In this document: positions 1-64,000 of the stretch, piece by piece
Layout of the letters: each line of letters starts with the position of its first letter
Position numbering within the stretch: the stretch's first letter is position 1
Made by a program: the position numbers and the translations under genes
DNA from: an uncultured Spirochaetota bacterium
Lineage (GTDB): Bacteria; Spirochaetota; Spirochaetia; SZUA-6; DRHE01
Assembly: GCA_963745745.1 (NCBI GenBank)
Contig: CAVUYS010000017.1
Span: 17,734-81,733 of the forward strand
Direction: 5' to 3'
DNA: 64,000 nucleotides
The notes under the pieces: generated by a model
What the model saw: the letters and a program-made list of their open reading frames with translations, nothing else
Databases searched by the model: none
What the model was told of the DNA's origin: nothing

Positions 1-529
1 TGGCGGACGTGGCTCGTCGGCGACCAGCGATTCGCCCACATGCGCCCCGATGTCCTCAGCTGGGAGAGCGAAGCGCTGGCCGAGGACGTCACCGTCACCG
101 GGAGCATCACGGCCAGGCTCTTCGCTTCGACGACGGGGACCGACAGCGATTGGGTGGTCAAGCTCATCGATGTCTACCCCGAGGACTATCCCGCGGAGCC
201 GCTGATGGGCGGCTACCAGTTGATGGTCGCCAACGAGGTCTTCCGCGGCCGCTTCCGGAAGAGCTTCGAGAAACCCGAGCCACTCGTCCCCGGAGAAGTC
301 GCGGAGTTCGCCATCGATCTGCATGCGGCGCGACCACCGCTTCCTCAAGGGCCACCGGATCATGGTCCAGGTCCAGAGCACCTGGTTCCCGCTCATCGAC
401 CGCAATCCGCAGACGTTCGTCGAGAACATCTTCCTGGCCGAGGCCTCGGATTACCGCCCGGCGACCCAGCGCGTCTACCGGTCCGGGAAGCACGCCTCGC
501 ACATCGTCCTTCCGGTCCGCGTCCGCTGA
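1..529 (+). CDS. CocE/NonD-family (S15 X-Pro dipeptidyl-peptidase-like) hydrolase, C-terminal part; 5' end outside window; apparent frameshift near 320
   Basis: ORF 40-924 frame gives DWVVKLIDVYPEDYPAEP...RGRFRKSFE (CocE/NonD C-terminal beta-sandwich). It continues in ORF 323-529 (HRFLKGHRIMVQVQSTWFPLIDRNPQTF...RVYRSGKHASHIVLPV) after a frame change. Confidence 0.55.
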
Positions 530-539
530 TCCGGAAGGG

Positions 540-636
540 ACCTGGTCTTCGCTTCCCCGCCAACGCGCGGCCGAATGCGAAGACCTGGTCCCTCCTGGTC
601 CAGGCGGGAATTCGCGTTTGCGAAGACCTGGTCCCC
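540..636. terminator. Imperfect hairpin (cctggtcttcgc / gcgaagacctgg) plus direct repeat GCGAAGACCTGGTCCC x2 between convergent genes; probable bidirectional terminator
   Basis: Read directly. Lies between the + strand hydrolase stop (529) and the - strand epimerase stop (637). Confidence 0.4.
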
Positions 637-1635
637 TCAGGAACCGAAATTGTCTCGGTAATAGCGCCAGCCGTCCGCGATCGTCCGGTCGGGATCGATG
701 TAGCTGTGACCGAACTCGCGCCGGCTCTTGGCGTTGTCGTAATAGGCCGTCCAACCGCTCAGCTTGCCGTAGGCCGCGGTGAGGAGAGGCCTGCGCCCGG
801 TGATGCCGGCGACGCGTTCGAAAAGGGCCCCGGCCGCTTTCAACAGGGGGGCCGGGACCGCGAAAGGGAAGGCCCTGCGGCCGCAGGCCCCCGCGATCCG
901 GCGGACGACGTCGCGATAGGGTAGGTTGGCCCCGACGACGAGATAGCTCTCGCCGTCGCGGCCCCGGCCCTCGACGGCCTCGAGGATGATGGTCGCGAGG
1001 TCCCGGACGTCGACGATGGCCAGCCCTCCTGCGAACGAGCCGATCTGGGTCCGGCCGCATATCCTTTTATAGAGCTCGTTGTGCGGCGTCGCCGGATTGT
1101 GGTCGCCCGGGCCCATGATCGAGGCGGGATTGAGGATGACGGCCCGCAGGCCCCGTTCGCGCACCGCCCGTTCGACGATGTCCTGGCCGCGCCGCTTCGA
1201 GCCCATGTAGAGGATGTCCGCGGGCCAGTTGAACGGCACGGTCTCGTCGGCCGGCCTCCCGTCCTCGTGAAATCCGATCGCTCCGACGGACGAGACGTGG
1301 ACGAGCCGCTCGACGCCGCCGGCCAGCGCGGCCTCGACGACCGCCCGCGTGCCGTCCTCGTTGATCCGCCTCAGCTTTTCCTCGTCGCCCTTCCAGTAGG
1401 AGATGAGGCCGGCCATGTGGACGACGCGGTCGTGCCCGGCGACGGCCGCCCGTACGGCAGCCGCATCGGCGATGTCGCCCCTGAACAAGCGCACACCCGA
1501 GTCCCGCCAGGTCGCGGGGATCGCGTCTCCGGGAAGGACGAACGCGTCGACGGCGCCGGCCCCGTGGCGGGCGACGAGCTCCGGCACGAGCACGGCGCCG
1601 ACGAAGCCGGTCGCCCCGGTGACGAGGATCCTCAC
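637..1635 (-). CDS. NAD-dependent epimerase/dehydratase (extended SDR)
   Basis: MRILVTGATGFVGAVLVPEL Rossmann N-terminus, YxxxK region, 332 aa. The ATGA overlap with the upstream gene indicates translational coupling. Confidence 0.85.
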   Translation of the reverse strand: MRILVTGATGFVGAVLVPELVARHGAGAVDAFVLPGDAIPATWRDSGVRLFRGDIADAAAVRAAVAGHDRVVHMAGLISYWKGDEEKLRRINEDGTRAVVEAALAGGVERLVHVSSVGAIGFHEDGRPADETVPFNWPADILYMGSKRRGQDIVERAVRERGLRAVILNPASIMGPGDHNPATPHNELYKRICGRTQIGSFAGGLAIVDVRDLATIILEAVEGRGRDGESYLVVGANLPYRDVVRRIAGACGRRAFPFAVPAPLLKAAGALFERVAGITGRRPLLTAAYGKLSGWTAYYDNAKSRREFGHSYIDPDRTIADGWRYYRDNFGS

Positions 1636-2344
1636 GCCTTCTCCCGTCGCAGGCGACGGCAGGCCAGACTGTCGGTGATGATCCCGACCGCAGCGTGGAT
1701 GACGAGCGGGTAAAAGAAGGAGCCGGTGACATACGCGCCCAGTCCGAAGGCCGGGCCCGAAAGGGCGGCGGAGAAGATCTCCTTGTCGGGATGCCCGATG
1801 TGCATCAGGGTCACGGCCCCCGTCTGGACGGCCAGGGCCGGGATGAGTCCGATCGCCGGCACGAGCGGGAAGAACAGGACGCCCCTGAAGACGGATTCCC
1901 AGGGCAGGTAATAGAAAATAAAGTAGGAAACTTCGTAGCCGACGAACCTCCCCGTCCCTGAACAGGCATCCTTGGCGAACGGATACATCCTGCGCAGACC
2001 GGGATCGCGGGAGCCGGAGAAGCCGGACAGGCAGGCGAGAGGCAGGAGCGCCAGCGTGAGCTTGAGGCCCAGGCCCGACCCGTCCGAAAGTCCATCCGAA
2101 TCCCGCCAGAGTCTCGAGAGGGCGTGCGGACGTGAGGAACGTCAGCGCGCAGGGCGAGGACGAGGAAAAGGCCGAACACGGCCAGGAAGTAGAGCCGCAC
2201 GGCCCCGAGCTCGCCGCGCGTCTCCTTGAGCCTCCGGAAATGGAGCACGGAGGTCAGCAGGGTCACGGCCAGGACGAGCTCCAGGTAGACGAGGGACAGG
2301 GTGATGCCGCCGGGTCCGGCGGCGCGCTCAAGCCAATCCGCCAC
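1632..2344 (-). CDS. Integral membrane protein (GtrA-like C-terminal part 1632-1988; N-terminal TM part in ORF 1811-2344); probably one gene with a frameshift near 2000-2100
   Basis: Hydrophobic helices in both ORFs (VYLELVLAVTLLTSVL..., FFPLVPAIGLIPALAV...). The GtrA-frame reading stays open upstream of M1988. Confidence 0.4.
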
Positions 2345-3340
2345 GGGCTTTCTCCTTTATGTACCAGGCGACGATCTCGGCGAACTGCCGCTCGTAGTCG
2401 TCGTCCGGCCGGTACCCCAGATCGGCGATCGTCCCCGAGATGTCGTAGGTCGTCTCCGAGGTGACGCGCCTGACCCGGTAATAGTTGAGCTTGGGTTCGA
2501 AGCGGGGGAAAACGGCCGCGACGGCGCCCGCGGCCGCGGCCAGGGCCCTGGCGAGCGAGGACGGGCACGTAGATCCTTTGCCTTCTACCCACACCGCGCT
2601 GGAAGGCGTTGAAGAGCTCCTTCCACGTGGGCAGGACGCCATTGGTCACCGTGTAGGCCCGGCCTTCGATCCCCGGCGTGACCAGGGCCAGCTCGGCGGC
2701 CAGGCACAGGTTCCCGATATGGCAGTAGCCGAACCGCCAGCGGCCGTGCCCGGCGATGAGGGGCAGGCCCTGTTCGCAGCCGGCCAGGATCCGGGCGCAG
2801 GAGACCCGGTCGTTCGGGCCGTAGACGTCCCCGGGCCTGAGGATCACGACCGGGAACCCGCCGTGCGCGTGGAGGTCGCGCAGCTCGCACTCGGTCCGGA
2901 TCTTGTGGCGCACGTAGGGCAGGAAGACGGCCGAGCGGCCCGGCCTCTCCTCGGAGATGTCCCGCCTCCCGAATCCGAGGGTCAGCGCCGTGGAGACATA
3001 GACGAAGCGTTGCAGGGGAGCGCCCGACTCCCGGAGCCTCCGGACGAGGCTGCGGGTCGCATCGAAGATGTTCCGGGCGCAGTCCTCGTCGCCGGCCGTG
3101 TCGGAGACGAGCGCGGCGGCGTGGACGACGTGCGTCGTCCCGGCCGGAAGATCGATCCGGTCGGAGAAGCTGAGGTCGCCCTTGATCAGCCGGACGTCGA
3201 GGCCGTCCAGGAAGCGGAGATCGGAGGTTTCCCTGACGAGGGCGTCCACTTCCCAGCCGCGCTCCCGGAACCAGCGGCAGAGATTGGAGCCGACGAAACC
3301 GTTGGCGCCCGTGACCAGCACGCGGCTCACGGCGTCTCTC
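2328..3340 (-). CDS. NAD-dependent epimerase/dehydratase #2 (GTG start about 3340, RBS gggagag); frameshift near 2580-2640
   Basis: VSRVLVTGANGFVGSNL...YVSTALT...YxxxK. The typical C-terminal end (...LGYRPDDDYERQFAEIVAWY) lies in ORF 2328-2642, in a different frame. Confidence 0.7.
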
Positions 3341-3847
3341 CCGGGAGGCGGGCCGTGTTCCGGTTCCAGGCCCTCTCGATGGCCGGCGCGGCGACGATGA
3401 CGAGCCCGGCCGCGGCGATCCCGAGGACCATGTCGGACAGGTAATGGAAGCGGCCGTAGACGGTCGAGACGTAGAGCGAGAGGATGACCGGGGCCAGCCA
3501 GATGAAGCCCCGTTTCGTGTACTTGCGGGCCATGAACCACATGACCGTGGCCACGGCGCAGTGAGGGCTGGGGATGGAGCCGCCGGCGGTGTGGATGTTC
3601 GCCCGGATCCACTCGGCCACCGTGCCGAAGAACCTGGCCGTCAGGGGCTCGGTCAGCTGGACGCGGATCTTCTCGGCCAGTACATGGGGCTGGCCACCGG
3701 GAAGAGGATGAATCCCAGGCCGCAGACGAGGTTGACCAGGCCGAGGTGGAAGAGGTAGTCCTCGTTGGCCTCCTCGCCGTGCTTGAAGAAGATGACGAAG
3801 CCGAGGAGAGGGTAGATGACGACGTAGAAGACGTAGACGAAGAACAT
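3327..3847 (-). CDS. PAP2-family (phosphatidic acid phosphatase type 2) membrane phosphatase; frameshift near 3660-3690
   Basis: PAP2 motifs SIPSPHCAVATV...GRFHYLSDMVLG in ORF 3327-3875. Membrane N-terminus MFFVYVFYVVIYPLLGFVIFF is in ORF 3653-3847. Confidence 0.65.
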
Positions 3848-3849
3848 CC

Positions 3850-5251
3850 ATTCCGACAGCGCGGGCGTGTATCACTTCTGGATGGCGACGACCGGATTGA
3901 CGGAAAGACCGCCGCCTCCCAGGCCAGGACGCGGGCGTCTTGCCAGGGGAAGAGGAGCAGCTGGAGGGCGACGGCCGTCTGATAGATCTGGAGGCAGGTC
4001 AGCTGGACGGACACGGTCCGCACGGCGAAGCGGAGCCACGGCGGGCGCAGAGCGGAGCAGGACGGCCTGGGAGACGATGTAGAGGAGGATGACGGCGAGG
4101 CTCGTTCCGATGTGAAAGCGGGCTTGTCCAGGCGCCCGCGGAAGGCGACGGCGACGAGCGTGAGGACGATGAGTGCGCCGAGCGTCACGAAATCCGCCAG
4201 CCGGATCTCGAGCCCGGCGATGACGAGCCGCCGGCCTCCGGTCAGGCCGCCGGCCTCCGCGCGCGCGCCCGGCGCGGGGTCCGCAGGGGACGCTTCGACG
4301 GCCCGGCGGACCGAATCGCGCATGCCGTACCGGGGCCGGAAACCGAGCTCGCGGCCGATCTTCGAGCCGTCGTACAGCCAGAACTGATCGCGGCCGGCCC
4401 GGACGATCTCTCTGGTCAGCCTGGGCGGGCGCCCGGTCGATGCGGCAGGCCGCCTCGGCCAGGCCGGCGGCCAGGAGCTGGGCGCCGCAGGGGATCGCCG
4501 AGCTTGAATCGCCCGATACCGAGTTCCTCGGCCAGCGCGGCCATGATCTCGGGCCAGGCGTAGGAACCACCGTCCGTGACGAAGTAGGTCTCGCCGACGG
4601 CGCGGGGATGGTCCGCGGCGAGGATGAGGGCGGAAACGAGGTCGTCGACGTCGACGAGGCTCGTCCTGGGCCGCTCGTCGCCGATCACCGGGGCCAGTCG
4701 CCTGCGCAGGAGGCCGATGGCCCCGGCGAGCTCTTTCGAGCCCGGCCCGAGGACGTTCGGCGGCCGGACGATGGTCGCCGGAAGCCGCACGCCCGTCGTC
4801 CCGGACGGCGCTCTCGGCGGCGAGCTTGCTGCGGCCGTAGGCGGAGACCGGTCTCGCGCACGTCGGTCTCGACGACCGGCCGGCCCGCTCCGCTGGGCCC
4901 GGCGGCGGCGATGCTCGAGACGAAGACGAAGCGCTTCAGGCCCGGAGCGGCCCGCAGGCAGGCCCCGACGAGGTTCGCGGTCCCCCGGGTGTTAGCGGTG
5001 GCGAAGTCCGCCTCGTCGAGGGCCTGGACGACGCCGGCCAGATGGAAGACGCGGTCGCGGCCCTTGACGGCGGCGTCAAGGGAGCCGGGATCGCCGAGGT
5101 CGCCGATGACGAGCTCCACGGGGAGATCGCGGAGCGGGGCCGTTCGGCTCGTCCGGCGGACCAGGCAGGCGACCTCGTCGCCCCGGCGGACGAGCTCCCG
5201 GGCCAGCCGCCGGCCGATGAACCCGCTCGCCCCCGTGACAAGGCTTCTCAC
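3850..5251 (-). CDS. NAD-dependent epimerase/dehydratase #3 (start 5251, MRSLVTGASGFIGRRL) with several frameshifts; C-terminus appears to run in frame into a hydrophobic TM tail (about 3850-4300)
   Basis: Epimerase segments are spread over ORFs 4685-5251, 4416-4790 and the start of 2263-4323 (..GFRPRYGMRDSVRRAVEA..). These are followed by RLVIAGLEIRLADFVTLGALIVLTLVAVAF and FHIGTSLAVILLYIVSQAVLL. Confidence 0.45.
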
Positions 5252-5302
5252 GCCGTGATGATAACAGAACGGGGAGGCCGATGAAAGGCAACGGAACGGA
5301 AG

Positions 5303-5395
5303 GGGTCAAACCTACTTTTCATCACTTTCCGACAAATATGTCGGAATCCGGGATCACGTTGCTGTGAAAAGTGATGAAAAGTAGGTTTGACCCCA
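5303..5395. repeat. AT-rich near-perfect 28-bp inverted repeat (ggggtcaaacctacttttcatcactttc ...35 nt... gaaaagtgatgaaaagtaggtttgacccc); MITE-like element or large regulatory hairpin
   Basis: Read directly. 27/28 complementary arms. Local GC is far below the window average. Confidence 0.6.
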
Positions 5396-5424
5396 TCTTG
5401 ATTCCGTGGGATAATCACTGAGAC

Positions 5425-5730
5425 ATGAAAAAGGCTGCGGTCCTGGCTTTTGTCGTCGTTTTCGCCCTCTGTATGTTCCATTACTACTTCGCCGAGGACC
5501 ATTGCCCCGTCCACTGCACCTCGCAGGCCCCAGGCCTCGGCCACGTCCATCCGCATCACCCTTCCGGCGAGACCTGCCTCTGCTTCTGGGTCTCGATGGT
5601 CGGCCCGGAGCCCGTCGATCTCGGTGCGGCGGCGGAGTCCGCGGCGGTTATGTCCGATCCCTCCGAAGGCCGTCCACTCGGCCGGCTGGCCGCCGATATC
5701 GCCCACCCTCCCAAATCCTTCCTCCTCTGA
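5425..5730 (+). CDS. Small His/Cys-rich protein with N-terminal signal/TM helix (MKKAAVLAFVVVFALCMF...CPVHC...HVHPHHPSGETCLC), possible metal-binding peptide
   Basis: GC3-rich codon usage typical of the genome. Hydrophobic N-terminus then an HxH/CxxxC cluster. No homolog recognised. Confidence 0.3.
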   Translation: MKKAAVLAFVVVFALCMFHYYFAEDHCPVHCTSQAPGLGHVHPHHPSGETCLCFWVSMVGPEPVDLGAAAESAAVMSDPSEGRPLGRLAADIAHPPKSFLL

Positions 5731-5776
5731 TCCCTTCTCCGGTTTCGACCCGACGACTTCGACGAGGAGGATTATC

Positions 5777-6190
5777 ATGGCGCTCAAGAGACCGCCGGTT
5801 CTCGCCGCCCTGGCGGCGTTCGTCATTGTTTCCGCGCTTCCCGCACAGGAGGGAGGCCTGACCCTGGAGCGGGCCGTGGAGCTCGCTTTGGCCGGGCATC
5901 CCGAGATCCGGGAAGCCCAGGCACGCATCGAGGCGGCGCGCGGCCGGACCCTCCAGTTCGCGTCCCGTCCCGAACCCCAGCTCACAGCCGGTCTCGAAGG
6001 CATCCCCCTGCCCGGCCTCAGAGAGGAAGGCGACGTGCTCGAGGTCCGCCTCGGGATCGAACAGGTTTTCGAGTATCCCGGCAAGCGCTCTCTCCGGACC
6101 GACATCGGCCGGAAAGGGGAGGATCTGGCCGGCGCCGAGCTCGACCGGGTCCGGTTGCTCCTCGCCGCCCGGGTGAAAACGACCCCCTCC
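5777..6190 (+). pseudogene. TolC-family outer-membrane efflux protein, N-terminal about 138 aa only (truncated fragment)
   Basis: Strong RBS gaggagga, then MALKRPPVLAALAAFVIVSALPAQEGGLTLERAVELALAGHPEIREAQARIEAARGR... (signal peptide plus first TolC repeat). The frame degenerates after ..LLLAARVK. Confidence 0.55.
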
Positions 6191-6471
6191 GCCTGGACGA
6201 TCCATCCCTGGGATTGGCGGCGCTGGCCGAGGTCGGACCGGGCGGCTGCTTCCTGGGTCACGACCACACCCTGGAGCATTTCCGCTGCCTGCTTCCCAGC
6301 GACGTGTTCCAGTCCACGGATTACGACCGCTGGGCGCGGGACGGCCGGAAGCAGGCCGTGCATCTGGCCCATGAGAAGGCCTTGAAGCTCATCGCCGCCT
6401 ACCAGCGGCCGCCGCTGGACGCGGAGTTGGAGGCCGAGATCGATGCATACGCGGAGGTCCACCGGCGATGA
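6190..6471 (+). pseudogene. MttB-family (trimethylamine methyltransferase superfamily) C-terminal remnant, about 93 aa, no start codon
   Basis: ENDPLRLDDPSLGLAALAEVGPGGCFLGHDHTLEHFRCLLPSDVFQSTDYDRWARDGRKQ... matches the C-terminal region of the two intact MttB paralogs in the window (..SSEHTARHFREGWQPTLFDRHHFEGW..). Confidence 0.55.
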
Positions 6472-8655
6472 ACAGGCAAAACCACGATATCTCCCAGGTG
6501 GACGGGCACTGCGGCATCTGCGGCGCCGCCTGCGCCGTACGGGTGCACCTGGAAGGCGGGCGCATCCGTACGCCTGAGCCCGCGGCCGGATCACCCGCAT
6601 GGCATCACCTGCCGCCGCATTACGCGCGTGGAGGACATCGTCTATGCCCCCCAGCGGCTGCTGTACCCCCAGCGCGGCACAGGACCGCGGGGCAGGCGGA
6701 GCCTGGCGCGCATCGGCTGGGACGAGGCGCTGGACCAGGTCGTGCAGGGGCTGCGGGAGGTCGCCCGGCGGCACGGCCCGGAGGCGGTCTGCCTGTACAC
6801 AGGCCGGGGCACTTTCGAGCAGTCGCTGTGGGAGATGCTGTCCCCCGCCGGCGTGCGGGAGACCTCGGCCTGGAGCCTGCTGTTTCCCTTCGGCTCCCCG
6901 AACACCACCGGAGCCGGCGCCAACTGCTACGCCGCCCAGGGGGTGATCGCCCCGGCCCTGCTGAGCGGGGTGTGGAAGCTGGACACCTTCGCCGACCTGG
7001 AACGCACCGAGCTGGTGGTGGTCTGGGGCACCAACCCGGCCAACGCCTCCCCCCCGCTGGCCATGGCCGGCATCCGCCGGGCCCGGGCCCGGGGCGCCCA
7101 GGTGCTGGTGGTGGACCACCGCCGCACCGAAACCGTCCGGGCCGCCGACGCCCGCTGGCTGGCCGTCCGGCCGGGCACCGACGGGGCCCTGGCTCTGGCC
7201 ATGATCCAGGTGCTGATCGAGGAGCGGCTGTACGACCGGCGCTTCGTGGAGGACTGGACCGTCGGCTTTGCAGAGCTGGCGGCCTACGTGCGGGAGTTCA
7301 GCCCGGAGCGGGGGGAAGAAATCACCGGCGTCCCTGCGGCGGACATCCGCGACACGGCGCGCCGGATCGGCCGCGCCCGGGGGGCCTGCCTGCTGCACGA
7401 CACCGGGCTGGAGTACACCAACAGCGCCGTGCAGAACGTGCGGGCCGTGCTGACCCTGTTCGCCCTGGCCGGCCACTTCGACTCCCCCGGGGGCAATGTG
7501 ATCTCCATCCCCCCCTGGAGCTTCCAGGTCAACCGCAGCCGGCGGGTGCCGGCGCCGGCGGGGAAGACCCCGATCGGGGCCGAACGCCACCCGCTGTACA
7601 CGAAATACCGCCACGAAGCCCAGGCCATGGAGCTGCCCAGGGCGATCCTGGAAGGAAAACCCTACCCGATCCGGGCCCTGCTGGTCTTCGGGGCCTCGCT
7701 GCTCACCGCCTACCCGCAGCCGGAGCTGTGGCGCAGGGCCCTGGCCGCCCTGGATTTCCTGCTGGTCGTGGACCGCCTGCCCACCGAGGAGACCCTGTTC
7801 GCCGACGTCGTGCTGCCAGCGGCCACCGCCTTCGAGCACGGCGGCTACATCGTCCAGGGACGGCACGTAGCCGTGCGCCGGCCGGTCATCCAGCCCCTGG
7901 GGGAGGCCCGCAGCGACTGGGACATCGCCATCAGCCTGGCCCAGCGGCTGGGCTACGGTCACCTGTACCCTGGCAGCATCGACGAAATGCTGGAGTGGGC
8001 CTTCGCGGGCACGGGCCTGGACCTGGAAGAGCTGAAGCGTCATCCGGAGGGCATCCAGTTGCCGGCCCCGCCGATGCGCTACCGCAAGTGGGAGCTGGGC
8101 CTGCTGCGCCCGGACGGGCGGCCCGGCTTCGATACCCCCAGCGGCAAGTTCGAGATCGCCTCCGCCCTGCTCGCGGAGCACGGCTACGACCCGCTGCCGG
8201 TGTTCCGGCCTCCGACGGAAGGCCCGCTGGGCTCTCCGGAGCTGGCCCGCGAGTTTCCCCTGGTGTTCAACTCCGGGGCCCGCAACAAGGAGTTCTTCAA
8301 TTCCCAGCACCACCATATAGGGAAGCTTCTGGCCCGCTACCCGCGGCCCCTGGTCTGGCTCCACCCCGCGGACGCCTCACCAAGGGGCATCGCCGACGGG
8401 GACCGGGTGAGCGTGCGCACCCCCCGCGGGCGCGTGCTCTACACCGCGCGCGTGACCGAGGACATCCTGCCCGGGGTCGTGGAAGCCGACGCCCACGGCG
8501 GAGGCCTTTCCGCCGCGCCGGCCTGGCGGGAATGCAACGCCAACGAGCTCACCGACTTCGAGAACCGCGATCCGCTTTCCGGCTTTCCCGTGTACAAGGC
8601 CCTGCTCTGCCAGGTGCTCAAGGAGCCGAGCACGCCAGAGCCGTCAGCTCCCTGA
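6468..8655 (+). CDS. Molybdopterin (bis-MGD) oxidoreductase catalytic subunit, no Tat signal (cytoplasmic); frameshift near 6568
   Basis: N-terminal Fe-S motif HCGICGAACAVRVHLEGGRI, then (other frame) PDHPHGITCRRI; ..TGRGTFEQ.., GTNPANASPP, and C-terminal MopB barrel (PRGIADGDRVSVRTPRGRV). ATGA overlap with the upstream remnant. Confidence 0.8.
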
Positions 8656-9988
8656 CGCTGCCCTGGGCTTCCAGTCCCCTGGCGAGCTGCACCAGCCGGC
8701 CGGCGCGCGCGGAGCCCAGCACCGGGTCCACCAGCCAGTGGAACTTCTCCTCCATGACCTGCTGGTCCCAGCCGGGCTGCGGGAAGCTCAGGCCCCCGCC
8801 GACCCTGCCGGAGCTCAAGGAGCTGCCGTCCTCCAGCTCGAGGGTCACCTCGCTGGCGAAGCGCCCGCGCGGGTCGCCCTTCTCGAACAGGCGGCGCAGC
8901 TCGTCCAGCTCCTCCGATACCTCCACCTCGACCTTCGCGGCCAGCTCCCGGATGCGGGGGTCCCCCAGGCGATGCTCGAGGGTCTGCTCCGGCCCGACCT
9001 CCCCGTCCACCAGCATGGCCGCCACCGGCCAGGCCAGGTTGAACTGGGCCTCCTCGGTGCTCTGCGGAAGGCGGGTGCCCAGCGCCGCGGCCTCCTGGAA
9101 GGTCCGGATGCGGATCCCGCGGATCGAAGCCGGGTCCAGGCGGCGGCTTTCCACCAGCCTGCGGGCCCCTTCCACGGCGGCGTGGGCCCAGCCGCAGCAG
9201 GCATAGCCCTTGGCCTTCCAGGCCACGCCCTCCACCATCAGATAGTTGCTTCCGATGTCGGCGACCCAAGGCGCGTATTCATCGCGGGCCAGGAGACTGG
9301 GAACGCCCGTGAAGCCGCAGGAGGCCAGCTGGGCCGCGTGGATGCCGGTCAGGGCGGCCCAGCCGATGCCGTGCTTGACCATGGCCGGGTGGGCCACGTC
9401 GCGCATCATGGGCAGGTTGGGGGCGTGGTAGTCGGCGATCCCCAGGGCCTGGCGGGCCTGTTCGGCGGGCAGGTCCAGGAGGTGGGCGGCCACCGCCGCG
9501 CAGGCCACCGAGCCCCAGGAGCCGCAGGCCTGGTACACGGCGTGGTCGTCGTGCCAGCAGCGTCCGATGCGGTGGGCCACCTCGTAGCCCACCACCAGCC
9601 CGGCCAGCAGGCGCGCGCCGTCCAGACCCCGCGCTTCGGCCAGGGCCAGCGCCGTGGGGAAGAGCTGGGCCCCCGCGTGCCCGTAGGCGTAGCGGGCGCT
9701 GTCGTCGGAATCCAGGGCGTTGGCGGCCGCGCCGTTGGCGAAGGCCGCGCCCGCGGCGCTGGCCTTCCCGCCCTGCATCAGGATGGTGGCCTCCTCCCCC
9801 GGCAGGTATCGGGCGGCGAACTGCCCCGCGATCCGGCTCACCCGGGCGCGGCCGCCGCTGACCGTTGCCGCCAGGCTGTCCAGCAGGCACAGGCGGGCCT
9901 TGCGCCGCACCGCCTCGGGCAGCTCCGCCCACCGCAGGCCGGTCACGAAGGCCGCCACTCTCCGTTCGGCCTCGGCTCCCTCAGCCAT
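8618..9988 (-). CDS. MmgE/PrpD-family protein (2-methylcitrate dehydratase superfamily)
   Basis: 456 aa; ..LLDSLAATVSG.., ..AANALDSDDSARYAYGHAGAQLFP.. typical MmgE/PrpD blocks. Confidence 0.85.
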   Translation of the reverse strand: MAEGAEAERRVAAFVTGLRWAELPEAVRRKARLCLLDSLAATVSGGRARVSRIAGQFAARYLPGEEATILMQGGKASAAGAAFANGAAANALDSDDSARYAYGHAGAQLFPTALALAEARGLDGARLLAGLVVGYEVAHRIGRCWHDDHAVYQACGSWGSVACAAVAAHLLDLPAEQARQALGIADYHAPNLPMMRDVAHPAMVKHGIGWAALTGIHAAQLASCGFTGVPSLLARDEYAPWVADIGSNYLMVEGVAWKAKGYACCGWAHAAVEGARRLVESRRLDPASIRGIRIRTFQEAAALGTRLPQSTEEAQFNLAWPVAAMLVDGEVGPEQTLEHRLGDPRIRELAAKVEVEVSEELDELRRLFEKGDPRGRFASEVTLELEDGSSLSSGRVGGGLSFPQPGWDQQVMEEKFHWLVDPVLGSARAGRLVQLARGLEAQGSVRELTALACSAP

Positions 9989-10928
9989 AGCGGATCCGCG
10001 GGTTGAGCACCGCGTACAGGATGTCGGCCACCAGGTTGGACAGGCTGTATACCGCGACCACGACCATGCTGCAGGCCTGCACCAGGACCACGTCGCGGCG
10101 CTGGATGGCGTAGACCAGCAGCCGCCCCAGCCCCGGGTAGCCGTACACCTGCTCGGTCACGATCAGCCCGCCGATCAGGTAGCCGATGCCCATGGCCACC
10201 ACGGTGATGGTCGGCAGGAGCGCGTTGCGCAGCACGTGGCGTCTCAGGACCTGCCCGCGCGGCAGGCCCTTCAGGTCGGCCGCCCGCACGTAGTCGGTCT
10301 TCAGCACCTCGATGGTGGTGGCACGGGTCATCCGCGCGACGTAGCCCAGGCTGGTCAGGCTGACGGTGATCGCCGGCAGCACCAGAAAGCGGAAGGCCTG
10401 GGGAAAGCCCGTGTTCGGGGCGATCGAGGAATTGGCCGGCAGGATGGCCAGGCCGATGGCGAAGGCGCTGATCAGCAGCAGGCCGCTGACGAACTCCGGC
10501 AGCCCGACGAAGGCCATGGAGAGGCCCGAGATGGCCTGGTCCAGGGGCTTCTCCCGGTTGAGCGCCGCGATCACCCCCAGCAGGATGCCCACCGGCACGT
10601 AGAACAGCAGCGCCAGCAGGGCCAGCATGGCCGAGTTGCGCATGCGGCCCAGCACCAGCGGGAGCACCGGCTGGCGGCTGGCCAGCGAGTCGCCCCAGTC
10701 CCCCGAGACGAAGCGGCCCAGCCAGCCGAAGTACTGGAGGTAGGCCGGGCGGTCCAGACCCAGCTCCGCGCGCAGGTTGGCCAGCGCGGCGGGGGTGGCG
10801 AACTGCCCCAGCAGCACCTGGGCCACGTCCCCGGGCAGGAGCTGCGTGGCGGCGAAGATCACCACGGAGGCCAGGAGCAGGGTCAGGACGATGAAGCCCA
10901 GGCGGCGCAGCAGGTAGGCGGTCAAGCC
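9981..10928 (-). CDS. ABC transporter permease, DppB/OppB-like (TTG start with AGGGAGGA RBS)
   Basis: LTAYLLRRLGFIVLTLLLASVVIFAATQLLPGD...EVLKTDYVRAADLKGLPRGQVLRRHVLRNALLP. No stop codon separates it from the upstream ATPase in this sequence. Confidence 0.8.
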   Translation of the reverse strand, partial: GLTAYLLRRLGFIVLTLLLASVVIFAATQLLPGDVAQVLLGQFATPAALANLRAELGLDRPAYLQYFGWLGRFVSGDWGDSLASRQPVLPLVLGRMRNSAMLALLALLFYVPVGILLGVIAALNREKPLDQAISGLSMAFVGLPEFVSGLLLISAFAIGLAILPANSSIAPNTGFPQAFRFLVLPAITVSLTSLGYVARMTRATTIEVLKTDYVRAADLKGLPRGQVLRRHVLRNALLPTITVVAMGIGYLIGGLIVTEQVYGYPGLGRLLVYAIQRRDVVLVQACSMVVVAVYSLSNLVADILYAVLNPRIRYG

Positions 10929-12988
10929 TAGTCCTCCCTTACCCTGCAGGCGCAGGAGCTCAGCGGCCGGGATGTGGCAGCTGATCCGGTGCCAGCGGCC
11001 GTGCTCCTGCCAGGGCGGCTCCTGGGTCTCGCAGATCGTCCCGATCTTGCGCGGGCAGCGGGTGTGGAAGCGACAGCCGGAGGGCACGTGCACCGCGCTG
11101 GGCACCCCGCCGTGCAGGCGGATGCCGCTCTGGGCCAGGTCGGGGTCCGGCACGGGCAGGGCCGACAGCAGCGCCTCGGTGTAGGGATGGTGCGGCGGGG
11201 AGAACACGTCCGCGGCCGAGCCGATCTCCCAGAGGCGCCCCAGGTAGATCACGGCGATCCAGTCCGACAGGTGGCGCACGGCGCTCAAGTCGTGGGAGAT
11301 GAACAGGTAGGAGGTGCCCTGCGAGTCCTGCAGGTCGGCCAGCAGGTTCATCAGCGAGGCCTGCACCGACACGTCCAGGGAGGAGAGCGGCTCGTCGCAG
11401 ATCATCAAGGCCGGATCGGTGGCGAAGGCCCGGGCGATGGCCACCCGCTGCTTCTCCCCGCCGGAGAGCTCGTGGGGCAGGCGGTGGATGTAGTCCGGAG
11501 GCAGGTTGACCGCCCGGAACAGCTCCCGCACCCGCTCCCGGATCCGGGCCCGGCTCAAGCCGCCCAGAGCCGCCAGGGGGCGCTCCACGCTGGCCCCCAC
11601 GGAGAACTGGGGATTGAGGGAGGCGTCGGGATTCTGGAAGACCATCTGGATCTTCTTGAGCTGGGCGGGCGAGCGCCGGGCGATGGTCCGGGGCAGCTTC
11701 CCGCCTTCCAGCTCGATCTCGCCCGAGGTGGCCTCCTCCAGTCCGGCGATGCAGCGGGCCAGGGTGGTCTTGCCGCAGCCGCTCTCCCCGACGATGCCCA
11801 TGGTGAAGCGCCGGCGCACCCGCACCGAGATGTCGTCCACGGCGCGCACCATCGGCCGGCCGTGCCGCAGCAGCTCCCGCAGCCCCACCCGCCAGGCGGG
11901 GAAGTACTTGCGGATATGGGCGGCCTCCAGGACCACCTCGCTCTGCACGCCGGCGGCCTCCCGGTATGCGCGTTTCTTCTGCGGCGCGGCGAAAAGGGCC
12001 GGGGAGCCGCGCAGCTCCTGCCAGCGCCGGCAGGCGGTCCGATGGTTCTCCTCGGCGGACTCCAGCGGCGGCCGCCGGTCGCGGCAGGCCTGCTCGACCC
12101 CCGGGCAGCGCGGAGCGAAGATGCAGCCCGGCGGGAGCTGGTCCGCGCGGGGGATGAGGCCCGGAATGGTATTGAGCACGATGTCGCGCTTGTCCACGTC
12201 GATGCGCGGCACGCAGCCCAGCAGGCCCAGGGTGTAGGGGTGCAGCGTGCGCTTGTACACCTCGCGCACCGGGCCCTCCTCCATCAGCTGCCCGGCGTAC
12301 ATCACCGCCACCCGGTGACCCAGGCGGGCCACCACCCCGAGGTTGTGGGTGATGTAGAGCACCGCGGTGCGGTACTCGGCCAGCAGGTCCCGGACCAGGT
12401 CCAGGATCACCGCCTCGGTGGTCACGTCCAGGGCGGTGGTCGGCTCGTCCATGATCAGCAGGCGCGGGTTGGTGGACAGGGCGATGGCGATCAGCACCCG
12501 CTGCAGCTGGCCGCCGCTCAACTGGTGGGCGTAGCGCCGGGCCACGGCCGCCGGATCGCCCATGCGCACCTTGGCCAGCATGTCCAGGGCCAGGGCGGCG
12601 GCCCGCGCCCGGGACAGGCCCAGGTGGGCCCGGACCGTCTCGGCGATCTGCTCGCCGACCATGATCGAGGGATTGATGGCGGTGTTGGGATCCTGGTGCA
12701 CCATGGTGATGCGGGCTCCCCAGGTGCGCCGCATCTGGGCGGCGGACAGCTCCAGCAGCTCGGTGCCGTCCAGGCGCACGCTGCCCGCCAGCACGCGCCC
12801 GTTGGCCGGCAGGTAGCGCACGATGGCCCGGGCCAGCGTCGTCTTGCCCGAGCCGGATTCGCCCACCAGGCCGAAGATCTCCCCCGGGGCGATGGCCAGG
12901 GTCACGCCCCGGACGGTTTCCAGCGGACCTCCCTCGGTGTCATAGGCGATGGTGAGGTCGCGGATCTCCAGCGCCGCCTGGCTCACTC
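10929..12988 (-). CDS. ABC transporter ATP-binding protein with two fused ATPase domains (DppD/DppF-like, peptide/opine/nickel family)
   Basis: GTG start overlapping the upstream stop (GTGA). Two Walker A ([18 protein letters not shown]), two [13 protein letters not shown] signatures, and C-terminal oligopeptide-ABC tails (HPYT...C). Confidence 0.8.
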
Positions 12989-13840
12989 GCTCACCCCTCC
13001 GGGCAGGAGCATGCGCCGCAGCCCGTCGCTCATGAAGCCGATCCCTACCACCAGCAGGGCGATGGCTCCGGCGGGGGCCAGCAGCGGCCACTGGGCCTGG
13101 GTGAAGTAGTTGCGGGCCTCTCCCACCATCAGGCCCCAGTCCGGGGAGGGCGGCTGCACGCCCAGACCCAGGAAGCCCAGCGAAGCCACCAGGAAGATGG
13201 CGTAGGAGAAGCGCATGGAGGCTTCCACGGCCAGCGGCGGCAGCACGTTGGGCAGGATTTCCCGGAACATGATGTAGAGGCTGTTTTCTCCGCGCAGCCG
13301 GGCGGCCTCGACGAACTGCCGGGTTTTCAGGTCCAGCACCACGCTGCGCACTACCCGCGACACCATGGGCACGTACAGGAAGCCGACGATCAGGATCACG
13401 TTCAGCCGGGAGGGCCCCAGGGAGAAGAGGATCAGCATGGCCAGCAGCAGCGGCGGCATGGAAAGCAGGACGTCCACCAGCCGCATGAGGATCTCGTCCA
13501 CCACCCGCCCGAAGTATCCGGAGACCAGGCCCAGGGTCGAGCCGATGAGGATGGCCAGGAAAGTGCCGGACCCGGCCACCACGTACACGTCCCGGCTGCC
13601 GACGATGACCCGGCTGAAGACGTCGCGGCCGAACTGGTCGGTGCCCAGGGGATGGCGGGCCGAAGGGGGCAGCAGGCGCTCCTGCAGCGACTGGTCGGAG
13701 TACTTGTAGGGAGCCACCAGGGGGCCGACCAGGGCCAGCAGCAGGAAGAAGCCGAAGATGGCGAAGCCGGCCAGCGTGGCCGGGTACCGCCGCAGGCGCC
13801 GCCAGGTGATGGCGACCCATCCCTTCCGTTTCGTATCCAT
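12983..13840 (-). CDS. ABC transporter permease, DppC/OppC-like
   Basis: ..LLPPSARHPLGTDQFGRDVFSRVIVGSR.. OppC N-terminal motif; 285 aa, multi-TM. Confidence 0.85.
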   Translation of the reverse strand: MDTKRKGWVAITWRRLRRYPATLAGFAIFGFFLLLALVGPLVAPYKYSDQSLQERLLPPSARHPLGTDQFGRDVFSRVIVGSRDVYVVAGSGTFLAILIGSTLGLVSGYFGRVVDEILMRLVDVLLSMPPLLLAMLILFSLGPSRLNVILIVGFLYVPMVSRVVRSVVLDLKTRQFVEAARLRGENSLYIMFREILPNVLPPLAVEASMRFSYAIFLVASLGFLGLGVQPPSPDWGLMVGEARNYFTQAQWPLLAPAGAIALLVVGIGFMSDGLRRMLLPGGVSE

Positions 13841-13899
13841 AAAAATCCTCCCCCCCGCGCGCCCGGGGGGGAGGTAGGTTTCACCGCGCTCGCCGGCCG

Positions 13900-15468
13900 C
13901 TATTTCTCAAAGTAGACCTGGGCCAGGTCCACCGCCGTGCCCAGATAGCCGGTGGGCACGACCCCCTTCAGCTTCTTGCTGGCGCCCCACAGGCTGTTGC
14001 TGAAGAAGGGCACCAGGATCGGGCCGCGCTCGATGAAGATCCGCTGGACCTTCTTGTAGATCTCGGCCCGCTTGGCCCGGTCCGACTCCCCCGCGGCCTG
14101 CTTGGACAGCGCGTCGATCTCCGGGTCCGCCCAATGGCTCTCGTTCCACTGGGCCGTACTGGTGTAGGCCAGCTCCAGGTAGGGCTGCGGGGTGGCCCGC
14201 GCGCCCCAGTCGGTGATGGCGAAGTCCGCCTCCAGCCACAGGTTGTCCGCGCCATAGTACACGTCAGGCGGCACCAGCTGGATGTCCACGGTCACTCCCG
14301 CCTCGGCCAGCTGCTCCTTGAGGATCGTGGCCATGGCCGGAACCGGGGAGGATTGCTGGGTGGTCAGGGTGACCTTCAGACCGGAAGCGTAGCCCGCCTC
14401 GGCCAGCAGCTTCCTGGCTTTGCTCAAGTCGCGCGGCAGCTCCGGCACGTTCAGGTAGTAGTCGGCGTAGGCCGGCCCGAACGGGGTGTCGCGGCCGGTG
14501 ACTCCCAGGCCCTGGAAAGCGCCGTCCAGGATGGCCTGGCGGTCGATGGCCGCCCGGAAGGCCTGACGCACCCGCACGTCGCCGAACGGCTGGCGATCGC
14601 TGCGCATGTGGACCACGTAGTGGGTGTTGGACGGTTTCTGGTAGACCACCAGGTTCGGGTCCGCCGCGACGGTCTTCACGTACTCGGAGGGCAGGTACAG
14701 CAGGTAGTCCACCTGCCCGCCCCGCAGCGCCTCCACCTGGGCCGAGGCCTCGGCCAGGAAGATGTACTCGATCCCGTCCAGGTACGGGAGCTGATTGCCC
14801 TTGGCGTCCTTGCGCCAGTAGTTGGGATTGCGCTTCAGGATCATGCGGTCCTCGGGCAGGTAGCTGTCGATGAGGAAGGCCCCCGAGCCGATGTGCTCGG
14901 TGGCGAAGTCCCGGGTGCCGCTCCAGACGATGAGGGTGTGGTAGTCCCCCAGGTTGGTGACCAGGTCGGGATTCGGCTGCTTGATCTTGAACACCACGGT
15001 GGCGGCATCGGGAGTGAGGATTTCGGTGATCCCGGCGAACAGGGCCACGGTAGCCGCGCCCACCTTGGGATCGCGCAGCCGGTCGAAGGTGAACTTCACG
15101 TCCTTGGAAGTGAGCTCCTGGCCGTTGTGGAACTTCACGCCCTTGCGCAGGTTGAAGGTCCAGGAGAGGCCGTCGGCGCTGACCGACCACTTCTCCGCCA
15201 GGCTGCGGCTCGGATCCGGCCGCAGGTTCTCGTCGACGTACACCAGGAAGTCGCCCCAGAACCGGCCGATCTCGTCGTCGGTGATGGAGCTGAGGAAGGC
15301 CGGATCCAGGTTGGTGGGCGCGAAGAAGGCCTTCCGGAGCACTCCCCCGTGCAGCCCCCCGCCGGCCGCTCCCGCCGCCGGCTTGGCCTCCTGGCCGCCG
15401 CTGGCCCAGAGCAGGCCCACGGAAAACAACAAAACCATGGATAGGATGGCTGGAAAAGATCTCTTCAT
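13900..15468 (-). CDS. ABC transporter substrate-binding protein, family 5 (peptide/opine/nickel type), secreted
   Basis: Signal peptide MKRSFPAILSMVLLFSVGLLWASG; 522 aa with typical SBP_bac_5 blocks. Confidence 0.85.
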   Translation of the reverse strand: MKRSFPAILSMVLLFSVGLLWASGGQEAKPAAGAAGGGLHGGVLRKAFFAPTNLDPAFLSSITDDEIGRFWGDFLVYVDENLRPDPSRSLAEKWSVSADGLSWTFNLRKGVKFHNGQELTSKDVKFTFDRLRDPKVGAATVALFAGITEILTPDAATVVFKIKQPNPDLVTNLGDYHTLIVWSGTRDFATEHIGSGAFLIDSYLPEDRMILKRNPNYWRKDAKGNQLPYLDGIEYIFLAEASAQVEALRGGQVDYLLYLPSEYVKTVAADPNLVVYQKPSNTHYVVHMRSDRQPFGDVRVRQAFRAAIDRQAILDGAFQGLGVTGRDTPFGPAYADYYLNVPELPRDLSKARKLLAEAGYASGLKVTLTTQQSSPVPAMATILKEQLAEAGVTVDIQLVPPDVYYGADNLWLEADFAITDWGARATPQPYLELAYTSTAQWNESHWADPEIDALSKQAAGESDRAKRAEIYKKVQRIFIERGPILVPFFSNSLWGASKKLKGVVPTGYLGTAVDLAQVYFEK

Positions 15469-15549
15469 CGAACATCCTCCTTCGGTACTGACAATATAGG
15501 ACCCCTCGCTGCCCGTGTCAAAGAGACGATCCGTGTGCCCAGCGCGTTC

Positions 15550-15578
15550 TTGACCCGTGCCGGGCGCGAAAGTATGAT
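15550..15578 (+). promoter_or_regulatory. Candidate sigma70 promoter TTGACC-17-TATGAT immediately upstream of mttB paralog 1 (would give a near-leaderless transcript)
   Basis: Read directly: ttgacc cgtgccgggcgcgaaag tatgat; ATG at 15588. Confidence 0.35.
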
Positions 15579-15587
15579 CGGAGGCCG

Positions 15588-16952
15588 ATGGACGGGCACC
15601 CGGACTCCAGGCCGCGCCTGCGCCTGTTGTCCCCCGAGCACAGCAGGCGCGTGCTGGAGGCCAGCTTCCGGATCCTGGCGGAAACCGGGGTCCTGGTGCG
15701 GGACGCTGAGGCCCTCCGGGCGCTGGCCGGGGCCGGCTGCGCCCAGGGCGCCGACGGGCGGGTGCGCTTCCCGCAGGTCAGGGTGCGTCGCGCCCTGGAA
15801 GGCATACCCCGCCGGCTGGTGCTGTTCGACCGCCACGGGAGGGCGGCGGTGGACACGGCCGACCGGGTTCCCCGCTTCGCCCTGGGCGCCAACTGCCTGC
15901 GCACCCTGGACTGGCGCACCGGCGAGCAGCGCTCCTCGACCCTGGCGGACATCCGCGAAACCGCGCGCCTGTGCGAAAAGCTGCCCAACCTCGAGCTGGC
16001 CGCCACCCTGGGCAACCCCAACGAGCTGCCCGCCCACGAGCAGGCCCTGGCCGCCGTGCGGGCCCTGGCTGAATACACGCGCAAGCCCCTGGTCTTCGCG
16101 GCCCACGACGAAGTGGAGGACGAAGCCATCTGGGGCTGGCTGGCCGGGCAGGCCGGCGGCTGGCAGGCCCTGGCCGACCGCCCCTTCGCCCTGGAGCTGA
16201 CCGGCCCCAGCTCGCCGCTCGAGCTGGGACAGGAGGCCTGCCGCCGCCTGGCCTTCACGGCGCGCCAGCGCCTGCCCGTAGTCTGCTACCCGGCGCTGCT
16301 GCCCGGCTTGAGCGGTCCGGTGACCCTGGAAGGGGCCCTGGCCCAGTCCACCGCGGAGATCCTGGCCGGCCTGGTGGTGCACCAGTTGGCCGGGCCAGGC
16401 TCCCCCGTGCTAACCGGCTCCTCGATCCTGCCCATGGACCTGAAGAGCGGCGGCATCGCCTACGGCTCCCCGGAATACGCCATGGCCGGTCTGGCTGCCG
16501 TGGACCTGTTCTCCGACCTGGGCATCCCCTCCTGGACCGGCGCGGGCTGCTCGGACGCGCACACCGTCGACGCCCAGGCCGCCGCCGAGGCAGGCATGAA
16601 CCTGCACCTGGCGGCGCTCTCGGGCACCGCCTTCATCCACAACCTGGGCTACCTTTCGGCCGGCAAGACCGGATCGCTGGAGATGCTGCTGCTCTGCGAC
16701 GAGCTGGCCGGCTCCGCCCGCCGCCTGGCCGCCGGCCTGACGGTGAGCGACGAGAACCTGGCCGTGGAAGCCAGCGGGCGGGCCGCCGCCGGGAGCTCGT
16801 TCCTGCTCGACGAGCACACCCTGGCCCACATGCGCTCCGCGATGTGGACCCCGGGGCTGTTCGAGCGCTCCGGTCTGGAAGACTGGCAGGGCCGGGGCTC
16901 ACCGGGCCTGCAGAAACGGCTGCGCGGGCGCTTGCGGGAGCTGCTGGGATGA
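15588..16952 (+). CDS. MttB-family methyltransferase (trimethylamine methyltransferase superfamily), non-pyrrolysine paralog 1
   Basis: 454 aa, uninterrupted (no in-frame TAG); ..LLSPEHSRRVLEASFRILAETGV.. N-terminus and ..SSFLLDEHTLAHMRSAMWTPGLFERS.. C-terminus typical of MttB/MtgB-like proteins. Confidence 0.85.
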   Translation: MDGHPDSRPRLRLLSPEHSRRVLEASFRILAETGVLVRDAEALRALAGAGCAQGADGRVRFPQVRVRRALEGIPRRLVLFDRHGRAAVDTADRVPRFALGANCLRTLDWRTGEQRSSTLADIRETARLCEKLPNLELAATLGNPNELPAHEQALAAVRALAEYTRKPLVFAAHDEVEDEAIWGWLAGQAGGWQALADRPFALELTGPSSPLELGQEACRRLAFTARQRLPVVCYPALLPGLSGPVTLEGALAQSTAEILAGLVVHQLAGPGSPVLTGSSILPMDLKSGGIAYGSPEYAMAGLAAVDLFSDLGIPSWTGAGCSDAHTVDAQAAAEAGMNLHLAALSGTAFIHNLGYLSAGKTGSLEMLLLCDELAGSARRLAAGLTVSDENLAVEASGRAAAGSSFLLDEHTLAHMRSAMWTPGLFERSGLEDWQGRGSPGLQKRLRGRLRELLG

Positions 16953-18139
16953 GCACAGCCCTGCTGGAAGAGGCGCGGGCTCTGCTTCCCGAGCTTACTG
17001 CGCTGCGCCGCGAGCTGCACCGCCATCCGGAACTCGGAGGCCAGGAGCGGCGCACCGCCGCGCTCATCGCCGAGCGTCTGAAACGTCTCGGCCTGCAGGT
17101 GCGCACGGGGGTGGCCGGCACGGGGGTGGTCGGCCTGCTGCAGGCCCGGCCCGGGGCGCCGCTGATCGCCCTGCGGGCCGATATCGACGCGCTGCCCGTC
17201 GAGGAGGCCAACGACGTTCCCTACCGCTCCACGGTGCCGGGGGTGTCCCACGCCTGCGGGCACGACGGCCATGCCGCTATTCAGCTCGGCGCGGCCGAGC
17301 TGCTCTGCCGCCACGCCGCGGAGTTGCCCGGCAACGTTCTGTTCCTGTTCCAGCCCAGCGAGGACACCCTGCCGGGGGGCGCTTTGGCCATGCTGCGGGA
17401 AGGAGTGCTGGAGGGCCGGCCGGTGCGGGCCGTGCTCTCCCTGCATCTGAATCCGCGCTTTCCGGCGGGAACGGTGGCCGTGAAGGAGGGCTGGGCCACC
17501 TGTTCCTCCCTCAGCTTTCGCTTGCGAATCACCGGCCGCGGCGGGCATGTGGCCGAGCCCGGGCAAACCGTCAACCCTTTGCTCCTGTCCGCCGCTCTCC
17601 TCACCGAGGCGGAAGCGTTACGCCGGGAGCTGGCCGGCGAGACCGAACCGCTGATCCTGGGGTTCGGCTCGGTGCACGGTGGGACCGCGGCCAACGTCAT
17701 CCCTGATTACGTGGAGGTTGCCGGCAGCCTGCGGGCCCCAACCCCCGAGCTGCTGCAGCTCTCCCTCGCGCGCTTTCAGAAGCTGGCCCGCGCGGTCACC
17801 GAACCGGCCGGGGCCCGCGTCGAGTTCCAGCTGGAGGAGGGCTACCCGCCGGTGTTCAATCATCCCGGCCTGACCGCGCGCTTCCGGGAGTCCGCCGCTG
17901 CGGTTGTCGGGACCGAACGCCTCGCCGCGCTGAAGCAGGTGCTGGCCACCGGCGACGACGTGGCCTATTTCCATCAGCGCGTCCCCGGCGTGTACTGGCA
18001 GCTGGGCTCCGGCGACCCCGCCCGGGGACTGGCCCACCCGCTGCACAGCCCGCGTTTCGACTTTGGCGATGAGCTTCTCGCTTTGGGCGCCGCCGTGCAG
18101 GCCCGGGCAGCCGGGGAGCTGCTGGCCGGGGAGCCCTGA
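16949..18139 (+). CDS. M20-family amidohydrolase (peptidase M20D, N-acyl-amino-acid amidohydrolase / hippurate hydrolase-like)
   Basis: ATGA overlap with the upstream stop; ..RRELHRHPELGGQERRTAALIAERL.., HACGHDGH metal site, 397 aa from MSTALLEEA. Confidence 0.8.
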   Translation: MSTALLEEARALLPELTALRRELHRHPELGGQERRTAALIAERLKRLGLQVRTGVAGTGVVGLLQARPGAPLIALRADIDALPVEEANDVPYRSTVPGVSHACGHDGHAAIQLGAAELLCRHAAELPGNVLFLFQPSEDTLPGGALAMLREGVLEGRPVRAVLSLHLNPRFPAGTVAVKEGWATCSSLSFRLRITGRGGHVAEPGQTVNPLLLSAALLTEAEALRRELAGETEPLILGFGSVHGGTAANVIPDYVEVAGSLRAPTPELLQLSLARFQKLARAVTEPAGARVEFQLEEGYPPVFNHPGLTARFRESAAAVVGTERLAALKQVLATGDDVAYFHQRVPGVYWQLGSGDPARGLAHPLHSPRFDFGDELLALGAAVQARAAGELLAGEP

Positions 18140-18157
18140 GCCGCGGGCCCACTGGAG

Positions 18158-19561
18158 TTGAGCATGGCACTTCGATTCGATTATCTGGACCCCGAGCAGC
18201 AGCGCCGCCTGCACGAGGCCAGCCTGGAGATCCTGGAGCGCGTCGGCGTCTGCCTGCAGGACGAGGAGTCCGTCCGGCTGCTGCGCGCCGCCGGAGCGAA
18301 GGTGGACGAGGGCGGCCGGGTGCGCCTGCCGCCCAAGCGGGTGGAGTGGGCCCTGGCTACGGCCCCCAGGAGCATCGGGCTCTGCGACCGGGAAGGAAGG
18401 CCGAGGCTGCCCCTGGAAAAGGGCAGGGTTTTTTTTGGCCCCGGTTCAGATTGTCTCTACCTCCTGGATCACCGCACCGGCGAGCGCCGGCTTCCCACCC
18501 GGCGCGACCTGGAAGAGGCGGTGCGGTTGTGTGACGGCCTGCCGAACATCGATTTCCTCATGTCCGCGTTTCTCCCGGCGGATGTCGAACCGCAGCAGGC
18601 CAACCGCCTGCAGATGCGGGCCATGCTGGAAGGCAGCAGCAAACCCATCCTGTTCGTGACCAACGACCTGGAGTCCTGCCGGGACGTGCTGCGGGCGGCG
18701 GAGGCGGTGGCCGGCGGGGAGCGGGCCCTGTCCGCAAGTCCCTCCTGCGCCTGCTACATCAACGTCACCGCCCCGCTGCGTCACAATGCCGACTCCCTCC
18801 AGAAGCTGCGCCTGCTGGCGAGCAAGGGCATCCCCACCACCTACACCCCCATGGTCCTGCGGGGGGTCAACGGCCCGGTGACCAGCGCGGGAGCCACCGC
18901 CCTGGCCAACGCCGGGGAGTTGGTGGGGCTGCTGCTGGCCCAGCTGGTCCGGGAAGGGGCGCCGGTCATCCACAGCGGGGGGTACGTCGACGTCTTCGAC
19001 ATGCTGACCATGCAGGACGCCTACTGCGGGCCGGAAAGCTACGGAAGCCGCACCTCCCTGGCCGCCTGGTACGGCCTGCCCTCCTTCGGCCTGGGCGGGG
19101 CCAGCGATTCCAAGCTGCCCGACGAGCAGGCGACGGCCGAGGCGGCCCTCACCCTGCTGATGGAGGGCCTGGCCGGGGTGAACCTGGTCCACGACCTGGG
19201 ATACCTGGAGAGCGGCAAGTGCTGCTCCCTGCAGATGCTGGCCATCTGCGACGAGCTGGCGGGCTGGGTCCGCCATTTCCTGCGCGGCAGCGAAGTGAGC
19301 CCGGAGACGCTGGCCCTGGACCTGATCGCCGAGCTGGGCCCGGAGGGGGACTACCTGTCCAGCGAGCACACCGCGCGGCACTTCCGGGAAGGATGGCAGC
19401 CCACCCTGTTCGACCGCCACCACTTCGAAGGCTGGACGGCGGCCGGAGGAAAGAGCCTGGCCCAACGGGCCCGCGAGCGGGTGGAGGAAATCCTGAGCGC
19501 CCCCGCGCCGGTGCCTCTGCCCCCGGAATCGCGGCGCAGGATCGCGGAGATCCTCGGCTGA
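18158..19561 (+). CDS. MttB-family methyltransferase, non-pyrrolysine paralog 2
   Basis: 467 aa uninterrupted; MSMALRFDYLDPEQQRRLHEASLEILERVGV...SSEHTARHFREGWQPTLFDRHHFEGW. Confidence 0.85.
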   Translation: MSMALRFDYLDPEQQRRLHEASLEILERVGVCLQDEESVRLLRAAGAKVDEGGRVRLPPKRVEWALATAPRSIGLCDREGRPRLPLEKGRVFFGPGSDCLYLLDHRTGERRLPTRRDLEEAVRLCDGLPNIDFLMSAFLPADVEPQQANRLQMRAMLEGSSKPILFVTNDLESCRDVLRAAEAVAGGERALSASPSCACYINVTAPLRHNADSLQKLRLLASKGIPTTYTPMVLRGVNGPVTSAGATALANAGELVGLLLAQLVREGAPVIHSGGYVDVFDMLTMQDAYCGPESYGSRTSLAAWYGLPSFGLGGASDSKLPDEQATAEAALTLLMEGLAGVNLVHDLGYLESGKCCSLQMLAICDELAGWVRHFLRGSEVSPETLALDLIAELGPEGDYLSSEHTARHFREGWQPTLFDRHHFEGWTAAGGKSLAQRARERVEEILSAPAPVPLPPESRRRIAEILG

Positions 19562-19587
19562 AACCGGCCGGCCGTTCTCAGCCAGCG

Positions 19588-19628
19588 GCATCCGGCGGTT
19601 TGACATCCGCCGGATGCATATATATACT
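19588..19628 (+). promoter_or_regulatory. Perfect 11-bp-stem hairpin (gcatccggcgg-tttgacat-ccgccggatgc) whose loop carries a TTGACA -35; TATACT -10 lies 17 nt downstream. Terminator/operator overlapping the promoter of the amino-acid ABC operon
   Basis: Read directly. AT-rich island between mttB paralog 2 and the ABC permease. Confidence 0.4.
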
Positions 19629-20504
19629 GCCGATGACTACCGAACGAATCAACATTCGATGAAAAAGCCAGGCGATGCGGCAAGCAGGGGCGGGCAGGGC
19701 CGGTCCTCGCGGCGGCAGCACTTCCTCCTGCTGCGCTCCCCAGCCCGGGATATCCTCCAGTTCGTTCTCCTGGTCGCCATCCTGATCTGGCTCCTGTTCC
19801 TGGGCGCCTCCCGCTCCGGCTACCGCTGGGAGTGGTACCGGGTTCCCCGCTACATCCTGGGCGTGGCCGAGGGCCGTCTGGTCGCGGGGCCCCTGCTGCA
19901 GGGGCTGGGGCTGACCCTGCGGATATCCGGAATCAGCCTGGTCCTGGCCTTCCTCATCGGCCTGGGCACCGCCCTGCTGCGGCTTTCAGACTCGCTGGTC
20001 GGCCGGGCGGTGGCCCGCGCCTACCTGGAATTGATCCGCAACACCCCGATGCTGGTGCAGCTGTTCGTGATCTACTTCATCCTGGGACCGATCCTCGGCA
20101 TCGAAAGGTTCCTCTCCGCGGTGCTGGCCTTGAGCCTGTTCGAGGGGGCCTACGCTTCCGAGGTGTTTCGGGCCGGCATCGTCTCGATCCAGAAGGGCCA
20201 GTGGCAGGCCTGCTACAGCCTGGGCCTGGGCGCGGTGGACACCTACCGCTTCGTGATCCTGCCGCAGGCCATCCGCCGCATCCTGCCGCCGCTCACCAGC
20301 CAGGCCGTGTCGCTGATCAAGGACTCCTCGCTGGTGAGCCTGGTGTCGCTGACCGACCTGACCCTGCAGGCCGGCATCGTGGTCTCCGAAACTTTCCTCC
20401 CCTTCGAGATCTGGTTCACCACCGCCGGACTGTACCTGTTGATCACGGTCAGCCTGTCCACGGTCGTGAGCAGGATGGAGCAGCGCTTCAAGATAGCGGG
20501 ATGA
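19614..20504 (+). CDS. Polar amino-acid ABC transporter permease (His/Gln/Glu/opine type); true start possibly M at 19659
   Basis: ..IRNTPMLVQLFVIYFILGP.. and EAA-like loop ..ACYSLGLGAVDTYRFVILPQAIRRILPPL.. Confidence 0.75.
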   Translation: MHIYTADDYRTNQHSMKKPGDAASRGGQGRSSRRQHFLLLRSPARDILQFVLLVAILIWLLFLGASRSGYRWEWYRVPRYILGVAEGRLVAGPLLQGLGLTLRISGISLVLAFLIGLGTALLRLSDSLVGRAVARAYLELIRNTPMLVQLFVIYFILGPILGIERFLSAVLALSLFEGAYASEVFRAGIVSIQKGQWQACYSLGLGAVDTYRFVILPQAIRRILPPLTSQAVSLIKDSSLVSLVSLTDLTLQAGIVVSETFLPFEIWFTTAGLYLLITVSLSTVVSRMEQRFKIAG

Positions 20505-20508
20505 GAAC

Positions 20509-21262
<754 letters not shown>

Positions 21263-21280
21263 AGGAAGAGGGAGGAAGAG

Positions 21281-22085
21281 ATGAGGAAAGCATGGGTTCT
21301 GGCGGTGATCGCGCTGGTCGCGATCGCTGGACTCGTCGGGGCGCAGGCCAAGGACAGCTTGATCGACGAGATCGCCAAGCGCGGCGTTCTGAAAGTCGGG
21401 GTGGACGTGTTCGTGCCCTGGGTCTTCAAGGACAAGACCGGCAACCTGGTCGGCTTCGAGATCGACGTGGCCAAGCGGCTGGCCCAGGAGATGGGCGTGA
21501 AGCCTGGAGTTCGTGGAGACCAAGTGGTCGGGCATCATCCCCGCCCTGCTCACCAACAAGTTCGACGTGATCATCGGCGGCATGGGCTCCACCACCGAGC
21601 GCAGCCTCAAGGTCAACTTCACCATTCCGTACGACTACTCCGGCATGTCCATCTGCGCCAACAAGAAGATGGCCCCGGGCTGGACCAGGCTGGAGGACTT
21701 CAACAAACCCAACGTCATCCTGACCGTGCGCACCGGCGCCACCCCCGTGGCCGCGGCCAAGAAGTTCATGCCCAAGGCGCAGGTGCGCCAGTTCGACGAC
21801 GAGGCCCAGGCCTACCAGGAAGTGGTCAACGGGCGCGCCCACGCCTGCGTATCCTCGCAGCCGGGGCCCGAGAACTGGGTCAACGAACACCCGGACGTGC
21901 TGTACCTGCCCTTGAGCGGCAAGACCTTCACCAAGGAGCCCATCGCCTTCGCATTGCGCAAAGGCGACCCGGAAGCGATCATCTTCTTCAACAACTGGAT
22001 CACCCGCATGGAGTGGGAAGGCTGGCTGGAGGAGCGTCACCAGTACTGGTTCACCGGCAACGAGTGGAAAAAACTCACCCAGTAG
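21281..22085 (+). CDS. Amino-acid ABC substrate-binding protein, family 3; frameshift near 21505
   Basis: Signal peptide MRKAWVLAVIALVAIAGLVGA, ..LKVGVDVFVPWVFKDKTGNLVGFEIDVAKRLA.., continuing ..TKWSGIIPALLTNKFDVIIGGMGSTTERS.. in ORF 21513-22085. Confidence 0.7.
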
Positions 22086-22099
22086 GAAGACTGCCTGAA

Positions 22100-22131
22100 C
22101 CGTCCGCCCCGAACGGGGGCGGGCGGTTTTT
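22100..22131 (+). terminator. Rho-independent terminator (ccgtccgcccc gaac gggggcgggcgg + TTTTT)
   Basis: Read directly, just after the SBP stop at 22085. Confidence 0.5.
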
Positions 22132-22141
22132 GGAGCCATAG

Positions 22142-23023
22142 GTGATCGGCCAAAGGGTCCGCTTCCGCTGGCTGGACGCGCTGATCATCGCGTTGCTGGC
22201 GGGCTTCGCCGCGTTCATCGGCTACCGGGTCACGGTGGGCCTGAACTACAAATGGCACTGGGCCTCGATTCCCCAGTACCTCGTGTTCCGGCACCCGGAC
22301 ACCGGCCGCTGGGCGGCCAACTACATCCTGCAGGGCCTGTTCACCACCCTGCGGCTTTCCCTCTGGGCCACCATCCTGGCCACCCTGATCGGGATCGTGC
22401 TGGGTGTGTTCCGCACCACCAGGAGCCTCTTTCTGCGGATGGTCGGGCGCACCTACGTGGAGATCATCCGCAACCTGCCGCCCCTGGTGCTGGTGTTCAT
22501 CTTCTATTTCTTCGTGGCCGACCAGCTCATGCCGCTGCTGGGCCTGGAGCCCCTGGTGCGCGCCCTCTCCCCGCGGACCCAGGCGGTGCTGGGGGCGCTG
22601 TTCGCCCCGGTGTCCCGCTTCACCCAGTTCATCTCCGCGGTGGTCACCATCGCGGTGTTCGAGGGCGCCTACATCACCGAGATCATCCGGGCGGGCATCG
22701 AGAGCGTGGAGCGCGGCCAGCGCGAGGCGGCTTACGCCCTGGGCCTGTCCTGGCTGGACCAGATGCGCCTGGTCATCCTGCCCCAGGCCATCAAGCGCAT
22801 CCTGCCGGCCCTGGCCGGGCAGTTCATCAGCACCATCAAGGACTCGGCCATCGTGGCCGCCATCTCCATCCAGGAGCTCACCTACCAGGGCATGCAGCTG
22901 GCCGTGAGCACCCACTTCACCTTCGAGGTCTGGCTCATGGTGGCCGTGCTGTACCTGGTGCTGACCCTGACCCTGTCCCTCGGAGTCAGCCGCCTGGAAA
23001 AGAAACTGCGCCAGAGCGACTAG
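22142..23023 (+). CDS. Polar amino-acid ABC transporter permease (second permease of the operon), GTG start
   Basis: ..IRNLPPLVLVFIFYFFVAD.. and ..AAYALGLSWLDQMRLVILPQAIKRILPAL..; 293 aa. Confidence 0.8.
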   Translation: MIGQRVRFRWLDALIIALLAGFAAFIGYRVTVGLNYKWHWASIPQYLVFRHPDTGRWAANYILQGLFTTLRLSLWATILATLIGIVLGVFRTTRSLFLRMVGRTYVEIIRNLPPLVLVFIFYFFVADQLMPLLGLEPLVRALSPRTQAVLGALFAPVSRFTQFISAVVTIAVFEGAYITEIIRAGIESVERGQREAAYALGLSWLDQMRLVILPQAIKRILPALAGQFISTIKDSAIVAAISIQELTYQGMQLAVSTHFTFEVWLMVAVLYLVLTLTLSLGVSRLEKKLRQSD

Positions 23024-23693
23024 AACGGACCCGGTTCAGGATCTCGGTGGCCGTGCGCCAGCCCAGCCCGAAGCGGCTGACCCCGCGGCGGGCCATCTCC
23101 AGCAGCGTCTCCAGCCCCCTCACCCCGCCGGCGGCCTTGATGCCGGCCCGCTCGCCCAGGCGCGCCTTGATCAGGGTCACGTTCTCCAGCGTCGCCCCGG
23201 TCTCGGCCCAGCCGGTGCCGGTCTTCACGAAGGCGGCGCCGCCCTCGACGGCCAGGTCGCAGCCGGCCAGGATCTGCTCGTCGCTGAGGTAGTGGCACTC
23301 CAGGATGACCTTCACCGGCAGGGGCCTCACGGCCTGGACCACGGCCCGGATGTCGTCCCGCACTTCGGCGGTCCGCCCGGAGAGCAGCTTGCCGATGTTG
23401 ATCACCATGTCGATCTCGGTGCAGCCCATTTCCACCAGCTCGCGGGCCTGGGCCGTCTTGAGGCGGGTGCTGTCCGAACCGGAGGGGAAGCTGACCACCC
23501 CGCCGGCGGCGGTCGTGGAGCCCTGGCCGAGAAGCTCGACCAGCAGAGGGGTCATGGACGGCAGGACGAAGGCCGCCACGCAGCCGAAGGCCAGGGCGGT
23601 TTCGGCCATCTTCCTCACGTCCTGCTCCGTGTCCTGGGCCTTGACCGCGCTCAGGTCGATCATCCGCGCGATCCGCTCCGCCGTGAGTATCAT
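22986..23693 (-). CDS. deoC: Deoxyribose-phosphate aldolase
   Basis: MILTAERIARMIDLSAVKAQDTEQDVRKMAETALAFGCVAAFVLP...KVILECHYL...FVKTGTGW typical DeoC blocks (catalytic K in FVKTGTG). Confidence 0.75.
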   Translation of the reverse strand: MILTAERIARMIDLSAVKAQDTEQDVRKMAETALAFGCVAAFVLPSMTPLLVELLGQGSTTAAGGVVSFPSGSDSTRLKTAQARELVEMGCTEIDMVINIGKLLSGRTAEVRDDIRAVVQAVRPLPVKVILECHYLSDEQILAGCDLAVEGGAAFVKTGTGWAETGATLENVTLIKARLGERAGIKAAGGVRGLETLLEMARRGVSRFGLGWRTATEILNRVRSSRSGAVSFPGG

Positions 23694-23697
23694 GGGT

Positions 23698-24864
23698 CTA
23701 CAGCCCGTGGGCGGTGGCCCGCTCGGCCACGATGGTCTCCAGCAGGGCCACGATGTTCTCCAGCGGCACGTCCTTCATCACTTCCTGCGACGGGGCGATC
23801 ACGTGCCCGCCCCCCTTGCCCAACAGGCGGATCACCTCCGCCGCCCCCTGGCGCACCTCCTGCGGCGTGCCGAAGGGCAGCAGCTTCTGCGTGTCGATCC
23901 CCCCCTGGAAGGTCAGATGCTTGCCGTACTTCTTCTTGATCAGCGGCAGGTCCATGCAGGGCTGCACCGGCTCGATGTAGTCCAGGCCGATGTCGATCAG
24001 CTCCGGCAGAAAGCTGGTGATGCACCCGCAGGAGTGCATCATCATGTACCAGCCCGCGTCCTTGTACACCTTGAACAGCTTCTTGTACTGCGGCTGCAGC
24101 AAGTCCCGGTACACCTGCGGCGGCACGAACGGCCCCACCTGCGTGCCCAGGTCGTCCCCCACGTGCCCGGCAGGGGCGAAGTCCATCTTCACGAAGCGCT
24201 TGGCCATCTCCACCTTGTAGTGGGTGATCTTGTCCAGCAGCTCGCTCACCATCTTCGGGGCCAGCAGCACGTTCTCGAACAGCCCCGGGATGCTCACCAT
24301 CCCGTAGGCCCGCTCGTACAGCCCGAAGTACCCCGAGGGAAACACGAAGTACTCCTGCCCGTAGGTCTGGATGTCCCGCGCGCACCACTCGAAGTTGCCT
24401 TTATGGTCCGGGTCCGGCGGGGTCCACTTGCGCACCCGCTGCTCCAGCGTGTCGGAGGTCACCGCGTCCCAGATCCGCTCCGGCATCCAGCGCTCGGCGA
24501 ACTTGCGCTCCTGCTTCTTCTCCAGCGGCGAGAAGCAGCAGAAAAACCCGTCCTCCCCGATCCTCACCCCCATGCCCCAGCTGTCGTAGACCACTTTCCC
24601 GGCCTCGTCCACCTTGCAGTAGCCCTCCGCCTCCAGCTCCTTCATCATCTTGAGGTCGTTGCGGAAGAACAGCGGGTAGTCGGCCTTGGCCAGGCTGATG
24701 ATCAGGTGGTTCTCCAGGTAGTCGTCCATGCTCTGGCTGGCCGGCAATTTGAGCGCCGCGTGCAGCTCCTTGTCCCGCGTGCGATCGGCCAGGGTGATCT
24801 GGCTGGGCAGATAGTCCATGTGCTCCCGCCGGATGGTGGCCAGCACCCTCTGTTTCTTGGTCAT
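23698..24864 (-). CDS. Uroporphyrinogen-decarboxylase (URO-D) family protein of the MtaA/MtbA/CmuA methylcobamide methyltransferase type
   Basis: 388 aa; MTKKQRVLATIRREHMDYLPSQI N-terminus and URO-D TIM-barrel blocks (..HSCGCITSFLPELIDIGLDYIEPVQP..). Good RBS ggagaggaga. Confidence 0.8.
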   Translation of the reverse strand: MTKKQRVLATIRREHMDYLPSQITLADRTRDKELHAALKLPASQSMDDYLENHLIISLAKADYPLFFRNDLKMMKELEAEGYCKVDEAGKVVYDSWGMGVRIGEDGFFCCFSPLEKKQERKFAERWMPERIWDAVTSDTLEQRVRKWTPPDPDHKGNFEWCARDIQTYGQEYFVFPSGYFGLYERAYGMVSIPGLFENVLLAPKMVSELLDKITHYKVEMAKRFVKMDFAPAGHVGDDLGTQVGPFVPPQVYRDLLQPQYKKLFKVYKDAGWYMMMHSCGCITSFLPELIDIGLDYIEPVQPCMDLPLIKKKYGKHLTFQGGIDTQKLLPFGTPQEVRQGAAEVIRLLGKGGGHVIAPSQEVMKDVPLENIVALLETIVAERATAHGL

Positions 24865-24879
24865 CAGGCTCTCCTCTCC

Positions 24880-26406
24880 TCACCCCTGGCTGCCGCCGAA
24901 AGCCAGGTGCAGCACGTTTTCCTTGGTGATTCTCTCCCCGGCGAGCTCGCCGGAGATCCGGCCCTGAAACATGACGATCACCCGGTCGCACTCGGCCACC
25001 ACTTCCTCCAGCTCCGAGGACACCAGGATGATCGACTTTCCCTCCTCCTCTTTCAGGCGGCGGAGGATCCTGAAGATTTCCGCCTTGGCCCCCACGTCGA
25101 CGCCGCGCGTGGGCTCGTCCATGATCAGGATTCCGGGATCCGTGGACAGGCTGCGGCCGATGATCAGCTTCTGCTGGTTGCCGCCGCTCAGGTTCTTGAC
25201 GTTCTGGGTCAGGGCGCTCAGCTTGATCGCCAGCCTCTGCACGTACTCTCGCGCGATGGCCAGGATCTTGCGGACCTGGACGAAACTCAGGACGGTGATG
25301 CTCTTATCGTGAATGACCGCCAGGTTGTCCTTGACGTCCAGGTTCCCGAACAGGCCCTGCCGCCTGCGGTCCTCGGGGATGAAGGCGAAGCCGCGGCGGA
25401 TGGCGTCCCTGGGGCTGCCGTTGACCAGAGGCTTCCCGTCCCGCAGCAGCTCCCCCGCGTCCTGCCGGTACATTCCGAACAGGGTCTGCATCAGCTCCGT
25501 GCGCCCCGCTCCCTGCAGGCCGTAGAAGCCCAGCAGCTCGCCGTGGTGCAGGCGGAAGCTCACCTCCCGGAAGTGCTTCCCGCGCGCCAGGCCGCGCACC
25601 TCCAGGGCCACTTCGGGGCAGGCGCAGTCCCGCTGGTGCGCGGGCGCGCCGAACTCCTTGGAGAGCTCCCGGCCGGCGATCAGGCTGACGATTTCCCTCG
25701 GGGTGGTCTTGTCCGCCTCGAAGGTCCCCAGGTACTTCCCGTCGCGCAGGACCGAAATCCGGTCCGTGACCTCGAACACTTCCTCCAGGCGGTGGGAAAT
25801 GAAGATGATGGTCATGCCCCGGGCCTTGAACTTGCGCAGGTTTTCGAAAAGGATCCGCGTCTCGTTGACCGTGAGCGAGGAGGTAGGTTCATCGAGGATG
25901 AGCACTTCGGTGTTCAGGTTGAGCGCCTTGGCGATCTCCACGATCTGCCGCTGGGCGATGGGCAGGCTCTTGACCGGGGCGCGGGTGCTGATGCGCACCC
26001 CGAAGGAGTCCAGCAGCGCCCCGGCCTTGCGGTGCATTTGCGGCCAGTGGATGGAAGCGCCGCGGCGCAGCTCCCGGCCCAGGAAGACGTTCTCCACCAC
26101 GCTCAGGTTCTCGCAGAGCATCAGCTCCTGGTACACGGTGGAGATCCCCAGACTCAAGGCGGCGCTCGGGTCGGGCACCTCGACGGGTCGGCCTTTGAAC
26201 AGGATCCGCCCCTCGTCGGGCGGGTACCAGCCCGAGAGGATCTTCATCAGGGTCGACTTGCCGGCCCCGTTTTCCCCGGCCACGGTGTGGATCTCCCCCC
26301 GGCGGATGGCGAAGCTCACCCCGTCGAGGGCCTGGACGCCGGGGAACTTCTTGGAGATGCCCTGGAAGACCAGGACCTCCTCGGCGCTCACTTCCGGCGC
26401 GACCAT
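24880..26406 (-). CDS. Sugar ABC transporter ATP-binding protein with duplicated NBDs (RbsA/MglA/XylG-like)
   Basis: GENGAGKSTLMKILSG..., LSGGNQQKLIIGRSL, two Walker A/B sets; C-terminal half of ORF 24880-27363. Confidence 0.85.
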   Translation of the reverse strand: MVAPEVSAEEVLVFQGISKKFPGVQALDGVSFAIRRGEIHTVAGENGAGKSTLMKILSGWYPPDEGRILFKGRPVEVPDPSAALSLGISTVYQELMLCENLSVVENVFLGRELRRGASIHWPQMHRKAGALLDSFGVRISTRAPVKSLPIAQRQIVEIAKALNLNTEVLILDEPTSSLTVNETRILFENLRKFKARGMTIIFISHRLEEVFEVTDRISVLRDGKYLGTFEADKTTPREIVSLIAGRELSKEFGAPAHQRDCACPEVALEVRGLARGKHFREVSFRLHHGELLGFYGLQGAGRTELMQTLFGMYRQDAGELLRDGKPLVNGSPRDAIRRGFAFIPEDRRRQGLFGNLDVKDNLAVIHDKSITVLSFVQVRKILAIAREYVQRLAIKLSALTQNVKNLSGGNQQKLIIGRSLSTDPGILIMDEPTRGVDVGAKAEIFRILRRLKEEEGKSIILVSSELEEVVAECDRVIVMFQGRISGELAGERITKENVLHLAFGGSQG

Positions 26407-27363
26407 ATGTCCAGGGCCACCGCGCCGATCAGCACCGCGCCAATGATGACCATCTGCACGAAGGGCGACACGCCCAGCAGCACCAGCCCGTTGCGCAGCA
26501 CGCCGAGCAGCAGCACTCCGATCAGGGTGCCGACGATCGTCCCCTCCCCCCCGCTCAGGCTGGTCCCCCCCAGGATGGTGGCGGCGATCACGTCCAGCTC
26601 CAGGCCCTGGCCGGCCGTGGACTGCACATTGCCGAGGAAGCCCGAGTTGATGGCCCCGCCGAAAGCGGCCAGGAAGCCCAGGATGGCGAAGGCCACGATC
26701 TTCACCAGCCGGACGTTGATGCCCGACACCCGGGCCGCCTCGGCGTTGCCGCCCACGGCGCGCATGCGGTAGCCGATGATGTTCTTCTGGTAGACCACGA
26801 AGCCGAACACCAGGACGAGCAGAAAGGCGATGGACATGGTGGGGACGGTGTCGAAGAGCTTGCCGCGCCCGATGAAGATGAAGGCCTCCAGGGCGGGGTC
26901 CTTGATCAGGCGGGGGATCAGCGGCACGACCATGCCCCCGTTGATCAGCATGGCCACGCCCCGGGCCATGTTCAGCATGCCCAGGGTGACGATCAGCGCC
27001 GGCACCCGCAGGAGGGTCACCAGCACGCCGTTGACCACCCCCGCCGAAGCGCCGATGGCCAGAGCCGGCCAGGATGGAGGCCCAGATCGGGATCCCGCGG
27101 GTCATCAGCACGGACATGGCCACCACGGACATGCCGTACACGGAACCCACCGACAGGTCGATCTCGCCGGAGACGATCACCATGGTCATGCCCACCGCCA
27201 GGATCCCGAGGATGGAGACCTGCCGGACGATGTTCATCAAATTGTCGACGGTCAGGAACACCCGGGTCGACACGGAGAACACGAGGACCAGGATCACCAG
27301 CCCGGCGAAGATCCCCATCTCCTTGGCCTTGAAGAGCGCCGCCAGGGGGCTGCGGGTCTGCAC
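26388..27363 (-). CDS. Sugar ABC transporter permease (RbsC/BPD_transp_2-like); frameshift near 27040
   Basis: N-terminus MQTRSPLAALFKAKEMGIFAGLVILVLVFS... (ORF 24880-27363 start), continuing ..VVNGVLVTLLRVPALIVTLGMLNMARG... in ORF 26388-27038. Confidence 0.7.
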
Positions 27364-27468
27364 CGGAAGTCGATTTGCTCATGGCCTGCCTACCCGTATT
27401 GAAATCGGGGCCGGCCTGTTCGGCCGGCCCCTGGCATTATATCCGATAGCCGGTGGGAAGCCAGGCGC

Positions 27469-28500
27469 TCAGCCGACCGGCTCCCCGTCCTTGATCTTCT
27501 GCAGCCACTCGTCCACGTTCTGCCGGTTCACCTCCACGATGCCGGTGTCGATGACCGTCGGCGGGGTGCCCTGGGTCAGGAGCTCGTAGAGCTGCTTCAC
27601 GGCCTCGTAGCCCTGCTTGTAGGGGTTCTGGCCGTAGGCGGTGGTGGTCCAGCCGTTCTTGATCTGGATGAGCTTCTCCTCGTACAGGTCGTGGCCGCTG
27701 CTCCAGATCGGCTTCTTGGAGTCCGCGTTGCCGACCTTCTTGTTCTCCATCAGGCGCCCCCACAGGTAATCGGTGCCGCCGAAGCTGATGTGGCCGGTGA
27801 CGTCGGGATGGGCGATGAAGGAGTTCTCCAGCGCCGCGTAGGCCGACTGCTCGTCGCCCTCGGCGTTGACCGTGTCCACGATCTTGATGTCCGGGTACTT
27901 GTCCAGCACCGACATGACCCCGTCCTGGCGCTTGCGCGACCAGATCGCGCCGATGGCCACCGAGGAGACGATGACCTTGCCCTTGGGGCCCATCTTGCTG
28001 ATCACGGACTCCGCGGTGGCGGCGCCCGCCAGGAACAGGTCCTCGCCCACGAAGCCGAGGCGGCCGGATTCCGGAGCGTCCACGTTGTTGCAGGTCACGG
28101 GGATGCCCGCCTTGAGGGCCTTCTGGATGACCGGGGTCATGCCCGGGATGTCCAGCACGGCCACGGAGATCCCGTCCACCTTCTTGGTGATCAGGTCCTC
28201 GACCACCTTGATCAGCGGCTCGGTCTCCCAGCTGGTCGGGCCGGTCATGTAGGCCTTGACCCCCAGCTCCTTGGCCGCCGCATCGACCCCCTGCTTGATG
28301 AACTGGGCGAAGGGGACGGTCACGTTCATGTACACGACCGCGATCTCGAGGTCCTTGGGCTTCTTGTTGGGAAGCTTGAACTCGTAGCCGTTCAGGCTGA
28401 CGGTCTTGCCCGAGCCGCCGCCTGCCTTGCTGCAGCCGCCCAGGAAGCCCAGGGTGGCCACGAAGGACAGCGCGATTAACACCGCGAGAAGCTTTTTCAT
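27469..28500 (-). CDS. Sugar ABC substrate-binding lipoprotein (periplasmic binding protein, RbsB-like fold)
   Basis: Lipobox LGFLGGCS after MKKLLAVLIALSFVAT; 343 aa; strong RBS aaggaggagaag. Confidence 0.8.
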   Translation of the reverse strand: MKKLLAVLIALSFVATLGFLGGCSKAGGGSGKTVSLNGYEFKLPNKKPKDLEIAVVYMNVTVPFAQFIKQGVDAAAKELGVKAYMTGPTSWETEPLIKVVEDLITKKVDGISVAVLDIPGMTPVIQKALKAGIPVTCNNVDAPESGRLGFVGEDLFLAGAATAESVISKMGPKGKVIVSSVAIGAIWSRKRQDGVMSVLDKYPDIKIVDTVNAEGDEQSAYAALENSFIAHPDVTGHISFGGTDYLWGRLMENKKVGNADSKKPIWSSGHDLYEEKLIQIKNGWTTTAYGQNPYKQGYEAVKQLYELLTQGTPPTVIDTGIVEVNRQNVDEWLQKIKDGEPVG

Positions 28501-28531
28501 CTTCTCCTCCTTAGGATTGATAATGAAGAGG

Positions 28532-28548
28532 AAGCAAGAACCAGGCCA
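28532..28548 (-). promoter_or_regulatory. Candidate sigma54 promoter (-24/-12: TGGCCTggttcTTGCT on the minus strand) about 35 nt upstream of the sugar-ABC SBP start
   Basis: Read directly; GG-N10-GC spacing matches the sigma54 consensus. An NtrC-family activator is encoded divergently. Confidence 0.4.
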
Positions 28549-28630
28549 GCCGGTCCAGCTCGCCTCGAACTAAGGGAAAAATTCTCTAACTTCATTCCGC
28601 AGAGGGAAATGCCGGAGCATCGAGCAGCAG

Positions 28631-28685
28631 TTGACAGCCGGTGGAAGTCCCCATATGATGGCGGTCGTGTGTAGAAAATACACAC
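28631..28685 (+). promoter_or_regulatory. Sigma70-type promoter TTGACA-17-TATGAT, then palindrome gtgtgta-gaaaa-tacacac at the predicted +1 (operator) upstream of the NtrC-family regulator
   Basis: Read directly. Confidence 0.5.
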
Positions 28686-28713
28686 ACAGTGTAAAATCGA
28701 AACACAGGTACCC

Positions 28714-30069
28714 ATGGCCCCCTGCATCCTGATCGTGGACGATAACCGCCGCCTGTGCGACAGCCTGGCGCAGAATTTCCAGGACCTGGGCCTGCCCACG
28801 GCCTGCGCCGGGAACCGGGCCGAGGCCCTCCGGCAGTTCGGCTCCGGCCGGATCGCGGCCGTGCTTCTGGACATCATGGTGGGCGAGGAGAACGGGATCG
28901 ACATTCTCGTCGACCTCAAGAAGGCCGACCCGGGCGTGCCCGTGATCATGATCACCGGCTATGCCACGGTGGACACCGCGGTGCAGGCCTTGAAACTGGG
29001 GGCCGCGGACTACGTCAAGAAGCCGCTGGACTTCGAGGTGCTGCACAAGATCGTCACCAACGCCATCCGGCTCTCCCGCCTGGCCGAGGAAAACCGGGGT
29101 CTGAAGAACCGCCTGCGGGAGCTGAAGCCCAGGTTCACCACCCGCAGTCCGCGCCTGCTGCAGCTGCTGGAGACGGTGCGCAAGCTGGCCGCCACCGAAC
29201 TGCCGGTGCTGATCACCGGGGAGAACGGCACGGGCAAGGAGCTCATCGCCGACGCCCTGCACGAGGGCTCCTCCCGCGCTTCGCGGAAGCTGCTCAAGGT
29301 GAACTGCGCCTCCTTCCCGGAAAGCCTGCTGGACAACGAGCTGTTCGGCCACGAGCGCGGCTCGTACACCGGGGCCGACTCCGCCTACCAGGGCCTGTTC
29401 GAGCAGGCCGGCGCCGGCACCCTGTTCCTCGACGAGATCGGGGACATGCCGCTGGCCATCCAGGCCAAGATCCTGCGCGCCCTGCAGAACAAGGAGATCC
29501 GCCGCATCGGCGGCACCCAGACCGTGGCCATCGACGTGCGCTTCATCACCGCCACCAACCGCAACGTCGAGAGCCTCATCGCCGCCAACCGTTTCCGCCA
29601 GGACCTGTACTATCGCCTGAGCGCCGCGGTCGTGTCGCTGCCTCCCCTGCGCGAGCACCTGGAGGATCTACCCGAGCTCTCCCGCGCCTTCGTGGAGGAG
29701 TACTGCCTTTCCAACTCCCTCCCCCTCAAGGAGCTGGAGCCGGCGGTGATGGGGGCCTTCCTGCGCCACCCCTGGCCCGGGAACGTGCGCGAGCTGAAAA
29801 ACAGCCTCAACTACGCCTGCGCCATCTGCTCCGGCCCCCGGATTTCCCTGGCCGACCTGCCGCCCGCCTTCCAGGGCGGGGCGGGCCCCGCCGGGAACGG
29901 GCTGAACGTGCGCGAGCAGGCCGAGAGGGACCTGATCATCAAGACCCTGCAGCTGGCCGGCTTCAACAAGCGCGCGGCCGCCCTGCGCCTGGCGATGAGC
30001 CGGAAAACCCTGTACAACAAGATCGCCCGCTATGGAATCGACGCCGGCAGCAACAATCGCGGCCTCTGA
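28714..30069 (+). CDS. Sigma54-dependent response regulator (NtrC family: REC + AAA+ sigma54-activator + Fis-type HTH)
   Basis: ILIVDDNRRL...D (REC), GENGTGKELIADALH, GAFTGA-region equivalent ..ELFGHERGSYTGA.., ..RELKNSLNYAC.., C-terminal ..NKRAAALRLAMSRKTLYNKI.. Confidence 0.9.
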   Translation: MAPCILIVDDNRRLCDSLAQNFQDLGLPTACAGNRAEALRQFGSGRIAAVLLDIMVGEENGIDILVDLKKADPGVPVIMITGYATVDTAVQALKLGAADYVKKPLDFEVLHKIVTNAIRLSRLAEENRGLKNRLRELKPRFTTRSPRLLQLLETVRKLAATELPVLITGENGTGKELIADALHEGSSRASRKLLKVNCASFPESLLDNELFGHERGSYTGADSAYQGLFEQAGAGTLFLDEIGDMPLAIQAKILRALQNKEIRRIGGTQTVAIDVRFITATNRNVESLIAANRFRQDLYYRLSAAVVSLPPLREHLEDLPELSRAFVEEYCLSNSLPLKELEPAVMGAFLRHPWPGNVRELKNSLNYACAICSGPRISLADLPPAFQGGAGPAGNGLNVREQAERDLIIKTLQLAGFNKRAAALRLAMSRKTLYNKIARYGIDAGSNNRGL

Positions 30070-31906
30070 GATCCTCCGCCTCCAGGAGGTTTTCCGGGAC
30101 TACGGGAACATCGAGGCGGTCCGGGGAGTGAGCCTGGCCATCAGGGCGGGGGAAGTCCACGCCCTGGTCGGCCAGCACGGGGCCGGCAAGACGACGCTGG
30201 CCCTGCTGATCAGCGGAAAGCTCCCCCCGAAGTCCGGAAGCATCACCTTCTGTGGCAGGCGCTACGCCTCGCTGAACCTGGGACTCTCCAACCGCCTGGG
30301 CATCAAGATGGTCTACCAGCAGGTGTACCTGAACGATTACTTCACGGTGGCGGAGAACCTGTTCTTTCACGACCCCAGCGTCAACCGCTTCGCCTGGAGC
30401 TCGCCCCGGCGCCTGAATCGGGCCGCGGCGGAACTTTTCGGCCGGCACGGCTTCGACATCGACCCCGGCGCCAAGCTGCGGGCCCTGAGCCTTTCGGACC
30501 GCACCGTGGTGGATATCCTGAAGCAGCTCTACGCCGGGCCGGTCCTGCTGGTGCTCGACGAGGCCCTGGAGAAGCTGTCGCCCGCCGCGCTGGAGCGGAT
30601 CGTCCCCCTGCTGCTGGAGCGCGCCCGGCAGGGCCTGGCCCTCCTGTTCATCACCCACCGCATCGACGACGTGTACCGCTACGCCCACAAGGTCAGCATT
30701 CTGCGCGACGGGCAGCTGATCTTCAGCGGCAGCACCGCCGACATCGACCAGATCAACCTGGTGCGCCTGGCCTACACGCAGTTCTCGGCCCAGGCCAGCC
30801 CCACCGCCGCGAACGCCGAGTTCACCCGCTTCCTGCGCTACAACGAGGCGATCCTGGCCCACCTGCCCCTCAGCCTCCTGCTCACCGACCTGGAGGGCCG
30901 GGTGAAGCTGGCCAACGAGCACTTCCAGAACGCCCTCGGCCGCCCGAGCTCCGGCTACCTGGACCGGCCCGTGCTGGAGGTCCTGGACGGCCTGAGCGGC
31001 GCGGACTCAGGCGAGCTGGCCCAGGCGCTGCAGAGCCAGGCCGACCGGGAGTTCTACAACGTGCGCCTGGCGATGGGCGGGCGGGACACCCTGCACAACA
31101 TCAAGACCCTTTCGGTGTTCGACGGGGAGATGCCCATTGGCACCATGCTGGTCCTGGAAGACATCACGGAGTACGACAAGCTGCAGAAACAGATCCTGCT
31201 GACCGAGAAGCTGGCTTCCGTCGGCCTGCTGGCCGCCGGGGTGGCCCACGAGATCAACAACCCGCTGGAGATCATCTACAACTACCTGGCCACCCTGCGC
31301 AACCGGGCCGCCAGCCAGGGCACCCGCGACACGGTGAACAAGCTGCAGGAGGAGATTTCCTACATTTCCACGATCGTCAGCAACCTGGTGAATCTGGCCG
31401 ATCCCGGCCGCCTGGACCAGGGGGAGCAGGAGCTGAACGAGGTGATCGGCAAAATCCTGGACCTGCTGCGGCAGAGCGCCCGCTCCAGGAGCATCAACAT
31501 CCGTTTCTCCTCCGGCAAGCCCGCCATCCGGGCGTGGGTGAACGCCAACGAGCTGAAGCAGGTCGTTCTCAACCTGATCAAGAACAGCTTCGAGGCCATG
31601 CCCGAGGGGGGCACCGTGGCCGTGGCCACCGACGAGGTGCTGCTGGAGGGGGTTCCTACCGCCCTCATCACGGTCCAGGACGACGGCCCGGGCATCCGGG
31701 CGGACAACCTCATCGACATCTTCCTTCCTTTTTACACAACGAAGAAGGCCCGGGGCAGCAACAGCGGCCTCGGGCTATCGGTCACCTACGCGATCCTGGA
31801 ACGCTACGGCGGCAAGATCACGGCCGAGAACCTGCCCCGGGGCTGCCGCTTCACGATCAGCCTGCCGCAGCGGCCGGTTTCCCCCCCGGTTGCAGGCAAG
31901 CAGTAA
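30032..31906 (+). CDS. Cytoplasmic sensor histidine kinase with N-terminal ABC-transporter nucleotide-binding-domain-like sensor (NBD - PAS - HisKA - HATPase_c)
   Basis: Residues 10-250: Walker A GQHGAGKTT, Q-loop, degenerate signature LSLSDR, Walker B LLVLDEA, H-loop ITHRIDD. Then a PAS-like segment, then H-box GVAHEINNPL and the N/G1/G2 boxes (..LIKNSFEAM.., ..DDGPGI.., ..GSNSGLGLS..). No TM helices. Confidence 0.8.
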   Translation: MESTPAATIAASEILRLQEVFRDYGNIEAVRGVSLAIRAGEVHALVGQHGAGKTTLALLISGKLPPKSGSITFCGRRYASLNLGLSNRLGIKMVYQQVYLNDYFTVAENLFFHDPSVNRFAWSSPRRLNRAAAELFGRHGFDIDPGAKLRALSLSDRTVVDILKQLYAGPVLLVLDEALEKLSPAALERIVPLLLERARQGLALLFITHRIDDVYRYAHKVSILRDGQLIFSGSTADIDQINLVRLAYTQFSAQASPTAANAEFTRFLRYNEAILAHLPLSLLLTDLEGRVKLANEHFQNALGRPSSGYLDRPVLEVLDGLSGADSGELAQALQSQADREFYNVRLAMGGRDTLHNIKTLSVFDGEMPIGTMLVLEDITEYDKLQKQILLTEKLASVGLLAAGVAHEINNPLEIIYNYLATLRNRAASQGTRDTVNKLQEEISYISTIVSNLVNLADPGRLDQGEQELNEVIGKILDLLRQSARSRSINIRFSSGKPAIRAWVNANELKQVVLNLIKNSFEAMPEGGTVAVATDEVLLEGVPTALITVQDDGPGIRADNLIDIFLPFYTTKKARGSNSGLGLSVTYAILERYGGKITAENLPRGCRFTISLPQRPVSPPVAGKQ

Positions 31907-31939
31907 CCCGGCGCCGGCCTTCCGGCGTTTGCCACGCCG

Positions 31940-31968
31940 GCCGCGGGCGGGTATAATCCGGCCCATCA
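31940..31968 (+). promoter_or_regulatory. Strong sigma70 promoter TTGCCA-17-TATAAT; the ATG of the downstream ORF lies about 10 nt after the -10 (leaderless or near-leaderless mRNA)
   Basis: Read directly. Preceded by a short hairpin cgccgg-cctt-ccggcg after the kinase stop. Confidence 0.5.
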
Positions 31969-31978
31969 TGGCCCGCAG

Positions 31979-33098
31979 CATCGAAGTCCTCCGCGTCTCC
32001 GAACGAAGCCCGCAGGAAAAAGAGTTCATCGCCTTCCCCAAGCGCCTGTACCGGGGCTGCCCGCAGTGGGTGCCCTGGTTCGACCTGGACATGCGGATGA
32101 TGCTTCGCCGCAGGCATCCCTACTTCCGTCAGGCCTCCGGGGATTTCTTCCTGGTCCGCGAAAACGGCCGCACCCTGGGGCGGGCCTGCGTGGTGAAAAA
32201 TCCCAGCTACATCGCCCAGCACAAGACCGCCTGCGCCCAGTTCTACTTCTTCGACGTGGAGGAAGACCCGCCGGCGGCCGAGGCCCTGCTGCGGCGCCTG
32301 CAGGAATGGGCCCGGGGGCAGGGGCTGGGGCTCCTGCGGGGCCCCATGCTGCTGGGCGGGGCCTCGGGCAGCGGCATCCTGGTCCAGGGCTTCGAGCACC
32401 GGGCGGCCATGACCATGATGCCCTACAACTACCCCTACTACCCGCGCCTGCTGGAGGAGCTGGGGTTCCGCAAGCACGTGGACCTGTACTCCATGGACCT
32501 GCCGCCGGACAAATTCCGCCTGCCGGAGCGTGTGCGGGCGGCGGCCGGGAAGGTGCTGGCCCGGGGACGCTTCCGCGTGCTGGAGTTCCGCAGCAAGCGC
32601 GACTTGAGGAAGGTGGCCGACCGCATCGCCGGGCTGTACAACGCGACCCTGGCCGACCACCTGGAGGACTACCCCCTGAGCGACGCGGAGCTGGAGCAGT
32701 CCAAGAAGGATCTGCTGGTCATTGCCGACCCCCGCCTGGTCAAGATCCTGGCCTATGACGGGCAGATCGTCGGGTACCTGTTCGGCTTCCCGGACCTTTC
32801 CCGCGCGCTGCAGAAGAACGCCGGCCGCCTGGGCCCCCTCCAGCTGCTGCGCCTGCTCTCGGCGATCCGTTCCAACGACGAGCTGATCCTGAACGGCATG
32901 GGCATCCTGCCCCAATACCAGCGCCTGGGAGGCAATGCCCTGCTGTACCACGAGCTGGAAAAGTCCGCCGCCGGCGGGAGCTTCCGCCGGGCCGAGCTGG
33001 TGCAGGTCTCGGAGCGCACCGAGCTGATGCTGCGCGACATCCAGACCCTGGGTGGCCGCATCTGCAAGGTGCACCGCATGTACGAGAAGGAGTGCTGA
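31979..33098 (+). CDS. Hypothetical protein, about 373 aa, possibly GNAT-fold acyltransferase-like
   Basis: Uninterrupted ORF from MARSIEVLRV with coding-like GC3. No confident family assignment from sequence alone. Confidence 0.45.
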
Positions 33099-33179
33099 GA
33101 GGCGGCCCCTGGACAGACGGCCCGGGGCATGCTATAGTTCCCGCATAGCGAGACGCCGTTTCGCATAGAGAAACCTGGC

Positions 33180-33948
33180 ATGCCGGTCCTATCTTCGGTC
33201 TCCAAAGCCCTGACCCTCCTGGACGCCTTCACCGCCGAGAAGCCGGAGCTCACCCTCACCGAGCTGGCCCGCCAGGCCGGGGCCCACAAGTCCTCCGCCT
33301 TCCGCCTGTTGAGCCACCCTGGAAGCCCACGGCTTCGTGGAGAAGAGCCCCTCCGGAAGGGGCTACCGCCTGGGCTGGAAGCCCCTGGAGCTTTCCGGCC
33401 GCCTGCTGGGCCGCTACGAGCTGCGCGAGCTGGCCGCCCCCCACATGGAGGAGCTGGCCCAGAAGAGCGGGGAGATCGTGCACCTGTCCATCCTGGACGG
33501 GGCGGAAATCGTGTACCTGGACAAGCGCGGGCGCAGCCAGCCGCTGACCGTCTCCACGACCGTCGGCGGGCGCAGCCCGGCCCACGCCTCGGCCATGGGC
33601 AAGGTGCTGCTGGCCGGCCTGCCGCCCGCGGAAGTGCTGCGCCTGCTGGGCGGCCGGCCCCTGAGGCGCTTCACCCCCACCACCATCACGGACCGGCGCC
33701 GCCTGGGCCGCGAGCTGGAAGCCATCCGGCGCCAGGGCTTCGCCCTGGACAACGAGGAAGCCTTCCCCGGCATCCGCTGCGTGGCCGCCCCCCTGCGCGG
33801 GCGCGCAGGGCGGGTGCTGGCCGCCCTGAGCCTGACCGTGCCCGCCCAGCGCATGGGCGCGCGCCGGCAGGCCGAGCTGAAAGACTGGGTCACGGACACC
33901 GCCGCCCGGATTTCCGACCGGATCCGGGCGGGCGGAATCGACGCATAG
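33180..33948 (+). CDS. IclR-family transcriptional regulator; frameshift near 33318
   Basis: HTH part MPVLSSVSKALTLLDAFTAEKPELTLTELARQAGAHKSSAFRLL, then (other frame) ..LEAHGFVEKSPSGRGYRLGWKPLEL.. and the IclR effector domain (..GIRCVAAPL..). Confidence 0.75.
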
Positions 33949-33969
33949 ACGAGCCAAAGGAGAAACGAA

Positions 33970-34608
33970 TGTCGGTACAGGAACTGCAGCAGGCAGTGGA
34001 GGCCGGGGACAAGGACCGCGCCACGGCGCTGGCCCGGGACCTGCTGGGCAAGGGCACGGACGGCCCTGAAGATCATCGAGTCCCTCACCCAGCTGATGAG
34101 CGTGGTCGGCGAGAAGTTCTCCCGCCTGGAGATCTTCCTGCCGGAGATGATGATGGCCGGCGCGGCCATGTCCGCGGTGGTGGAGCTGCTGGGCCCGCAG
34201 CTGAAAGCCAGCAAACAGGGCCAGCCCAAGGGCAGGATCGTGCTGGGCACCGTGATGGGCGACCTGCACGAGATCGGCAAGAACATCGTCAAGCTGATGC
34301 TGGAGACCCAGTTCTTCGAGGTGAAGGACCTGGGGGTCAACGTGGACGCGGTCGTCTTCATCAAGGAGGCCGAGGCCATGGGCGCCAACCTGATCGGCGC
34401 CTCCTCCCTGATGACCACCACCATGCCCCACCAGAAGGAGATCGTGAACCTCCTGAAAGACAAGGGGCTGCGCGCCAAGTACAAGGTCGTGGTCGGCGGG
34501 GCGCCCGTGAACCAGAAATGGGCCGAGGAGATCGGCGCGGACCTGTACAGCCCGGACGCGGGAACCGCCCCGCGGATGATCGGCGAGCTGCTGAAGGAGA
34601 AAGCATAA
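33970..34608 (+). CDS. Corrinoid (B12)-binding methyltransferase partner protein (B12-binding_2 cap + B12-binding Rossmann domain); frameshift near 34060
   Basis: MSVQELQQAVEAGDKDRATALARDLL (cap), then ..RIVLGTVMGDLHEIGKNIV.. (DxHxxG B12 motif), ..GASSLMTTTM.., ..KVVVGGAP.. Confidence 0.75.
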   Translation, partial: CRYRNCSRQWRPGTRTAPRRWPGTCWARARTALKIIESLTQLMSVVGEKFSRLEIFLPEMMMAGAAMSAVVELLGPQLKASKQGQPKGRIVLGTVMGDLHEIGKNIVKLMLETQFFEVKDLGVNVDAVVFIKEAEAMGANLIGASSLMTTTMPHQKEIVNLLKDKGLRAKYKVVVGGAPVNQKWAEEIGADLYSPDAGTAPRMIGELLKEKA

Positions 34609-35990
34609 TGTCCAGTCCATATCGCTTGTGGGAGATCCAGGAACGCTCCAACACCGGTCCGTTCTGCGAGGAGAACGACTTCCTGCCCAAGCTCTTCACC
34701 CCGAAGCTGAAGGAAGTCATCAAGAAGTACCAGATCAAGTACGACCCGAAAAACCCCGTCCCCTCGGACGACGCGCTGGCCGACCGGGTGTGGCAGGCCG
34801 GCTGGGAGCTGTACCGCGAGGTGGGGCTGTACAACACCGACACCCACCGCATCATCAAGGTCAGCGACCAGGAAATCAAGGAAGCCCTGTACATGCACCC
34901 GGGCCAGTACTGGGTGGGGGCGGGCAAGGACGCCGTGCTGTGGAAGCACCGCCAGGTGGAGGACCGCAAGACCCCCTTCGCCCTGTTCAGCCCGGACTGC
35001 ACCTGCTCCGAGGAGCTGCACTACTCCATGTGCCTGGCCTACCTGAAAGAGCCGCTGCTGGACGGGTTCTGCGCCCCGATCCTGGAGGAATCCATGGGGC
35101 AGAAGATCGCCTCCGCCTCCCCCTTCGAGATCAACGGCTGCACGCAGCACATCTACAACCTGCGCCTGGCGGCCAAGCAGGTCGGGCGGCCGGGGACCTT
35201 CTTCGTGGCCGTGGGCACCGCCGAGCACGACAGCGGGCAGATCGCCGTTTCCAACAACGAGTGGGGCGTGCGCACGACGGACGCCAGGATCATCGGCACC
35301 CTGACCGAGTTCAAGACCGCCAACACCCTGCTCAACCGCGTGGTGCACTGCGCCCAGTACGGCTGCTACGCCGGCAACCTCACCGGGGCCATCTACGGCG
35401 GCTGGTGCGGAGGCTCGGAAGGGGTGGCCGTGGCCACCGTGGCCTACTCCCTGAACGGCCTGCTGGCCTACGGGGCGATCTTCAACCAGCACTTCCCCTT
35501 CCACCTGAACTGGGGCTCCAACACCACCCGCGAGCTGCTGTGGCCCATCGCCGTGGCCGGCCAGGCCCTGTCGCGCAACTCCAAGCTGCTGTACACCTCC
35601 AACGGCTTCTCCAACGCCGGGCCCATGACCGAGATGGTGTTCTACGAGACCGCCTGCCACGCCCTGGTGAGCGTGGTGAGCGGCTGGGACCTGTGGGAGA
35701 TGGCCTCGGCGCGCAACAAGCACCGCAACCGGGCCACCCCGCTGGAGGCCCGCCTGGGCATGGAGGTCGGGCACGCCGTGGCCCGCCAGGGCATGACCCG
35801 GGCCCAGGCCAACGAGATCGCCAACCGCATCCTGGCCAAGTACGAGCAGCGGGCCGCGGACGCGCCGATCGGCAGCCGAGTACCAGGACTGCTACCACGT
35901 GGCCACGGCCCTGCCCACCCAGGAGCACCTGGACATGTACCGCCGGGTCAAGGACGAGCTGGCCGGCATGGGGATCCAGTTCCCCTACTG
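34609..35990 (+). CDS. Monomethylamine-methyltransferase (MtmB)-like protein, non-pyrrolysine homolog; frameshift near 35877
   Basis: ..GLYNTDTHRIIKVSDQEI.. (cf. MtmB GIYCTDTHRIVKYTEDEI) and ..HLNWGSNTTRELLWPIAVAG.. (cf. WGSTNTRETLMIAG). The region aligning to the Pyl site of MtmB reads GRPGTFFVAVGTAEHDSGQ with no in-frame TAG. The C-terminal 40 aa are in a shifted frame and end ..GMGIQFPY*. Confidence 0.7.
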
Positions 35991-36002
35991 ACGGGAAGCG
36001 CC

Positions 36003-37890
36003 ATGAGCCGGCTGTTGAGCGGAAACCAGGCCATCGCCTACGCCGCCCTGGAGGAGGGCGTGGCCCTGGTCACCGGTTACCCCGGCACGCCTTCCACGGA
36101 GGCCCTGACCGAGATCGAGCACCTGGCCCGCCGGGGCGAGCCCGCCCCGTACGTGGAGTGGAGCGTGAACGAGAAGGTGGCCTTCGAGCTGGGCGCCGGG
36201 GCCGCCTGGGCCGGCCAGCGCGCGCTGGTGACCATGAAGATGTCGGGGGCCAACGTGGCCCTCGACGCCTTGATCGGGGTGGCCCACTCCGGGGTGAACG
36301 GCGGCCTGGTGGTGTACGTGGCCGACGACCCGGGGGTCGAGGCGGGGATGCCCGAGCAGGACTCCCGCCTGCTGGCCCAGCTCTGCGGGCTGCCTCTGCT
36401 GGATCCCGCGGACCCGGCGTCGGCCTACCGCCTCACCCGCTACGCCTTCGGCCTCTCGGAGCGCACCGGGCTGCCCGTGCTCCTGCGCTCCGTGACCTCG
36501 GTGGCCCACGCCCGCTCTCCCGTGGACTCCACCCGGCGCTGGCGGCCGCTGGACCGTCCGGCCTCCTTCAGCCGCGACATCAGCCGCTACACCAAGGCCG
36601 GTTCGGCCATCTGCCTCGCGCAGCACCGGGAAAACCTGGCCCGCCTGGCGATGGCGGAAGAGGCCTTCCGCTCCGACGGGATCAACGTCTTGTCGCCGGG
36701 CGGCCCCTCGGACGGCGACCGGATCGGGGTGATCGGCGCGGGGGCGGTGATCGCCGGCCTGGCCGAGGCCCTGGAGGAGCGGGAGGCCGCCGGGCAGACG
36801 GTGCCGGCCGGCCTGTTCCTGGAGGGGGTCCTGCCGCTGGAGGAGGGCAAGGTGCGCGAGCTGCTGGCCTCCTGCGGCAGCCTGACCGTGTTCGAGGAGC
36901 TGGAGCCCGTGGTGGAGCGCGAGGTGCGCGGCCTGGCCACGCGCCTGGGCTGGCAGGGGCGCATCCTGGGCAAGATGGACGGCGTGCTCCCGCGCGTGGG
37001 GCGCTACACGCGGCGCGAGATCCTGGCCGGGCTGGCGGCGCTGGATGGCAAGGCCACCACCGCCACCACCGCGGCAACGCCGGAAGCCCCGCCGGTGAAG
37101 CACCCCATCACCTTCTGCGCCGGCTGCCCGCACCGCGGCACCTACCTGGCCCTGAACCGGGCCCTGAAGGCCCTGAAGCTGCCCAAGGAAGAGGTCGTGG
37201 TCACCGGGGACATCGGCTGCACGATCCTGGGCATGAACGCCCCCTTCAGCTCCTGCTGGACGGAGCTGGCCATGGGCTCCAGCCTGGGCCTGGCCCAGGG
37301 CTTCCAGCGGGCCGGCCTGAAGGGGCCGCTGGTGGCCACCATCGGGGACTCCACCTTCTTCCACGCCGGCCTGCCGGCGCTGGTGAACGCGGTGCAGCAC
37401 GACACCCCCCTGGTGCTGGTCATCCTGGACAACGGCTGGACCAGCATGACCGGCTTCCAGGCCAACCCCGGCACGGCCCCCGCGCTGCAGGCCGCCGGCA
37501 GCCGCCGGGTCTCGATCGAGGCCGTGGTGCGGGCCATGGGCGTGGACTTCCTGGAGCGGATGGATCCCTTCGACCAGCCGGCGGCCATCGAGGTGATGAA
37601 GCGGGCCCTCGCGGCCGAAGGGGTGCGGGTGGTGCTGGCCGAGCGGGAATGCGCCCTCACCGTGGCGCGCCGCGAGCCGGAAAGGGAGCTGTACCGCATC
37701 GATGCGGGAAAATGCACCTTCTGCCGGGCCTGCCTGCGCGAGACCGGCTGCCCGGCCCTGAACATGACCCGCAGCGGGCCAGGGCGATGCGGGCAAGGAG
37801 CACATGGCCATCGACGAGGAGCTTTGCACCGGCTGCGGCCTGTGCGCGACCTGCTGCAAGTTCGACGCCATCCACGAGGTGGGGGCATGA
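36003..37890 (+). CDS. iorA: Indolepyruvate:ferredoxin oxidoreductase alpha subunit (TPP- and 2x[4Fe-4S]-containing); frameshift near 37780
   Basis: MSRLLSGNQAIAYAALEEGVALVTGYPGTPSTE N-terminus typical of IorA; TPP region GDIGCTILG..GDSTFFH; CTFCRACLRETGCPA and (other frame) ..IDEELCTGCGLCATCCKFDAIHEVGA* ferredoxin motifs. Confidence 0.8.
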
Positions 37891-38474
37891 ACATCCTGAT
37901 CACCGGGGTCGGCGGGCAGGGCACGGTCACCCTGGGGGACCTGATCGCCGAGCGGGCCGCGGACCTGGGGCTGCCGGTCTCGGTGTTCCACTCCCGCGGC
38001 ATGGCCCACCGCGGCGGCCGCGTGGCCGGGGAGATCCGCATCGCCTCCCGGCCCGGCCAGCGCCTGGCCGCCCGCCTGTCCCCCGGCGGGGCGGACGTGC
38101 TGGTCGGCATGGAAGTCGGGGAGACGATCAACTCCCTGCCCTTCCTGCGCGAGGGAGGGGTGGCTTTGCTGATCGACTACCGTTACGTGCCCTCCGAGTC
38201 GGCGCTCAAGAAGGAGGCCTACCCGGATCTGCAGAAGGCGGTCGAGCTGTTCTCGCGCCGCACCCCGCGCGTCTTCGCCGTGGTGCGCCCGCCGGCGCCC
38301 GTGAACCTGTTCGCCCTGGGCTGCCTGAGCGCGGCGCTGCCGGAGGAAATGGACCCCCAGGGGATCTTCGACCCGCAGGGGCTGGAGGAAACCATCCGCG
38401 GTTTCCTGAAAAAGAACACGGCAGCGAACCTCGAAGTCTTCCGCCGGGGACGCCAGCATGCCAGCCGGGGTTAA
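37887..38474 (+). CDS. iorB: Indolepyruvate:ferredoxin oxidoreductase beta subunit
   Basis: ATGA overlap with iorA; MNILITGVGGQGTVTLGDLIAERA... 196 aa, typical IorB. Confidence 0.8.
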   Translation: MNILITGVGGQGTVTLGDLIAERAADLGLPVSVFHSRGMAHRGGRVAGEIRIASRPGQRLAARLSPGGADVLVGMEVGETINSLPFLREGGVALLIDYRYVPSESALKKEAYPDLQKAVELFSRRTPRVFAVVRPPAPVNLFALGCLSAALPEEMDPQGIFDPQGLEETIRGFLKKNTAANLEVFRRGRQHASRG

Positions 38475-40560
38475 GCGGGCGCTGGACCGCCTGTTTTACC
38501 CGCGGACCGTGGCCGTTTTCGGTTCGGTCAAGGAAGGCAAGATCGCCCACCAGATCGTCACCCAGATGGTGCGGGCGGGCTACGCCGGCCGCCTGGTGGC
38601 GGTGAATCCCAAGGCCGATTCTCCCGATGGCTTTCCCCAGGTGGCGGCCTTCGCCGGCGCGCGTTCGATTGGAGGCATCGACCTGGCCGTGCTGGCGCTG
38701 CCTGCCCAGTTCGCCGAGGACGCCGTGCGCGAGGCCGGCGCCGCCGGGGCGCCGGTGGCCGTGGTGATCACCTCCGGCTTCGCCGAGGCGGGAAACGCGG
38801 AAGGCGAGCGGCGCCTCCTGGCGGCGGCCCGGGAGGCCGGCGTGCGCCTGATCGGGCCCAACTGCGCGGGCATCATGAACACGGCCAACCGCCTGTCGGC
38901 CAGCATCGAGCCGCGGGCCCTGCCGGGGCGGGTGTCCTTCCTCACCCAGAGCGGGGCGGTGGGCGGCGCCGTGCTGGGCCTGGCCGCTGAGCGCGGCATC
39001 GGCTTCGCCAAGTTCGTGAGCTACGGCAACCGGGCCGACCTGGGCGAGCCGGAGCTGCTGGAATACCTGGCCGCGGACCCGGAGACCGGGGTGATCGCCC
39101 TGTACCTGGAATCCGTGGCCGACGGTCAGCGCCTGCTGCCGGTCCTGGCCGCGGCGGCGGCGGCCAAGCCCGTGGTGGCCATCAAGGCCGGGCGCACGAC
39201 CGCCGGGCGGCGCGCGGCCGGCTCGCACACCGGCTCCCTGGCCGGCGCCGACGAGGTGTTCGCCGCCGCCTTCCGCCGGGCCGGGGTGATCCGCGCCGCG
39301 GGCGTGGAGGAGATGCTGGACCTCTGCGACGCCTTCGCCCACCTCCCCGTCCCCGCCGGGCGGAAGGTGGCCATCGTGACCAACTCCGGAGGACCGGGGA
39401 TCCTGGCGGCCGACCGCGCCGAGGAGCTGGGCCTGGAGCCGGCCGAGCCGTCCCCGGAGCTGCGGGCCGGGCTGCGCAGCTTCCTTTCCGAGCGCTGCGC
39501 CCTGGGCAATCCCGTGGACCTGACCGTGGAAGGCACGGGCGCCAACTACGAGCGGGTCCTGCGCCTGCTGCTGGAAGGCGGCTATGACGCGGCCATCGCC
39601 GTCAACGTGGCCACCCCCTTCCTGGACTCGCTGGAGCTGGCCCGCGGGGTGATCGCCGCGCGCGACGCGGTGCCCGGCAAGCCGATCGCCGCCGTGTTCG
39701 CGGCGGGCCAGGTGGTGGCCGAGGCCGTGGGACTGCTGCAGCGGGCCGGCATCCCCTGTTTCCCCAGCGGGGAGCGCGCGGCCCTGGCCCTGGCCCGCCT
39801 GCGCGAGCGCCAGGAGCTGCGGGCCGCCGCGCGGCGCGCGCCGCGAGGGCCGCTCCCCGATCCGCGCCCACTGCCCTGGCCTTCACCGCCGACGGAGCCG
39901 GCCGGCGGCCCCGTCCCCGAGCCGGAGGGCTGGGCGTTCCTCGGCGGGCTGGGCCTGCCGCTGCCCGCCTACCGCTGGTGCCGCACGGCGGAGGAAGCGG
40001 CCCAGGCCTGCGGACAGCTGCCCTCTCCCCTGGTGCTGAAGGTCGTCTCCGCCCAGGTCGTGCACAAGAGCGAGCGGGGCGGGGTCATGCTGAACCTGCA
40101 GGATGCGGCCGCGGTGGGCCGGGCTTTCGCCGAGCTGGCCGGGCGTTTCGCCGGCTCCTCCTTCCGCGGGGGGCTGCTGGCCGAACAGGTGGCCGGCGGC
40201 CTGGAGGTGATCGTCGGCCTCAAGCGCGACCCTTCCTTCGGTCCCGTGATCCTGGCCGGCCTGGGCGGGGTGTGGACCGAGCTGCTGCACGATGCGGCGG
40301 TGCGGCTGGCCCCGGTGGACGAGGCGGAGGCGCTGGAAATGCTGGACGGCCTGAAGTCCGCCCCGCTCCTGAGCGGCTACCGCGGCTCCCCGCCGCGCGA
40401 CCGGCGGGCCCTGGCCGCGCTGATCGCCCGGGTTTCCCTGCTGGCCGTGGAGTACCCGGACATCGCTGAGTTGGACCTGAACCCGGTGCTGGTGCTTCCG
40501 GAAGGCCGGGGCGCCCGCATCGTCGACGTGCGGCTGGTGGCAGGCGAAGCGGTGCGCTGA
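38458..40560 (+). CDS. ADP-forming acyl-CoA synthetase (acetate--CoA ligase [ADP-forming] family: CoA-binding + succinyl-CoA-synthetase-like + ATP-grasp domains)
   Basis: ..FYPRTVAVFGSVKEGKIAHQI.., ..GPNCAGIMN.., ..SQSGAVGG.., C-terminal ATP-grasp ..LVLKVVSAQVVHKSERGGVMLNL..; 700 aa. Confidence 0.8.
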   Translation: MPAGVKRALDRLFYPRTVAVFGSVKEGKIAHQIVTQMVRAGYAGRLVAVNPKADSPDGFPQVAAFAGARSIGGIDLAVLALPAQFAEDAVREAGAAGAPVAVVITSGFAEAGNAEGERRLLAAAREAGVRLIGPNCAGIMNTANRLSASIEPRALPGRVSFLTQSGAVGGAVLGLAAERGIGFAKFVSYGNRADLGEPELLEYLAADPETGVIALYLESVADGQRLLPVLAAAAAAKPVVAIKAGRTTAGRRAAGSHTGSLAGADEVFAAAFRRAGVIRAAGVEEMLDLCDAFAHLPVPAGRKVAIVTNSGGPGILAADRAEELGLEPAEPSPELRAGLRSFLSERCALGNPVDLTVEGTGANYERVLRLLLEGGYDAAIAVNVATPFLDSLELARGVIAARDAVPGKPIAAVFAAGQVVAEAVGLLQRAGIPCFPSGERAALALARLRERQELRAAARRAPRGPLPDPRPLPWPSPPTEPAGGPVPEPEGWAFLGGLGLPLPAYRWCRTAEEAAQACGQLPSPLVLKVVSAQVVHKSERGGVMLNLQDAAAVGRAFAELAGRFAGSSFRGGLLAEQVAGGLEVIVGLKRDPSFGPVILAGLGGVWTELLHDAAVRLAPVDEAEALEMLDGLKSAPLLSGYRGSPPRDRRALAALIARVSLLAVEYPDIAELDLNPVLVLPEGRGARIVDVRLVAGEAVR

Positions 40561-40579
40561 GGGCCTCCTGCGATTTGAT

Positions 40580-40610
40580 TTGACAGGCAAGTATTTTCTT
40601 GCCTATATTC
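40580..40610 (+). promoter_or_regulatory. Promoter TTGACA-18-TATATT with embedded inverted repeat ggcaag-tatttt-cttgcc (likely ArsR autoregulatory operator)
   Basis: Read directly, 2 nt upstream of the ArsR ATG at 40612. Confidence 0.45.
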
Positions 40611-40611
40611 C

Positions 40612-40901
40612 ATGGTGGACATGGACAAGGTGTTCAAGGCTCTCGCCGACCCGACCCGCAGGCGTCTGCTGGACAGCCTGTCGGGCCACGGCGGCCAGAC
40701 CCTGGGAGGCCTTTGCCGGAACACGGAGATGACCCGACAGGCGGTAACGCAGCACCTCAGGCGCCTGGAGGACGCCAACCTCGTGGCGACAATCCGCCGG
40801 GGCCGTGAGAAGCTGTCACTATCTGAACCCGGTCCCACTGCACGAGATCTACGAGCGCTGGATCCGGAAGTACGAGCGGCAGCACCTTGAGCGCCTTGCA
40901 T
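40612..40901 (+). CDS. ArsR/SmtB-family HTH transcriptional regulator; frameshift near 40819
   Basis: MVDMDKVFKALADPTRRRLLDSLSGHGGQTLGGLCRNTEMTRQAVTQHLRRLEDANLV. The C-terminus resumes in another frame as ..LYYLNPVPLHEIYERWIRKYERQHLERLA*. Confidence 0.7.
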
Positions 40902-40932
40902 GAGCTCAAGAAAACACTGGAAGGAGATCCTC

Positions 40933-41376
40933 ATGGCCAAGCCTGATTTCGTATACGTGACCTATATCTCCGCCTCGCCGGAAAAGGTCTGGAAGGCGAT
41001 CGTCGACCCTCAGACGGCGGCCAAGTACTGGCAGCACGTGAACCTGTCCGAATGGACGCCCGGCTCCAGGTGGGAGCACCGGGAGAACGACAGCAAGGGC
41101 AAACTGCGCCTGGTCGGCAGGGTGGTCGAGAGCTCGCCCCCCCGGCGCCTGGTCCTGACCTGGGCCGCTCCGGCCGACGAAGCGGATGAGCGGAAACACT
41201 CGCGGCTGACCCTCGAGCTGCAACCGTTCGGCGAGGTGGTGCGCCTGACGGTGACGCACGACCGCTTCGAGCCCGGCTCCGAGATGCTGGAAAGCATCAA
41301 GGAAGGCTGGCCCAAGGTCCTCGCGAGCCTCAAGTCCCTGCTGGAGACCGGAAAGCCGCTGCCCAGCCTGTGGTAG
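40933..41376 (+). CDS. SRPBCC-superfamily protein (AHSA1 / activator-of-Hsp90-ATPase-like), classic ArsR partner
   Basis: MAKPDFVYVTYISASPEKVWKAIVDPQTAAKYW...; RBS ggaaggaga; 147 aa. Confidence 0.75.
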   Translation: MAKPDFVYVTYISASPEKVWKAIVDPQTAAKYWQHVNLSEWTPGSRWEHRENDSKGKLRLVGRVVESSPPRRLVLTWAAPADEADERKHSRLTLELQPFGEVVRLTVTHDRFEPGSEMLESIKEGWPKVLASLKSLLETGKPLPSLW

Positions 41377-41403
41377 GCTGAACGCCGCCGCGCGCCCGGG
41401 GGG

Positions 41404-42516
41404 CTATTTGCCCTTCCCCTCGCGCAGGGCGGCGGCCTCGCTCTCCAGGGCCTGCATCTCCTCCGCCGTGTCCAGCACCTGGAAGTCGATCTTCAGTGGT
41501 GTAGCTGGACTGCCCGGCCAGCATGGGCAGCTCCCCGCGCTCGCGCAGCACGCCGCGGCCCAGGGGCGTGACGTTCCCGGGCTCCAGGCCCAGCACGTAG
41601 AAACCCCGCAGCGGATTCTTCCACACGGTGAAGGCGGGCAGCTCCCGGCGGTCGAAGCGCATCACCAGGCCCAGCGGCGTCCCGTCGCCCGACGTCCGGG
41701 TTGAGCGAGGCCCACGAAGGTGCGCTCCTGGCGGTCCGCGGCCAGCTCCAGGAAGAAGACCTTCTCCTGATAGTCCTGGATCGGCGCGGGAAAGAGCAGG
41801 GCTTCCTCCACTCCCCGCCCCGCGCGGGCCTGCTCGTCCCGGGGCACCACCCCCCGGATCGGCCCCACCACCCGGGCCCCCGGGCCCAGCAGCGGGAAGC
41901 CGAAGTTGCAGTGGTACAGCAGCATCAGCGGCTGCTCGGCGAAGCCGCGGTTCTCCACCACGTCGTGCAGCGAGAAGCCTTTGGCCCCCAGGCGGGTTTC
42001 CAGCCTGCGGGTCAGGGTCATGTTCTCGCCGGCCAGGGCCTGCACCTCGCGCACCCGGCCCTTCAGCCGGATCAGGTACTCCTCCCCCTGCCACTCCTGG
42101 TCGATGGCCAGGTCCTCCGCCCCGGCGTTGGACACGCGCCCGTGCAGGCCGAAGGGGCGGCCCTGGTCCACGGTCGGGTGCCCGGCATTGGTGATGCCGC
42201 AGGTGGTCAGGAACCCGGCGAAGAAGCCGCGCAGCCAGCTGTCCCCGGGCTCGTCGTAGTAGGCGGGGGAGGTGATGCCGGTGCCGGAGAGGAAGCTCAG
42301 GGCCCGCCCGCGGAAGCTCGCTTCGGCGATGTCCATTCCCCTGCCCGGCAGCACGGTGAAGCTCAAGCCTCCTCCGGTGTCCACCCGGACGCCCTTGACC
42401 CCCTCGGCCTTGCCGTCGGCCAGCACGAAGGGCGTGGCCCCCGCCACTTGCGAGGGGTCCCCGATGAGCGAGAGCAGCTCTTCCTTCTTCCAGTTTCTTC
42501 CCAGGTAGCTTGCCAT
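41404..42516 (-). CDS. Aldose-1-epimerase-like (DUF4432-type) family protein; two frameshifts in the C-terminal third (about 41500 and about 41660)
   Basis: ..GITNAGHPTVDQGRPFGLHGRVSNAGAEDLAID.., ..MLLYHCNFGFPLLGPGARV..; the tail resumes as ..RFDRRELPAFTVWKNPLRGFYVLGLEPGN.. and then ..PLKIDFQVLDTAEEMQALESEAAALREGKGK*. Confidence 0.55.
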
Positions 42517-42534
42517 GTTGTTCTCCTGCCGGCG

Positions 42535-42852
42535 CTACTTGAAGTGGGCCAGCGACAGCTCGGTGCGCCCGATGAGGATGGTATCGGTCAGGGTCAGCCG
42601 CAGGTAGCTGCGCGGCGGCACCCGCTGCCCGTTGACCTGGGTGCCGTTGGTGCTGCCCAGGTCCTCCAGGAAGTACTCCTCCCCGATCTTCTGGATCACG
42701 GCGTGCCGGCGGGAGGCCAGCTTGTCCTCCAGGACGATGTCGTTGGCCTTGTCCCGCCCCAGGCGGATCTTGCCCACCAGCGGCACCCTCCGGCCCTGGA
42801 AGACGATGTAGGTGGTGCCGGCGCTGCGCATCTGGGACAGTCGCTTGCCCAC
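42535..42852 (-). CDS. FHA-domain protein (small, stand-alone)
   Basis: ..TYIVFQGRRVPLVGKIRLGRDKANDIVLEDKLASRRHAVIQKIGEEYFLEDLGSTNGTQVNGQRV.. canonical FHA. The listed start is GTG; the frame is open upstream to about 42920 where an ATG+AGGAGG lies one base out of frame. Confidence 0.7.
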   Translation of the reverse strand: MGKRLSQMRSAGTTYIVFQGRRVPLVGKIRLGRDKANDIVLEDKLASRRHAVIQKIGEEYFLEDLGSTNGTQVNGQRVPPRSYLRLTLTDTILIGRTELSLAHFK

Positions 42853-42955
42853 GTTGCTGTCGTAGAAGATGGTCTGGTTCGGGTCGTCGGGTTCCCGCTT
42901 CAGGGCAGTCCTCCTGGCCCCATTGTAGCCCCCCCGGGCTTTAGCGCAACCGGAG

Positions 42956-44521
42956 TCAGGGCGCGGTCCGGCGGTACACCAGCTGGTCGGACAGCACCAC
43001 CTGCTCCCCCTCCAGGTGCTCCAGGCCCTGGTCCAGCAGCACCGAGCCGCGGCTGACCGCCAGCTCCAGCAGGGCGCCCCGGAAACGGACGATGGCCTGC
43101 AGGAGATCGCGCTGCGACTCGGCGAGCTCCTCCTCGGCCTCGTAGACCCGGTGCATGTCGCTGGTCCCGGCCTCCAGGCGGGCCAGCTCCACCTCCAGCA
43201 GCCGCCGCTTCACGGCCGCCACCCGGCGCAGGCTCTCGATGCGGGCCCGCAGCGTGCCGACCCGCCCGAGCAGGGCCTCGATGCTGCGGCACATCTCGTA
43301 CTCCAGGGCCTCCAGGCGCACCTCCGCCAGCCTCTTCTTCAGCCGGGCCGCCTCCAGCTCGTTGCGCTCCCGGATGCCCAGCAGGAAAGGGGCCCGCATC
43401 TCCAGCCCGAGGGACCAGGTGGGAAAGCGCCCGCCCTCCAGCTTCCCCAGGGACTCTTCCGCCGTTTCGCCCAGACCCCGCAGGCCGTAGCTGCCCTTCA
43501 GGACCAGGTCCGGCAGGGCCTGGCTTTTGCGGTATCCCAGCAGCACGGCCTCCAGCCGCAGCTGTTCCCGGCGCATCATGTAGTCGGGCTGGGCGCGCCG
43601 CGCCCACTGGAGGGAGGAGGCCCGTTCGGCCTCCAGGTCGGCGGCCCCCGGAGCATCCGGCACCAGGGGGTCGGCGGCCACGATCCGCAGGTCCTCTGCG
43701 AGCCGCGCCCCGGCCATCAACAGCTTGAGCTGGGTCACCGCCTCCCGGACGGCCTGCCCCGCGTCGGCCCGCCGGGCCTGCCGGAGGGCCAGCTCGGCCT
43801 CCGCCTGCTGGAGGTCCAGCTCCGACATCTTTCCGCCCTGGACCCAGGCCGCGGCGTCGCGGGCCAGGTTGGCGGCAATCTGCAGGGAATCCTCTTCCAT
43901 GGCCAGGGCGGCCTGGGCCAAGGCGAGATTCCAGTAGGCCTGTTCCGCCTTCAGCAGCGTGTCCATCAGCTGCCGGCGGTACTCGTGGAAGGCGATATAG
44001 CGCTCCTGGCGGGCGGCGCGCAGCGGGGCCAGGGACGCCCCGTGGGTCAGCCCCTTCAACAGCGGCTGCTCCCCGGAAACGCCCACGAAGGACTCGAACT
44101 CCCCCTCATCGGCGTAGGAGTTCTCCATCCTCGTCACCGACCCGCCGAGGCGATAGGTTCCCCCGCCCGGCAGCTTGCCCTCCAGGCCCAGGCCGTATTC
44201 GTCGTTGGTCTCGAAGAACTCCAGGGCGCCCAGTTGCAGGACCTGCTGCAGGGAGGTATTCTCCCGCGTCAAAGAGTCCCGGCGGAAGTGGCCGGCCAGG
44301 GCCGGCTCGAAGGAGCCCCACTCGGAACGGGCCAGGCGGTAGCGGATCAGCCACTGCAGATACGCCTCGTCCACCGCCGGCTGGACCCGCACCGCCTCCC
44401 GCAGGAATTCCGCCAGGGTGAGGTTCAGCAGCGGGGCGTTTTCCTGTGCCGGGAGAAGCGCCGCCAGGCTCAGGCAAACGGCCAGCAGCAGGGTTCGAAC
44501 CATGGAAGTCGATGAATGCAT
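42956..44521 (-). CDS. TolC-family outer-membrane channel protein
   Basis: Signal peptide MHSSTSMVRTLLLAVCLSLAALLPAQE, two TolC repeats with coiled coils, about 520 aa. The extended ORF to 44641 overlaps the divergent hlyD start, so the start is placed at 44521. Confidence 0.8.
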   Translation of the reverse strand: MHSSTSMVRTLLLAVCLSLAALLPAQENAPLLNLTLAEFLREAVRVQPAVDEAYLQWLIRYRLARSEWGSFEPALAGHFRRDSLTRENTSLQQVLQLGALEFFETNDEYGLGLEGKLPGGGTYRLGGSVTRMENSYADEGEFESFVGVSGEQPLLKGLTHGASLAPLRAARQERYIAFHEYRRQLMDTLLKAEQAYWNLALAQAALAMEEDSLQIAANLARDAAAWVQGGKMSELDLQQAEAELALRQARRADAGQAVREAVTQLKLLMAGARLAEDLRIVAADPLVPDAPGAADLEAERASSLQWARRAQPDYMMRREQLRLEAVLLGYRKSQALPDLVLKGSYGLRGLGETAEESLGKLEGGRFPTWSLGLEMRAPFLLGIRERNELEAARLKKRLAEVRLEALEYEMCRSIEALLGRVGTLRARIESLRRVAAVKRRLLEVELARLEAGTSDMHRVYEAEEELAESQRDLLQAIVRFRGALLELAVSRGSVLLDQGLEHLEGEQVVLSDQLVYRRTAP

Positions 44522-44612
44522 GGCTGTGGCCATTATAGGGAAATTTCCACGGATGAAAAGCGATTGCATTCCCGAGCGGCCCGGTCTACAGTAGCGCAAC
44601 GATGAGGAAAGC

Positions 44613-45428
44613 ATGAGAGTCCGGCGACGAATCTCCGCCATTTTCTGCTTCCAGCTTCTGCTCCTTTCCGCCGCCTGGGGTCAGGGCCTGGCCCCGAGGG
44701 GGATCACCGAGCCCTGCCGGGACGCCACTTTGAGCGCCACGGTGGCCGGGACCCTGGCGGTCATCCACAAGAAGGAGGGGGAGCCGGTCCGCGCGGGGGA
44801 GGTGATCCTGGAACTGGAGAGGGACCTGGAGAGCATCGAGGTGGAACGGCGCCTGCTGATCGCGGAGAGCAAGGTGGAGCTGGAGGCGGCCCGCCGGCGG
44901 GCGGAACAGCTTGGCCTGGAGCTTCAGGCCACCCGCCGGCTGTACGACTCCACGGGGTCGGTGTCCCGGGAGCAGCTGCAGCAGAAGGAGCTGGAGGCCT
45001 CGCTGGCCGAAGCGGAGCTGGAGCGCCTGGCGATCGCCGAAAAGAGGGAAATGCTGGAGCTGCGCATCGCCGAGGCCCAGCTGCGGCAGCGCTCGATCGC
45101 CTCGCCGTTCGACGGGGTGATCGCCCAGATCATCCCCGAAATCGGGGAGGCCTGCCACCCGCAGCAGCCCCTGGTCCGCGTCGTGGACACCTCCCGCTGC
45201 CGGCTCATCGTCCATCTGGAAGCGGCTGCGGCGCTCCAGTTGGCGGCGGGAAAGCCGGCCCAACTCCGGTTCGACGGGATCCGCCCCCCCAACCTCGTGC
45301 GCGGCGTCGTGGAGCTGGTGTCGCCCGTAGTGGACCCGGCCAGCGGCCTGGTGCAAATCAAGGTGCTGTTCGACAACCCGGAGGGGCGGATCCGCCCCGG
45401 GTTGAGCGGCACCTTGCTCTTGAAGTGA
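44613..45428 (+). CDS. HlyD/membrane-fusion-protein family periplasmic adaptor (short form)
   Basis: Signal/anchor MRVRRRISAIFCFQLLLLSAAWG, biotin-lipoyl hairpin ..TVAGTLAVIHKKEGEPVRAGEVILELE.., coiled coil, beta-barrel ..IASPFDGVIAQI.. Confidence 0.8.
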   Translation: MRVRRRISAIFCFQLLLLSAAWGQGLAPRGITEPCRDATLSATVAGTLAVIHKKEGEPVRAGEVILELERDLESIEVERRLLIAESKVELEAARRRAEQLGLELQATRRLYDSTGSVSREQLQQKELEASLAEAELERLAIAEKREMLELRIAEAQLRQRSIASPFDGVIAQIIPEIGEACHPQQPLVRVVDTSRCRLIVHLEAAAALQLAAGKPAQLRFDGIRPPNLVRGVVELVSPVVDPASGLVQIKVLFDNPEGRIRPGLSGTLLLK

Positions 45429-47296
45429 AAGGTCAGGACGACGTGAAGGCGGATGCCGGGCAGCGGCCGGCGGAACAAGCAGGCTACCTGCAGGCCCTGG
45501 AAGGCCTGCAGAAGCTCCGCTCCTTCGAGGGCGAGCCTGCCCGCTTCTGGCCCCTGTACGCGCATCACCTGGTGATCGCCGCCGGGGCGGCCAGCGGGCT
45601 GATCGCCGTTCGGGAGGAAAGGCCGCAGCCGCACTGGAGGCCTCTGGCGCTGTCCCCCGCCAACCTGAAGGCGGGAGGCGTCTCCGAGGCCATGCTGGCG
45701 GGAGCCGAGGAGCGCCTGCAGGATTGCCTGCGAGAGGGGGCCGCCCGCTGGGAGCAGGCGGGCAACCAGCTGGCCGCGGTGCGCCTGCAGACGGGCGCCG
45801 GTCAGGAGGTCTGCCTGGCGGTGCTCCTGCTGGAAGCCGGCGATCCCTGCCCGCAGCAGGAGGTCCTGCGCCGCCTCGCCCTGGCTGCCGACATCCCGGC
45901 CGCCTACCAGCTCCTGCGCGTGGCCGCGGAATCCAGGACCCGGGTGGAGCAGCTGGCCAGCGTGCTGGACCTGATGGTCCTGCTCAACGCGGAAAAGAAC
46001 CTGCTGCCGGCGGCCATGCGCCTCTGCAACGAGCTGTGCTCCCGCCACCGCTGCGAGCGGGTGAGCCTGGGCTGGCTGGAAGGGGGCTACGTCCGCCTGC
46101 AGGCCATCAGCCACACCGACCAGTTCGACCGCAAGACCGAGGCCGTGCAGCTCCTGGAGGCGGCCATGGAGGAGGCCCTGGACCAGAACGCGGAGATCCT
46201 CTGGCCGCGGAACGACGACGGCGGCACGGTCCGCCGCGACCACCGCAACTTCGCCCGCGGCCAGGACGTCGCCCACCTGTGCTCCCTGCCGCTGCGGGTG
46301 GACGAGCAGGCCGTGGGCGTGCTGACCTGCGAGCGGGCCGCCAGTCCTTTCGCGGAAACGGAGCTGCGCCTCCTGCGCCTGTCCTGCGACCAGGCCGCCC
46401 GGCGCCTGGCGGACCTGAAGCGCAGCGACCGCTGGCTGGGGGCGCGCCTGGCCGCGGAAGCCAGGGAGGCCCTCGGCCGCCTGCTGGGCTTCGAGCACAC
46501 CTGGTTGAAGCTCCTGGCCCTGCTGGCGGCCGCCGGCCTGGGCTTCCTGTTCCTCGGCCGGGTCCCCTACCGGGTCAAGGCCCCGGTCGCCTTGAGGACG
46601 GACGACGTGGCCTACGTCACCGCCCCCTTCGACGGCCACCTCGAGCAGGTGCGCTTCCGGGTAGGCGATGCCGTGCAACAGGGCCAGGAGCTGCTGAGCC
46701 TGGACCGGACCAGCCTGCTCCTGCGGGAGGCGGAGCTGATCGCCGAGCAGAACCGCTACCTGGGCGAGCTGGAGAAGGCCCGGGCTTACGCCGCCACCGC
46801 CGACATGCGCATCACCCAGGCCATGTACGACCAGGCCTTCGCCCGGCACGAGCTGGTGCGCTACCAGCTGGCCCAGGCGGTGGTCCGCTCCCCGCTGTCC
46901 GGGGTGGTCATCGAGGGGGACCTGGCCGAGCGCCTCGGCACGCCCGTGCAGCAGGGCGACCTGTTGTTCAAGCTGGCGCGCATCGAGCGGCTGTACGCGG
47001 AAGTCGAGGTGAAGGAAGCCGACGTGCAGGAGCTCGCGGAGGGAATGGCAGGCAGGATCAGCCTGGCCAGCCGGCCTCAGGAGAGCTGGCCGATCCGCGT
47101 CCTGCGGGTGGAGCCGGCGGCCGTGGCCCGGGAGAAGGGCAACGCCTTCGTCGTGCGCTGCCTCCTGGAGGGCAGCCCGCAATCCTGGTGGCGCCCCGGG
47201 ATGACGGGCATGGCCCGGCTGGAAGCCGGCCGGCGCAAGCCGGTCTGGGTGCTGACCCACCGGACGGTGGATTTCCTGCGCCTGCGGCTCTGGTAG
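45425..47296 (+). CDS. Bitopic protein: about 370-aa cytoplasmic N-terminal domain (tentatively GAF-like, two Cys-containing subdomains) - TM helix - periplasmic HlyD-like adaptor domain
   Basis: GTGA start overlap; TM WLKLLALLAAAGLGFLFLG; HlyD blocks ..VTAPFDGHLEQVRFRVGDAVQQGQELLSLD.., coiled coil, ..VRSPLSGVVIEGDLAERLGTPVQQGDLLFKL.. Confidence 0.65.
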   Translation: MKGQDDVKADAGQRPAEQAGYLQALEGLQKLRSFEGEPARFWPLYAHHLVIAAGAASGLIAVREERPQPHWRPLALSPANLKAGGVSEAMLAGAEERLQDCLREGAARWEQAGNQLAAVRLQTGAGQEVCLAVLLLEAGDPCPQQEVLRRLALAADIPAAYQLLRVAAESRTRVEQLASVLDLMVLLNAEKNLLPAAMRLCNELCSRHRCERVSLGWLEGGYVRLQAISHTDQFDRKTEAVQLLEAAMEEALDQNAEILWPRNDDGGTVRRDHRNFARGQDVAHLCSLPLRVDEQAVGVLTCERAASPFAETELRLLRLSCDQAARRLADLKRSDRWLGARLAAEAREALGRLLGFEHTWLKLLALLAAAGLGFLFLGRVPYRVKAPVALRTDDVAYVTAPFDGHLEQVRFRVGDAVQQGQELLSLDRTSLLLREAELIAEQNRYLGELEKARAYAATADMRITQAMYDQAFARHELVRYQLAQAVVRSPLSGVVIEGDLAERLGTPVQQGDLLFKLARIERLYAEVEVKEADVQELAEGMAGRISLASRPQESWPIRVLRVEPAAVAREKGNAFVVRCLLEGSPQSWWRPGMTGMARLEAGRRKPVWVLTHRTVDFLRLRLW

Positions 47297-47306
47297 CGGG
47301 GACGGG

Positions 47307-49457
47307 ATGCTCGAAGAACGCAAGGTCTTCCACGAATCCTGGTATCGCATCGCCGGACAGCGCATCGCCCTGCGCTCCAGCGTCAAGGTGCGCCGCCAGA
47401 TGTACCGCGGCTCCCGCTGGTACCTGCTGCACGACCCTTTCAGCAACCAGTTCTACCGCCTGGCTCCGCCGGCCTACGCCTTCGTGGCCCGCTTAGGCCT
47501 GGAGCGGACCCTGGAAGAGGTCTGGCAGGAGAGCATGGCCCAGGACGCGGAGAACGCCCCCGGGCAGGAGGAGGTCATCCACCTCCTGGCCCAGCTCTAC
47601 CATGCCAACCTGCTGCACTACGAGCTGCCCGCGGACAGCCAGAAGCTGTTCGAGCGCTTCCGCGAGCGCAGGCAGAGGACCCGGCAGGCCACTGTTATGA
47701 ACATCATGTTCATCCGCCTGCCCCTTTTTGATCCGGACCGCCTGCTGCAACGCCTGCAGCCGGTGGCCCGCCTGCTGTTCAGCCCCCTGGGCCTGCTGGC
47801 CTGGGGCGCCGTGCTGGCGGGCGCCCTCAAGGTGGCCATCGAGAACTTCCCCGCATTGCGGGTGCAGAGCCAGGGCATCCTGGCCTTGCCCAACCTGCCC
47901 CTGATGTACCTGGCCCTCGTGCTGATCAAGGCCCTGCACGAGCTGGGCCACGCCCTGGCCGTACGCCGCTTCGGCGGGGAGGTGCACACCCTGGGGGTCA
48001 TGTTCCTGATCTTCAGCCCGCTGCCGTACATGGACGCCACCGCGGCCTGGGCCTTCCGCAGCAAATGGCGCCGGGTACTGGTGGGAGCCGCCGGGATGAT
48101 CGCCGAGTTGTTCGCGGCGGGCGTGGCCGTTTTCATCTGGGCCTCCACCGGACCGGGGATCCTGCACTCGCTGGCCTACAACACGATCTTCGTGGCCTCC
48201 CTTTCCACCATCCTGTTCAACCTCAATCCCCTGCTGCGCTTCGACGGCTACTACATCCTCTCCGACCTCCTGGACATCCCCAACCTGCACGCCCAGGCCG
48301 GCCGGCAGCTGCGCCACCTGGTGGAGCGCTTCGCCTTCGGCGTGCGCCAATCCCGCGGTCCGGCGGGCACCCGCAGCGAAGCGTTCTGGCTCTCGGTCTT
48401 CGGGGCCTTGAGCGGCGCCTACAAGCTGGTGGTGTTCTCCACCATCCTGCTGGTGGTGGCCGACCGCTTCCTGCTGGCGGGGGTGATCATGGCCGCGGTT
48501 TGCGCGGTGGCCTGGGTGCCGGCGCCCCTGGTGCGCCTGGGGCGCTACCTGGCGGGAAGCCCGCGCCTGGAGCGCGTCCGCTTGAGGGCCGCGGGGGTCT
48601 GCCTGGGCGCGCTGGCCCTGCTCTTCGGCCTGCTGTGCTTCCTGCCCTTCCCCAACGGCTTCAAGGCGCCGGGAGTCCTGGAGGCCGCCGAGCACATCGT
48701 GGTGGCCAACGGCGTGCCCGGAACCATCGAGCGGATCCTGGCCAGCCCGGGAAGCCGGGTCCGGAAGGGCGATGCGCTGGTCGCCTTGCGCAACGGGGAG
48801 CTGGCCTTCCGCATCCAGGAGGTGCAGGCCAGCCTGCGGCAGGTGCAGGCCACGCGCCAGAAGGCCCTGCTGTCCAGCCGGGCGGACCTGCGCTCCATCG
48901 ACAGCCTGGAGTCCACCTTCCTGCAGCAGTTGGACCGCCTGCGGCAGGACGAGCAGCGGTTGGTGCTCCGCGCCGAGATCGGCGGGCGCTGGTCGGCCCC
49001 GCAGCTCAAGGACTTGCGGGGCATGTGGATCCGCCGCGGCACGCCGCTGGGCCAACTGCTGGACGACCGGGCTTTCGTTTTCACCTCCGTGGTCTCCCAA
49101 CAGGAGGTCTCCCGGCTGTTTTCCGATGCCATCCGCTCCTCCCAGGTCCGCCTGGCCGGCCAGGCGGGGGTGGACCTGGAAGTGCTCTCGATGACCCGCA
49201 TTCCCGCGGAGCTGACCCGCCTGCCTTCGATCTCCCTGGGTTTCGCCGGCGGCGGGGAGGTGGCCGTGAACGTCCGGGAATCCAGCGGCGCGATCGCCGC
49301 CGAGCCTTTTTACGAAGTGAGGATGGAAGTGGCCGGCGGGGCGGCCCTGTATCACGGCCGCTCCGGTCGCGTGCGCTTCCGGCTGGAGCCGGAGCCTCTC
49401 CTGCGGCAGGGCTACCGCCGCCTGCGCCAGCTGCTGCAGCGGCGCTACCAGTTGTAG
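47307..49457 (+). CDS. Peptidase-M50 (site-2-protease-like) polytopic membrane metalloprotease fused to a C-terminal periplasmic HlyD-like adaptor domain, with about 130-aa N-terminal cytoplasmic domain
   Basis: HExxH inside TM (ALHELGHALAV) and M50 second motif NLNPLLRFDGYYIL. C-terminal lipoyl-like hairpin ..GTIERILASPGSRVRKGDALVAL.., long coiled coil, ..YHGRSGRVRFRL.. barrel. Confidence 0.65.
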   Translation: MLEERKVFHESWYRIAGQRIALRSSVKVRRQMYRGSRWYLLHDPFSNQFYRLAPPAYAFVARLGLERTLEEVWQESMAQDAENAPGQEEVIHLLAQLYHANLLHYELPADSQKLFERFRERRQRTRQATVMNIMFIRLPLFDPDRLLQRLQPVARLLFSPLGLLAWGAVLAGALKVAIENFPALRVQSQGILALPNLPLMYLALVLIKALHELGHALAVRRFGGEVHTLGVMFLIFSPLPYMDATAAWAFRSKWRRVLVGAAGMIAELFAAGVAVFIWASTGPGILHSLAYNTIFVASLSTILFNLNPLLRFDGYYILSDLLDIPNLHAQAGRQLRHLVERFAFGVRQSRGPAGTRSEAFWLSVFGALSGAYKLVVFSTILLVVADRFLLAGVIMAAVCAVAWVPAPLVRLGRYLAGSPRLERVRLRAAGVCLGALALLFGLLCFLPFPNGFKAPGVLEAAEHIVVANGVPGTIERILASPGSRVRKGDALVALRNGELAFRIQEVQASLRQVQATRQKALLSSRADLRSIDSLESTFLQQLDRLRQDEQRLVLRAEIGGRWSAPQLKDLRGMWIRRGTPLGQLLDDRAFVFTSVVSQQEVSRLFSDAIRSSQVRLAGQAGVDLEVLSMTRIPAELTRLPSISLGFAGGGEVAVNVRESSGAIAAEPFYEVRMEVAGGAALYHGRSGRVRFRLEPEPLLRQGYRRLRQLLQRRYQL

Positions 49458-49460
49458 GCC

Positions 49461-51446
49461 ATGAGCTTTCTGTCCCGCGACTACCTGCGCACGGACATCC
49501 GGCAGCCGCCGGAGCTGTACCGCGGCCTGGACGCCTGGCTGTTCTCGCTGGTGAACTGGGTGAACCAGGGCCCCGGACCGGTCGGCGAGCATCTGGCCCG
49601 CGCCCGCCTGGTCGACGAGCGGGCGGCGGCCTGGAAGGACCTGAGGGAGAGGACCCTGAGCGCCCGCCTGCTGGAGTTCCGGCAGGCCTTCCGGCGCCGC
49701 CGGCAGGCGGAGGAGCTGCTCCTCGACGCGCTGGCGGCCATCCGCGAGGCGGCCTTCCGCCACCTGGGCCTGCGCCCCTACCCCGTCCAGCTGGCCGGCG
49801 CCCTGGCCCTGCACCGCGGCTGCCTGGCGGAGATGTCCACGGGGGAAGGCAAGACCCTCACCGCGGCCATGACGGGCATCCTTCACGGCTGGACCGGGCT
49901 GCCCTGCCATATCATCACGGTGAACGACTACCTGGCCGGGCGCGACGCGCGTTGGATGCAGCCGCTGTACCGCTTCTGCTGGGTGTCCGCCGGCAGCGTG
50001 ACCTCGGAGATGGGCCCGGCGGAGCGGCGCGAAGGCTACCGCCGGGAGGTGACCTACACCACCAACAAGGAGATCGTGGCCGACTTCCTGCGGGACCGCC
50101 TCTGGCTGGGCGGCCTGCAGGACAGCGGCCGCAGGCAGATCGCCAGTCTGCTGGGCCGCAACCAGCTGATCGAGCAGGGGATGGTCATGCGCGGCATCCA
50201 CGCCGCCATCGTGGACGAGGCCGACAGCATCCTGATCGACGAGGCGGTCACTCCGCTGATCATTTCCCGCGCCTCGCCCAACGCGGTGTTCAGCGAGGCC
50301 TGCCTGCTGGCCCACGAGCTGGCCCGCGGCCTGGAGCGGGACCGCGACTACGCGGTGAATCAAAAACGCCAGGAGATCGAGCTGCACCCCGATCTGGAAC
50401 GACGCCTGGCCGAGCGGATCCGCGGCTCGGGAGCCCGCTACCGGGGCTTGAGCGGCTACCTGGAGCTGGTGCACCAGGCCTTGAGCGCCAGGGAGTTCTT
50501 CCACCGCGACAAGCAGTACGTTCTATCAGAAGGCAAGGTGGTCATCGTGGACGAGTTCACCGGGCGCCAGATGCCGCAGAGGACCTGGCGAGCCGGCCTG
50601 CACCAGTTCATCGAGGCCCGGGAGGGGTTGGCTCTGACCCCGCCTTCGGAAACCCTGGCCCGCCTGAGCTTCCAGCGCTTCTACCGCTTCTTCCGGCGCC
50701 TGTCGGGGATGACCGGAACGGCCCGCGAGGCCCTCCAGGAGTTCTGGGACATCTACCGCCTGCCCACGGTCAGGATCCCGGAAAACCGTCCCTGCCGCCG
50801 GCAGCATCTGCCCACCCTGGCTTTCGCCGACTCCGAATCCAAGTGGCGGGCGCTGGTGGAGGAGATCCGGGGCGTCCACGCCCAGGGCAGGCCGGTGCTG
50901 GTGGGCACGCGGAACGTGCGGGCCAGCGAGAAGCTCTCCGCCCGCCTGACCGGCTTGCGGCTGGAGCACCGGGTGCTCAACGCCGTCCGCCATCAGGAGG
51001 AGGCCCTGATCGTGGCCGGCGCGGGCAGCCGGGGGGCCGTCACTATCGCCACCAACATGGCCGGCAGGGGCACGGACATCCGCCTGGGCGAGGGCGTGGC
51101 CGGGCTGGGGGGGCTGCACGTCATCGCCTCGGAATGCCACGAGTCCCAGCGCATCGACCGGCAGCTCTTCGGCCGCTCCGCCCGCCAGGGCGACCCGGGA
51201 AGCGCCCGCCTGTTCGTGAGCCTGGAGGATGAGATTCCCGGCCGCCACCTTCCGGAAGCGCTGCGGCGCCTGCTTCGCCTGGAGCTGCAGCGCCGCTTTC
51301 CGGCGGCCGGGCTGCAGGCGGCGGCGGCCGTCCGCCTGGCCCAGCTTTCCGCCCAGCGGCAGGCCTACCGACGCCGCCGGGCCGTGCTCGAAATGGACAA
51401 CTGGCTGGAGGATTCGCTCTCCTTCGGCCAGCGGGAGATCAACTGA
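49461..51446 (+). CDS. SecA-like ATPase comprising only the motor core (NBD1 - preprotein-crosslinking region - NBD2); lacks helical-scaffold/wing/C-terminal domains of canonical SecA (661 aa vs about 900)
   Basis: EMSTGEGKTLTAAM (Walker A), HIITVNDYLAGRDARWMQPLYRF, IVDEADSILIDEAVTPLIIS (Walker B / DEAD), GRPVLVGTRNV...VTIATNMAGRGTDIRLG...LHVIASECHESQRIDRQLFGRSARQGDPGSARLFVSLED. Ends about 60 aa into the helical scaffold. Confidence 0.8.
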   Translation: MSFLSRDYLRTDIRQPPELYRGLDAWLFSLVNWVNQGPGPVGEHLARARLVDERAAAWKDLRERTLSARLLEFRQAFRRRRQAEELLLDALAAIREAAFRHLGLRPYPVQLAGALALHRGCLAEMSTGEGKTLTAAMTGILHGWTGLPCHIITVNDYLAGRDARWMQPLYRFCWVSAGSVTSEMGPAERREGYRREVTYTTNKEIVADFLRDRLWLGGLQDSGRRQIASLLGRNQLIEQGMVMRGIHAAIVDEADSILIDEAVTPLIISRASPNAVFSEACLLAHELARGLERDRDYAVNQKRQEIELHPDLERRLAERIRGSGARYRGLSGYLELVHQALSAREFFHRDKQYVLSEGKVVIVDEFTGRQMPQRTWRAGLHQFIEAREGLALTPPSETLARLSFQRFYRFFRRLSGMTGTAREALQEFWDIYRLPTVRIPENRPCRRQHLPTLAFADSESKWRALVEEIRGVHAQGRPVLVGTRNVRASEKLSARLTGLRLEHRVLNAVRHQEEALIVAGAGSRGAVTIATNMAGRGTDIRLGEGVAGLGGLHVIASECHESQRIDRQLFGRSARQGDPGSARLFVSLEDEIPGRHLPEALRRLLRLELQRRFPAAGLQAAAAVRLAQLSAQRQAYRRRRAVLEMDNWLEDSLSFGQREIN

Positions 51447-51465
51447 TGCAAGGGGGAACACCACG

Positions 51466-52053
51466 ATGAAAGCGCAAGCCCGCATCCTGCTGGCAATCCT
51501 GACCCTGACGATCTGCCTTCCCGCTGCCGCCCAGGAAGCGGAATCCAAGGAGCCCTGGCTCTTCGTAGGGCCGCGCGCCGGCGTCACCTGGGCGATGACC
51601 AGCGCCAGCCGCTTCGACCAGGAGCTGCAGACGCTGTATCCCAGCGGGCGCTCCTACTTCCCCCTGTACAGCCAGCTGGGGCTGAGCCTGTCCCAGCACC
51701 TCCGCCTGCGCCCGAGCGGTTACCGGCTGATGATCCAGGAAGGGGCGCTGCTGTCCGGACTGGACCAGAACTACGCGCTGCCCACCCTGAACCTGCTGGT
51801 CGGCCTGCACTTCGCCCTCGGGGTGGAGGCCAGCCTGGGTCCGGAGCTCACCTTCCCGCCCAACGGCGGAGTGCAGGCGGCCCTGGTCTACGCCGTGGGC
51901 TGGAGATTCTCCCTGAAGGCGGCCTCCGTGCCGGTGCTCCTGGTGTTCAGCCCGCTTCCGGAGGACCGGCTGGCGCGGCTCACCCTGCTCTCCGGCGTCG
52001 ACTTCGAGCTCCTGCCGAAGATCCAGAGGAAAAAGACGCCTTTCAACTACTGA
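51466..52053 (+). CDS. Small outer-membrane beta-barrel-like protein (signal peptide, alternating amphipathic strands, C-terminal ...F-N-Y)
   Basis: MKAQARILLAILTLTICLPAAAQEA signal peptide; 195 aa; last gene of the operon. Confidence 0.5.
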   Translation: MKAQARILLAILTLTICLPAAAQEAESKEPWLFVGPRAGVTWAMTSASRFDQELQTLYPSGRSYFPLYSQLGLSLSQHLRLRPSGYRLMIQEGALLSGLDQNYALPTLNLLVGLHFALGVEASLGPELTFPPNGGVQAALVYAVGWRFSLKAASVPVLLVFSPLPEDRLARLTLLSGVDFELLPKIQRKKTPFNY

Positions 52054-52070
52054 CGGCCGGTACGACCGGG

Positions 52071-52421
52071 CTAGTTTCCGCTGGGACTGCCGGGACCGCG
52101 CTTCTTCTCCATCATCTCCACCTGGCTCATCAGCCAGTAGGCCAGGGCCTTGGCCTGCCCCGGGCTCATGATCACCCCCACCTGGGACTGGCGCGTGAAC
52201 GGGGAGTCCTTCGGGCTGCGCTCGATCTCCGGCCCGATCCCGTCCGGGGTGAGGGAGTGCACCGACTCCTCCGGAACTTCCAGGTACTCGATGAAGAGAT
52301 CGAACTTGACGTCCCCCCGGGGGGTGGCGCCTCCAAGCGCGCCGTTGGCGAAGACGATCCGGTACTCCGGGTGCTTCTCGTAGCGGTACACGATCCTCTT
52401 GCGGGCAAACCCTTCTTCCAT
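52071..52421 (-). CDS. Small cytoplasmic protein, DUF3467-like
   Basis: MEEGFARKRIVYRYEKHPEYRIVFANGALGG...VGVIMSPGQAKALAYWLMSQVEMMEKK; about 116 aa, between the giant adhesin gene and the operon end. Confidence 0.45.
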   Translation of the reverse strand: MEEGFARKRIVYRYEKHPEYRIVFANGALGGATPRGDVKFDLFIEYLEVPEESVHSLTPDGIGPEIERSPKDSPFTRQSQVGVIMSPGQAKALAYWLMSQVEMMEKKRGPGSPSGN

Positions 52422-52425
52422 GGGC

Positions 52426-55400
52426 TCAATGATGCCCGCATTTGTCGCCGAAAACCAGCTCCACCCAGTTGCGCCGGCCAAGCCGGGCCGCCGAAGCCGC
52501 GATGTCCTCCAGCAGCCGCTCCAGCCACGGGTTGGCCACCGCGACCAGCACCGGATCCTGGCCGCCGTCGCCCTGCCTTTCCAGATCGCAGCCCGGGCCT
52601 CCGTCCAGGTGGTCGCAGTGGCTGCCGCCGTACAGCCGGTCCGCCCCGTCCTCGCCGAACAGGGCATCCTCGTCGCGGCCGCCCAGCAGCACGTCGTTGT
52701 CAGCTCCACCGTACAACCGGTCGCGGCCTTCCTGGCCGTACAGGATGTCCGCTCCCTCCCCGCCGCCGAGCAGGTCGTCGCCGGAGCGCAGAGTGAAGTG
52801 TCCGTGGTCGCAGTCGTCCCCGCCCGGGCCATAGGGCTGCGCCTGCAGCTCGACGGAGAAGGTCGAGCACTGGTAGGCGAAAACGGGCTTCACTGCGGCG
52901 TTGTCCCCGAAGGCCACATCGTCGCCGCCCTCGCCCTCGATCCGGTCGGCGCCGCTGTGCACGTTGGCCTCCGGCGGCCGGCAGCCGCAACCGCCGCAGC
53001 AGCCATGATCGTGCTCGCCGCCGTGGAAATCGTGCCCGTAGGACGGGTCGGCATGCGCATCGCGGAGCAGGCCCGCCGCGGCGGCCAGCAGGCTGTCGGC
53101 TGCCCGGTTGAGCTCCTCGGCCTCCTGGCGGCTGTCCGGCGCCTGCTGGAGGGCCGGGAGGATCAGCAGGGCGTGGTCACCCACCAGCAGGTCGGCATCC
53201 TCCCCACCGTAGAGCTCATCGTTGCCCACGTGGTACTCGTAGCCGGGCCGGTAAACGATCAGGCGCAGGTCCTTGGCCTTCGGCAGGCCTTCGAGAAGAT
53301 CCTCGTGATCGTGCTTCAGGTGCCAGTACAGCCGGGCGTCCAGTGCCTTGTCCTGGGCGGCGAGCGCCCATTCGGTGCTCTTCAACAGGCACCAATCCAC
53401 CGCCAGCGGATCCACCGTGTGCGCGGCGCTGCCGATGACGACCGGCAGGACCAGCACCGCGCTGTCGCCGACGATGGTGTCCTCCCCCGCCCCGCCGTAG
53501 AGCCGATCGTTGCCCAGGAACAGGCTCCGCAGGGCCAGGTCGACCAGGTCCTTGTCCCGGGGCGGGTGATGGCAGGGATTGTGCGCAATCGCATCGGCGA
53601 CCAGGCCCTGCAGGACTTCCCGGTGGGCCTCGGCCAGCAGGTGCTGGAAGTCCACGGCCACGTACTCGAGGTCGCGCAGGAAGCGATGGAAGTCCAGCGC
53701 CGCCTGCTGGAACTCGCCGGCCGGGACCTCGAAGCGGACGAACCAGGGGGCCAGCAGCGCCGCCTCATCGCCCACGATGGTGTCGTTGCCCGTCCCCCCG
53801 TCGACCGTGTCGCAGCCGATCACCACCGCGGAGGGGGACTGCACCCCCAGGACGACCCGTTCGTACAGGTCGTAGTCCAGCGCTACGTGGCGCATCCAGG
53901 CCAGAAGCTCGGAAAGCTCCTCCGTGAGCTCGCCCAGCGCCCGGTCGATCTCCTTCAGCCCCGTGACCAGCGGAGAGCCCATGGTCACCGGGTCGGCGAA
54001 GATCAGGTCATCCCCTGCGTCCCCCCGCAGCAGGTCGTTCCCGGGCAGGACATCGGGGTGATGGACCACATCGGGGACCAGCTGGATGTAGGCCGAAAGC
54101 ATCGTGCCGTCGCTGCAGGACAGGCGATCGCCCAGGGCGATTTCCAGCAGCGCCGGATTGACGTCGGTGTACAGGGTGAGCTGCGGTTGGAGCGCGGCCA
54201 GCTCATCGGGGACCAGCTGCACGTCGGCCACGATCAGGGAGCCGCCGCTTTCCAGGTCGATGGGCACCGCCGCCCCGGCGGCGATGCCGATCAGGCGCAC
54301 GCCGCTCACGATCTGGGGCAGGTCGGAGGCCAGGCTCATGGTGTTGACCCCGCCGTCCCCGAAGAGCAGGTCCGCGCCGTCCCCGCCGCTGATCGTGTCG
54401 TTCCCGCGCTGGCCGAACAGGACGTCGTCGCCCTCCCCGCCGTCCAGCAGGTCGTCGTCGGCCGGCACCAGGTCGATCAGCAGGGCCTCCGTGCGCCAGG
54501 CCCCATTGTCCGGGCTGGTAGAGCGGCGCGCCGTCCGGCCCGAAGGCTCCGGCCAGCACGATCAGGTCGGCCTGGAACAGGGCCCGGGCCAGCTCCGCCA
54601 GCGGCAGGCCAAGCGGCGTGCGGTCCATGGGCAGCAGCCCGGTGAGGAAGCCCACCTCTTCGAGGAACACATCCCGGTGCCAGGAGCCGTTGGAGTTCTC
54701 AAGCGGCGTTCCGTCCCCGCTCCAGGCGCGCAGGATGAGCCCCACGTCGCCGAGGACGAAATCCCGCCCCTCCTGTCCCCACAGGCTGTCGGGGCCCAGT
54801 TCGCCGTACAGCTCGTCGTCTCCCGAGCCGCCGTACAGCGTGTCCGCCCCGCGCTGGCCGTGCAGAATGTCGTCGCCAGGGCCGCCGAGCATGGTGTCGT
54901 CACCGGCCACCCGGTCGAGGTCGTCGAAGCGGACCAGGTCGCGGATCACGTCGGCGAACGGCGCGGGATAGCGCTCCCATTCGCCCCCGGGCAGCAGGCG
55001 GCGCAAGATCGTCCCGTTGTCGCCCAGCAGCACATCGGCCCCGCTCCCGCCGTCCATGGTGTCGGAGCCGTCCGCGCCGAAGGGGACGTTGTGCCCGCCG
55101 GTCAGGTCGTCCTCGCCGTCCTCACCGCAGAGCAGGTCGTCCCCCTGCTGGCCCAGGATGAAGTCATCCCCCGCACCGCCGAAGATCGCGTCGTTGCCGC
55201 CCGCATCCGTCGGGCCGGTGTAGATCGACTGGAACCTCTGGTTGGCCGGAAGGGCCGTATCCCAGCGCCCATGGTCGCCCAGCAGGATGTCGGAGCCTTC
55301 CCCGCCCAGGATGAGGTCGGCGCCGGTCCCGCCGAACACCAGGTCATCCCCGGCGAGGGCGGAGAGGTCATCGTTGCCGCCGACCAGGGGATCCACCGAG

Positions 55401-58400
55401 AAGATGCGCGCCGGAGCGCGGGCCACCCCGTCCGTCCGGTCCCCGGGCCCGCCGTTGCCAAGCACGGTCACGATTTGGCCGGCCTCGTCCAGGTAGAGCA
55501 CCCGGCCGCGGTCGCCGAACAGGATGTCCGCGCCGGTCCCGCCGGTGATCTGATCCGCGTCCTGGCCGCCGAACACGATCAGCGGCAGGCTGGAGGCCGA
55601 TCCGTCGACGAAGTCCGCATCAGCCAGCCAGGGGAAGGACTGCCAGGGACCCTGGGTGTTGAGCACGAAGAACCCGTCCGTGGCCTCGTCCAGGGCCACG
55701 GTGACCCGGTCGTTGCCCAGACCGGTGTTCAAGGTGGTCACGGTGCGCACGCCGGGGCGCTGGTGGGTGCCGTCGATGGCGATGACCTCCGCGCCCCAGC
55801 CGCTCCACAGCGTGATCCCGTCGGCGAAGTTGCCCTCCGCATCGGCGCGGAAGCCGATCGGCGCCGGCGCCAGGCCAATGATCGAGATCTCGGCCAGGGG
55901 CAGGTCGGCTACCGGCTGGTCGGTGATGAAAACCGCGGCGTCCCCGGCCAGGGCCGCTTCGTCGCTCACCATGAGCAGGTGGCGGCCGGAGCCGGCGTCC
56001 AGGAACAGCGGGCCGAGCAGGCCGTCCAGGTTGCCTTCCAGGAAATCCGTTTCCGCGCCGCTGGCCAGATTCGAGACGTAGATCCGCTCGTCCCCGTCAT
56101 GCAGCCGGATGGAGGTGGCCGCCCGCGTGCCCTGCACGTTCAGCACGTCGGCCCCGGAGCCCAGGTCGAGGTTCAGGATTTCCAGGGCGGCGTAGCGGAT
56201 GCCCGCGGTGCGCAGCTCCGCGACCACCGGGGCGGTCAGACAGCGTCCGTCCACCTGCAGGAGCAGGGCGCCGGCCTGAGGCACGGTGCCGTAGTGCACC
56301 GTGAAGGTGTCGCCGCTGCGGGTGACGTTGATCCCCTCCGTGCCCAGGGCGTCGTTGAGCGCGGCCTGCACCGCCGCGGCCCCCGCGTCGAATCCCAGGG
56401 GACCGGTCCAGCTTCCGCCCAATCCCAGGCGCCAGGTGCCGGCCACGGCGTTCAGGGTGAAGGAGGCGCTGCCCTGGCCCTGCTGGACCTGGGAAACCCC
56501 GCTCACGCTCAGGGCCAGCCCCTGGCCCGCCGCTCCGGCCAGGATGCCCCGATAGCCGACCAGGAAGGCGTTTCCGATCGGCAGCACCGCCACGTCGTCG
56601 AAGCCGGCCGTCTCCAGCCCCGGCAGCGTGCGCAGGGCGTTCAGCAGGGCCAGCTCGACATCCGCGGCGCCCGCGCCCGCGCTCAGCGCGAAGGTGGCGC
56701 CGCCGACGGTGACCTCGTAGGTGCCGAAGGCCGCGTACAGGTCCAGCACCTGCTAGCGGTCCACGGGAGCGGGCTGGGCGACGAGGGCCGGCGCGGCGCC
56801 GGGGGCGGGATCCAGCTGGGCGGCATTCCCGCTCAGCGCCAGAGAGGCGGCCAGCAGCTGCTCATCCCCGCTGAAGGCAATGCGGAAGCAGTCCCCAGCC
56901 CGGTTGACGGTGACCTCCGTCACGTGCGGCAGACCCAGGGCCAGCAGGGCGATGCGGATTTCCGAGGCGCTGGCCCGCAGGGGGAGCGGCGCCGTGGTAA
57001 GGCCCCCAACGCTCAGGGTGAAGGTGCCGCCGGCCGCCCCCTGGATGCTCACGGTCCAGACCAGCGCTTCGGCCAGGTCCAGGCCGCTGAGGGTGGTGCC
57101 GGTCAGCCAGACCACGTCCGCGGTGGCGTCCCCGCCGTCGTTCACGTTCAGCGTGTCCAGCCCGGTCCCGCCGTCCACCACCAGCAGGCCGTCGAGGCGG
57201 TCCACCGCCTGATCGGCCGGCTCCCCCGCGTTGACGAGGTCATTGCCGGCTTCCATCCGCAGCAGGGTGGTCCCCGCGATGCTCTGCACGTCGATCTGGT
57301 CGGCGCCGGGCCCGGCGTACACTTCAGTGGCCCCAGCGTGCGTGGAAAGGATCAGCAGCCGGTCGTTCCCGGAGCCCAGGCGCAGGACCAGTTCCTCCAG
57401 GTCCTGGTAGCCGATCCCCTCCGGCCCCAGGCCCAGCCCGGCCAGAAGGCTCTCGCTGAGGCGTGCCCGTTGTGTCCGCCAGGCTGCCGGTGCTGTAGGC
57501 CCGCAGGGTGTCGACCTGCTCGCACTCCACCGCCTCCAGGTTGGGGTTGGCTTCCCCGACGAACAGGTCCGGATCGCTCTCCCCCAGGTACAGGACCGGT
57601 TCGGGGATTTCCTGCTCCTCCGTGGTTCCGCCGAAGAGCTGCAGCGCTCCCTGGATGCCCTCCAGCGTCCACGGGCTGCTCAATCCGAAACCGACCGGCC
57701 CGGAGCTCCCGCCCACCTCGATCGCGTCGCTGCCCAGGCCGCCGAAGACGCGTGTGACCGCCAGCGCGCTGGTGCCGAGCACCACGATGCGGTCATCCCC
57801 CTCCGCCGCGTCCAGGTCCAGGCTCTCCACCCCGGTGTAGGTCGCGGAGAGGCCGGCCCCGTACACGCCCTGGGCGGTGACCGCGAACAGGTCGGCGAAC
57901 TCCGTGCCGGTCACCACCTGCAGGTCCTGCCCTTCCCCGCCGTCGATGGCCAGCGGCCCGCTGGCCGCGTACAGGACGGAGTCCTCATCGCCGAGGCTCA
58001 GGGGATCGGCGGCCTGCGAGCCCTGCAGGGCGAAGAGGCGCACCGCGAAGCGGTCATCCCCCTGCTCGCCGTTCAGCTGCAGCGCGGCCCCGTTGTGGAA
58101 GACCGTGAAGCGGTCGTCGCCCGGCCCGCCGTTGAGGGTGGCGGCCTGGCTGGTCCCGGCGCTGAGCCAGCCGCGGGTGGTGGTGAGGGTGTCGATCTCA
58201 TCCCCCGCCGCTACCTGGGACCACTCGCGCGGAGACTGGAACAGCTGGCCCACCTGGAAGCGATCCGCTCCTTCGCCTCCGTAGATCGTGGTCGGGGCGC
58301 TGTTGTCGTCCAGGCTGAAGGTGTCGTCGCCGGCGCGCCCGTGGATGGCCAGGCCTTCCAGCGAGGCGTTGTAGTTCACCCGCTCCGCCGTGGGGCTCTG

Positions 58401-61400
58401 GCCGGGGATGGCCGCCGGCAGCAGGGCCAGGAACTCCGCCCGCAGCAGGAAATTGTCGCCCGCCAGCGGGTCGTCCGGCCCGTAGACCACCAGGTAATCC
58501 GCTCCGGCGTCGCTGCCGGTGTCGTCGACGTCGATGAGCGAAACCGGGGTCAGCGCGTCGAAAGGCTGGCCGGCCAGCCAGATCGTGTAGAGGTCCGCCC
58601 CGGCCTGGCCGTCCAGTTCCAGCAGCGCGCCCACCCCGTTTTCCCCATCCACGTTGACCAGCAGGTGGTCCGCGCCGCCTCCGCCTTCCACCCGCGTATA
58701 GCCGGCGATGCGGCGGATGTGGACCGTGTCCGCCCCCGGCCCGCCGTTCAGAAAGGTCGTGCCGGAATGGGTGCCTTCGACCGTGAACAGGTCGGCGCCG
58801 CCGCCCAGGGCGATTGCCAGCGACTCGAACCGCGCGTAGCCGATGGAGCCCGCCATGTCCAGGCCGCTGATCGTGCTGCCGGTGAGAACCCCGGCGTTGC
58901 CGTTCGTGTCGCCGCTGTCGTCGACGTTCAGCGCATCGGCGCCGTCCTGGCCGTCCAGGGTCAGCAGGGCGGAGATCCCGTCCACCACGCCGCCGGCGGC
59001 CGCGGCCAGGCTGCCCACGTTCACCGTGTCGTTCCCGGTCCCGGCCAGCACGGTGGTCGCCCCGGCGATGGTGCGCAGGTTGACCGTGTCCCCCCCGGCC
59101 CCGGCCGCGATCCAGCTGGACCCGGCGTGCGTGCTCAACACGGTGAGGGTGTCGGAGCCCGCGCCCAGCCAGAGGTTCAGGCTTTCGAACAGCGTGTAGC
59201 TGAGCGAGCCGGCCATGTCCAGCCCGCCGATGGCGCTCGCGCTGAGAGTGCCGGCGTTGTCGTTGGCGTCGCCGCTGTCGTCGAGGTTCAGGGTATCCGC
59301 GCCGTCCTGGCCGTTCACGGTGAGCAGCGCGGCGATCCCGTCCACCACCCCGGCCGCGGCCGGGGCCAGGCTGCCCACGTTCACGACGTCGTTGCCCGTC
59401 CCGCAGCCGATGGTAGTGGCCACGCCCAGGGACAGCAGGGCCATCACGTCGTCCCCGCCCAACAGGTACAGGGCGCTGGACTCGATCTGGGCGGTGACGG
59501 CCACCTCGCTGGCGGCCAGGCCCGCGGCCTGCAGGCTGAAGGTGGTCCAGCCGCCGGCCGCTGCGGCGGCGCCGCTGTCGGCCAGCTCGGAGGTGCGGAT
59601 CCCCAGGGCGTCGCTGCCGCCGGCCGCCGCGACCAGCACGCCGTTGCTGTAGAGGCTCTCCTCGTTCACCTCCACCCGGGCGCCGTCCAGGCCGCGCAGC
59701 TCCACCAGGTACTCGTCGTCGCCGCCCACGCCGTTGAGCCTGGCCAGGCCCGTCCAGGCGGTGACCGCCAGATCGGCCCCGTTCACGTTCACCACACCCG
59801 CGGCCGCCCCGACAGCGAACAGGGTGCCCGCCTGGCCGCCGCTCAGCCGGGCCTCCTCGAAGATGCCGCCGATGTTCTCGGCCACCGCGCTGGCGAAGCC
59901 GGCCAGCCGGCGCAGCTCGCCCCTGCCGGTGACATTTGCCACGCCCTCCACCAGCAGGTTGCCGTACAGGCCGAAGTCCCGGACGCCGGCCTCGATCAGC
60001 GTGTCGTAGCCGCCCGCGTCCTGGAAGGTGTCCAGCCCGCCCAGCCCGCTCAGGGTGTCGTTGCCCGCGCCGCCGTCGATGGTGTCGCCGATCGGCGTGC
60101 CGACGATCCGGTCGTTGCCGCCCTCCCCGTAGAAGGAAATCCGGGAGAAGGGGACCTGGGTTACGGCGAGGGAGCACAGCAGGTCGTCCCCGCCGCCGCC
60201 GTACAGGCTCAGGGTGTCCCCGTCCGCCGGATCGGCGCCCAGCAGGTTGAATACGCCGTAGCCGGTCCAGGTGGCCGTCATGCGCAGCGAACCGTCCTGG
60301 GTGAGGTTGGAGAGCTTCAGGACATCCGCCCCGGAGGTGAGCGTGATCTGCACGGCGTCCGCCGAGGCGTCGCTGCCCAGGTTGACGCTCACTTCGGCGA
60401 GCTCCGCCTGGCGGAGATTTCCGGTCAGGTAGAAGCGGTCGGCGCCGCCCTCGCCGTTCAGGGTCAGGCTGTCCAGGTGGGAGGCCAGCAGGTAGCCCAG
60501 CTCGGTGGAGCCGGAATAGCTGCTGATGCGGACCTGCGCCGCGCCCTCGGTCACCGCCCGCAGGTCGTCGGCGGAGGAGCCGCCGGTGATCTCCAGGCGG
60601 TCGTAGCCGGCGCCCCCGTCGAAGCTCTCGCCGGTGGCCAGGTTGCCCACGGATTCGCTGAGGGTGTCGTTGCCCGCGCCGCCGAGCACCGTGTCCCGGC
60701 CGCCGCGTCCCTGCAGGAGATCATTGCCGTCCCCGCCGTCCAGGCTGTCGTTGCCCGGACCGCCGGTGAGGGTGTCGTGGCCCGTGCCGCCATAGAGCGC
60801 GGCGGTTCCCGAACCCGAGTAGCTCAGGCTGTCGTTCCCGTCGCCGCCCTGCAGGTAGGGGGCGCCGACCAGCACGCCGGCCTGCACGTTCAGGGCGTCA
60901 TTCCCATCGCCGAAGTCCGCCCGGATCTCGGTGACCCCGTTGAAGGTTTCCGAAACCCCGAAGGCGGTGATGCGCAGGCTCTCCCCGGATGATGTCCCGC
61001 CCAGGTGGGTGATGGTGAAGCTCTCGTCCCGGGTGCCCGGCTGCTCGTTGCGGCTGCTGGCCCGCGGGCCCACGTTCAGCCACAGCACCCCGCCGCTCAG
61101 AGTGGCCAGGTTCGGCGGCGGCGGCGGGGTGACGGCCAGGGAGGAGGGCAGCTGGATGGTGGCCAGGTGGATGTCGAAGGAGAACAGCTTCTCCACCCAG
61201 GCCATGCTGGGCACCTCCACCTCCACCCACTCCTCGCAGGCCCCGAACCAGGAGAGGATCTCGCAGCCGATGCTGCCCAGCCAGTTCAGGATGGCGTACC
61301 CGGCCGCCGCGGCTGCATCGGCGGTCATGCGCACGACGCTCATGATCGTGTCCCAGACCCAGCCGGAGCCGCTGACGTGCAGGTCCAGGCTGACGCTCTG

Positions 61401-64000
61401 CCCCAGCACGCCGTACACGTCCAGGGAGGTGCTGACCCCCAGCAGCTCGATGTCGGCGAACCTGGCGCTGAAGCTGCCGCCGGCGTTGAAGTGGAAGGTG
61501 GTGCCGTTGAAGGAAGCATTCAGCCAGATGTCCCCCTGCACCCCGGTGCCGGCCCCATAGGAGGGCAGGCCCACGCCGCCGGCGAAATGCAGGTCGAAGT
61601 GGCCCTGGGAGTTCAAGGAACCCCAGCCGGAGATGGACATCATGCCGAACAGACTCGCGCTCAGCTTGCCGCTTTCGGGGATGCTGATCGACCAGGCGTT
61701 GCCGGAAACCGTCACCTTGATCCGCCCGCTCAGGCTGATGGCCCAGAGCACCGTCAGGCTGCCGCGCACGTCCAGGTAGAAGGAACGGGCCGGGATGGAG
61801 ACCGCGACGCCGTCCACGTTGCGGAAGGCGACCCAGCCGGTGGGTCCGTTGAAGCCGGCCAGGGAGCGGTTGGTGGTGTTGACCTGCAGCTTGCCGTCGA
61901 AATCGAAATCGAACAAGGTCAGGAGGTTCAGGTCGAAGGAGACCGCGGCGTCCAGCACGATCCCGTCGGAGAACACCCCGACGAAGGCGGAGGCGGCGAA
62001 GGACAGGGGGCCGACGGAGAAGGTGCCGGCGAAGTACAGCTGCAGCCCCGCGGCGTCCAGGCTGACGTAGCCGGTGGCGCTGGCCTGGGCGAAATTGATG
62101 AAGTTCAGCGTGCCGCTGAAGGCCACCCGGAAGCCGGGCTGGATGCCCATCACCTCGTCCCCGGTGGTGTTGACCTCGAACCAGGCCGAGCCGCCCACCG
62201 AGAAGCCGGCGGTCTGCATGCCGGCCTGCAGCGCCAGAGTGCCGGCCACCCCGGCCCCGGAAATCGACAGGGCGCCGGTCACGGCGATCGAGCCCAGGAA
62301 GCTCAGGCCCAGGTTGGCGCGGAAGTCCATCTGGAACTCGCTCGCTGTGGCGGCCAGCCGGAAGCTGCCGCTGAACTGCCAGAAGCCGGCGATGGTGAGC
62401 TGGCCCGCGAGGGTGGCGACGAGGTAGGGGCCGGCAGGAGCGTTCGTGCCGTCCAGCAGCGGCGCCCCGGCGGCCACCGTGTAGAGCATAAGGCCCGAGC
62501 CATCGCCCGCAGCAGCGAGGCGCGCACGCGCGGTCGCGCTCAGCAGAGGCAGGAAGGCGGCGGGGATGCGCACACTTTGAGCCCCGGAGGTGGTGTTGAA
62601 TATCAACCGGGCGCTGGCGCTGAGCGAGAACAGGCCGTCCAGGACGGAATCCTCGAGGATGCTCACACTCAGGTCGAGGTCACCGGCCACCCCGGCGGGG
62701 CCGATAAGCAGCACGCCCAGGGCGTGCATTTCGAAGAACGAGCCGGAAGGCCCGAAGGACAGCTCCCCGTTGGCGAAGACCTCCAGGCCCTGCGGGCTGG
62801 CGGAGATCGAGAACACGCCGCTCACCGACAGAACGTCGAAGACCTCCATCGCTCCGCCCACGGCCAGGTAGGCGTAAGGGCCGGCGGGCAGGGCCACGTT
62901 CACGTTGTTGATGTAGGCAACCGGCTGCAGGCCGGTGTTCAGCATGAACTCGAACACGCCGCTGAAGGAGAACAGGTCCTCGGCCACGGTATCGGTGGTC
63001 AGGGAGATGCGCGCCGCGATCCCCTGCGGGCCGATCAGCAGCCCCCCGAGCGCGGACACGGACAGCAGCTCCTGGGTGGCGACCAGGACCTTCAGGTCCG
63101 CCGTGGCGCTCATCGCCAGCCCGGCCGGGCTGACCGAGAGGGTGAAGTCCCCGTCCAGCAGGAAGCCGTTTCCTCCGGCCAGCGAGAGCTGCAGGATGCC
63201 GTCCACCTGGACGCGGGCATAAGGACCGGCGGGCAGGGCGACCGCCGTCCCATCGATTGTGGGCACCGCCTGTCCAGTGGTGTTCAACTCCAGCAGGAAG
63301 GTGCCCCCCAGGGTGAAGCCGGGTCCGCTGGCCCCTCCGCCCAGGCTGAGCTTGGCGGCGATGCCGTGCGAGGTGAGCAGCATCGCCCCATCGGCCGACA
63401 CGGAGAGCAGGCTGACGCCGCCGACCACGGCCACCAGCGTGGCATCCGCGGTCACCGCAATGCCGGCGGTGCCCGGATCCAGGGCGCCGGCCTCCAGCGC
63501 GAAGGAGCCGTCCAGGCGGAAGCCCGCCACCCCGCCCAGGATCAGCTGCAGGCTGCCGTCCACGGCGAGGCGCAGGTAGGGGCCGGCCGCCAGGTCCACG
63601 TCCACCCCCGCGATCGTGGGGACTTCCGCGCTGGTGGTGTTCACCGCCAGCTGGAAGTCGCCGCTGAAAGCGAAGGTGCCGGCGGTGGCCGAGCCGGTGG
63701 AGATGTCGATCAGGCCGGCGATCCCCTGATTGCTGATCAGCAGGGCGCCTACGGCATCCAGGCTGAAGAAGCGCTGGCCGCCGATGAGCACCTCCAGGAC
63801 GGAAGTCGTGGTGACGGTCGTGTAGGCGCCCGTGGTTTCGAGGCTGAAGGAGCCGGTCATCAGGAAGCCGTAGCCCGAGACCAGCTGCAGCAGCAGCGTG
63901 CCGCCGGCCGCCACCCGCACGTACGGCCCGGCGGGCAGCTCCAGCGAGAGCACTTCGGTCTCGAGCGTGTTGACCTGCACCAGGACACTAGCCGAAAGAA
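52426..64000 (-). CDS. Giant secreted repeat protein (>3850 aa, N-terminus beyond window): N-terminal about 110-aa tandem beta-rich repeats, central and C-terminal RTX-type calcium-binding nonapeptide repeats (GGxGxDxL/I); disrupted in this sequence at about 57323 (frameshift), about 56752 (in-frame TAG) and about 54480 (frameshift)
   Basis: ORFs 57324-63980, 56753-57322, 54203-56749 and 52426-54468 are contiguous pieces with the same repeat chemistry (..GGDGNDSLSYSGSGTAALYGGTGHDTLTGGPGNDSLDGGDGNDLLQG.., ..GGEGDDVLFGQRGNDTISGGDGADLLFGDGG..). Confidence 0.8.
61900..63980. repeat. Tandem about 330-bp (about 110-aa) coding repeats in the giant adhesin gene (unit motif ..LPAGPYxRxAVDGxLQLxLxGGxGFxLDGxFxLE..)
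   Basis: At least 4-5 copies recognisable in the translated ORF 57324-63980. Confidence 0.45.

Follow-up and report, generated by a model that had tools for sequence, protein, structure and literature searches.

The window analyzed here is a stretch of 64,000 nucleotides of about 70% GC, and positions 42956 to 51446 within it contain a tight operon and a divergent neighbor. The operon encodes an HlyD-type adaptor, a GAF-HlyD protein, a protein in which a RiPP recognition element (RRE), an M50 protease, and an HlyD-like membrane-fusion-protein (MFP) domain are joined, and a truncated SecA-like ATPase; the divergent gene encodes a TolC-like protein. The genes of the region, and the domains and motifs of the fusion protein, are as follows.

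42956 to 44521, minus strand: TolC-like outer-membrane factor (OEP), divergent from the operon (Pfam OEP, 4e-30).
44613 to 45428, plus strand: short HlyD-type adaptor, 271 aa (Pfam HlyD_D23 and HlyD_3; TIGR01730, 121 bits).
45425 to 47296, plus strand: GAF-TM-HlyD protein, 623 aa (Pfam GAF, HlyD_D23, and HlyD_3).
47307 to 49457, plus strand: RRE-M50-MFP fusion protein, 716 aa, with an ATG start.
47355 to 47621, plus strand: PqqD-like RRE of the fusion protein, cytoplasmic, residues ~17 to 105 (AlphaFold2, Foldseek, and PqqD hits).
47757 to 48641, plus strand: M50/site-2-protease membrane core, residues ~151 to 445, about seven TM helices (hydropathy, AlphaFold2, Pfam, and NCBIfam).
47937 to 47951, plus strand: HExxH zinc-binding/catalytic motif, H211 to H215 (ALHELGHAL), invariant in 113 sequences.
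48219 to 48248, plus strand: NxxPxxxxDG motif, N305 to G314 (NLNPLLRFDG), with residues invariant in 113 sequences.
48645 to 49454, plus strand: periplasmic MFP domain, residues 447 to 716 (AlphaFold2, Foldseek, and family profile versus PDB).
49461 to 51446, plus strand: truncated SecA-like ATPase, 661 aa (Pfam SecA_DEAD, 7.8e-90; SecA_PP_bind; P-loop_SecA).
51463 to 52053, plus strand: small protein, 196 aa, with a signal-peptide-like N terminus and the ending ...PFNY (no Pfam match).
52071 to 52421, minus strand: small cytoplasmic protein, 116 aa, directly downstream of the giant gene (Pfam DUF3467, E value of 0.0032, below cutoff).
52426 to 63980, minus strand: gene for a giant RTX-repeat protein, at least 3,900 codons, candidate cargo (HemolysinCabind matches and translations).

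The genes that flank the fusion gene recur beside it in other genomes. The OEP reading frame reaches position 44641, its likely start is a methionine at 44521 followed by a signal-peptide-like stretch, a promoter-like site lies at 44559 to 44532, and the gene is conserved beside the cluster in 12 loci. The short HlyD adaptor, which also has a signal-peptide-like N terminus, is conserved in 18 of 20 loci. The GAF-TM-HlyD gene, whose start overlaps the stop of the short adaptor gene by 4 nucleotides, is conserved in all 20, and its product consists of a cytoplasmic N-terminal region with the GAF domain, one hydrophobic stretch, and then an adaptor domain. The SecA-like protein (conserved in 14 loci) has the SecA_DEAD, preprotein cross-linking, and second nucleotide-binding domains and aligns to residues 26 to 604 of SecA in the PDB. 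It ends near residue ~604 of Bacillus subtilis SecA and therefore lacks the C-terminal third of SecA. The gene for the 196-aa protein comes after the SecA-like gene in the spirochaete-like clade and is present in 8 loci, with tblastn matches in L002 to L004, L006, L007, L009, and L014; the product may be a small outer-membrane protein, but this is unverified. Copies of the 116-aa protein about 70% identical to it are found in L006, L009, L020, and L021, and bona fide DUF3467 proteins hold the same position, downstream of a giant gene, in proteobacterial operons. Homology of the 116-aa protein to DUF3467 is nonetheless weak at the sequence level: hhalign gave a probability of 23%, confined to the C-terminal IMSPxxAKxL motif, and BLASTP found nothing. 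Finally, an FHA-domain gene (42535 to 42852) and a DUF4432 gene downstream of OEP were rejected as parts of the system, as neither is conserved in any other locus.

An earlier note on this DNA had proposed that an M50 protease and an HlyD-like adaptor are covalently fused here. The appearance of a fusion could instead arise if a protease gene and an adaptor gene had been joined by a frameshift or a misassembly, but no evidence for such an artefact was found. The frame is continuous, its GC3 is uniform (0.93, typical of real genes in a window of this composition), and full-length homologs of 715 to 720 aa number in the thousands. The search returned more than 3,555 homologs; among the best 120, nearly all were ~718 aa long, at 52 to 94% identity. 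Moreover, 4,296 clusters in a representative library (50% identity) matched the protein at an E value of ≤1e-30, and the best 150 of these kept the ~715-aa architecture and aligned end to end at identities down to 30%. Named homologs come from Spirochaetales, Deltaproteobacteria, Latescibacterota, Gemmatimonadetes, Chitinispirillaceae, Fibrobacteria, and Thermodesulfobacteriota, and full-length homologs also occur on complete isolate plasmids, where RefSeq labels them "PqqD family peptide modification chaperone"; the label given by JGI is "putative peptide zinc metalloprotease." We conclude that the fusion is a single intact gene and regard an artefact as ruled out, with virtually no chance left to it.

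The central part of the protein is a membrane-embedded protease core. Hydropathy predicts about seven membrane segments between residues 156 and 448, in agreement with the AlphaFold2 model of the 716-aa protein (pLDDT of 84.1), and HExxH lies at the end of the segment at residues 191 to 215. H211, E212, H215, N305, N307, P308, D313, and G314 are invariant across 113 aligned sequences. The second motif, NxxPxxxxDG, belongs to another membrane helix, and its D313 is presumably the third zinc ligand. Pfam Peptidase_M50 (PF02163) passes only marginally, at 27.6 bits against a cutoff of 27.2, and covers residues 201 to 291 alone. The best NCBIfam match is to the daptide family NF041824 (daptide_HExxH; 1.4e-48, residues 23 to 403), but the score of 165.9 is below the equivalog cutoff of 300, and the match to NF058609 (YydH/LiaK; 9e-8) likewise scores 32 against a cutoff of 225. 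By topology, with the N terminus inside and seven TM helices, the active site is at the cytoplasmic face of the inner membrane, and proteolytic activity is inferred. Thus, the suggestion that the protease is built into the adaptor layer was not borne out.

The N-terminal domain, previously unassigned and thought possibly to recognize a substrate or partner, is a PqqD-like RRE, the kind of domain found in MpaP, a leader peptidase of daptide pathways. AlphaFold2 predicts four strands and then three helices, followed by a linker helix at residues 112 to 134. Pfam PqqD matches 25 of 32 homolog N termini (best E value of 3.9e-6), but the window's own domain has no Pfam PqqD match at an E value of ≤1, and a profile of the domain gave only a chance match to PDB sequences. 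The fold was seen by Foldseek instead: the top matches, 6jx3_B, 5v1u, and 5v1v, are leader-peptide complexes (lasso-peptide B1 and TbiB1), and the next are ThcOx and the sactipeptide-synthase entry 5wgg. Mean top-residue frequency is 0.72 in the RRE and 0.73 in the protease core, and this equal conservation matches the conservation across phyla of the leader motif described below.

The C-terminal domain gives a weak sequence signal and a strong fold signal. No Pfam or NCBIfam adaptor model exceeded its cutoff there (HlyD_D23, 26.1 bits against 30; TIGR01730, 33.5 against 94.9), and a family profile found EmrA among PDB sequences at 4e-6. Foldseek matched the predicted fold to MacA (E value of 1.9e-12) and also to MexA, AcrA, ZneB, and CusB, with E values of 1e-12 to 1e-8 and a target-normalized TM-score of ~0.6. 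In the AlphaFold2 model, a lipoyl/barrel-sandwich part (as we read strands 447 to 495 and 553 to 563) is followed by an alpha-hairpin at 497 to 550, a part read as a beta-barrel (strands 580 to 697), and a terminal helix, such that the modeled fold is clearly that of an MFP. The lipoyl, hairpin, and barrel fold is shared with MacA, MexA, AcrA, and EmrA, but here the domain is joined to a seven-TM protease where those proteins have one anchor helix or a lipid anchor, its hairpin is short, and there is no RND, ABC, or MFS partner. The HlyD-like adaptor in the earlier note was therefore recovered, hairpin and barrel included, but its long coiled coil was not, as the arms (497 to 523 and 528 to 550) are of medium-short length, about 25 residues each. 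With that correction, all three domain calls hold, for the M50/site-2-protease core, for the HlyD-like adaptor, and for an N-terminal module in the cytoplasm that could recognize a substrate.

The fusion and its neighborhood have been reported before from computation. Kamneva, Poudel, and Ward (PLoS One, 2015; PMC4452313) described a "secondary SecA_DEAD" module related to type I secretion that comprises SecA_DEAD, Peptidase_M50/HlyD, GAF/HlyD, HlyD, and sometimes OEP genes without an ABC transporter, and proposed that the SecA-like protein is the ATPase and the M50 protein a possible membrane component. All five genes are present here, tightly packed, in a spirochaete-like genome. We found the module of OEP, HlyD, GAF-HlyD, M50-HlyD, and SecA-like genes in Spirochaetes, Fibrobacteres, Verrucomicrobia, Chitinispirillaceae, Latescibacterota, Gemmatimonadetes, and Alphaproteobacteria, with the same gene order in L001 to L014 and L020 to L024. 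The SecA-like gene is absent from the stretch examined at Thalassospira and at planctomycete loci L015 to L019, and its assignment as the motor is therefore not universal. No ABC, RND, or MFS partner transporter was found in the operon, in the open reading frames scanned elsewhere in the window, or in the related loci. The sole ABC_tran match is the ATPase domain of a histidine kinase frame at 30032 to 31906, and a classical type I system within the window was rejected because an HlyB-type ABC transporter is absent from the operon and the scanned frames. Literature searches on the M50-HlyD-SecA module, SecA paralogs, LEPR-XLL, and DUF3467 turned up nothing beyond the 2015 paper and passing mentions, and no functional study was found.

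New in this analysis is the adjacency of the cluster to giant genes that carry a common N-terminal mark. A giant protein of 1,800 to 12,700 aa, often with RTX repeats, adjoins the cluster in 15 of 22 informative loci; in the other seven (L001, L002/3, L006, L010, L011, L012, and L021), there is no giant gene within 10 kb. All 10 readable giant N termini carry LEPR-XLL (NCBIfam NF012209, "LEPR-8K"); three scored above the NF012209 cutoff, one was named by PGAP, and the rest were read directly. The consensus is ...F-x-L-E-x-L-E-P-R-L-L-L-S-A-D..., a 30-residue example is KFQLEPLEPRLLLSGSGILD, and the motif pattern matched no other long open reading frame in 24 loci and the window. The giant gene of the window is in four abutting or overlapping frames separated by frame breaks, and its N terminus lies beyond position 64000. 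Only fragments were returned as its homologs, and so its own N terminus was not recovered directly. Two homologs, in L025 and L026 (48 to 49% identity), are included in the 10 and begin with KFQLEPLEPRLLLSG and RFNLEPLESRLLLSA; one of them directly follows the cluster. The large neighbors at planctomycete and Fibrobacter loci belong to no consistent family.

What the fusion protein does can be proposed from its architecture, from the conservation of the fusion and its catalytic residues, from the operon, and from the recurrent adjacency to LEPR-XLL giants, all of which are observed. We favor, with somewhat better than even confidence, the reading that it is the inner-membrane receptor, leader peptidase, and adaptor of a TolC-dependent exporter that lacks an ABC pump and serves LEPR-XLL giants. 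Judging from fold and synteny, the cytoplasmic RRE would bind the conserved leader of the cargo. The truncated SecA-like ATPase, which retains the preprotein-binding domain, may drive ATP-dependent handling of the unfolded chain. The M50 site would then remove the leader, so that the cargo is either released into the conduit or let go by the machine; this is inferred from the invariance of the catalytic residues and by analogy with MpaP, for which RRE-dependent leader removal has been described (10.1101/2023.03.08.531785). Finally, the fused MFP domain, the GAF-HlyD protein, and the short HlyD adaptor may build a periplasmic duct to the TolC-like channel, as suggested by structural matches and strict co-conservation. 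The idea that cleavage is coupled to passage or release, already voiced in the earlier note, fits the context of a TolC-like gene, two HlyD paralogs, a SecA-like ATPase, and a giant RTX neighbor.

Parts of the proposed machine resemble systems that are better understood. Daptide MpaP (NF041824) and epipeptide EpeP/YydH (NF058609) likewise fuse an N-terminal RRE to an M50/site-2-protease core, and in both pathways the leader is known to be first recognized and then removed (10.1101/2023.03.08.531785; PMC10885120). Neither has an adaptor domain, however, and their substrates are short peptides encoded with modification enzymes, whereas the protein described here has a C-terminal MFP domain, a link to giant proteins of 4,000 to 12,000 aa, and scores below both equivalog cutoffs. 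HlyBD-TolC and LapBCE with LapG/LapD also pair an adaptor with a TolC-like channel and are encoded alongside giant RTX cargo. The fate of LapA is controlled by proteolysis at the N-terminal end of the cargo. The system here differs in lacking an ABC transporter and in having a SecA-like ATPase, three paralogous adaptors of which two include cytoplasmic domains, an inner-membrane M50 enzyme rather than a periplasmic cysteine protease like LapG, and a cargo marked by an N-terminal LEPR-XLL motif.

Several points weigh against the leader-export reading. Binding of LEPR-XLL by the RRE and its cleavage by the M50 site both lack direct evidence, and the leader receptor could instead be the GAF domain or the SecA-like protein. 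RTX repeats, a typical feature of proteins secreted by the ABC-dependent type I route, occur in many of the cargos, and the genome could still encode a classical type I system at another place. The known substrates of site-2 proteases are membrane-spanning helices, but LEPR-XLL has a hydrophobic stretch of only 4 to 5 residues. The seven loci without a nearby giant also count against it, as do the missing PqqD match of the window's own N-terminal domain and a giant gene with frame breaks and no N terminus in the window.

Perhaps the exporter and the giant cargo are the same but the protease serves release, quality control, or the clearing of jams and is not a leader peptidase. In the release version, it would cut the N-terminal anchor of an adhesin that exits C terminus first and remains tethered in the machine, as an inner-membrane analog of LapG, and the RRE or GAF domain would then be regulatory. 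RTX repeats near the cargo C terminus suggest type I-like secretion, a leader bound in the cytoplasm by the RRE would exit last, and the GAF domain of the partner suggests control by a ligand. The synteny supports this as well as it supports leader export, and the present data do not separate the two, although no LapD-like cyclic di-GMP module is conserved in the cluster. We think such a role unlikely, yet it deserves to be kept in view.

Alternatively, the protein might mature and export small leader peptides of the RiPP or bacteriocin type, like EpeP/YydH or MpaP with an adaptor added for a two-membrane envelope, and the giants would be coincidental. The best family matches are indeed RiPP leader peptidases, EpeP is believed to combine cleavage of its peptide with export (PMC10885120), and the JGI label points the same way. 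When open reading frames of at least 50 aa were clustered from 20 loci, however, no conserved precursor peptide or modification enzyme emerged, and the only recurring frames were transport genes and antisense shadow frames. With scores far under the equivalog cutoffs (166 against 300; 32 against 225), LEPR-XLL giants recurring beside the cluster across phyla, and a SecA-like protein whose preprotein-binding domain argues for long polypeptides, we hold small-peptide export to be quite improbable. Less probable still, and hardly to be expected, is a signaling protease that performs regulated intramembrane proteolysis of an anti-sigma factor or other regulator, with the HlyD-like domain as its periplasmic sensor. 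M50 proteases classically act in this way and the FHA-domain gene is nearby, but the surroundings of the gene contain no conserved sigma/anti-sigma pair, other loci do not retain the FHA and DUF4432 genes, and strict co-conservation with TolC, two other adaptors, and a SecA-like protein points to transport.

Returning to leader export, we speculate, at about even odds, that a RiPP-style RRE and M50 peptidase were co-opted into a TolC machine without an ABC pump, in which LEPR-XLL is the leader for proteins of 4,000 to 12,700 aa, with a truncated SecA-like motor and a DUF3467-type accessory protein as optional parts. Giant surface proteins of the RTX, Ig, and LamG types are common in environmental and host-associated bacteria, and, apart from the ABC-driven type I pathway, the ways in which proteins of 8,000 to 12,000 residues are exported are poorly understood. 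The RRE-M50-MFP family, first noted computationally in 2015, is large and spans many phyla. The present work links the M50-HlyD fusion to the RRE and the cluster to LEPR-XLL giants, and the loci have in common that they lack an ABC pump. From these links follows a concrete hypothesis, directly testable in cultured alphaproteobacteria (such as Methylobacterium extorquens AM1, Mesorhizobium ciceri, Thalassospira marina, and Methylosinus), in which a single secretion machine would combine a leader peptide with the receptor and the peptidase that act on it. The work also places two orphan annotations, LEPR-XLL in NCBIfam and DUF3467 in Pfam, in a functional context. If true, it would define a distinct and widespread secretion pathway for giant surface proteins, one without an experimental description so far.

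An open reading frame at 47307-49457 (+) encodes RRE-M50-HlyD, in which an intramembrane M50 metalloprotease is fused to an HlyD-type periplasmic adaptor (membrane fusion protein, MFP). The frame lies exactly where an earlier note had placed it; it begins with ATG and has 716 codons, and its third-position GC of 0.93 is usual for real genes in this window of ~70% GC. The HExxH and NxxPxxxxDG motifs reported from the sequence are indeed present (H211-H215 and N305-G314), and hydropathy gives ~7 membrane segments within residues 156-448. Pfam Peptidase_M50 passed marginally (27.6 bits; cutoff 27.2) and HlyD_D23 fell slightly short (26.1 bits; cutoff 30). Among NCBIfam models, NF041824, the daptide intramembrane metalloprotease, matched best (E 1.4e-48 over residues 23-403, under the equivalog cutoff), followed by YydH/LiaK (9e-8).

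The fusion is conserved across phyla. A word-indexed search returned >3,555 homologs, the best 120 of which were nearly all 716-722 aa at 52-94% identity and included sequences from Spirochaetales, Deltaproteobacteria, Latescibacterota, Gemmatimonadetes, Chitinispirillaceae, Fibrobacteria and Thermodesulfobacteriota. HMMER, run exhaustively against 1.84 billion representatives, gave 4,296 clusters at E<=1e-30, and the best 150 aligned end to end at identities down to 30%. The catalytic residues H211, E212, H215, N305, P308, D313 and G314 were invariant in a 113-sequence alignment. A frameshift joining two genes, named earlier as a possible refutation, is excluded by the thousands of homologs, the best of which are full-length.

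The AlphaFold2 model of RRE-M50-HlyD (mean pLDDT 84.1) contains the following elements:
Residues 20-99, four strands and three helices
Residues 112-134, linker helix
Residues 151-445, helical membrane core
Residues 447-495 and 553-563, strands
H497-523/H528-550, alpha-hairpin
Residues 580-697, further strands, then a terminal helix
In our reading, the modeled strands and hairpin beyond the core are a putative adaptor made of a lipoyl/barrel-sandwich part, a hairpin and a beta-barrel. A Foldseek search of the PDB matched MacA (1.9e-12, target TM-score 0.60), MexA, AcrA, ZneB and CusB, and the family profile matched EmrA (4e-6); therefore, the C-terminal part is a genuine MFP fold. The proposed HlyD-like adaptor thus stands, but its coiled coil, described as long, is a medium-short hairpin. 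Hydropathy and the model together predict a cytoplasmic N terminus, seven helices with both motifs at cytoplasmic helix ends, and a periplasmic adaptor domain.

The N-terminal domain, once unassigned and suspected to be a recognition module, can be assigned as a PqqD-like RiPP recognition element (RRE). Pfam PqqD matched 25 of 32 homolog N termini scanned singly (best, 3.9e-6); the window's own domain did not reach E<=1. When residues 1-128 were modeled separately (pLDDT 83.6), the top fold match was a leader-bound lasso-peptide B1 protein (6jx3_B, probability 1.0, target TM-score 0.71), followed by TbiB1-leader complexes, ThcOx and the sactipeptide-synthase entry 5wgg, all with modest E-values (1e-2 and weaker). 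In RefSeq, homologs from proteobacteria carry the name "PqqD family peptide modification chaperone," and conservation of the RRE is on a par with that of the protease core (0.72 versus 0.73). Daptide RREs are fused N-terminally to the intramembrane site-2 protease MpaP, and leader removal there is RRE dependent (10.1101/2023.03.08.531785). The M50 enzyme EpeP is thought to cleave and export its own peptide (review, PMC10885120).

RRE-M50-HlyD is the third gene of a four-gene operon with one 4-nt overlap and gaps otherwise of 3-10 nt. The operon and its neighbors are:
42956-44521, TolC-like gene, divergent from the operon
44613-45428, HlyD, operon gene
45425-47296, GAF-TM-HlyD, operon gene
47307-49457 (+), RRE-M50-HlyD
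49461-51446, SecA-like, operon gene after RRE-M50-HlyD
51463-52053 (+), small gene 3' of the SecA-like gene, product start signal-peptide-like
52071-52421 (-), small conserved gene directly downstream of the giant gene, the DUF3467 position of alphaproteobacterial operons
52426-63980 (-), giant RTX-repeat gene, 3,900 codons or more, converging on the operon and running past the window end
Pfam recognizes three domains in the SecA-like protein, namely SecA_DEAD, the preprotein cross-linking domain and the second nucleotide-binding domain; the alignment of this protein covers only residues 26-604 of B. subtilis SecA. Judging from known domain boundaries, it lacks the wing domain, two-helix finger and C-terminal tail, the parts that couple SecA to SecY. 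No ABC, RND or MFS exporter was encoded among the window ORFs scanned. The 51463-52053 product (196 aa, ending ...PFNY, no Pfam match) is encoded behind the SecA-like gene only in the spirochaete-like clade and is possibly an accessory protein that forms a small beta-barrel in the outer membrane. The TolC-like gene is followed, in its own orientation, by genes for an FHA-domain protein (105 aa) and a DUF4432 protein (284 aa) (41662-42852, -); in no other locus are these two conserved next to the cluster.

The gene set recurs in loci fetched from metagenome-assembled genomes (MAGs) and metagenomes, the nearest genomes being Spirochaetaceae MAGs (65-68% identity). Planctomycete relatives (30% identity; L015-L019) keep the HlyD, GAF-HlyD and M50-HlyD genes, and no SecA-like gene lies within their fetched flanks. 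Nor was one found in the fetched stretch of Thalassospira marina pCSC3H3, which carries GAF-HlyD, RRE-M50-HlyD, a short HlyD adaptor, TolC and a giant with the N-terminal LEPR-XLL motif. RefSeq calls the SecA-like genes of Methylosinus (L028, 17198-19114) and Mesorhizobium (L032, 14162-16123) "prepilin peptidase" and "DEAD/DEAH box helicase"; Pfam finds SecA_DEAD, SecA_PP_bind and P-loop_SecA in both.

A giant gene adjoins the cluster in 15 of 22 informative loci. Metagenome and MAG examples are L004, L009, L014, L020 (8,291 aa), L022, L023 (5,808 aa), L024, L026 and P0078 (4,371 aa). Isolate plasmids have one in 5/5 informative cases, with lengths computed from record coordinates:
Alisedimentitalea, 8,148 aa
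Methylosinus, 8,847 aa
Mesorhizobium ciceri, 10,518 aa
Pseudosulfitobacter, 12,737 aa
Thalassospira marina, 4,033 aa, PGAP name "LEPR-XLL domain-containing protein"
All 10 readable giant N termini carry ...F-x-L-E-x-L-E-P-R-L-L-L-S-A-D...; three exceed the NCBIfam NF012209 cutoff, and in the rest the motif was read directly. A LEPR-XLL regex matched no other long ORF in six-frame translations of 24 loci and the window. In Alisedimentitalea (L029, NZ_CP123586.1, ~183224-183330), the motif (VEQLEPRLLLAAD) is encoded in frame shortly before the annotated Met, and the RefSeq start of this A. scapharcae "calcium-binding protein" is probably set too far downstream. Two homologs of the window giant (48-49% identity), one directly behind a cluster copy, start with KFQLEPLEPRLLLSG and RFNLEPLESRLLLSA. 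The window giant itself is spread over four ORFs that differ in frame (57324-63980, 56753-57322, 54203-56749 and 52426-54468). Between the final two there is an overlap of 265 nt, and the 848-aa ORF ends in what resembles out-of-frame arginine-rich sequence. The breaks are either assembly frameshifts or gene decay; homologs in L025 and L026 are similarly fragmented. In proteobacterial operons, a DUF3467 gene lies between giant and adaptor genes. The 52071-52421 product, cytoplasmic and with ~70% identical copies in L006, L009, L020 and L021, is only weakly similar to DUF3467, the one feature in common being an IMSPxxAKxL motif at the C terminus; a possible role is that of a chaperone for the cargo.

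On the best-supported reading, RRE-M50-HlyD serves an ABC-less, TolC-dependent exporter of LEPR-XLL giants as receptor, leader peptidase and adaptor in one subunit. Domain architecture, catalytic-residue invariance, a conserved operon and recurrent LEPR-XLL giant adjacency are observed. By inference, the RRE would bind the cargo leader, the M50 site would cleave it, the SecA-like protein would be the motor, and three adaptor paralogs would form the duct. Seven loci, however, have no nearby giant gene, and some lack the SecA-like gene, leaving the energy source of that version unexplained. Moreover, RTX cargo also fits classical type I secretion encoded elsewhere, the leader has a shorter hydrophobic stretch than a site-2 protease substrate would be expected to have, and the window giant's N terminus lies outside the window.

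Elsewhere in the window, 33180-38474 (+) is a single 1,764-codon frame with IclR HTH, MtmB-like methyltransferase and pyruvate:ferredoxin oxidoreductase-type domains, probably several genes merged in stop-poor GC-rich DNA or else an unusual fusion. Together with two MTTB-family (trimethylamine methyltransferase-like) genes (15588-16952 and 18158-19561, +), its MtmB-like segment suggests methylated-amine or glycine betaine metabolism. Beside a sigma-54 response regulator (28714-30069), 30032-31906 (+) carries the histidine-kinase domains PAS, HisKA and HATPase_c as well as an ABC-transporter ATPase domain, an unusual architecture if a single gene.

The module was described computationally by Kamneva, Poudel and Ward (2015, PMC4452313), who found "secondary SecA_DEAD" proteins adjoining Peptidase_M50/HlyD, HlyD, GAF/HlyD and sometimes TolC-like OEP genes and suggested that the SecA-like protein stands in as the ATPase. 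No experimental follow-up was found in the searched literature, where LEPR-XLL receives only passing mentions. Since fusion and neighborhood were published in 2015 and appear in RefSeq naming, the kind is computationally known and experimentally untouched. Within the searchable literature, no earlier report seems to exist of the RRE assignment in this module or of the module's consistent link to LEPR-XLL giants and DUF3467. With them, the locus becomes a testable model of a distinct giant-protein secretion route.

Follow-up and report, generated by a model that had tools for sequence, protein, structure and literature searches.

The analysed window, the whole 64-kb stretch of DNA under study, contains a gene for a shortened SecA paralog within an operon of periplasmic adaptor genes, which is divergent from a TolC-like gene and convergent with a giant gene. 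The features, with their coordinates and strands, are as follows.

42956–44641, minus strand: TolC-like outer-membrane factor (OEP), matched by Pfam OEP (4e-30) in two stretches; divergent from the operon
44613–45428, plus strand: small periplasmic adaptor (HlyD/MFP) of 271 aa, opening the operon and bearing a signal peptide or anchor at its N-terminus
45425–47296, plus strand: GAF-adaptor fusion of 623 aa, with a cytoplasmic N-terminal region containing GAF, one transmembrane helix (~360–378) and a periplasmic HlyD-type adaptor
47307–49457, plus strand: RRE-M50-adaptor fusion of 716 aa, with a predicted cytoplasmic PqqD-like domain (~10–105), an M50 core and a periplasmic HlyD-type adaptor (~447–716)
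49461–51446, plus strand: short SecA paralog of 661 aa, ATG start, comprising NBD1, PPXD, NBD2 and the first scaffold helix
51466–52053, plus strand: small secreted or outer-membrane-like protein of 195 aa, with a signal peptide, beta-rich and ending in FNY; last gene of the operon
52426–63998, minus strand: giant RTX-repeat protein gene, the candidate cargo, convergent with the operon and with its N-terminus beyond the window end

The coordinates and length given for the short secA gene in the original prediction were exact, and all of the SecA ATPase motifs quoted there were present in the ORF (AEMSTGEGKT, HIITVNDYLAGRDA, VDEADSILIDEA, IATNMAGRGTDI and ECHESQRIDRQLFGRSARQGDPGS). Pfam matches comprised SecA_DEAD (7.8e-90), SecA_PP_bind (1.4e-22, residues 284–385) and P-loop_SecA (4.3e-52), with neither the SecA wing/scaffold (SecA_SW) nor a SEC-C domain detected in this search, and the NCBIfam secA match extended over model positions 6–618 of 787. 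By both Pfam and NCBIfam the protein has no wing domain, no two-helix finger/IRA1 and no zinc tail, as had been claimed. Scores were below the cutoffs for canonical SecA (564.7 bits versus 800 for TIGR00963, and 559.5 versus 814 for NF009538) and far below those of all four SecA2 models (469 versus 930 for TIGR03714, 420 versus 725 for TIGR04221, 476 versus 1085 for TIGR04397 and 355 versus 1100 for NF012136). In an alignment with Bacillus subtilis SecA, residues 51–650 corresponded to residues 26–604 of the chain at ~38 % identity. Among the features of a canonical SecA, the PPXD and the DEAD-type motor, with its Walker A, DEAD and arginine-finger motifs in NBD1 and NBD2, are therefore present, while a complete scaffold, wing and two-helix finger are not. 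At its N-terminus the protein also carries an extension specific to the family, NBD1 contains a helical hairpin insert (~202–240), and the C-terminal motif is VLxMDxWLxDSLSF.

In the AlphaFold model, NBD2 is followed by terminal helices at residues 599–610, 616–643 and 648–653. The protein stops ~60 residues into the helical scaffold, as originally described, and the longest helix in this part has 28 residues (616–643). The best superpositions of the model were with 6itc_A and 5eul_A, both SecY-bound, substrate-engaged SecA (TM 0.79). No second SecA-like region was present elsewhere in the 64-kb window.

Frame disruptions occur elsewhere in this assembly: a DUF4432 gene is split at ~41680, and the giant RTX gene is interrupted near 54500 and 57400 and has an in-frame TAG at 56753. 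It could be argued that the short gene is likewise what a frameshift or an assembly error has left of a full-length secA. This reading was dropped because the stop position is conserved: in all 81 of 81 related loci, from many phyla, the stop falls at an equivalent position (658–668), after a conserved WL[DE][DE][SA]LSF. Homolog lengths also clustered, with almost all of the best 120 homologs having 660–666 aa at 55–95 % identity and spanning many phyla; homologs of this length number in the hundreds. The next ORF starts at 51466 in another frame, has a GGGGGA-type ribosome-binding site upstream and encodes a signal-peptide protein without SecA similarity, and the missing wing/scaffold and SEC-C domains were undetected by Pfam. 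A broken secA is refuted for practical purposes, in agreement with the original prediction. Judged by sequence, the ORF is a true, intact SecA paralog belonging to a widespread short-SecA family, carried by at least 594 species genomes in phyla that include Verrucomicrobiota, Spirochaetota, Desulfobacterota, Omnitrophota and Nitrospirota. Among culturable carriers is Methylobacterium extorquens AM1 (META1p2399–2402). The ATPase motifs were invariant in 59 family sequences, and the two-helix finger was absent from every family member.

The original prediction further held that the missing parts are those with which SecA docks onto SecYEG, and this stood only in part. In SecA–SecYEG structures the two-helix finger goes into the channel, but much of the docking surface in these structures is provided by parts that the short SecA keeps (PPXD, NBD2 and the long scaffold helix), and neither the wing domain nor the zinc tail of SecA contacts SecY. 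Independence of the short SecA from SecYEG is therefore no more than plausible.

The HlyD/TolC context in which the gene had been placed is real, with the OEP gene on the minus strand and three adaptor-domain genes on the plus strand directly upstream of the short secA. The probable true start of the OEP gene is near 44503 (Met47, right before the signal peptide, with a hydrophobic signal segment at residues 47–65), and a promoter-like site for this gene lies at 44559–44532 on the minus strand. The small adaptor, whose position is conserved in related loci, was matched by NCBIfam RND_mfp at 121.5 bits (cutoff 94.9) and by Pfam HlyD_D23 and HlyD_3; the GAF-adaptor fusion, also conserved in related loci, was matched by Pfam GAF (5.3e-08), HlyD_D23 (4.9e-19) and HlyD_3. 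Intergenic spacing within the operon ranges from −4 to 19 bp, and a terminator scan of the operon gave no terminator-like sites above chance expectation. The 195-aa protein had no match in Pfam or NCBIfam and its orthologs directly follow the short secA only in related loci L001, L003–L009, L011 and L013, making it a Spirochaetota-only accessory.

The gene order of the window (M50/HlyD, GAF/HlyD and HlyD genes, often with OEP) recurs in 65 of 82 related loci, with an OEP ortholog in 59 of the 82. The M50-adaptor gene ends less than 500 bp upstream of secA in 80 of 82 loci, at a median gap of 16 bp, and all five cassette genes were present in 54 of the 60 loci having at least 8 kb of upstream sequence. 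On gene order, the short secA is the last core gene of a cassette consisting of OEP, small adaptor, GAF-adaptor, RRE-M50-adaptor and short SecA. The conserved partners that the original prediction proposed to look for thus exist, and the conservation of an HlyD/M50/TolC cassette argues for a job of the short SecA outside the housekeeping Sec pathway. Both an HlyD-family adaptor and a TolC-family outer-membrane factor are present in the cassette. No ABC exporter was found in or beside it, the ABC genes of the window being of importer type (BPD_transp, oligo_HPY and solute-binding partners), and none was present among the gene calls of L001 and L002.

The M50 part of the third adaptor protein has the motifs HELGH (211–215) and NPLLRFDG (307–314) and an S2P fold, corresponding to the HExxH and NxxPxxxxDG of site-2 proteases (peptidase M50) within a polytopic membrane core. 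In the conserved cassette the short SecA is tightly coupled with this eight-helix membrane protein and with the three adaptors. For the N-terminal domain of the fusion, the window's own copy gave no match to Pfam PqqD at E≤1, and searching the PDB sequences with a profile built from the RRE alignment gave noise only (D-amino-acid oxidase, E ~0.5), so that fold comparison was needed. The modelled fold, a three-stranded sheet with a three-helix winged helix, is that of an RRE and resembles lasso-peptide leader-binding proteins. Orthologs and the structural model together indicate a putative RRE (PqqD-like) domain on the M50 fusion, for which leader binding is predicted.

The candidate cargo of the window is a fragmented giant RTX gene. 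Examination of its junctions placed the pieces at 57324–63998, 56753–57322, 54203–56752 and 52426–54561, with two changes of frame and an in-frame TAG between them. Pfam RTX repeats were found in all three large pieces and are C-terminal in position. No LEPR-XLL motif was detected inside the 64-kb window by regular expression or HMM, since the giant gene runs past position 64000 before reaching its N-terminal end. With the N-terminus outside the window and the gene in pieces, the cargo link at this locus rests on a homolog of 54 % identity, the giant of related locus L009, which follows its cassette and starts with LEPR-XLL. The window giant has C-terminal RTX repeats and could also be exported by an ordinary ABC-type T1SS whose genes lie elsewhere.

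In related loci, the short secA is followed on its own strand, after 140–800 bp, by the start of giant ORFs (1,500 to >3,300 aa). A giant gene with an N-terminal LEPR-XLL was identified by HMM in 24 of 82 genome loci, mostly just downstream of the short secA, and eight of ten giant N-termini tested reached the 17-bit cutoff of NCBIfam NF012209 (LEPR-XLL); reversed-sequence controls (1.38 Mb) gave no LEPR-XLL matches. In a reciprocal test, a metagenome scan was seeded with a six-sequence LEPR-XLL leader alignment, and a short secA was found near 15 of the 72 motif-seeded loci, nearly always ending 100–300 bp upstream. The linkage between short SecA and LEPR-XLL giants was thus observed from both sides. 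The leader consists of a short polar stretch, F-x-L-E-x-L-E-P-R-x-L-L-S-[AG]-D and a weakly hydrophobic stretch, and an N-terminal LEPR-XLL is the feature common to cassette-linked giants across phyla. RTX repeats were rejected as a common cargo feature: they are confined to Spirochaetota loci and one Opitutaceae locus, and were absent from two of three giants scanned, for which only the N-terminal 2,600–3,300 residues were covered (none by Pfam in the giants of L025 and L063).

The gene content and linkage lead us to favour, with some reservation, the reading that the short SecA works in the cytoplasm as the ATPase of a type-I-like machine dedicated to exporting, across the envelope, giants that bear an N-terminal LEPR-XLL signal. 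More tentatively, and with rather more doubt than confidence, the cassette may represent a distinct and widespread one-step secretion class in diderms, in which a wing-less SecA, and not an ABC transporter or SecYEG, would drive giants N-terminus first through an RRE-S2P-adaptor/TolC conduit, with LEPR-XLL as a dedicated signal that is bound by the RRE and removed by the M50 protease. We infer the following route for the exporter. The LEPR-XLL leader at the extreme N-terminus of the cargo would be bound by the M50-adaptor fusion through its PqqD-like RRE domain, and the PPXD/NBD2 clamp of the short SecA would hold the unfolded chain and feed it N-terminus first with ATP. Having no IRA1/two-helix finger, the short SecA probably docks via its conserved terminal motifs onto cytoplasmic parts of the M50 fusion, the GAF fusion or both. 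The leader would then be removed by the M50 intramembrane protease, the three adaptor-domain proteins would assemble under the TolC-like OEP to carry the chain to the cell surface, and the GAF domain may gate or regulate the machine. Several observations count against this exporter. A LEPR-XLL gene lies beside the cassette in only ~1/4 to 1/3 of loci, and 57 of the 72 LEPR-XLL genes are not beside a cassette. In addition, no obvious protein-conducting channel was found in the cassette by Pfam or NCBIfam or among related loci, and no M50 protease is known to form such a channel.

Export might alternatively proceed in two steps through the housekeeping SecYEG, with the short SecA delivering special substrates in the manner of a SecA2, the RRE-M50 protein removing the leader in the role of their dedicated signal peptidase, and adaptors and OEP acting only from the periplasm outward. 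The cassette encodes no other inner-membrane channel, much of the surface that docks onto SecY lies in the kept PPXD, NBD2 and long scaffold helix, and the LEPR-XLL leader resembles a signal peptide in its layout of polar N-region, motif and weakly hydrophobic stretch. However, this leader has a conserved Glu and Arg where a Sec signal is hydrophobic, and no short SecA has the finger that enters SecY. The best fit of the model to SecY-bound, substrate-engaged SecA also favours this route, but an AlphaFold conformation is not evidence of a binding partner. The short SecA is tightly and conservedly coupled with three adaptors and a membrane protein of eight helices, which points instead to a self-contained machine, and the two-step route is considered on the whole unlikely.

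It is highly improbable that the cassette serves in RiPP or bacteriocin maturation and export, with the RRE-M50 protein binding and cleaving a small precursor that is then exported and the giants being unrelated passengers. The cassette and LEPR-XLL giants are strongly associated in both directions, a short peptide does not need a SecA motor whose preprotein clamp is intact, and neither a conserved small precursor gene nor a modification enzyme was found in the cassette across 82 loci, in which the genes abut. The RRE fold is like that of lasso-peptide leader-binding proteins and the JGI name for the fusion is 'putative peptide zinc metalloprotease', both of which suit a peptide system, as do the resemblance of the M50 part to the daptide biosynthesis HExxH protease (1.4e-48) and to YydH/LiaK proteases and the weak adaptor-domain matches to an NHLP bacteriocin secretion protein; every NCBIfam peptide-system match, however, was far under its cutoff. 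Regulated proteolysis or quality control, in which the SecA-like motor would unfold membrane or giant proteins and feed them to the M50 protease, is scarcely credible. The GAF sensor domain and a motor without a channel-inserting finger would be compatible with it, and site-2 proteases usually work in signalling or signal-peptide clearance. However, the operon also conserves a TolC-like OEP and three periplasmic adaptor domains. These are hallmarks of a conduit across the envelope, and proteolysis in the cytoplasm or the membrane has no use for them.

Export of proteins of 3,000 to >30,000 residues to the bacterial surface is largely unexplained outside the ABC-type T1SS adhesins. If the short SecA does power a dedicated exporter of LEPR-XLL giants, then LEPR-XLL, a functionally orphan N-terminal motif defined in databases, would become a secretion signal, and a gene cluster known since 2015 would gain a cargo and a testable mechanism. 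SecA would then be a motor able to power a conduit other than Sec, which bears on the debated contribution of the two-helix finger to translocation.

In comparison with known systems, the short SecA shares with canonical SecA the homologous NBD1, PPXD and NBD2 and all ATPase motifs (TM up to 0.79) but ends inside the scaffold, has extra N-terminal helices and the NBD1 hairpin insert, and is encoded in an adaptor/TolC operon. The SecA2 proteins of Gram-positive bacteria (mycobacterial, clostridial and aSec) are likewise second, specialised SecA paralogs for a subset of substrates, and mycobacterial SecA2 also has no wing domain. SecA2 proteins keep the second half of the scaffold, however, and act with SecY or SecY2; those aligned were full-size (PDB chains of 705–786 residues), whereas the short SecA loses the second scaffold half and is linked to diderm adaptor/TolC genes. 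A nearly equivalent truncation is that of the engineered Escherichia coli SecA-N68 (PDB 5k9t, PMC5603524), a structural match to the short SecA that retains the DEAD motor and PPXD. It is a laboratory construct, whereas the natural family has ~60 more scaffold-helix residues and conserved terminal motifs.

T1SS exporters of giant RTX adhesins (LapA type) have HlyD-type adaptors and a TolC-like OEP beside very large repetitive, sometimes RTX, proteins in common with the cassette, and PCAT bacteriocin exporters have a leader-recognising protease fused to an inner-membrane component. Unlike both, the cassette has a SecA motor with no ABC transporter and three different adaptor-domain proteins in place of one; its putative signal is N-terminal (LEPR-XLL) and not C-terminal, and its protease is an RRE-M50 protein and not a C39 domain. 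RiPP leader proteases (the daptide HExxH protease NF041824, YydH/LiaK and lasso B1) share the coupling of a PqqD-like domain with an M50 HExxH intramembrane protease, but the fusion scores far under their cutoffs, carries a periplasmic adaptor and has a multi-thousand-residue protein, not a short peptide, as its apparent partner.

Wing-less SecA domains have also been described inside giant proteins of Omnitrophota and Actinobacteria, which they were proposed to export (West-Roberts et al. 2023, 10.1101/2023.11.21.568195). Those domains likewise comprise SecA_DEAD and preprotein-binding parts without scaffold or wing and are giant-associated, but the motor there is part of the giant itself, whereas that of the window is a protein of its own, 661 aa long and encoded in an adaptor/TolC operon beside a giant gene. 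In Chlorobium chlorochromatii of the Chlorochromatium consortium, LEPRxLL giants without known transport signals have been reported, with a horizontally acquired secA (Cag_1676) in their co-expression cluster (10.64898/2026.03.19.712371); this secA may be the short paralog. In the literature that could be searched, we found no published link between LEPR-XLL proteins and the cassette, and no experimental work on the cassette or follow-up of the paper that first described it. That paper (Kamneva, Poudel and Ward 2015, PLoS One, PMC4452313) used comparative genomics to define 'secondary SecA_DEAD domain proteins' that have lost the wing/scaffold and neighbour M50/HlyD, GAF/HlyD, HlyD and often OEP genes, and proposed a T1SS-like machine with SecA in place of the ABC ATPase. 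The window matches that locus in SecA domain content, in neighbours and in the T1SS-like proposal; no substrate was named there and the RRE domain was not noted. The short SecA cassette has accordingly been known since 2015, and what is new here is the putative RRE domain on the M50 fusion and the link to LEPR-XLL giants.

The short secA gene lies in an operon with the genes of three adaptor-domain proteins, next to a divergent OEP gene and a convergent giant gene.

Genes of the cassette and its flanks in the window
42956-44641 (-): TolC-like OEP gene, divergent from the operon, probable start ~44503
44613-45428 (+): small HlyD-type adaptor, operon gene
45425-47296 (+): GAF-adaptor fusion, operon gene
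47307-49457 (+): M50-adaptor fusion, operon gene
49461-51446 (+): short SecA, ATG start, 661 residues
51466-52053 (+): sixth gene, small signal-peptide protein of 195 aa, beta-rich, C-terminal ...TPFNY, without family match
52426-63998 (-): probable giant gene in pieces, convergent with the operon, encoding RTX-repeat protein sequence

Intergenic gaps from the adaptor through the small signal-peptide gene were -4, 10, 3 and 19 bp. The HlyD/TolC operon setting of the original prediction was largely reproduced across 82 loci from other species, in most of which the adaptor, GAF fusion, M50 fusion and OEP recurred as partners. The M50 fusion ended <500 bp from the SecA start in 80 of these loci (median gap 16 bp), and the succession of adaptor, GAF fusion, M50 fusion and SecA was kept in 65 of 82. 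Of the 60 loci that extend 8 kb or more upstream, 54 had all five core genes. Counterparts of the sixth gene followed short secA only in Spirochaetota loci; judging from its sequence, the product looks like a small outer-membrane barrel. The window's nearest relatives among the matches listed were Spirochaetaceae MAGs (66-72 % identity).

Several further genes were observed in or around these loci. Just past the giant gene stop, a small conserved gene of ~115 aa (MEEGFARKRIVYRYEKHPEYRIVF..., 52071-52418, -) encodes a product with no Pfam match and 69-80 % identity to those of genes that occupy the equivalent place behind the cassette in three Spirochaetota loci (L001, L003 and L004). A stop-free stretch of 1,778 codons (33138-38474, +) contains IclR HTH, MtmB-like monomethylamine methyltransferase and pyruvate:ferredoxin oxidoreductase domains and probably represents several genes sharing one frame; a bacterial MtmB homolog is unusual. 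Several Verrucomicrobiota loci carry a gene of ~130-160 aa between the GAF and M50 fusions, with the product FENLRVYKLAE...GANIAEGTGRGS...SLNETQHWLRRA, which we take to resemble the 'four helix bundle' proteins of 23S rRNA intervening sequences.

Inserted gene (~130-160 aa) in Verrucomicrobiota loci
L016: 5981-6506
L025: 7327-7858
L026: 2254-2749
L049: 7369-7844
L052: 1215-1798

All SecA ATPase motifs quoted in the original prediction were found in the short SecA translation. Pfam matched three domains, namely SecA DEAD-like (7.8e-90), preprotein cross-linking (1.4e-22) and SecA P-loop (4.3e-52), with no match to the wing/scaffold domain or the SEC-C zinc tail, in agreement with the predicted loss of the wing and tail. 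Comparison with SecA and SecA2 families in NCBIfam placed the protein closest to housekeeping secA (565 bits, model positions 6-618 of 787), yet under that model's cutoff of 800, and far under the cutoffs of all four SecA2 models. Alignment with Bacillus subtilis SecA paired chain residues 26-604 with residues 51-650 of the short SecA, whose NBD1 carries a 20-residue insertion. The AlphaFold model (pLDDT 81, pTM 0.79) superposed on solved SecA structures with a TM of up to 0.79 and showed a helical hairpin (~202-240) as well as added helices at the N-terminus. Past NBD2 it held only helices 599-610, 616-643 and 648-653, modelled as the first scaffold helix plus a short tail, consistent with the predicted early stop within the helical scaffold. 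The natural truncation resembles an engineered Escherichia coli truncation, SecA-N68, which was also a structural match to the model. SecA-N68 lacks the auto-inhibitory element IRA1, and in a similar truncation partners would therefore have to control ATPase activity. Promising candidate docking sites are two family-specific motifs, DYxRTxIRxP..GLDA at the N-terminus and WLDDSLSF at the C-terminus.

The short SecA had been described as not obviously a broken full-length secA, and the comparative data uphold this. The ORF that follows, from 51466, lies in a different frame, is preceded by a purine-rich ribosome-binding site, as originally noted, and encodes a signal peptide. The best 120 database homologs, from many phyla, were nearly all 660-666 aa long (100 % query coverage, 55-95 % identity), and a scan with one genome per species identified at least 594 carrier genomes. 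The stop codon fell at the equivalent position, 658-668, in 81 of 81 fetched loci (exactly 661 in 42), after a conserved motif, VLxMDxWL[DE][DE][SA]LSF. The conserved stop, uniform homolog lengths and C-terminal motif are together strong evidence against a broken gene. The sole longer homolog (P0076, 830 aa) has a C-terminus normal for the short family and a tandem internal duplication of ~170 residues (LEPLYHFCGVRVGF... twice), likely an assembly artefact. Caution over a broken gene was reasonable, because frame disruptions exist elsewhere in the assembly. A DUF4432 gene (41330-42516, -) consists of two overlapping ORFs in different frames, one covering profile positions 2-235 and the other 238-298, which points to a frameshift near 41680, either an assembly indel or a pseudogene. 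Several family records (P0047, P0074, P0119) are named 'prepilin peptidase' by NCBI; this looks like an annotation error passed among MAG records.

Across 25 species, the N-terminal ~105 residues of the M50 fusion were highly conserved (mean column identity 75 %). A Pfam PqqD match was obtained for 21 of 25 orthologous N-termini (best E-value 8.2e-07), and none for that of the window at E <= 1. In the AlphaFold model of the whole fusion (pLDDT 80), strands (20-52) and three helices (54-99) precede a helical membrane core (143-445) and a periplasmic adaptor with an alpha-hairpin, and the catalytic motifs HExxH and NPLLRFDG were invariant across 51 sequences. The M50 fusion therefore unites predicted leader recognition, intramembrane cleavage and a periplasmic adaptor in a single polypeptide.

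Many loci have a very long ORF that starts on the same strand 140-800 bp past the short secA stop; these ORFs span 1,500 to >3,300 codons, with most extending off the fetched flank. Their extreme N-termini have in common 7-10 polar residues, the motif F-x-L-E-x-L-E-P-R-[VIL]-L-L-S-[AG]-D and a weakly hydrophobic stretch. This motif is the 'LEPR-XLL domain' (NCBIfam NF012209), above cutoff in eight of ten N-termini tested. It was present in 24 of 82 loci by regular expression and, separately, by HMM (Verrucomicrobiota, Spirochaetota, Desulfobacterota, Omnitrophota, Limnocylindria and Magnetococcales), with no matches in 1.38 Mb of reversed-sequence controls. Reciprocally, a metagenome scan seeded with the motif alone gave 72 confirmed loci, in which motif-bearing ORFs were mostly >3,300 codons; short secA was present in 15, with its end in almost every case 100-300 bp upstream and on the same strand. 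At one cassette per multi-megabase genome, the probability of chance adjacency would be well under 1 %. Most LEPR-XLL genes do not adjoin a cassette, which fits several cargo genes per system, yet is the main weakness of the cargo argument. In locus L049, two successive motifs (12248 and 13171, +) lie downstream of one short secA, the first at the head of an ORF of just 233 codons and the second at that of a giant ORF with 1,958 codons or more, a hint of multiple cargo genes or of one copy in decay.

In the window's own giant gene, protein-like sequence runs on across an in-frame TAG at 56753 (GACCGC TAG CAG GTG) and two changes of frame, near 57400 and 54500. The pieces probably belong to one gene that assembly errors or decay have disrupted; alternatively, they may be several neighbouring genes. 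No LEPR-XLL motif was found within the 64-kb window, and the giant N-terminus lies beyond its end. The giant shares 54 % identity over ~1,300 residues with the giant that follows the cassette of Spirochaetota locus L009, a gene whose product begins MKMGIDKKKFQLEPLESRLLLS and carries the motif; the RTX giant is therefore a candidate cargo by homology only.

From domain anatomy and genomic linkage, which are what was observed, we infer, as the best-supported reading, that giant LEPR-XLL proteins are exported by a type-I-like system. The RRE, a PqqD-like leader-peptide-binding domain, would bind the N-terminal leader of the cargo, the PPXD/NBD2 clamp of the short SecA would grip the unfolded chain and feed it N-terminus first with ATP, and the M50 domain would remove the leader. 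The three adaptor-domain proteins would form the bridge to the TolC-like OEP, with the GAF domain in a regulatory role. The largest gap in this model is the inner-membrane route. Because the cassette encodes no known protein-conducting channel, the main rival is a path of two steps, with the short SecA still working through SecYEG. The protein retains much of the SecY-facing surface familiar from SecA-SecYEG structures, and its predicted model resembles SecY-bound SecA; however, the two-helix finger is missing in every member of the family. A RiPP-type peptide exporter, suggested by weak daptide and YydH similarity, is much less likely, as is a device for proteolysis only.

Two related studies fit this reading. 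West-Roberts et al. (10.1101/2023.11.21.568195) report that SecA DEAD and preprotein-binding domains, lacking scaffold and wing, are fused into the majority of giant Omnitrophota proteins, and suggest that they export the giant protein itself. In Chlorochromatium aggregatum, a 2026 preprint (10.64898/2026.03.19.712371) describes N-terminal LEPRxLL domains on epibiont proteins of 36,806 and 20,647 aa, said to be without known transport signals. It also lists a secA gained by horizontal transfer (Cag_1676) in their co-expression cluster, and draws no connection between the two. In the literature searched, outside subscription journals, no paper tying LEPR-XLL/LEPRxLL to the cassette was found, and an earlier description may exist elsewhere.

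The interpretation of a SecA used outside Sec stood in part: the short SecA is a real, specialised paralog in a conserved cassette, very probably outside the housekeeping Sec pathway, but its kind had already been described. Kamneva, Poudel and Ward (PLoS One 2015, PMC4452313) reported the same conserved locus of M50/HlyD, GAF/HlyD, HlyD and often OEP genes and proposed a T1SS-like machine with SecA as its ATPase and a membrane component maybe supplied by the M50 protein, with no substrate named. No experimental follow-up was found in the literature searched. The cassette, widespread and known from comparative genomics, may represent a separate route by which giant proteins are secreted. The present locus is a Spirochaetota member of the kind described in 2015, a rediscovery in a new phylum; new here are a testable cargo and signal hypothesis, the LEPR-XLL giants, and the RRE domain identified on the M50 fusion.
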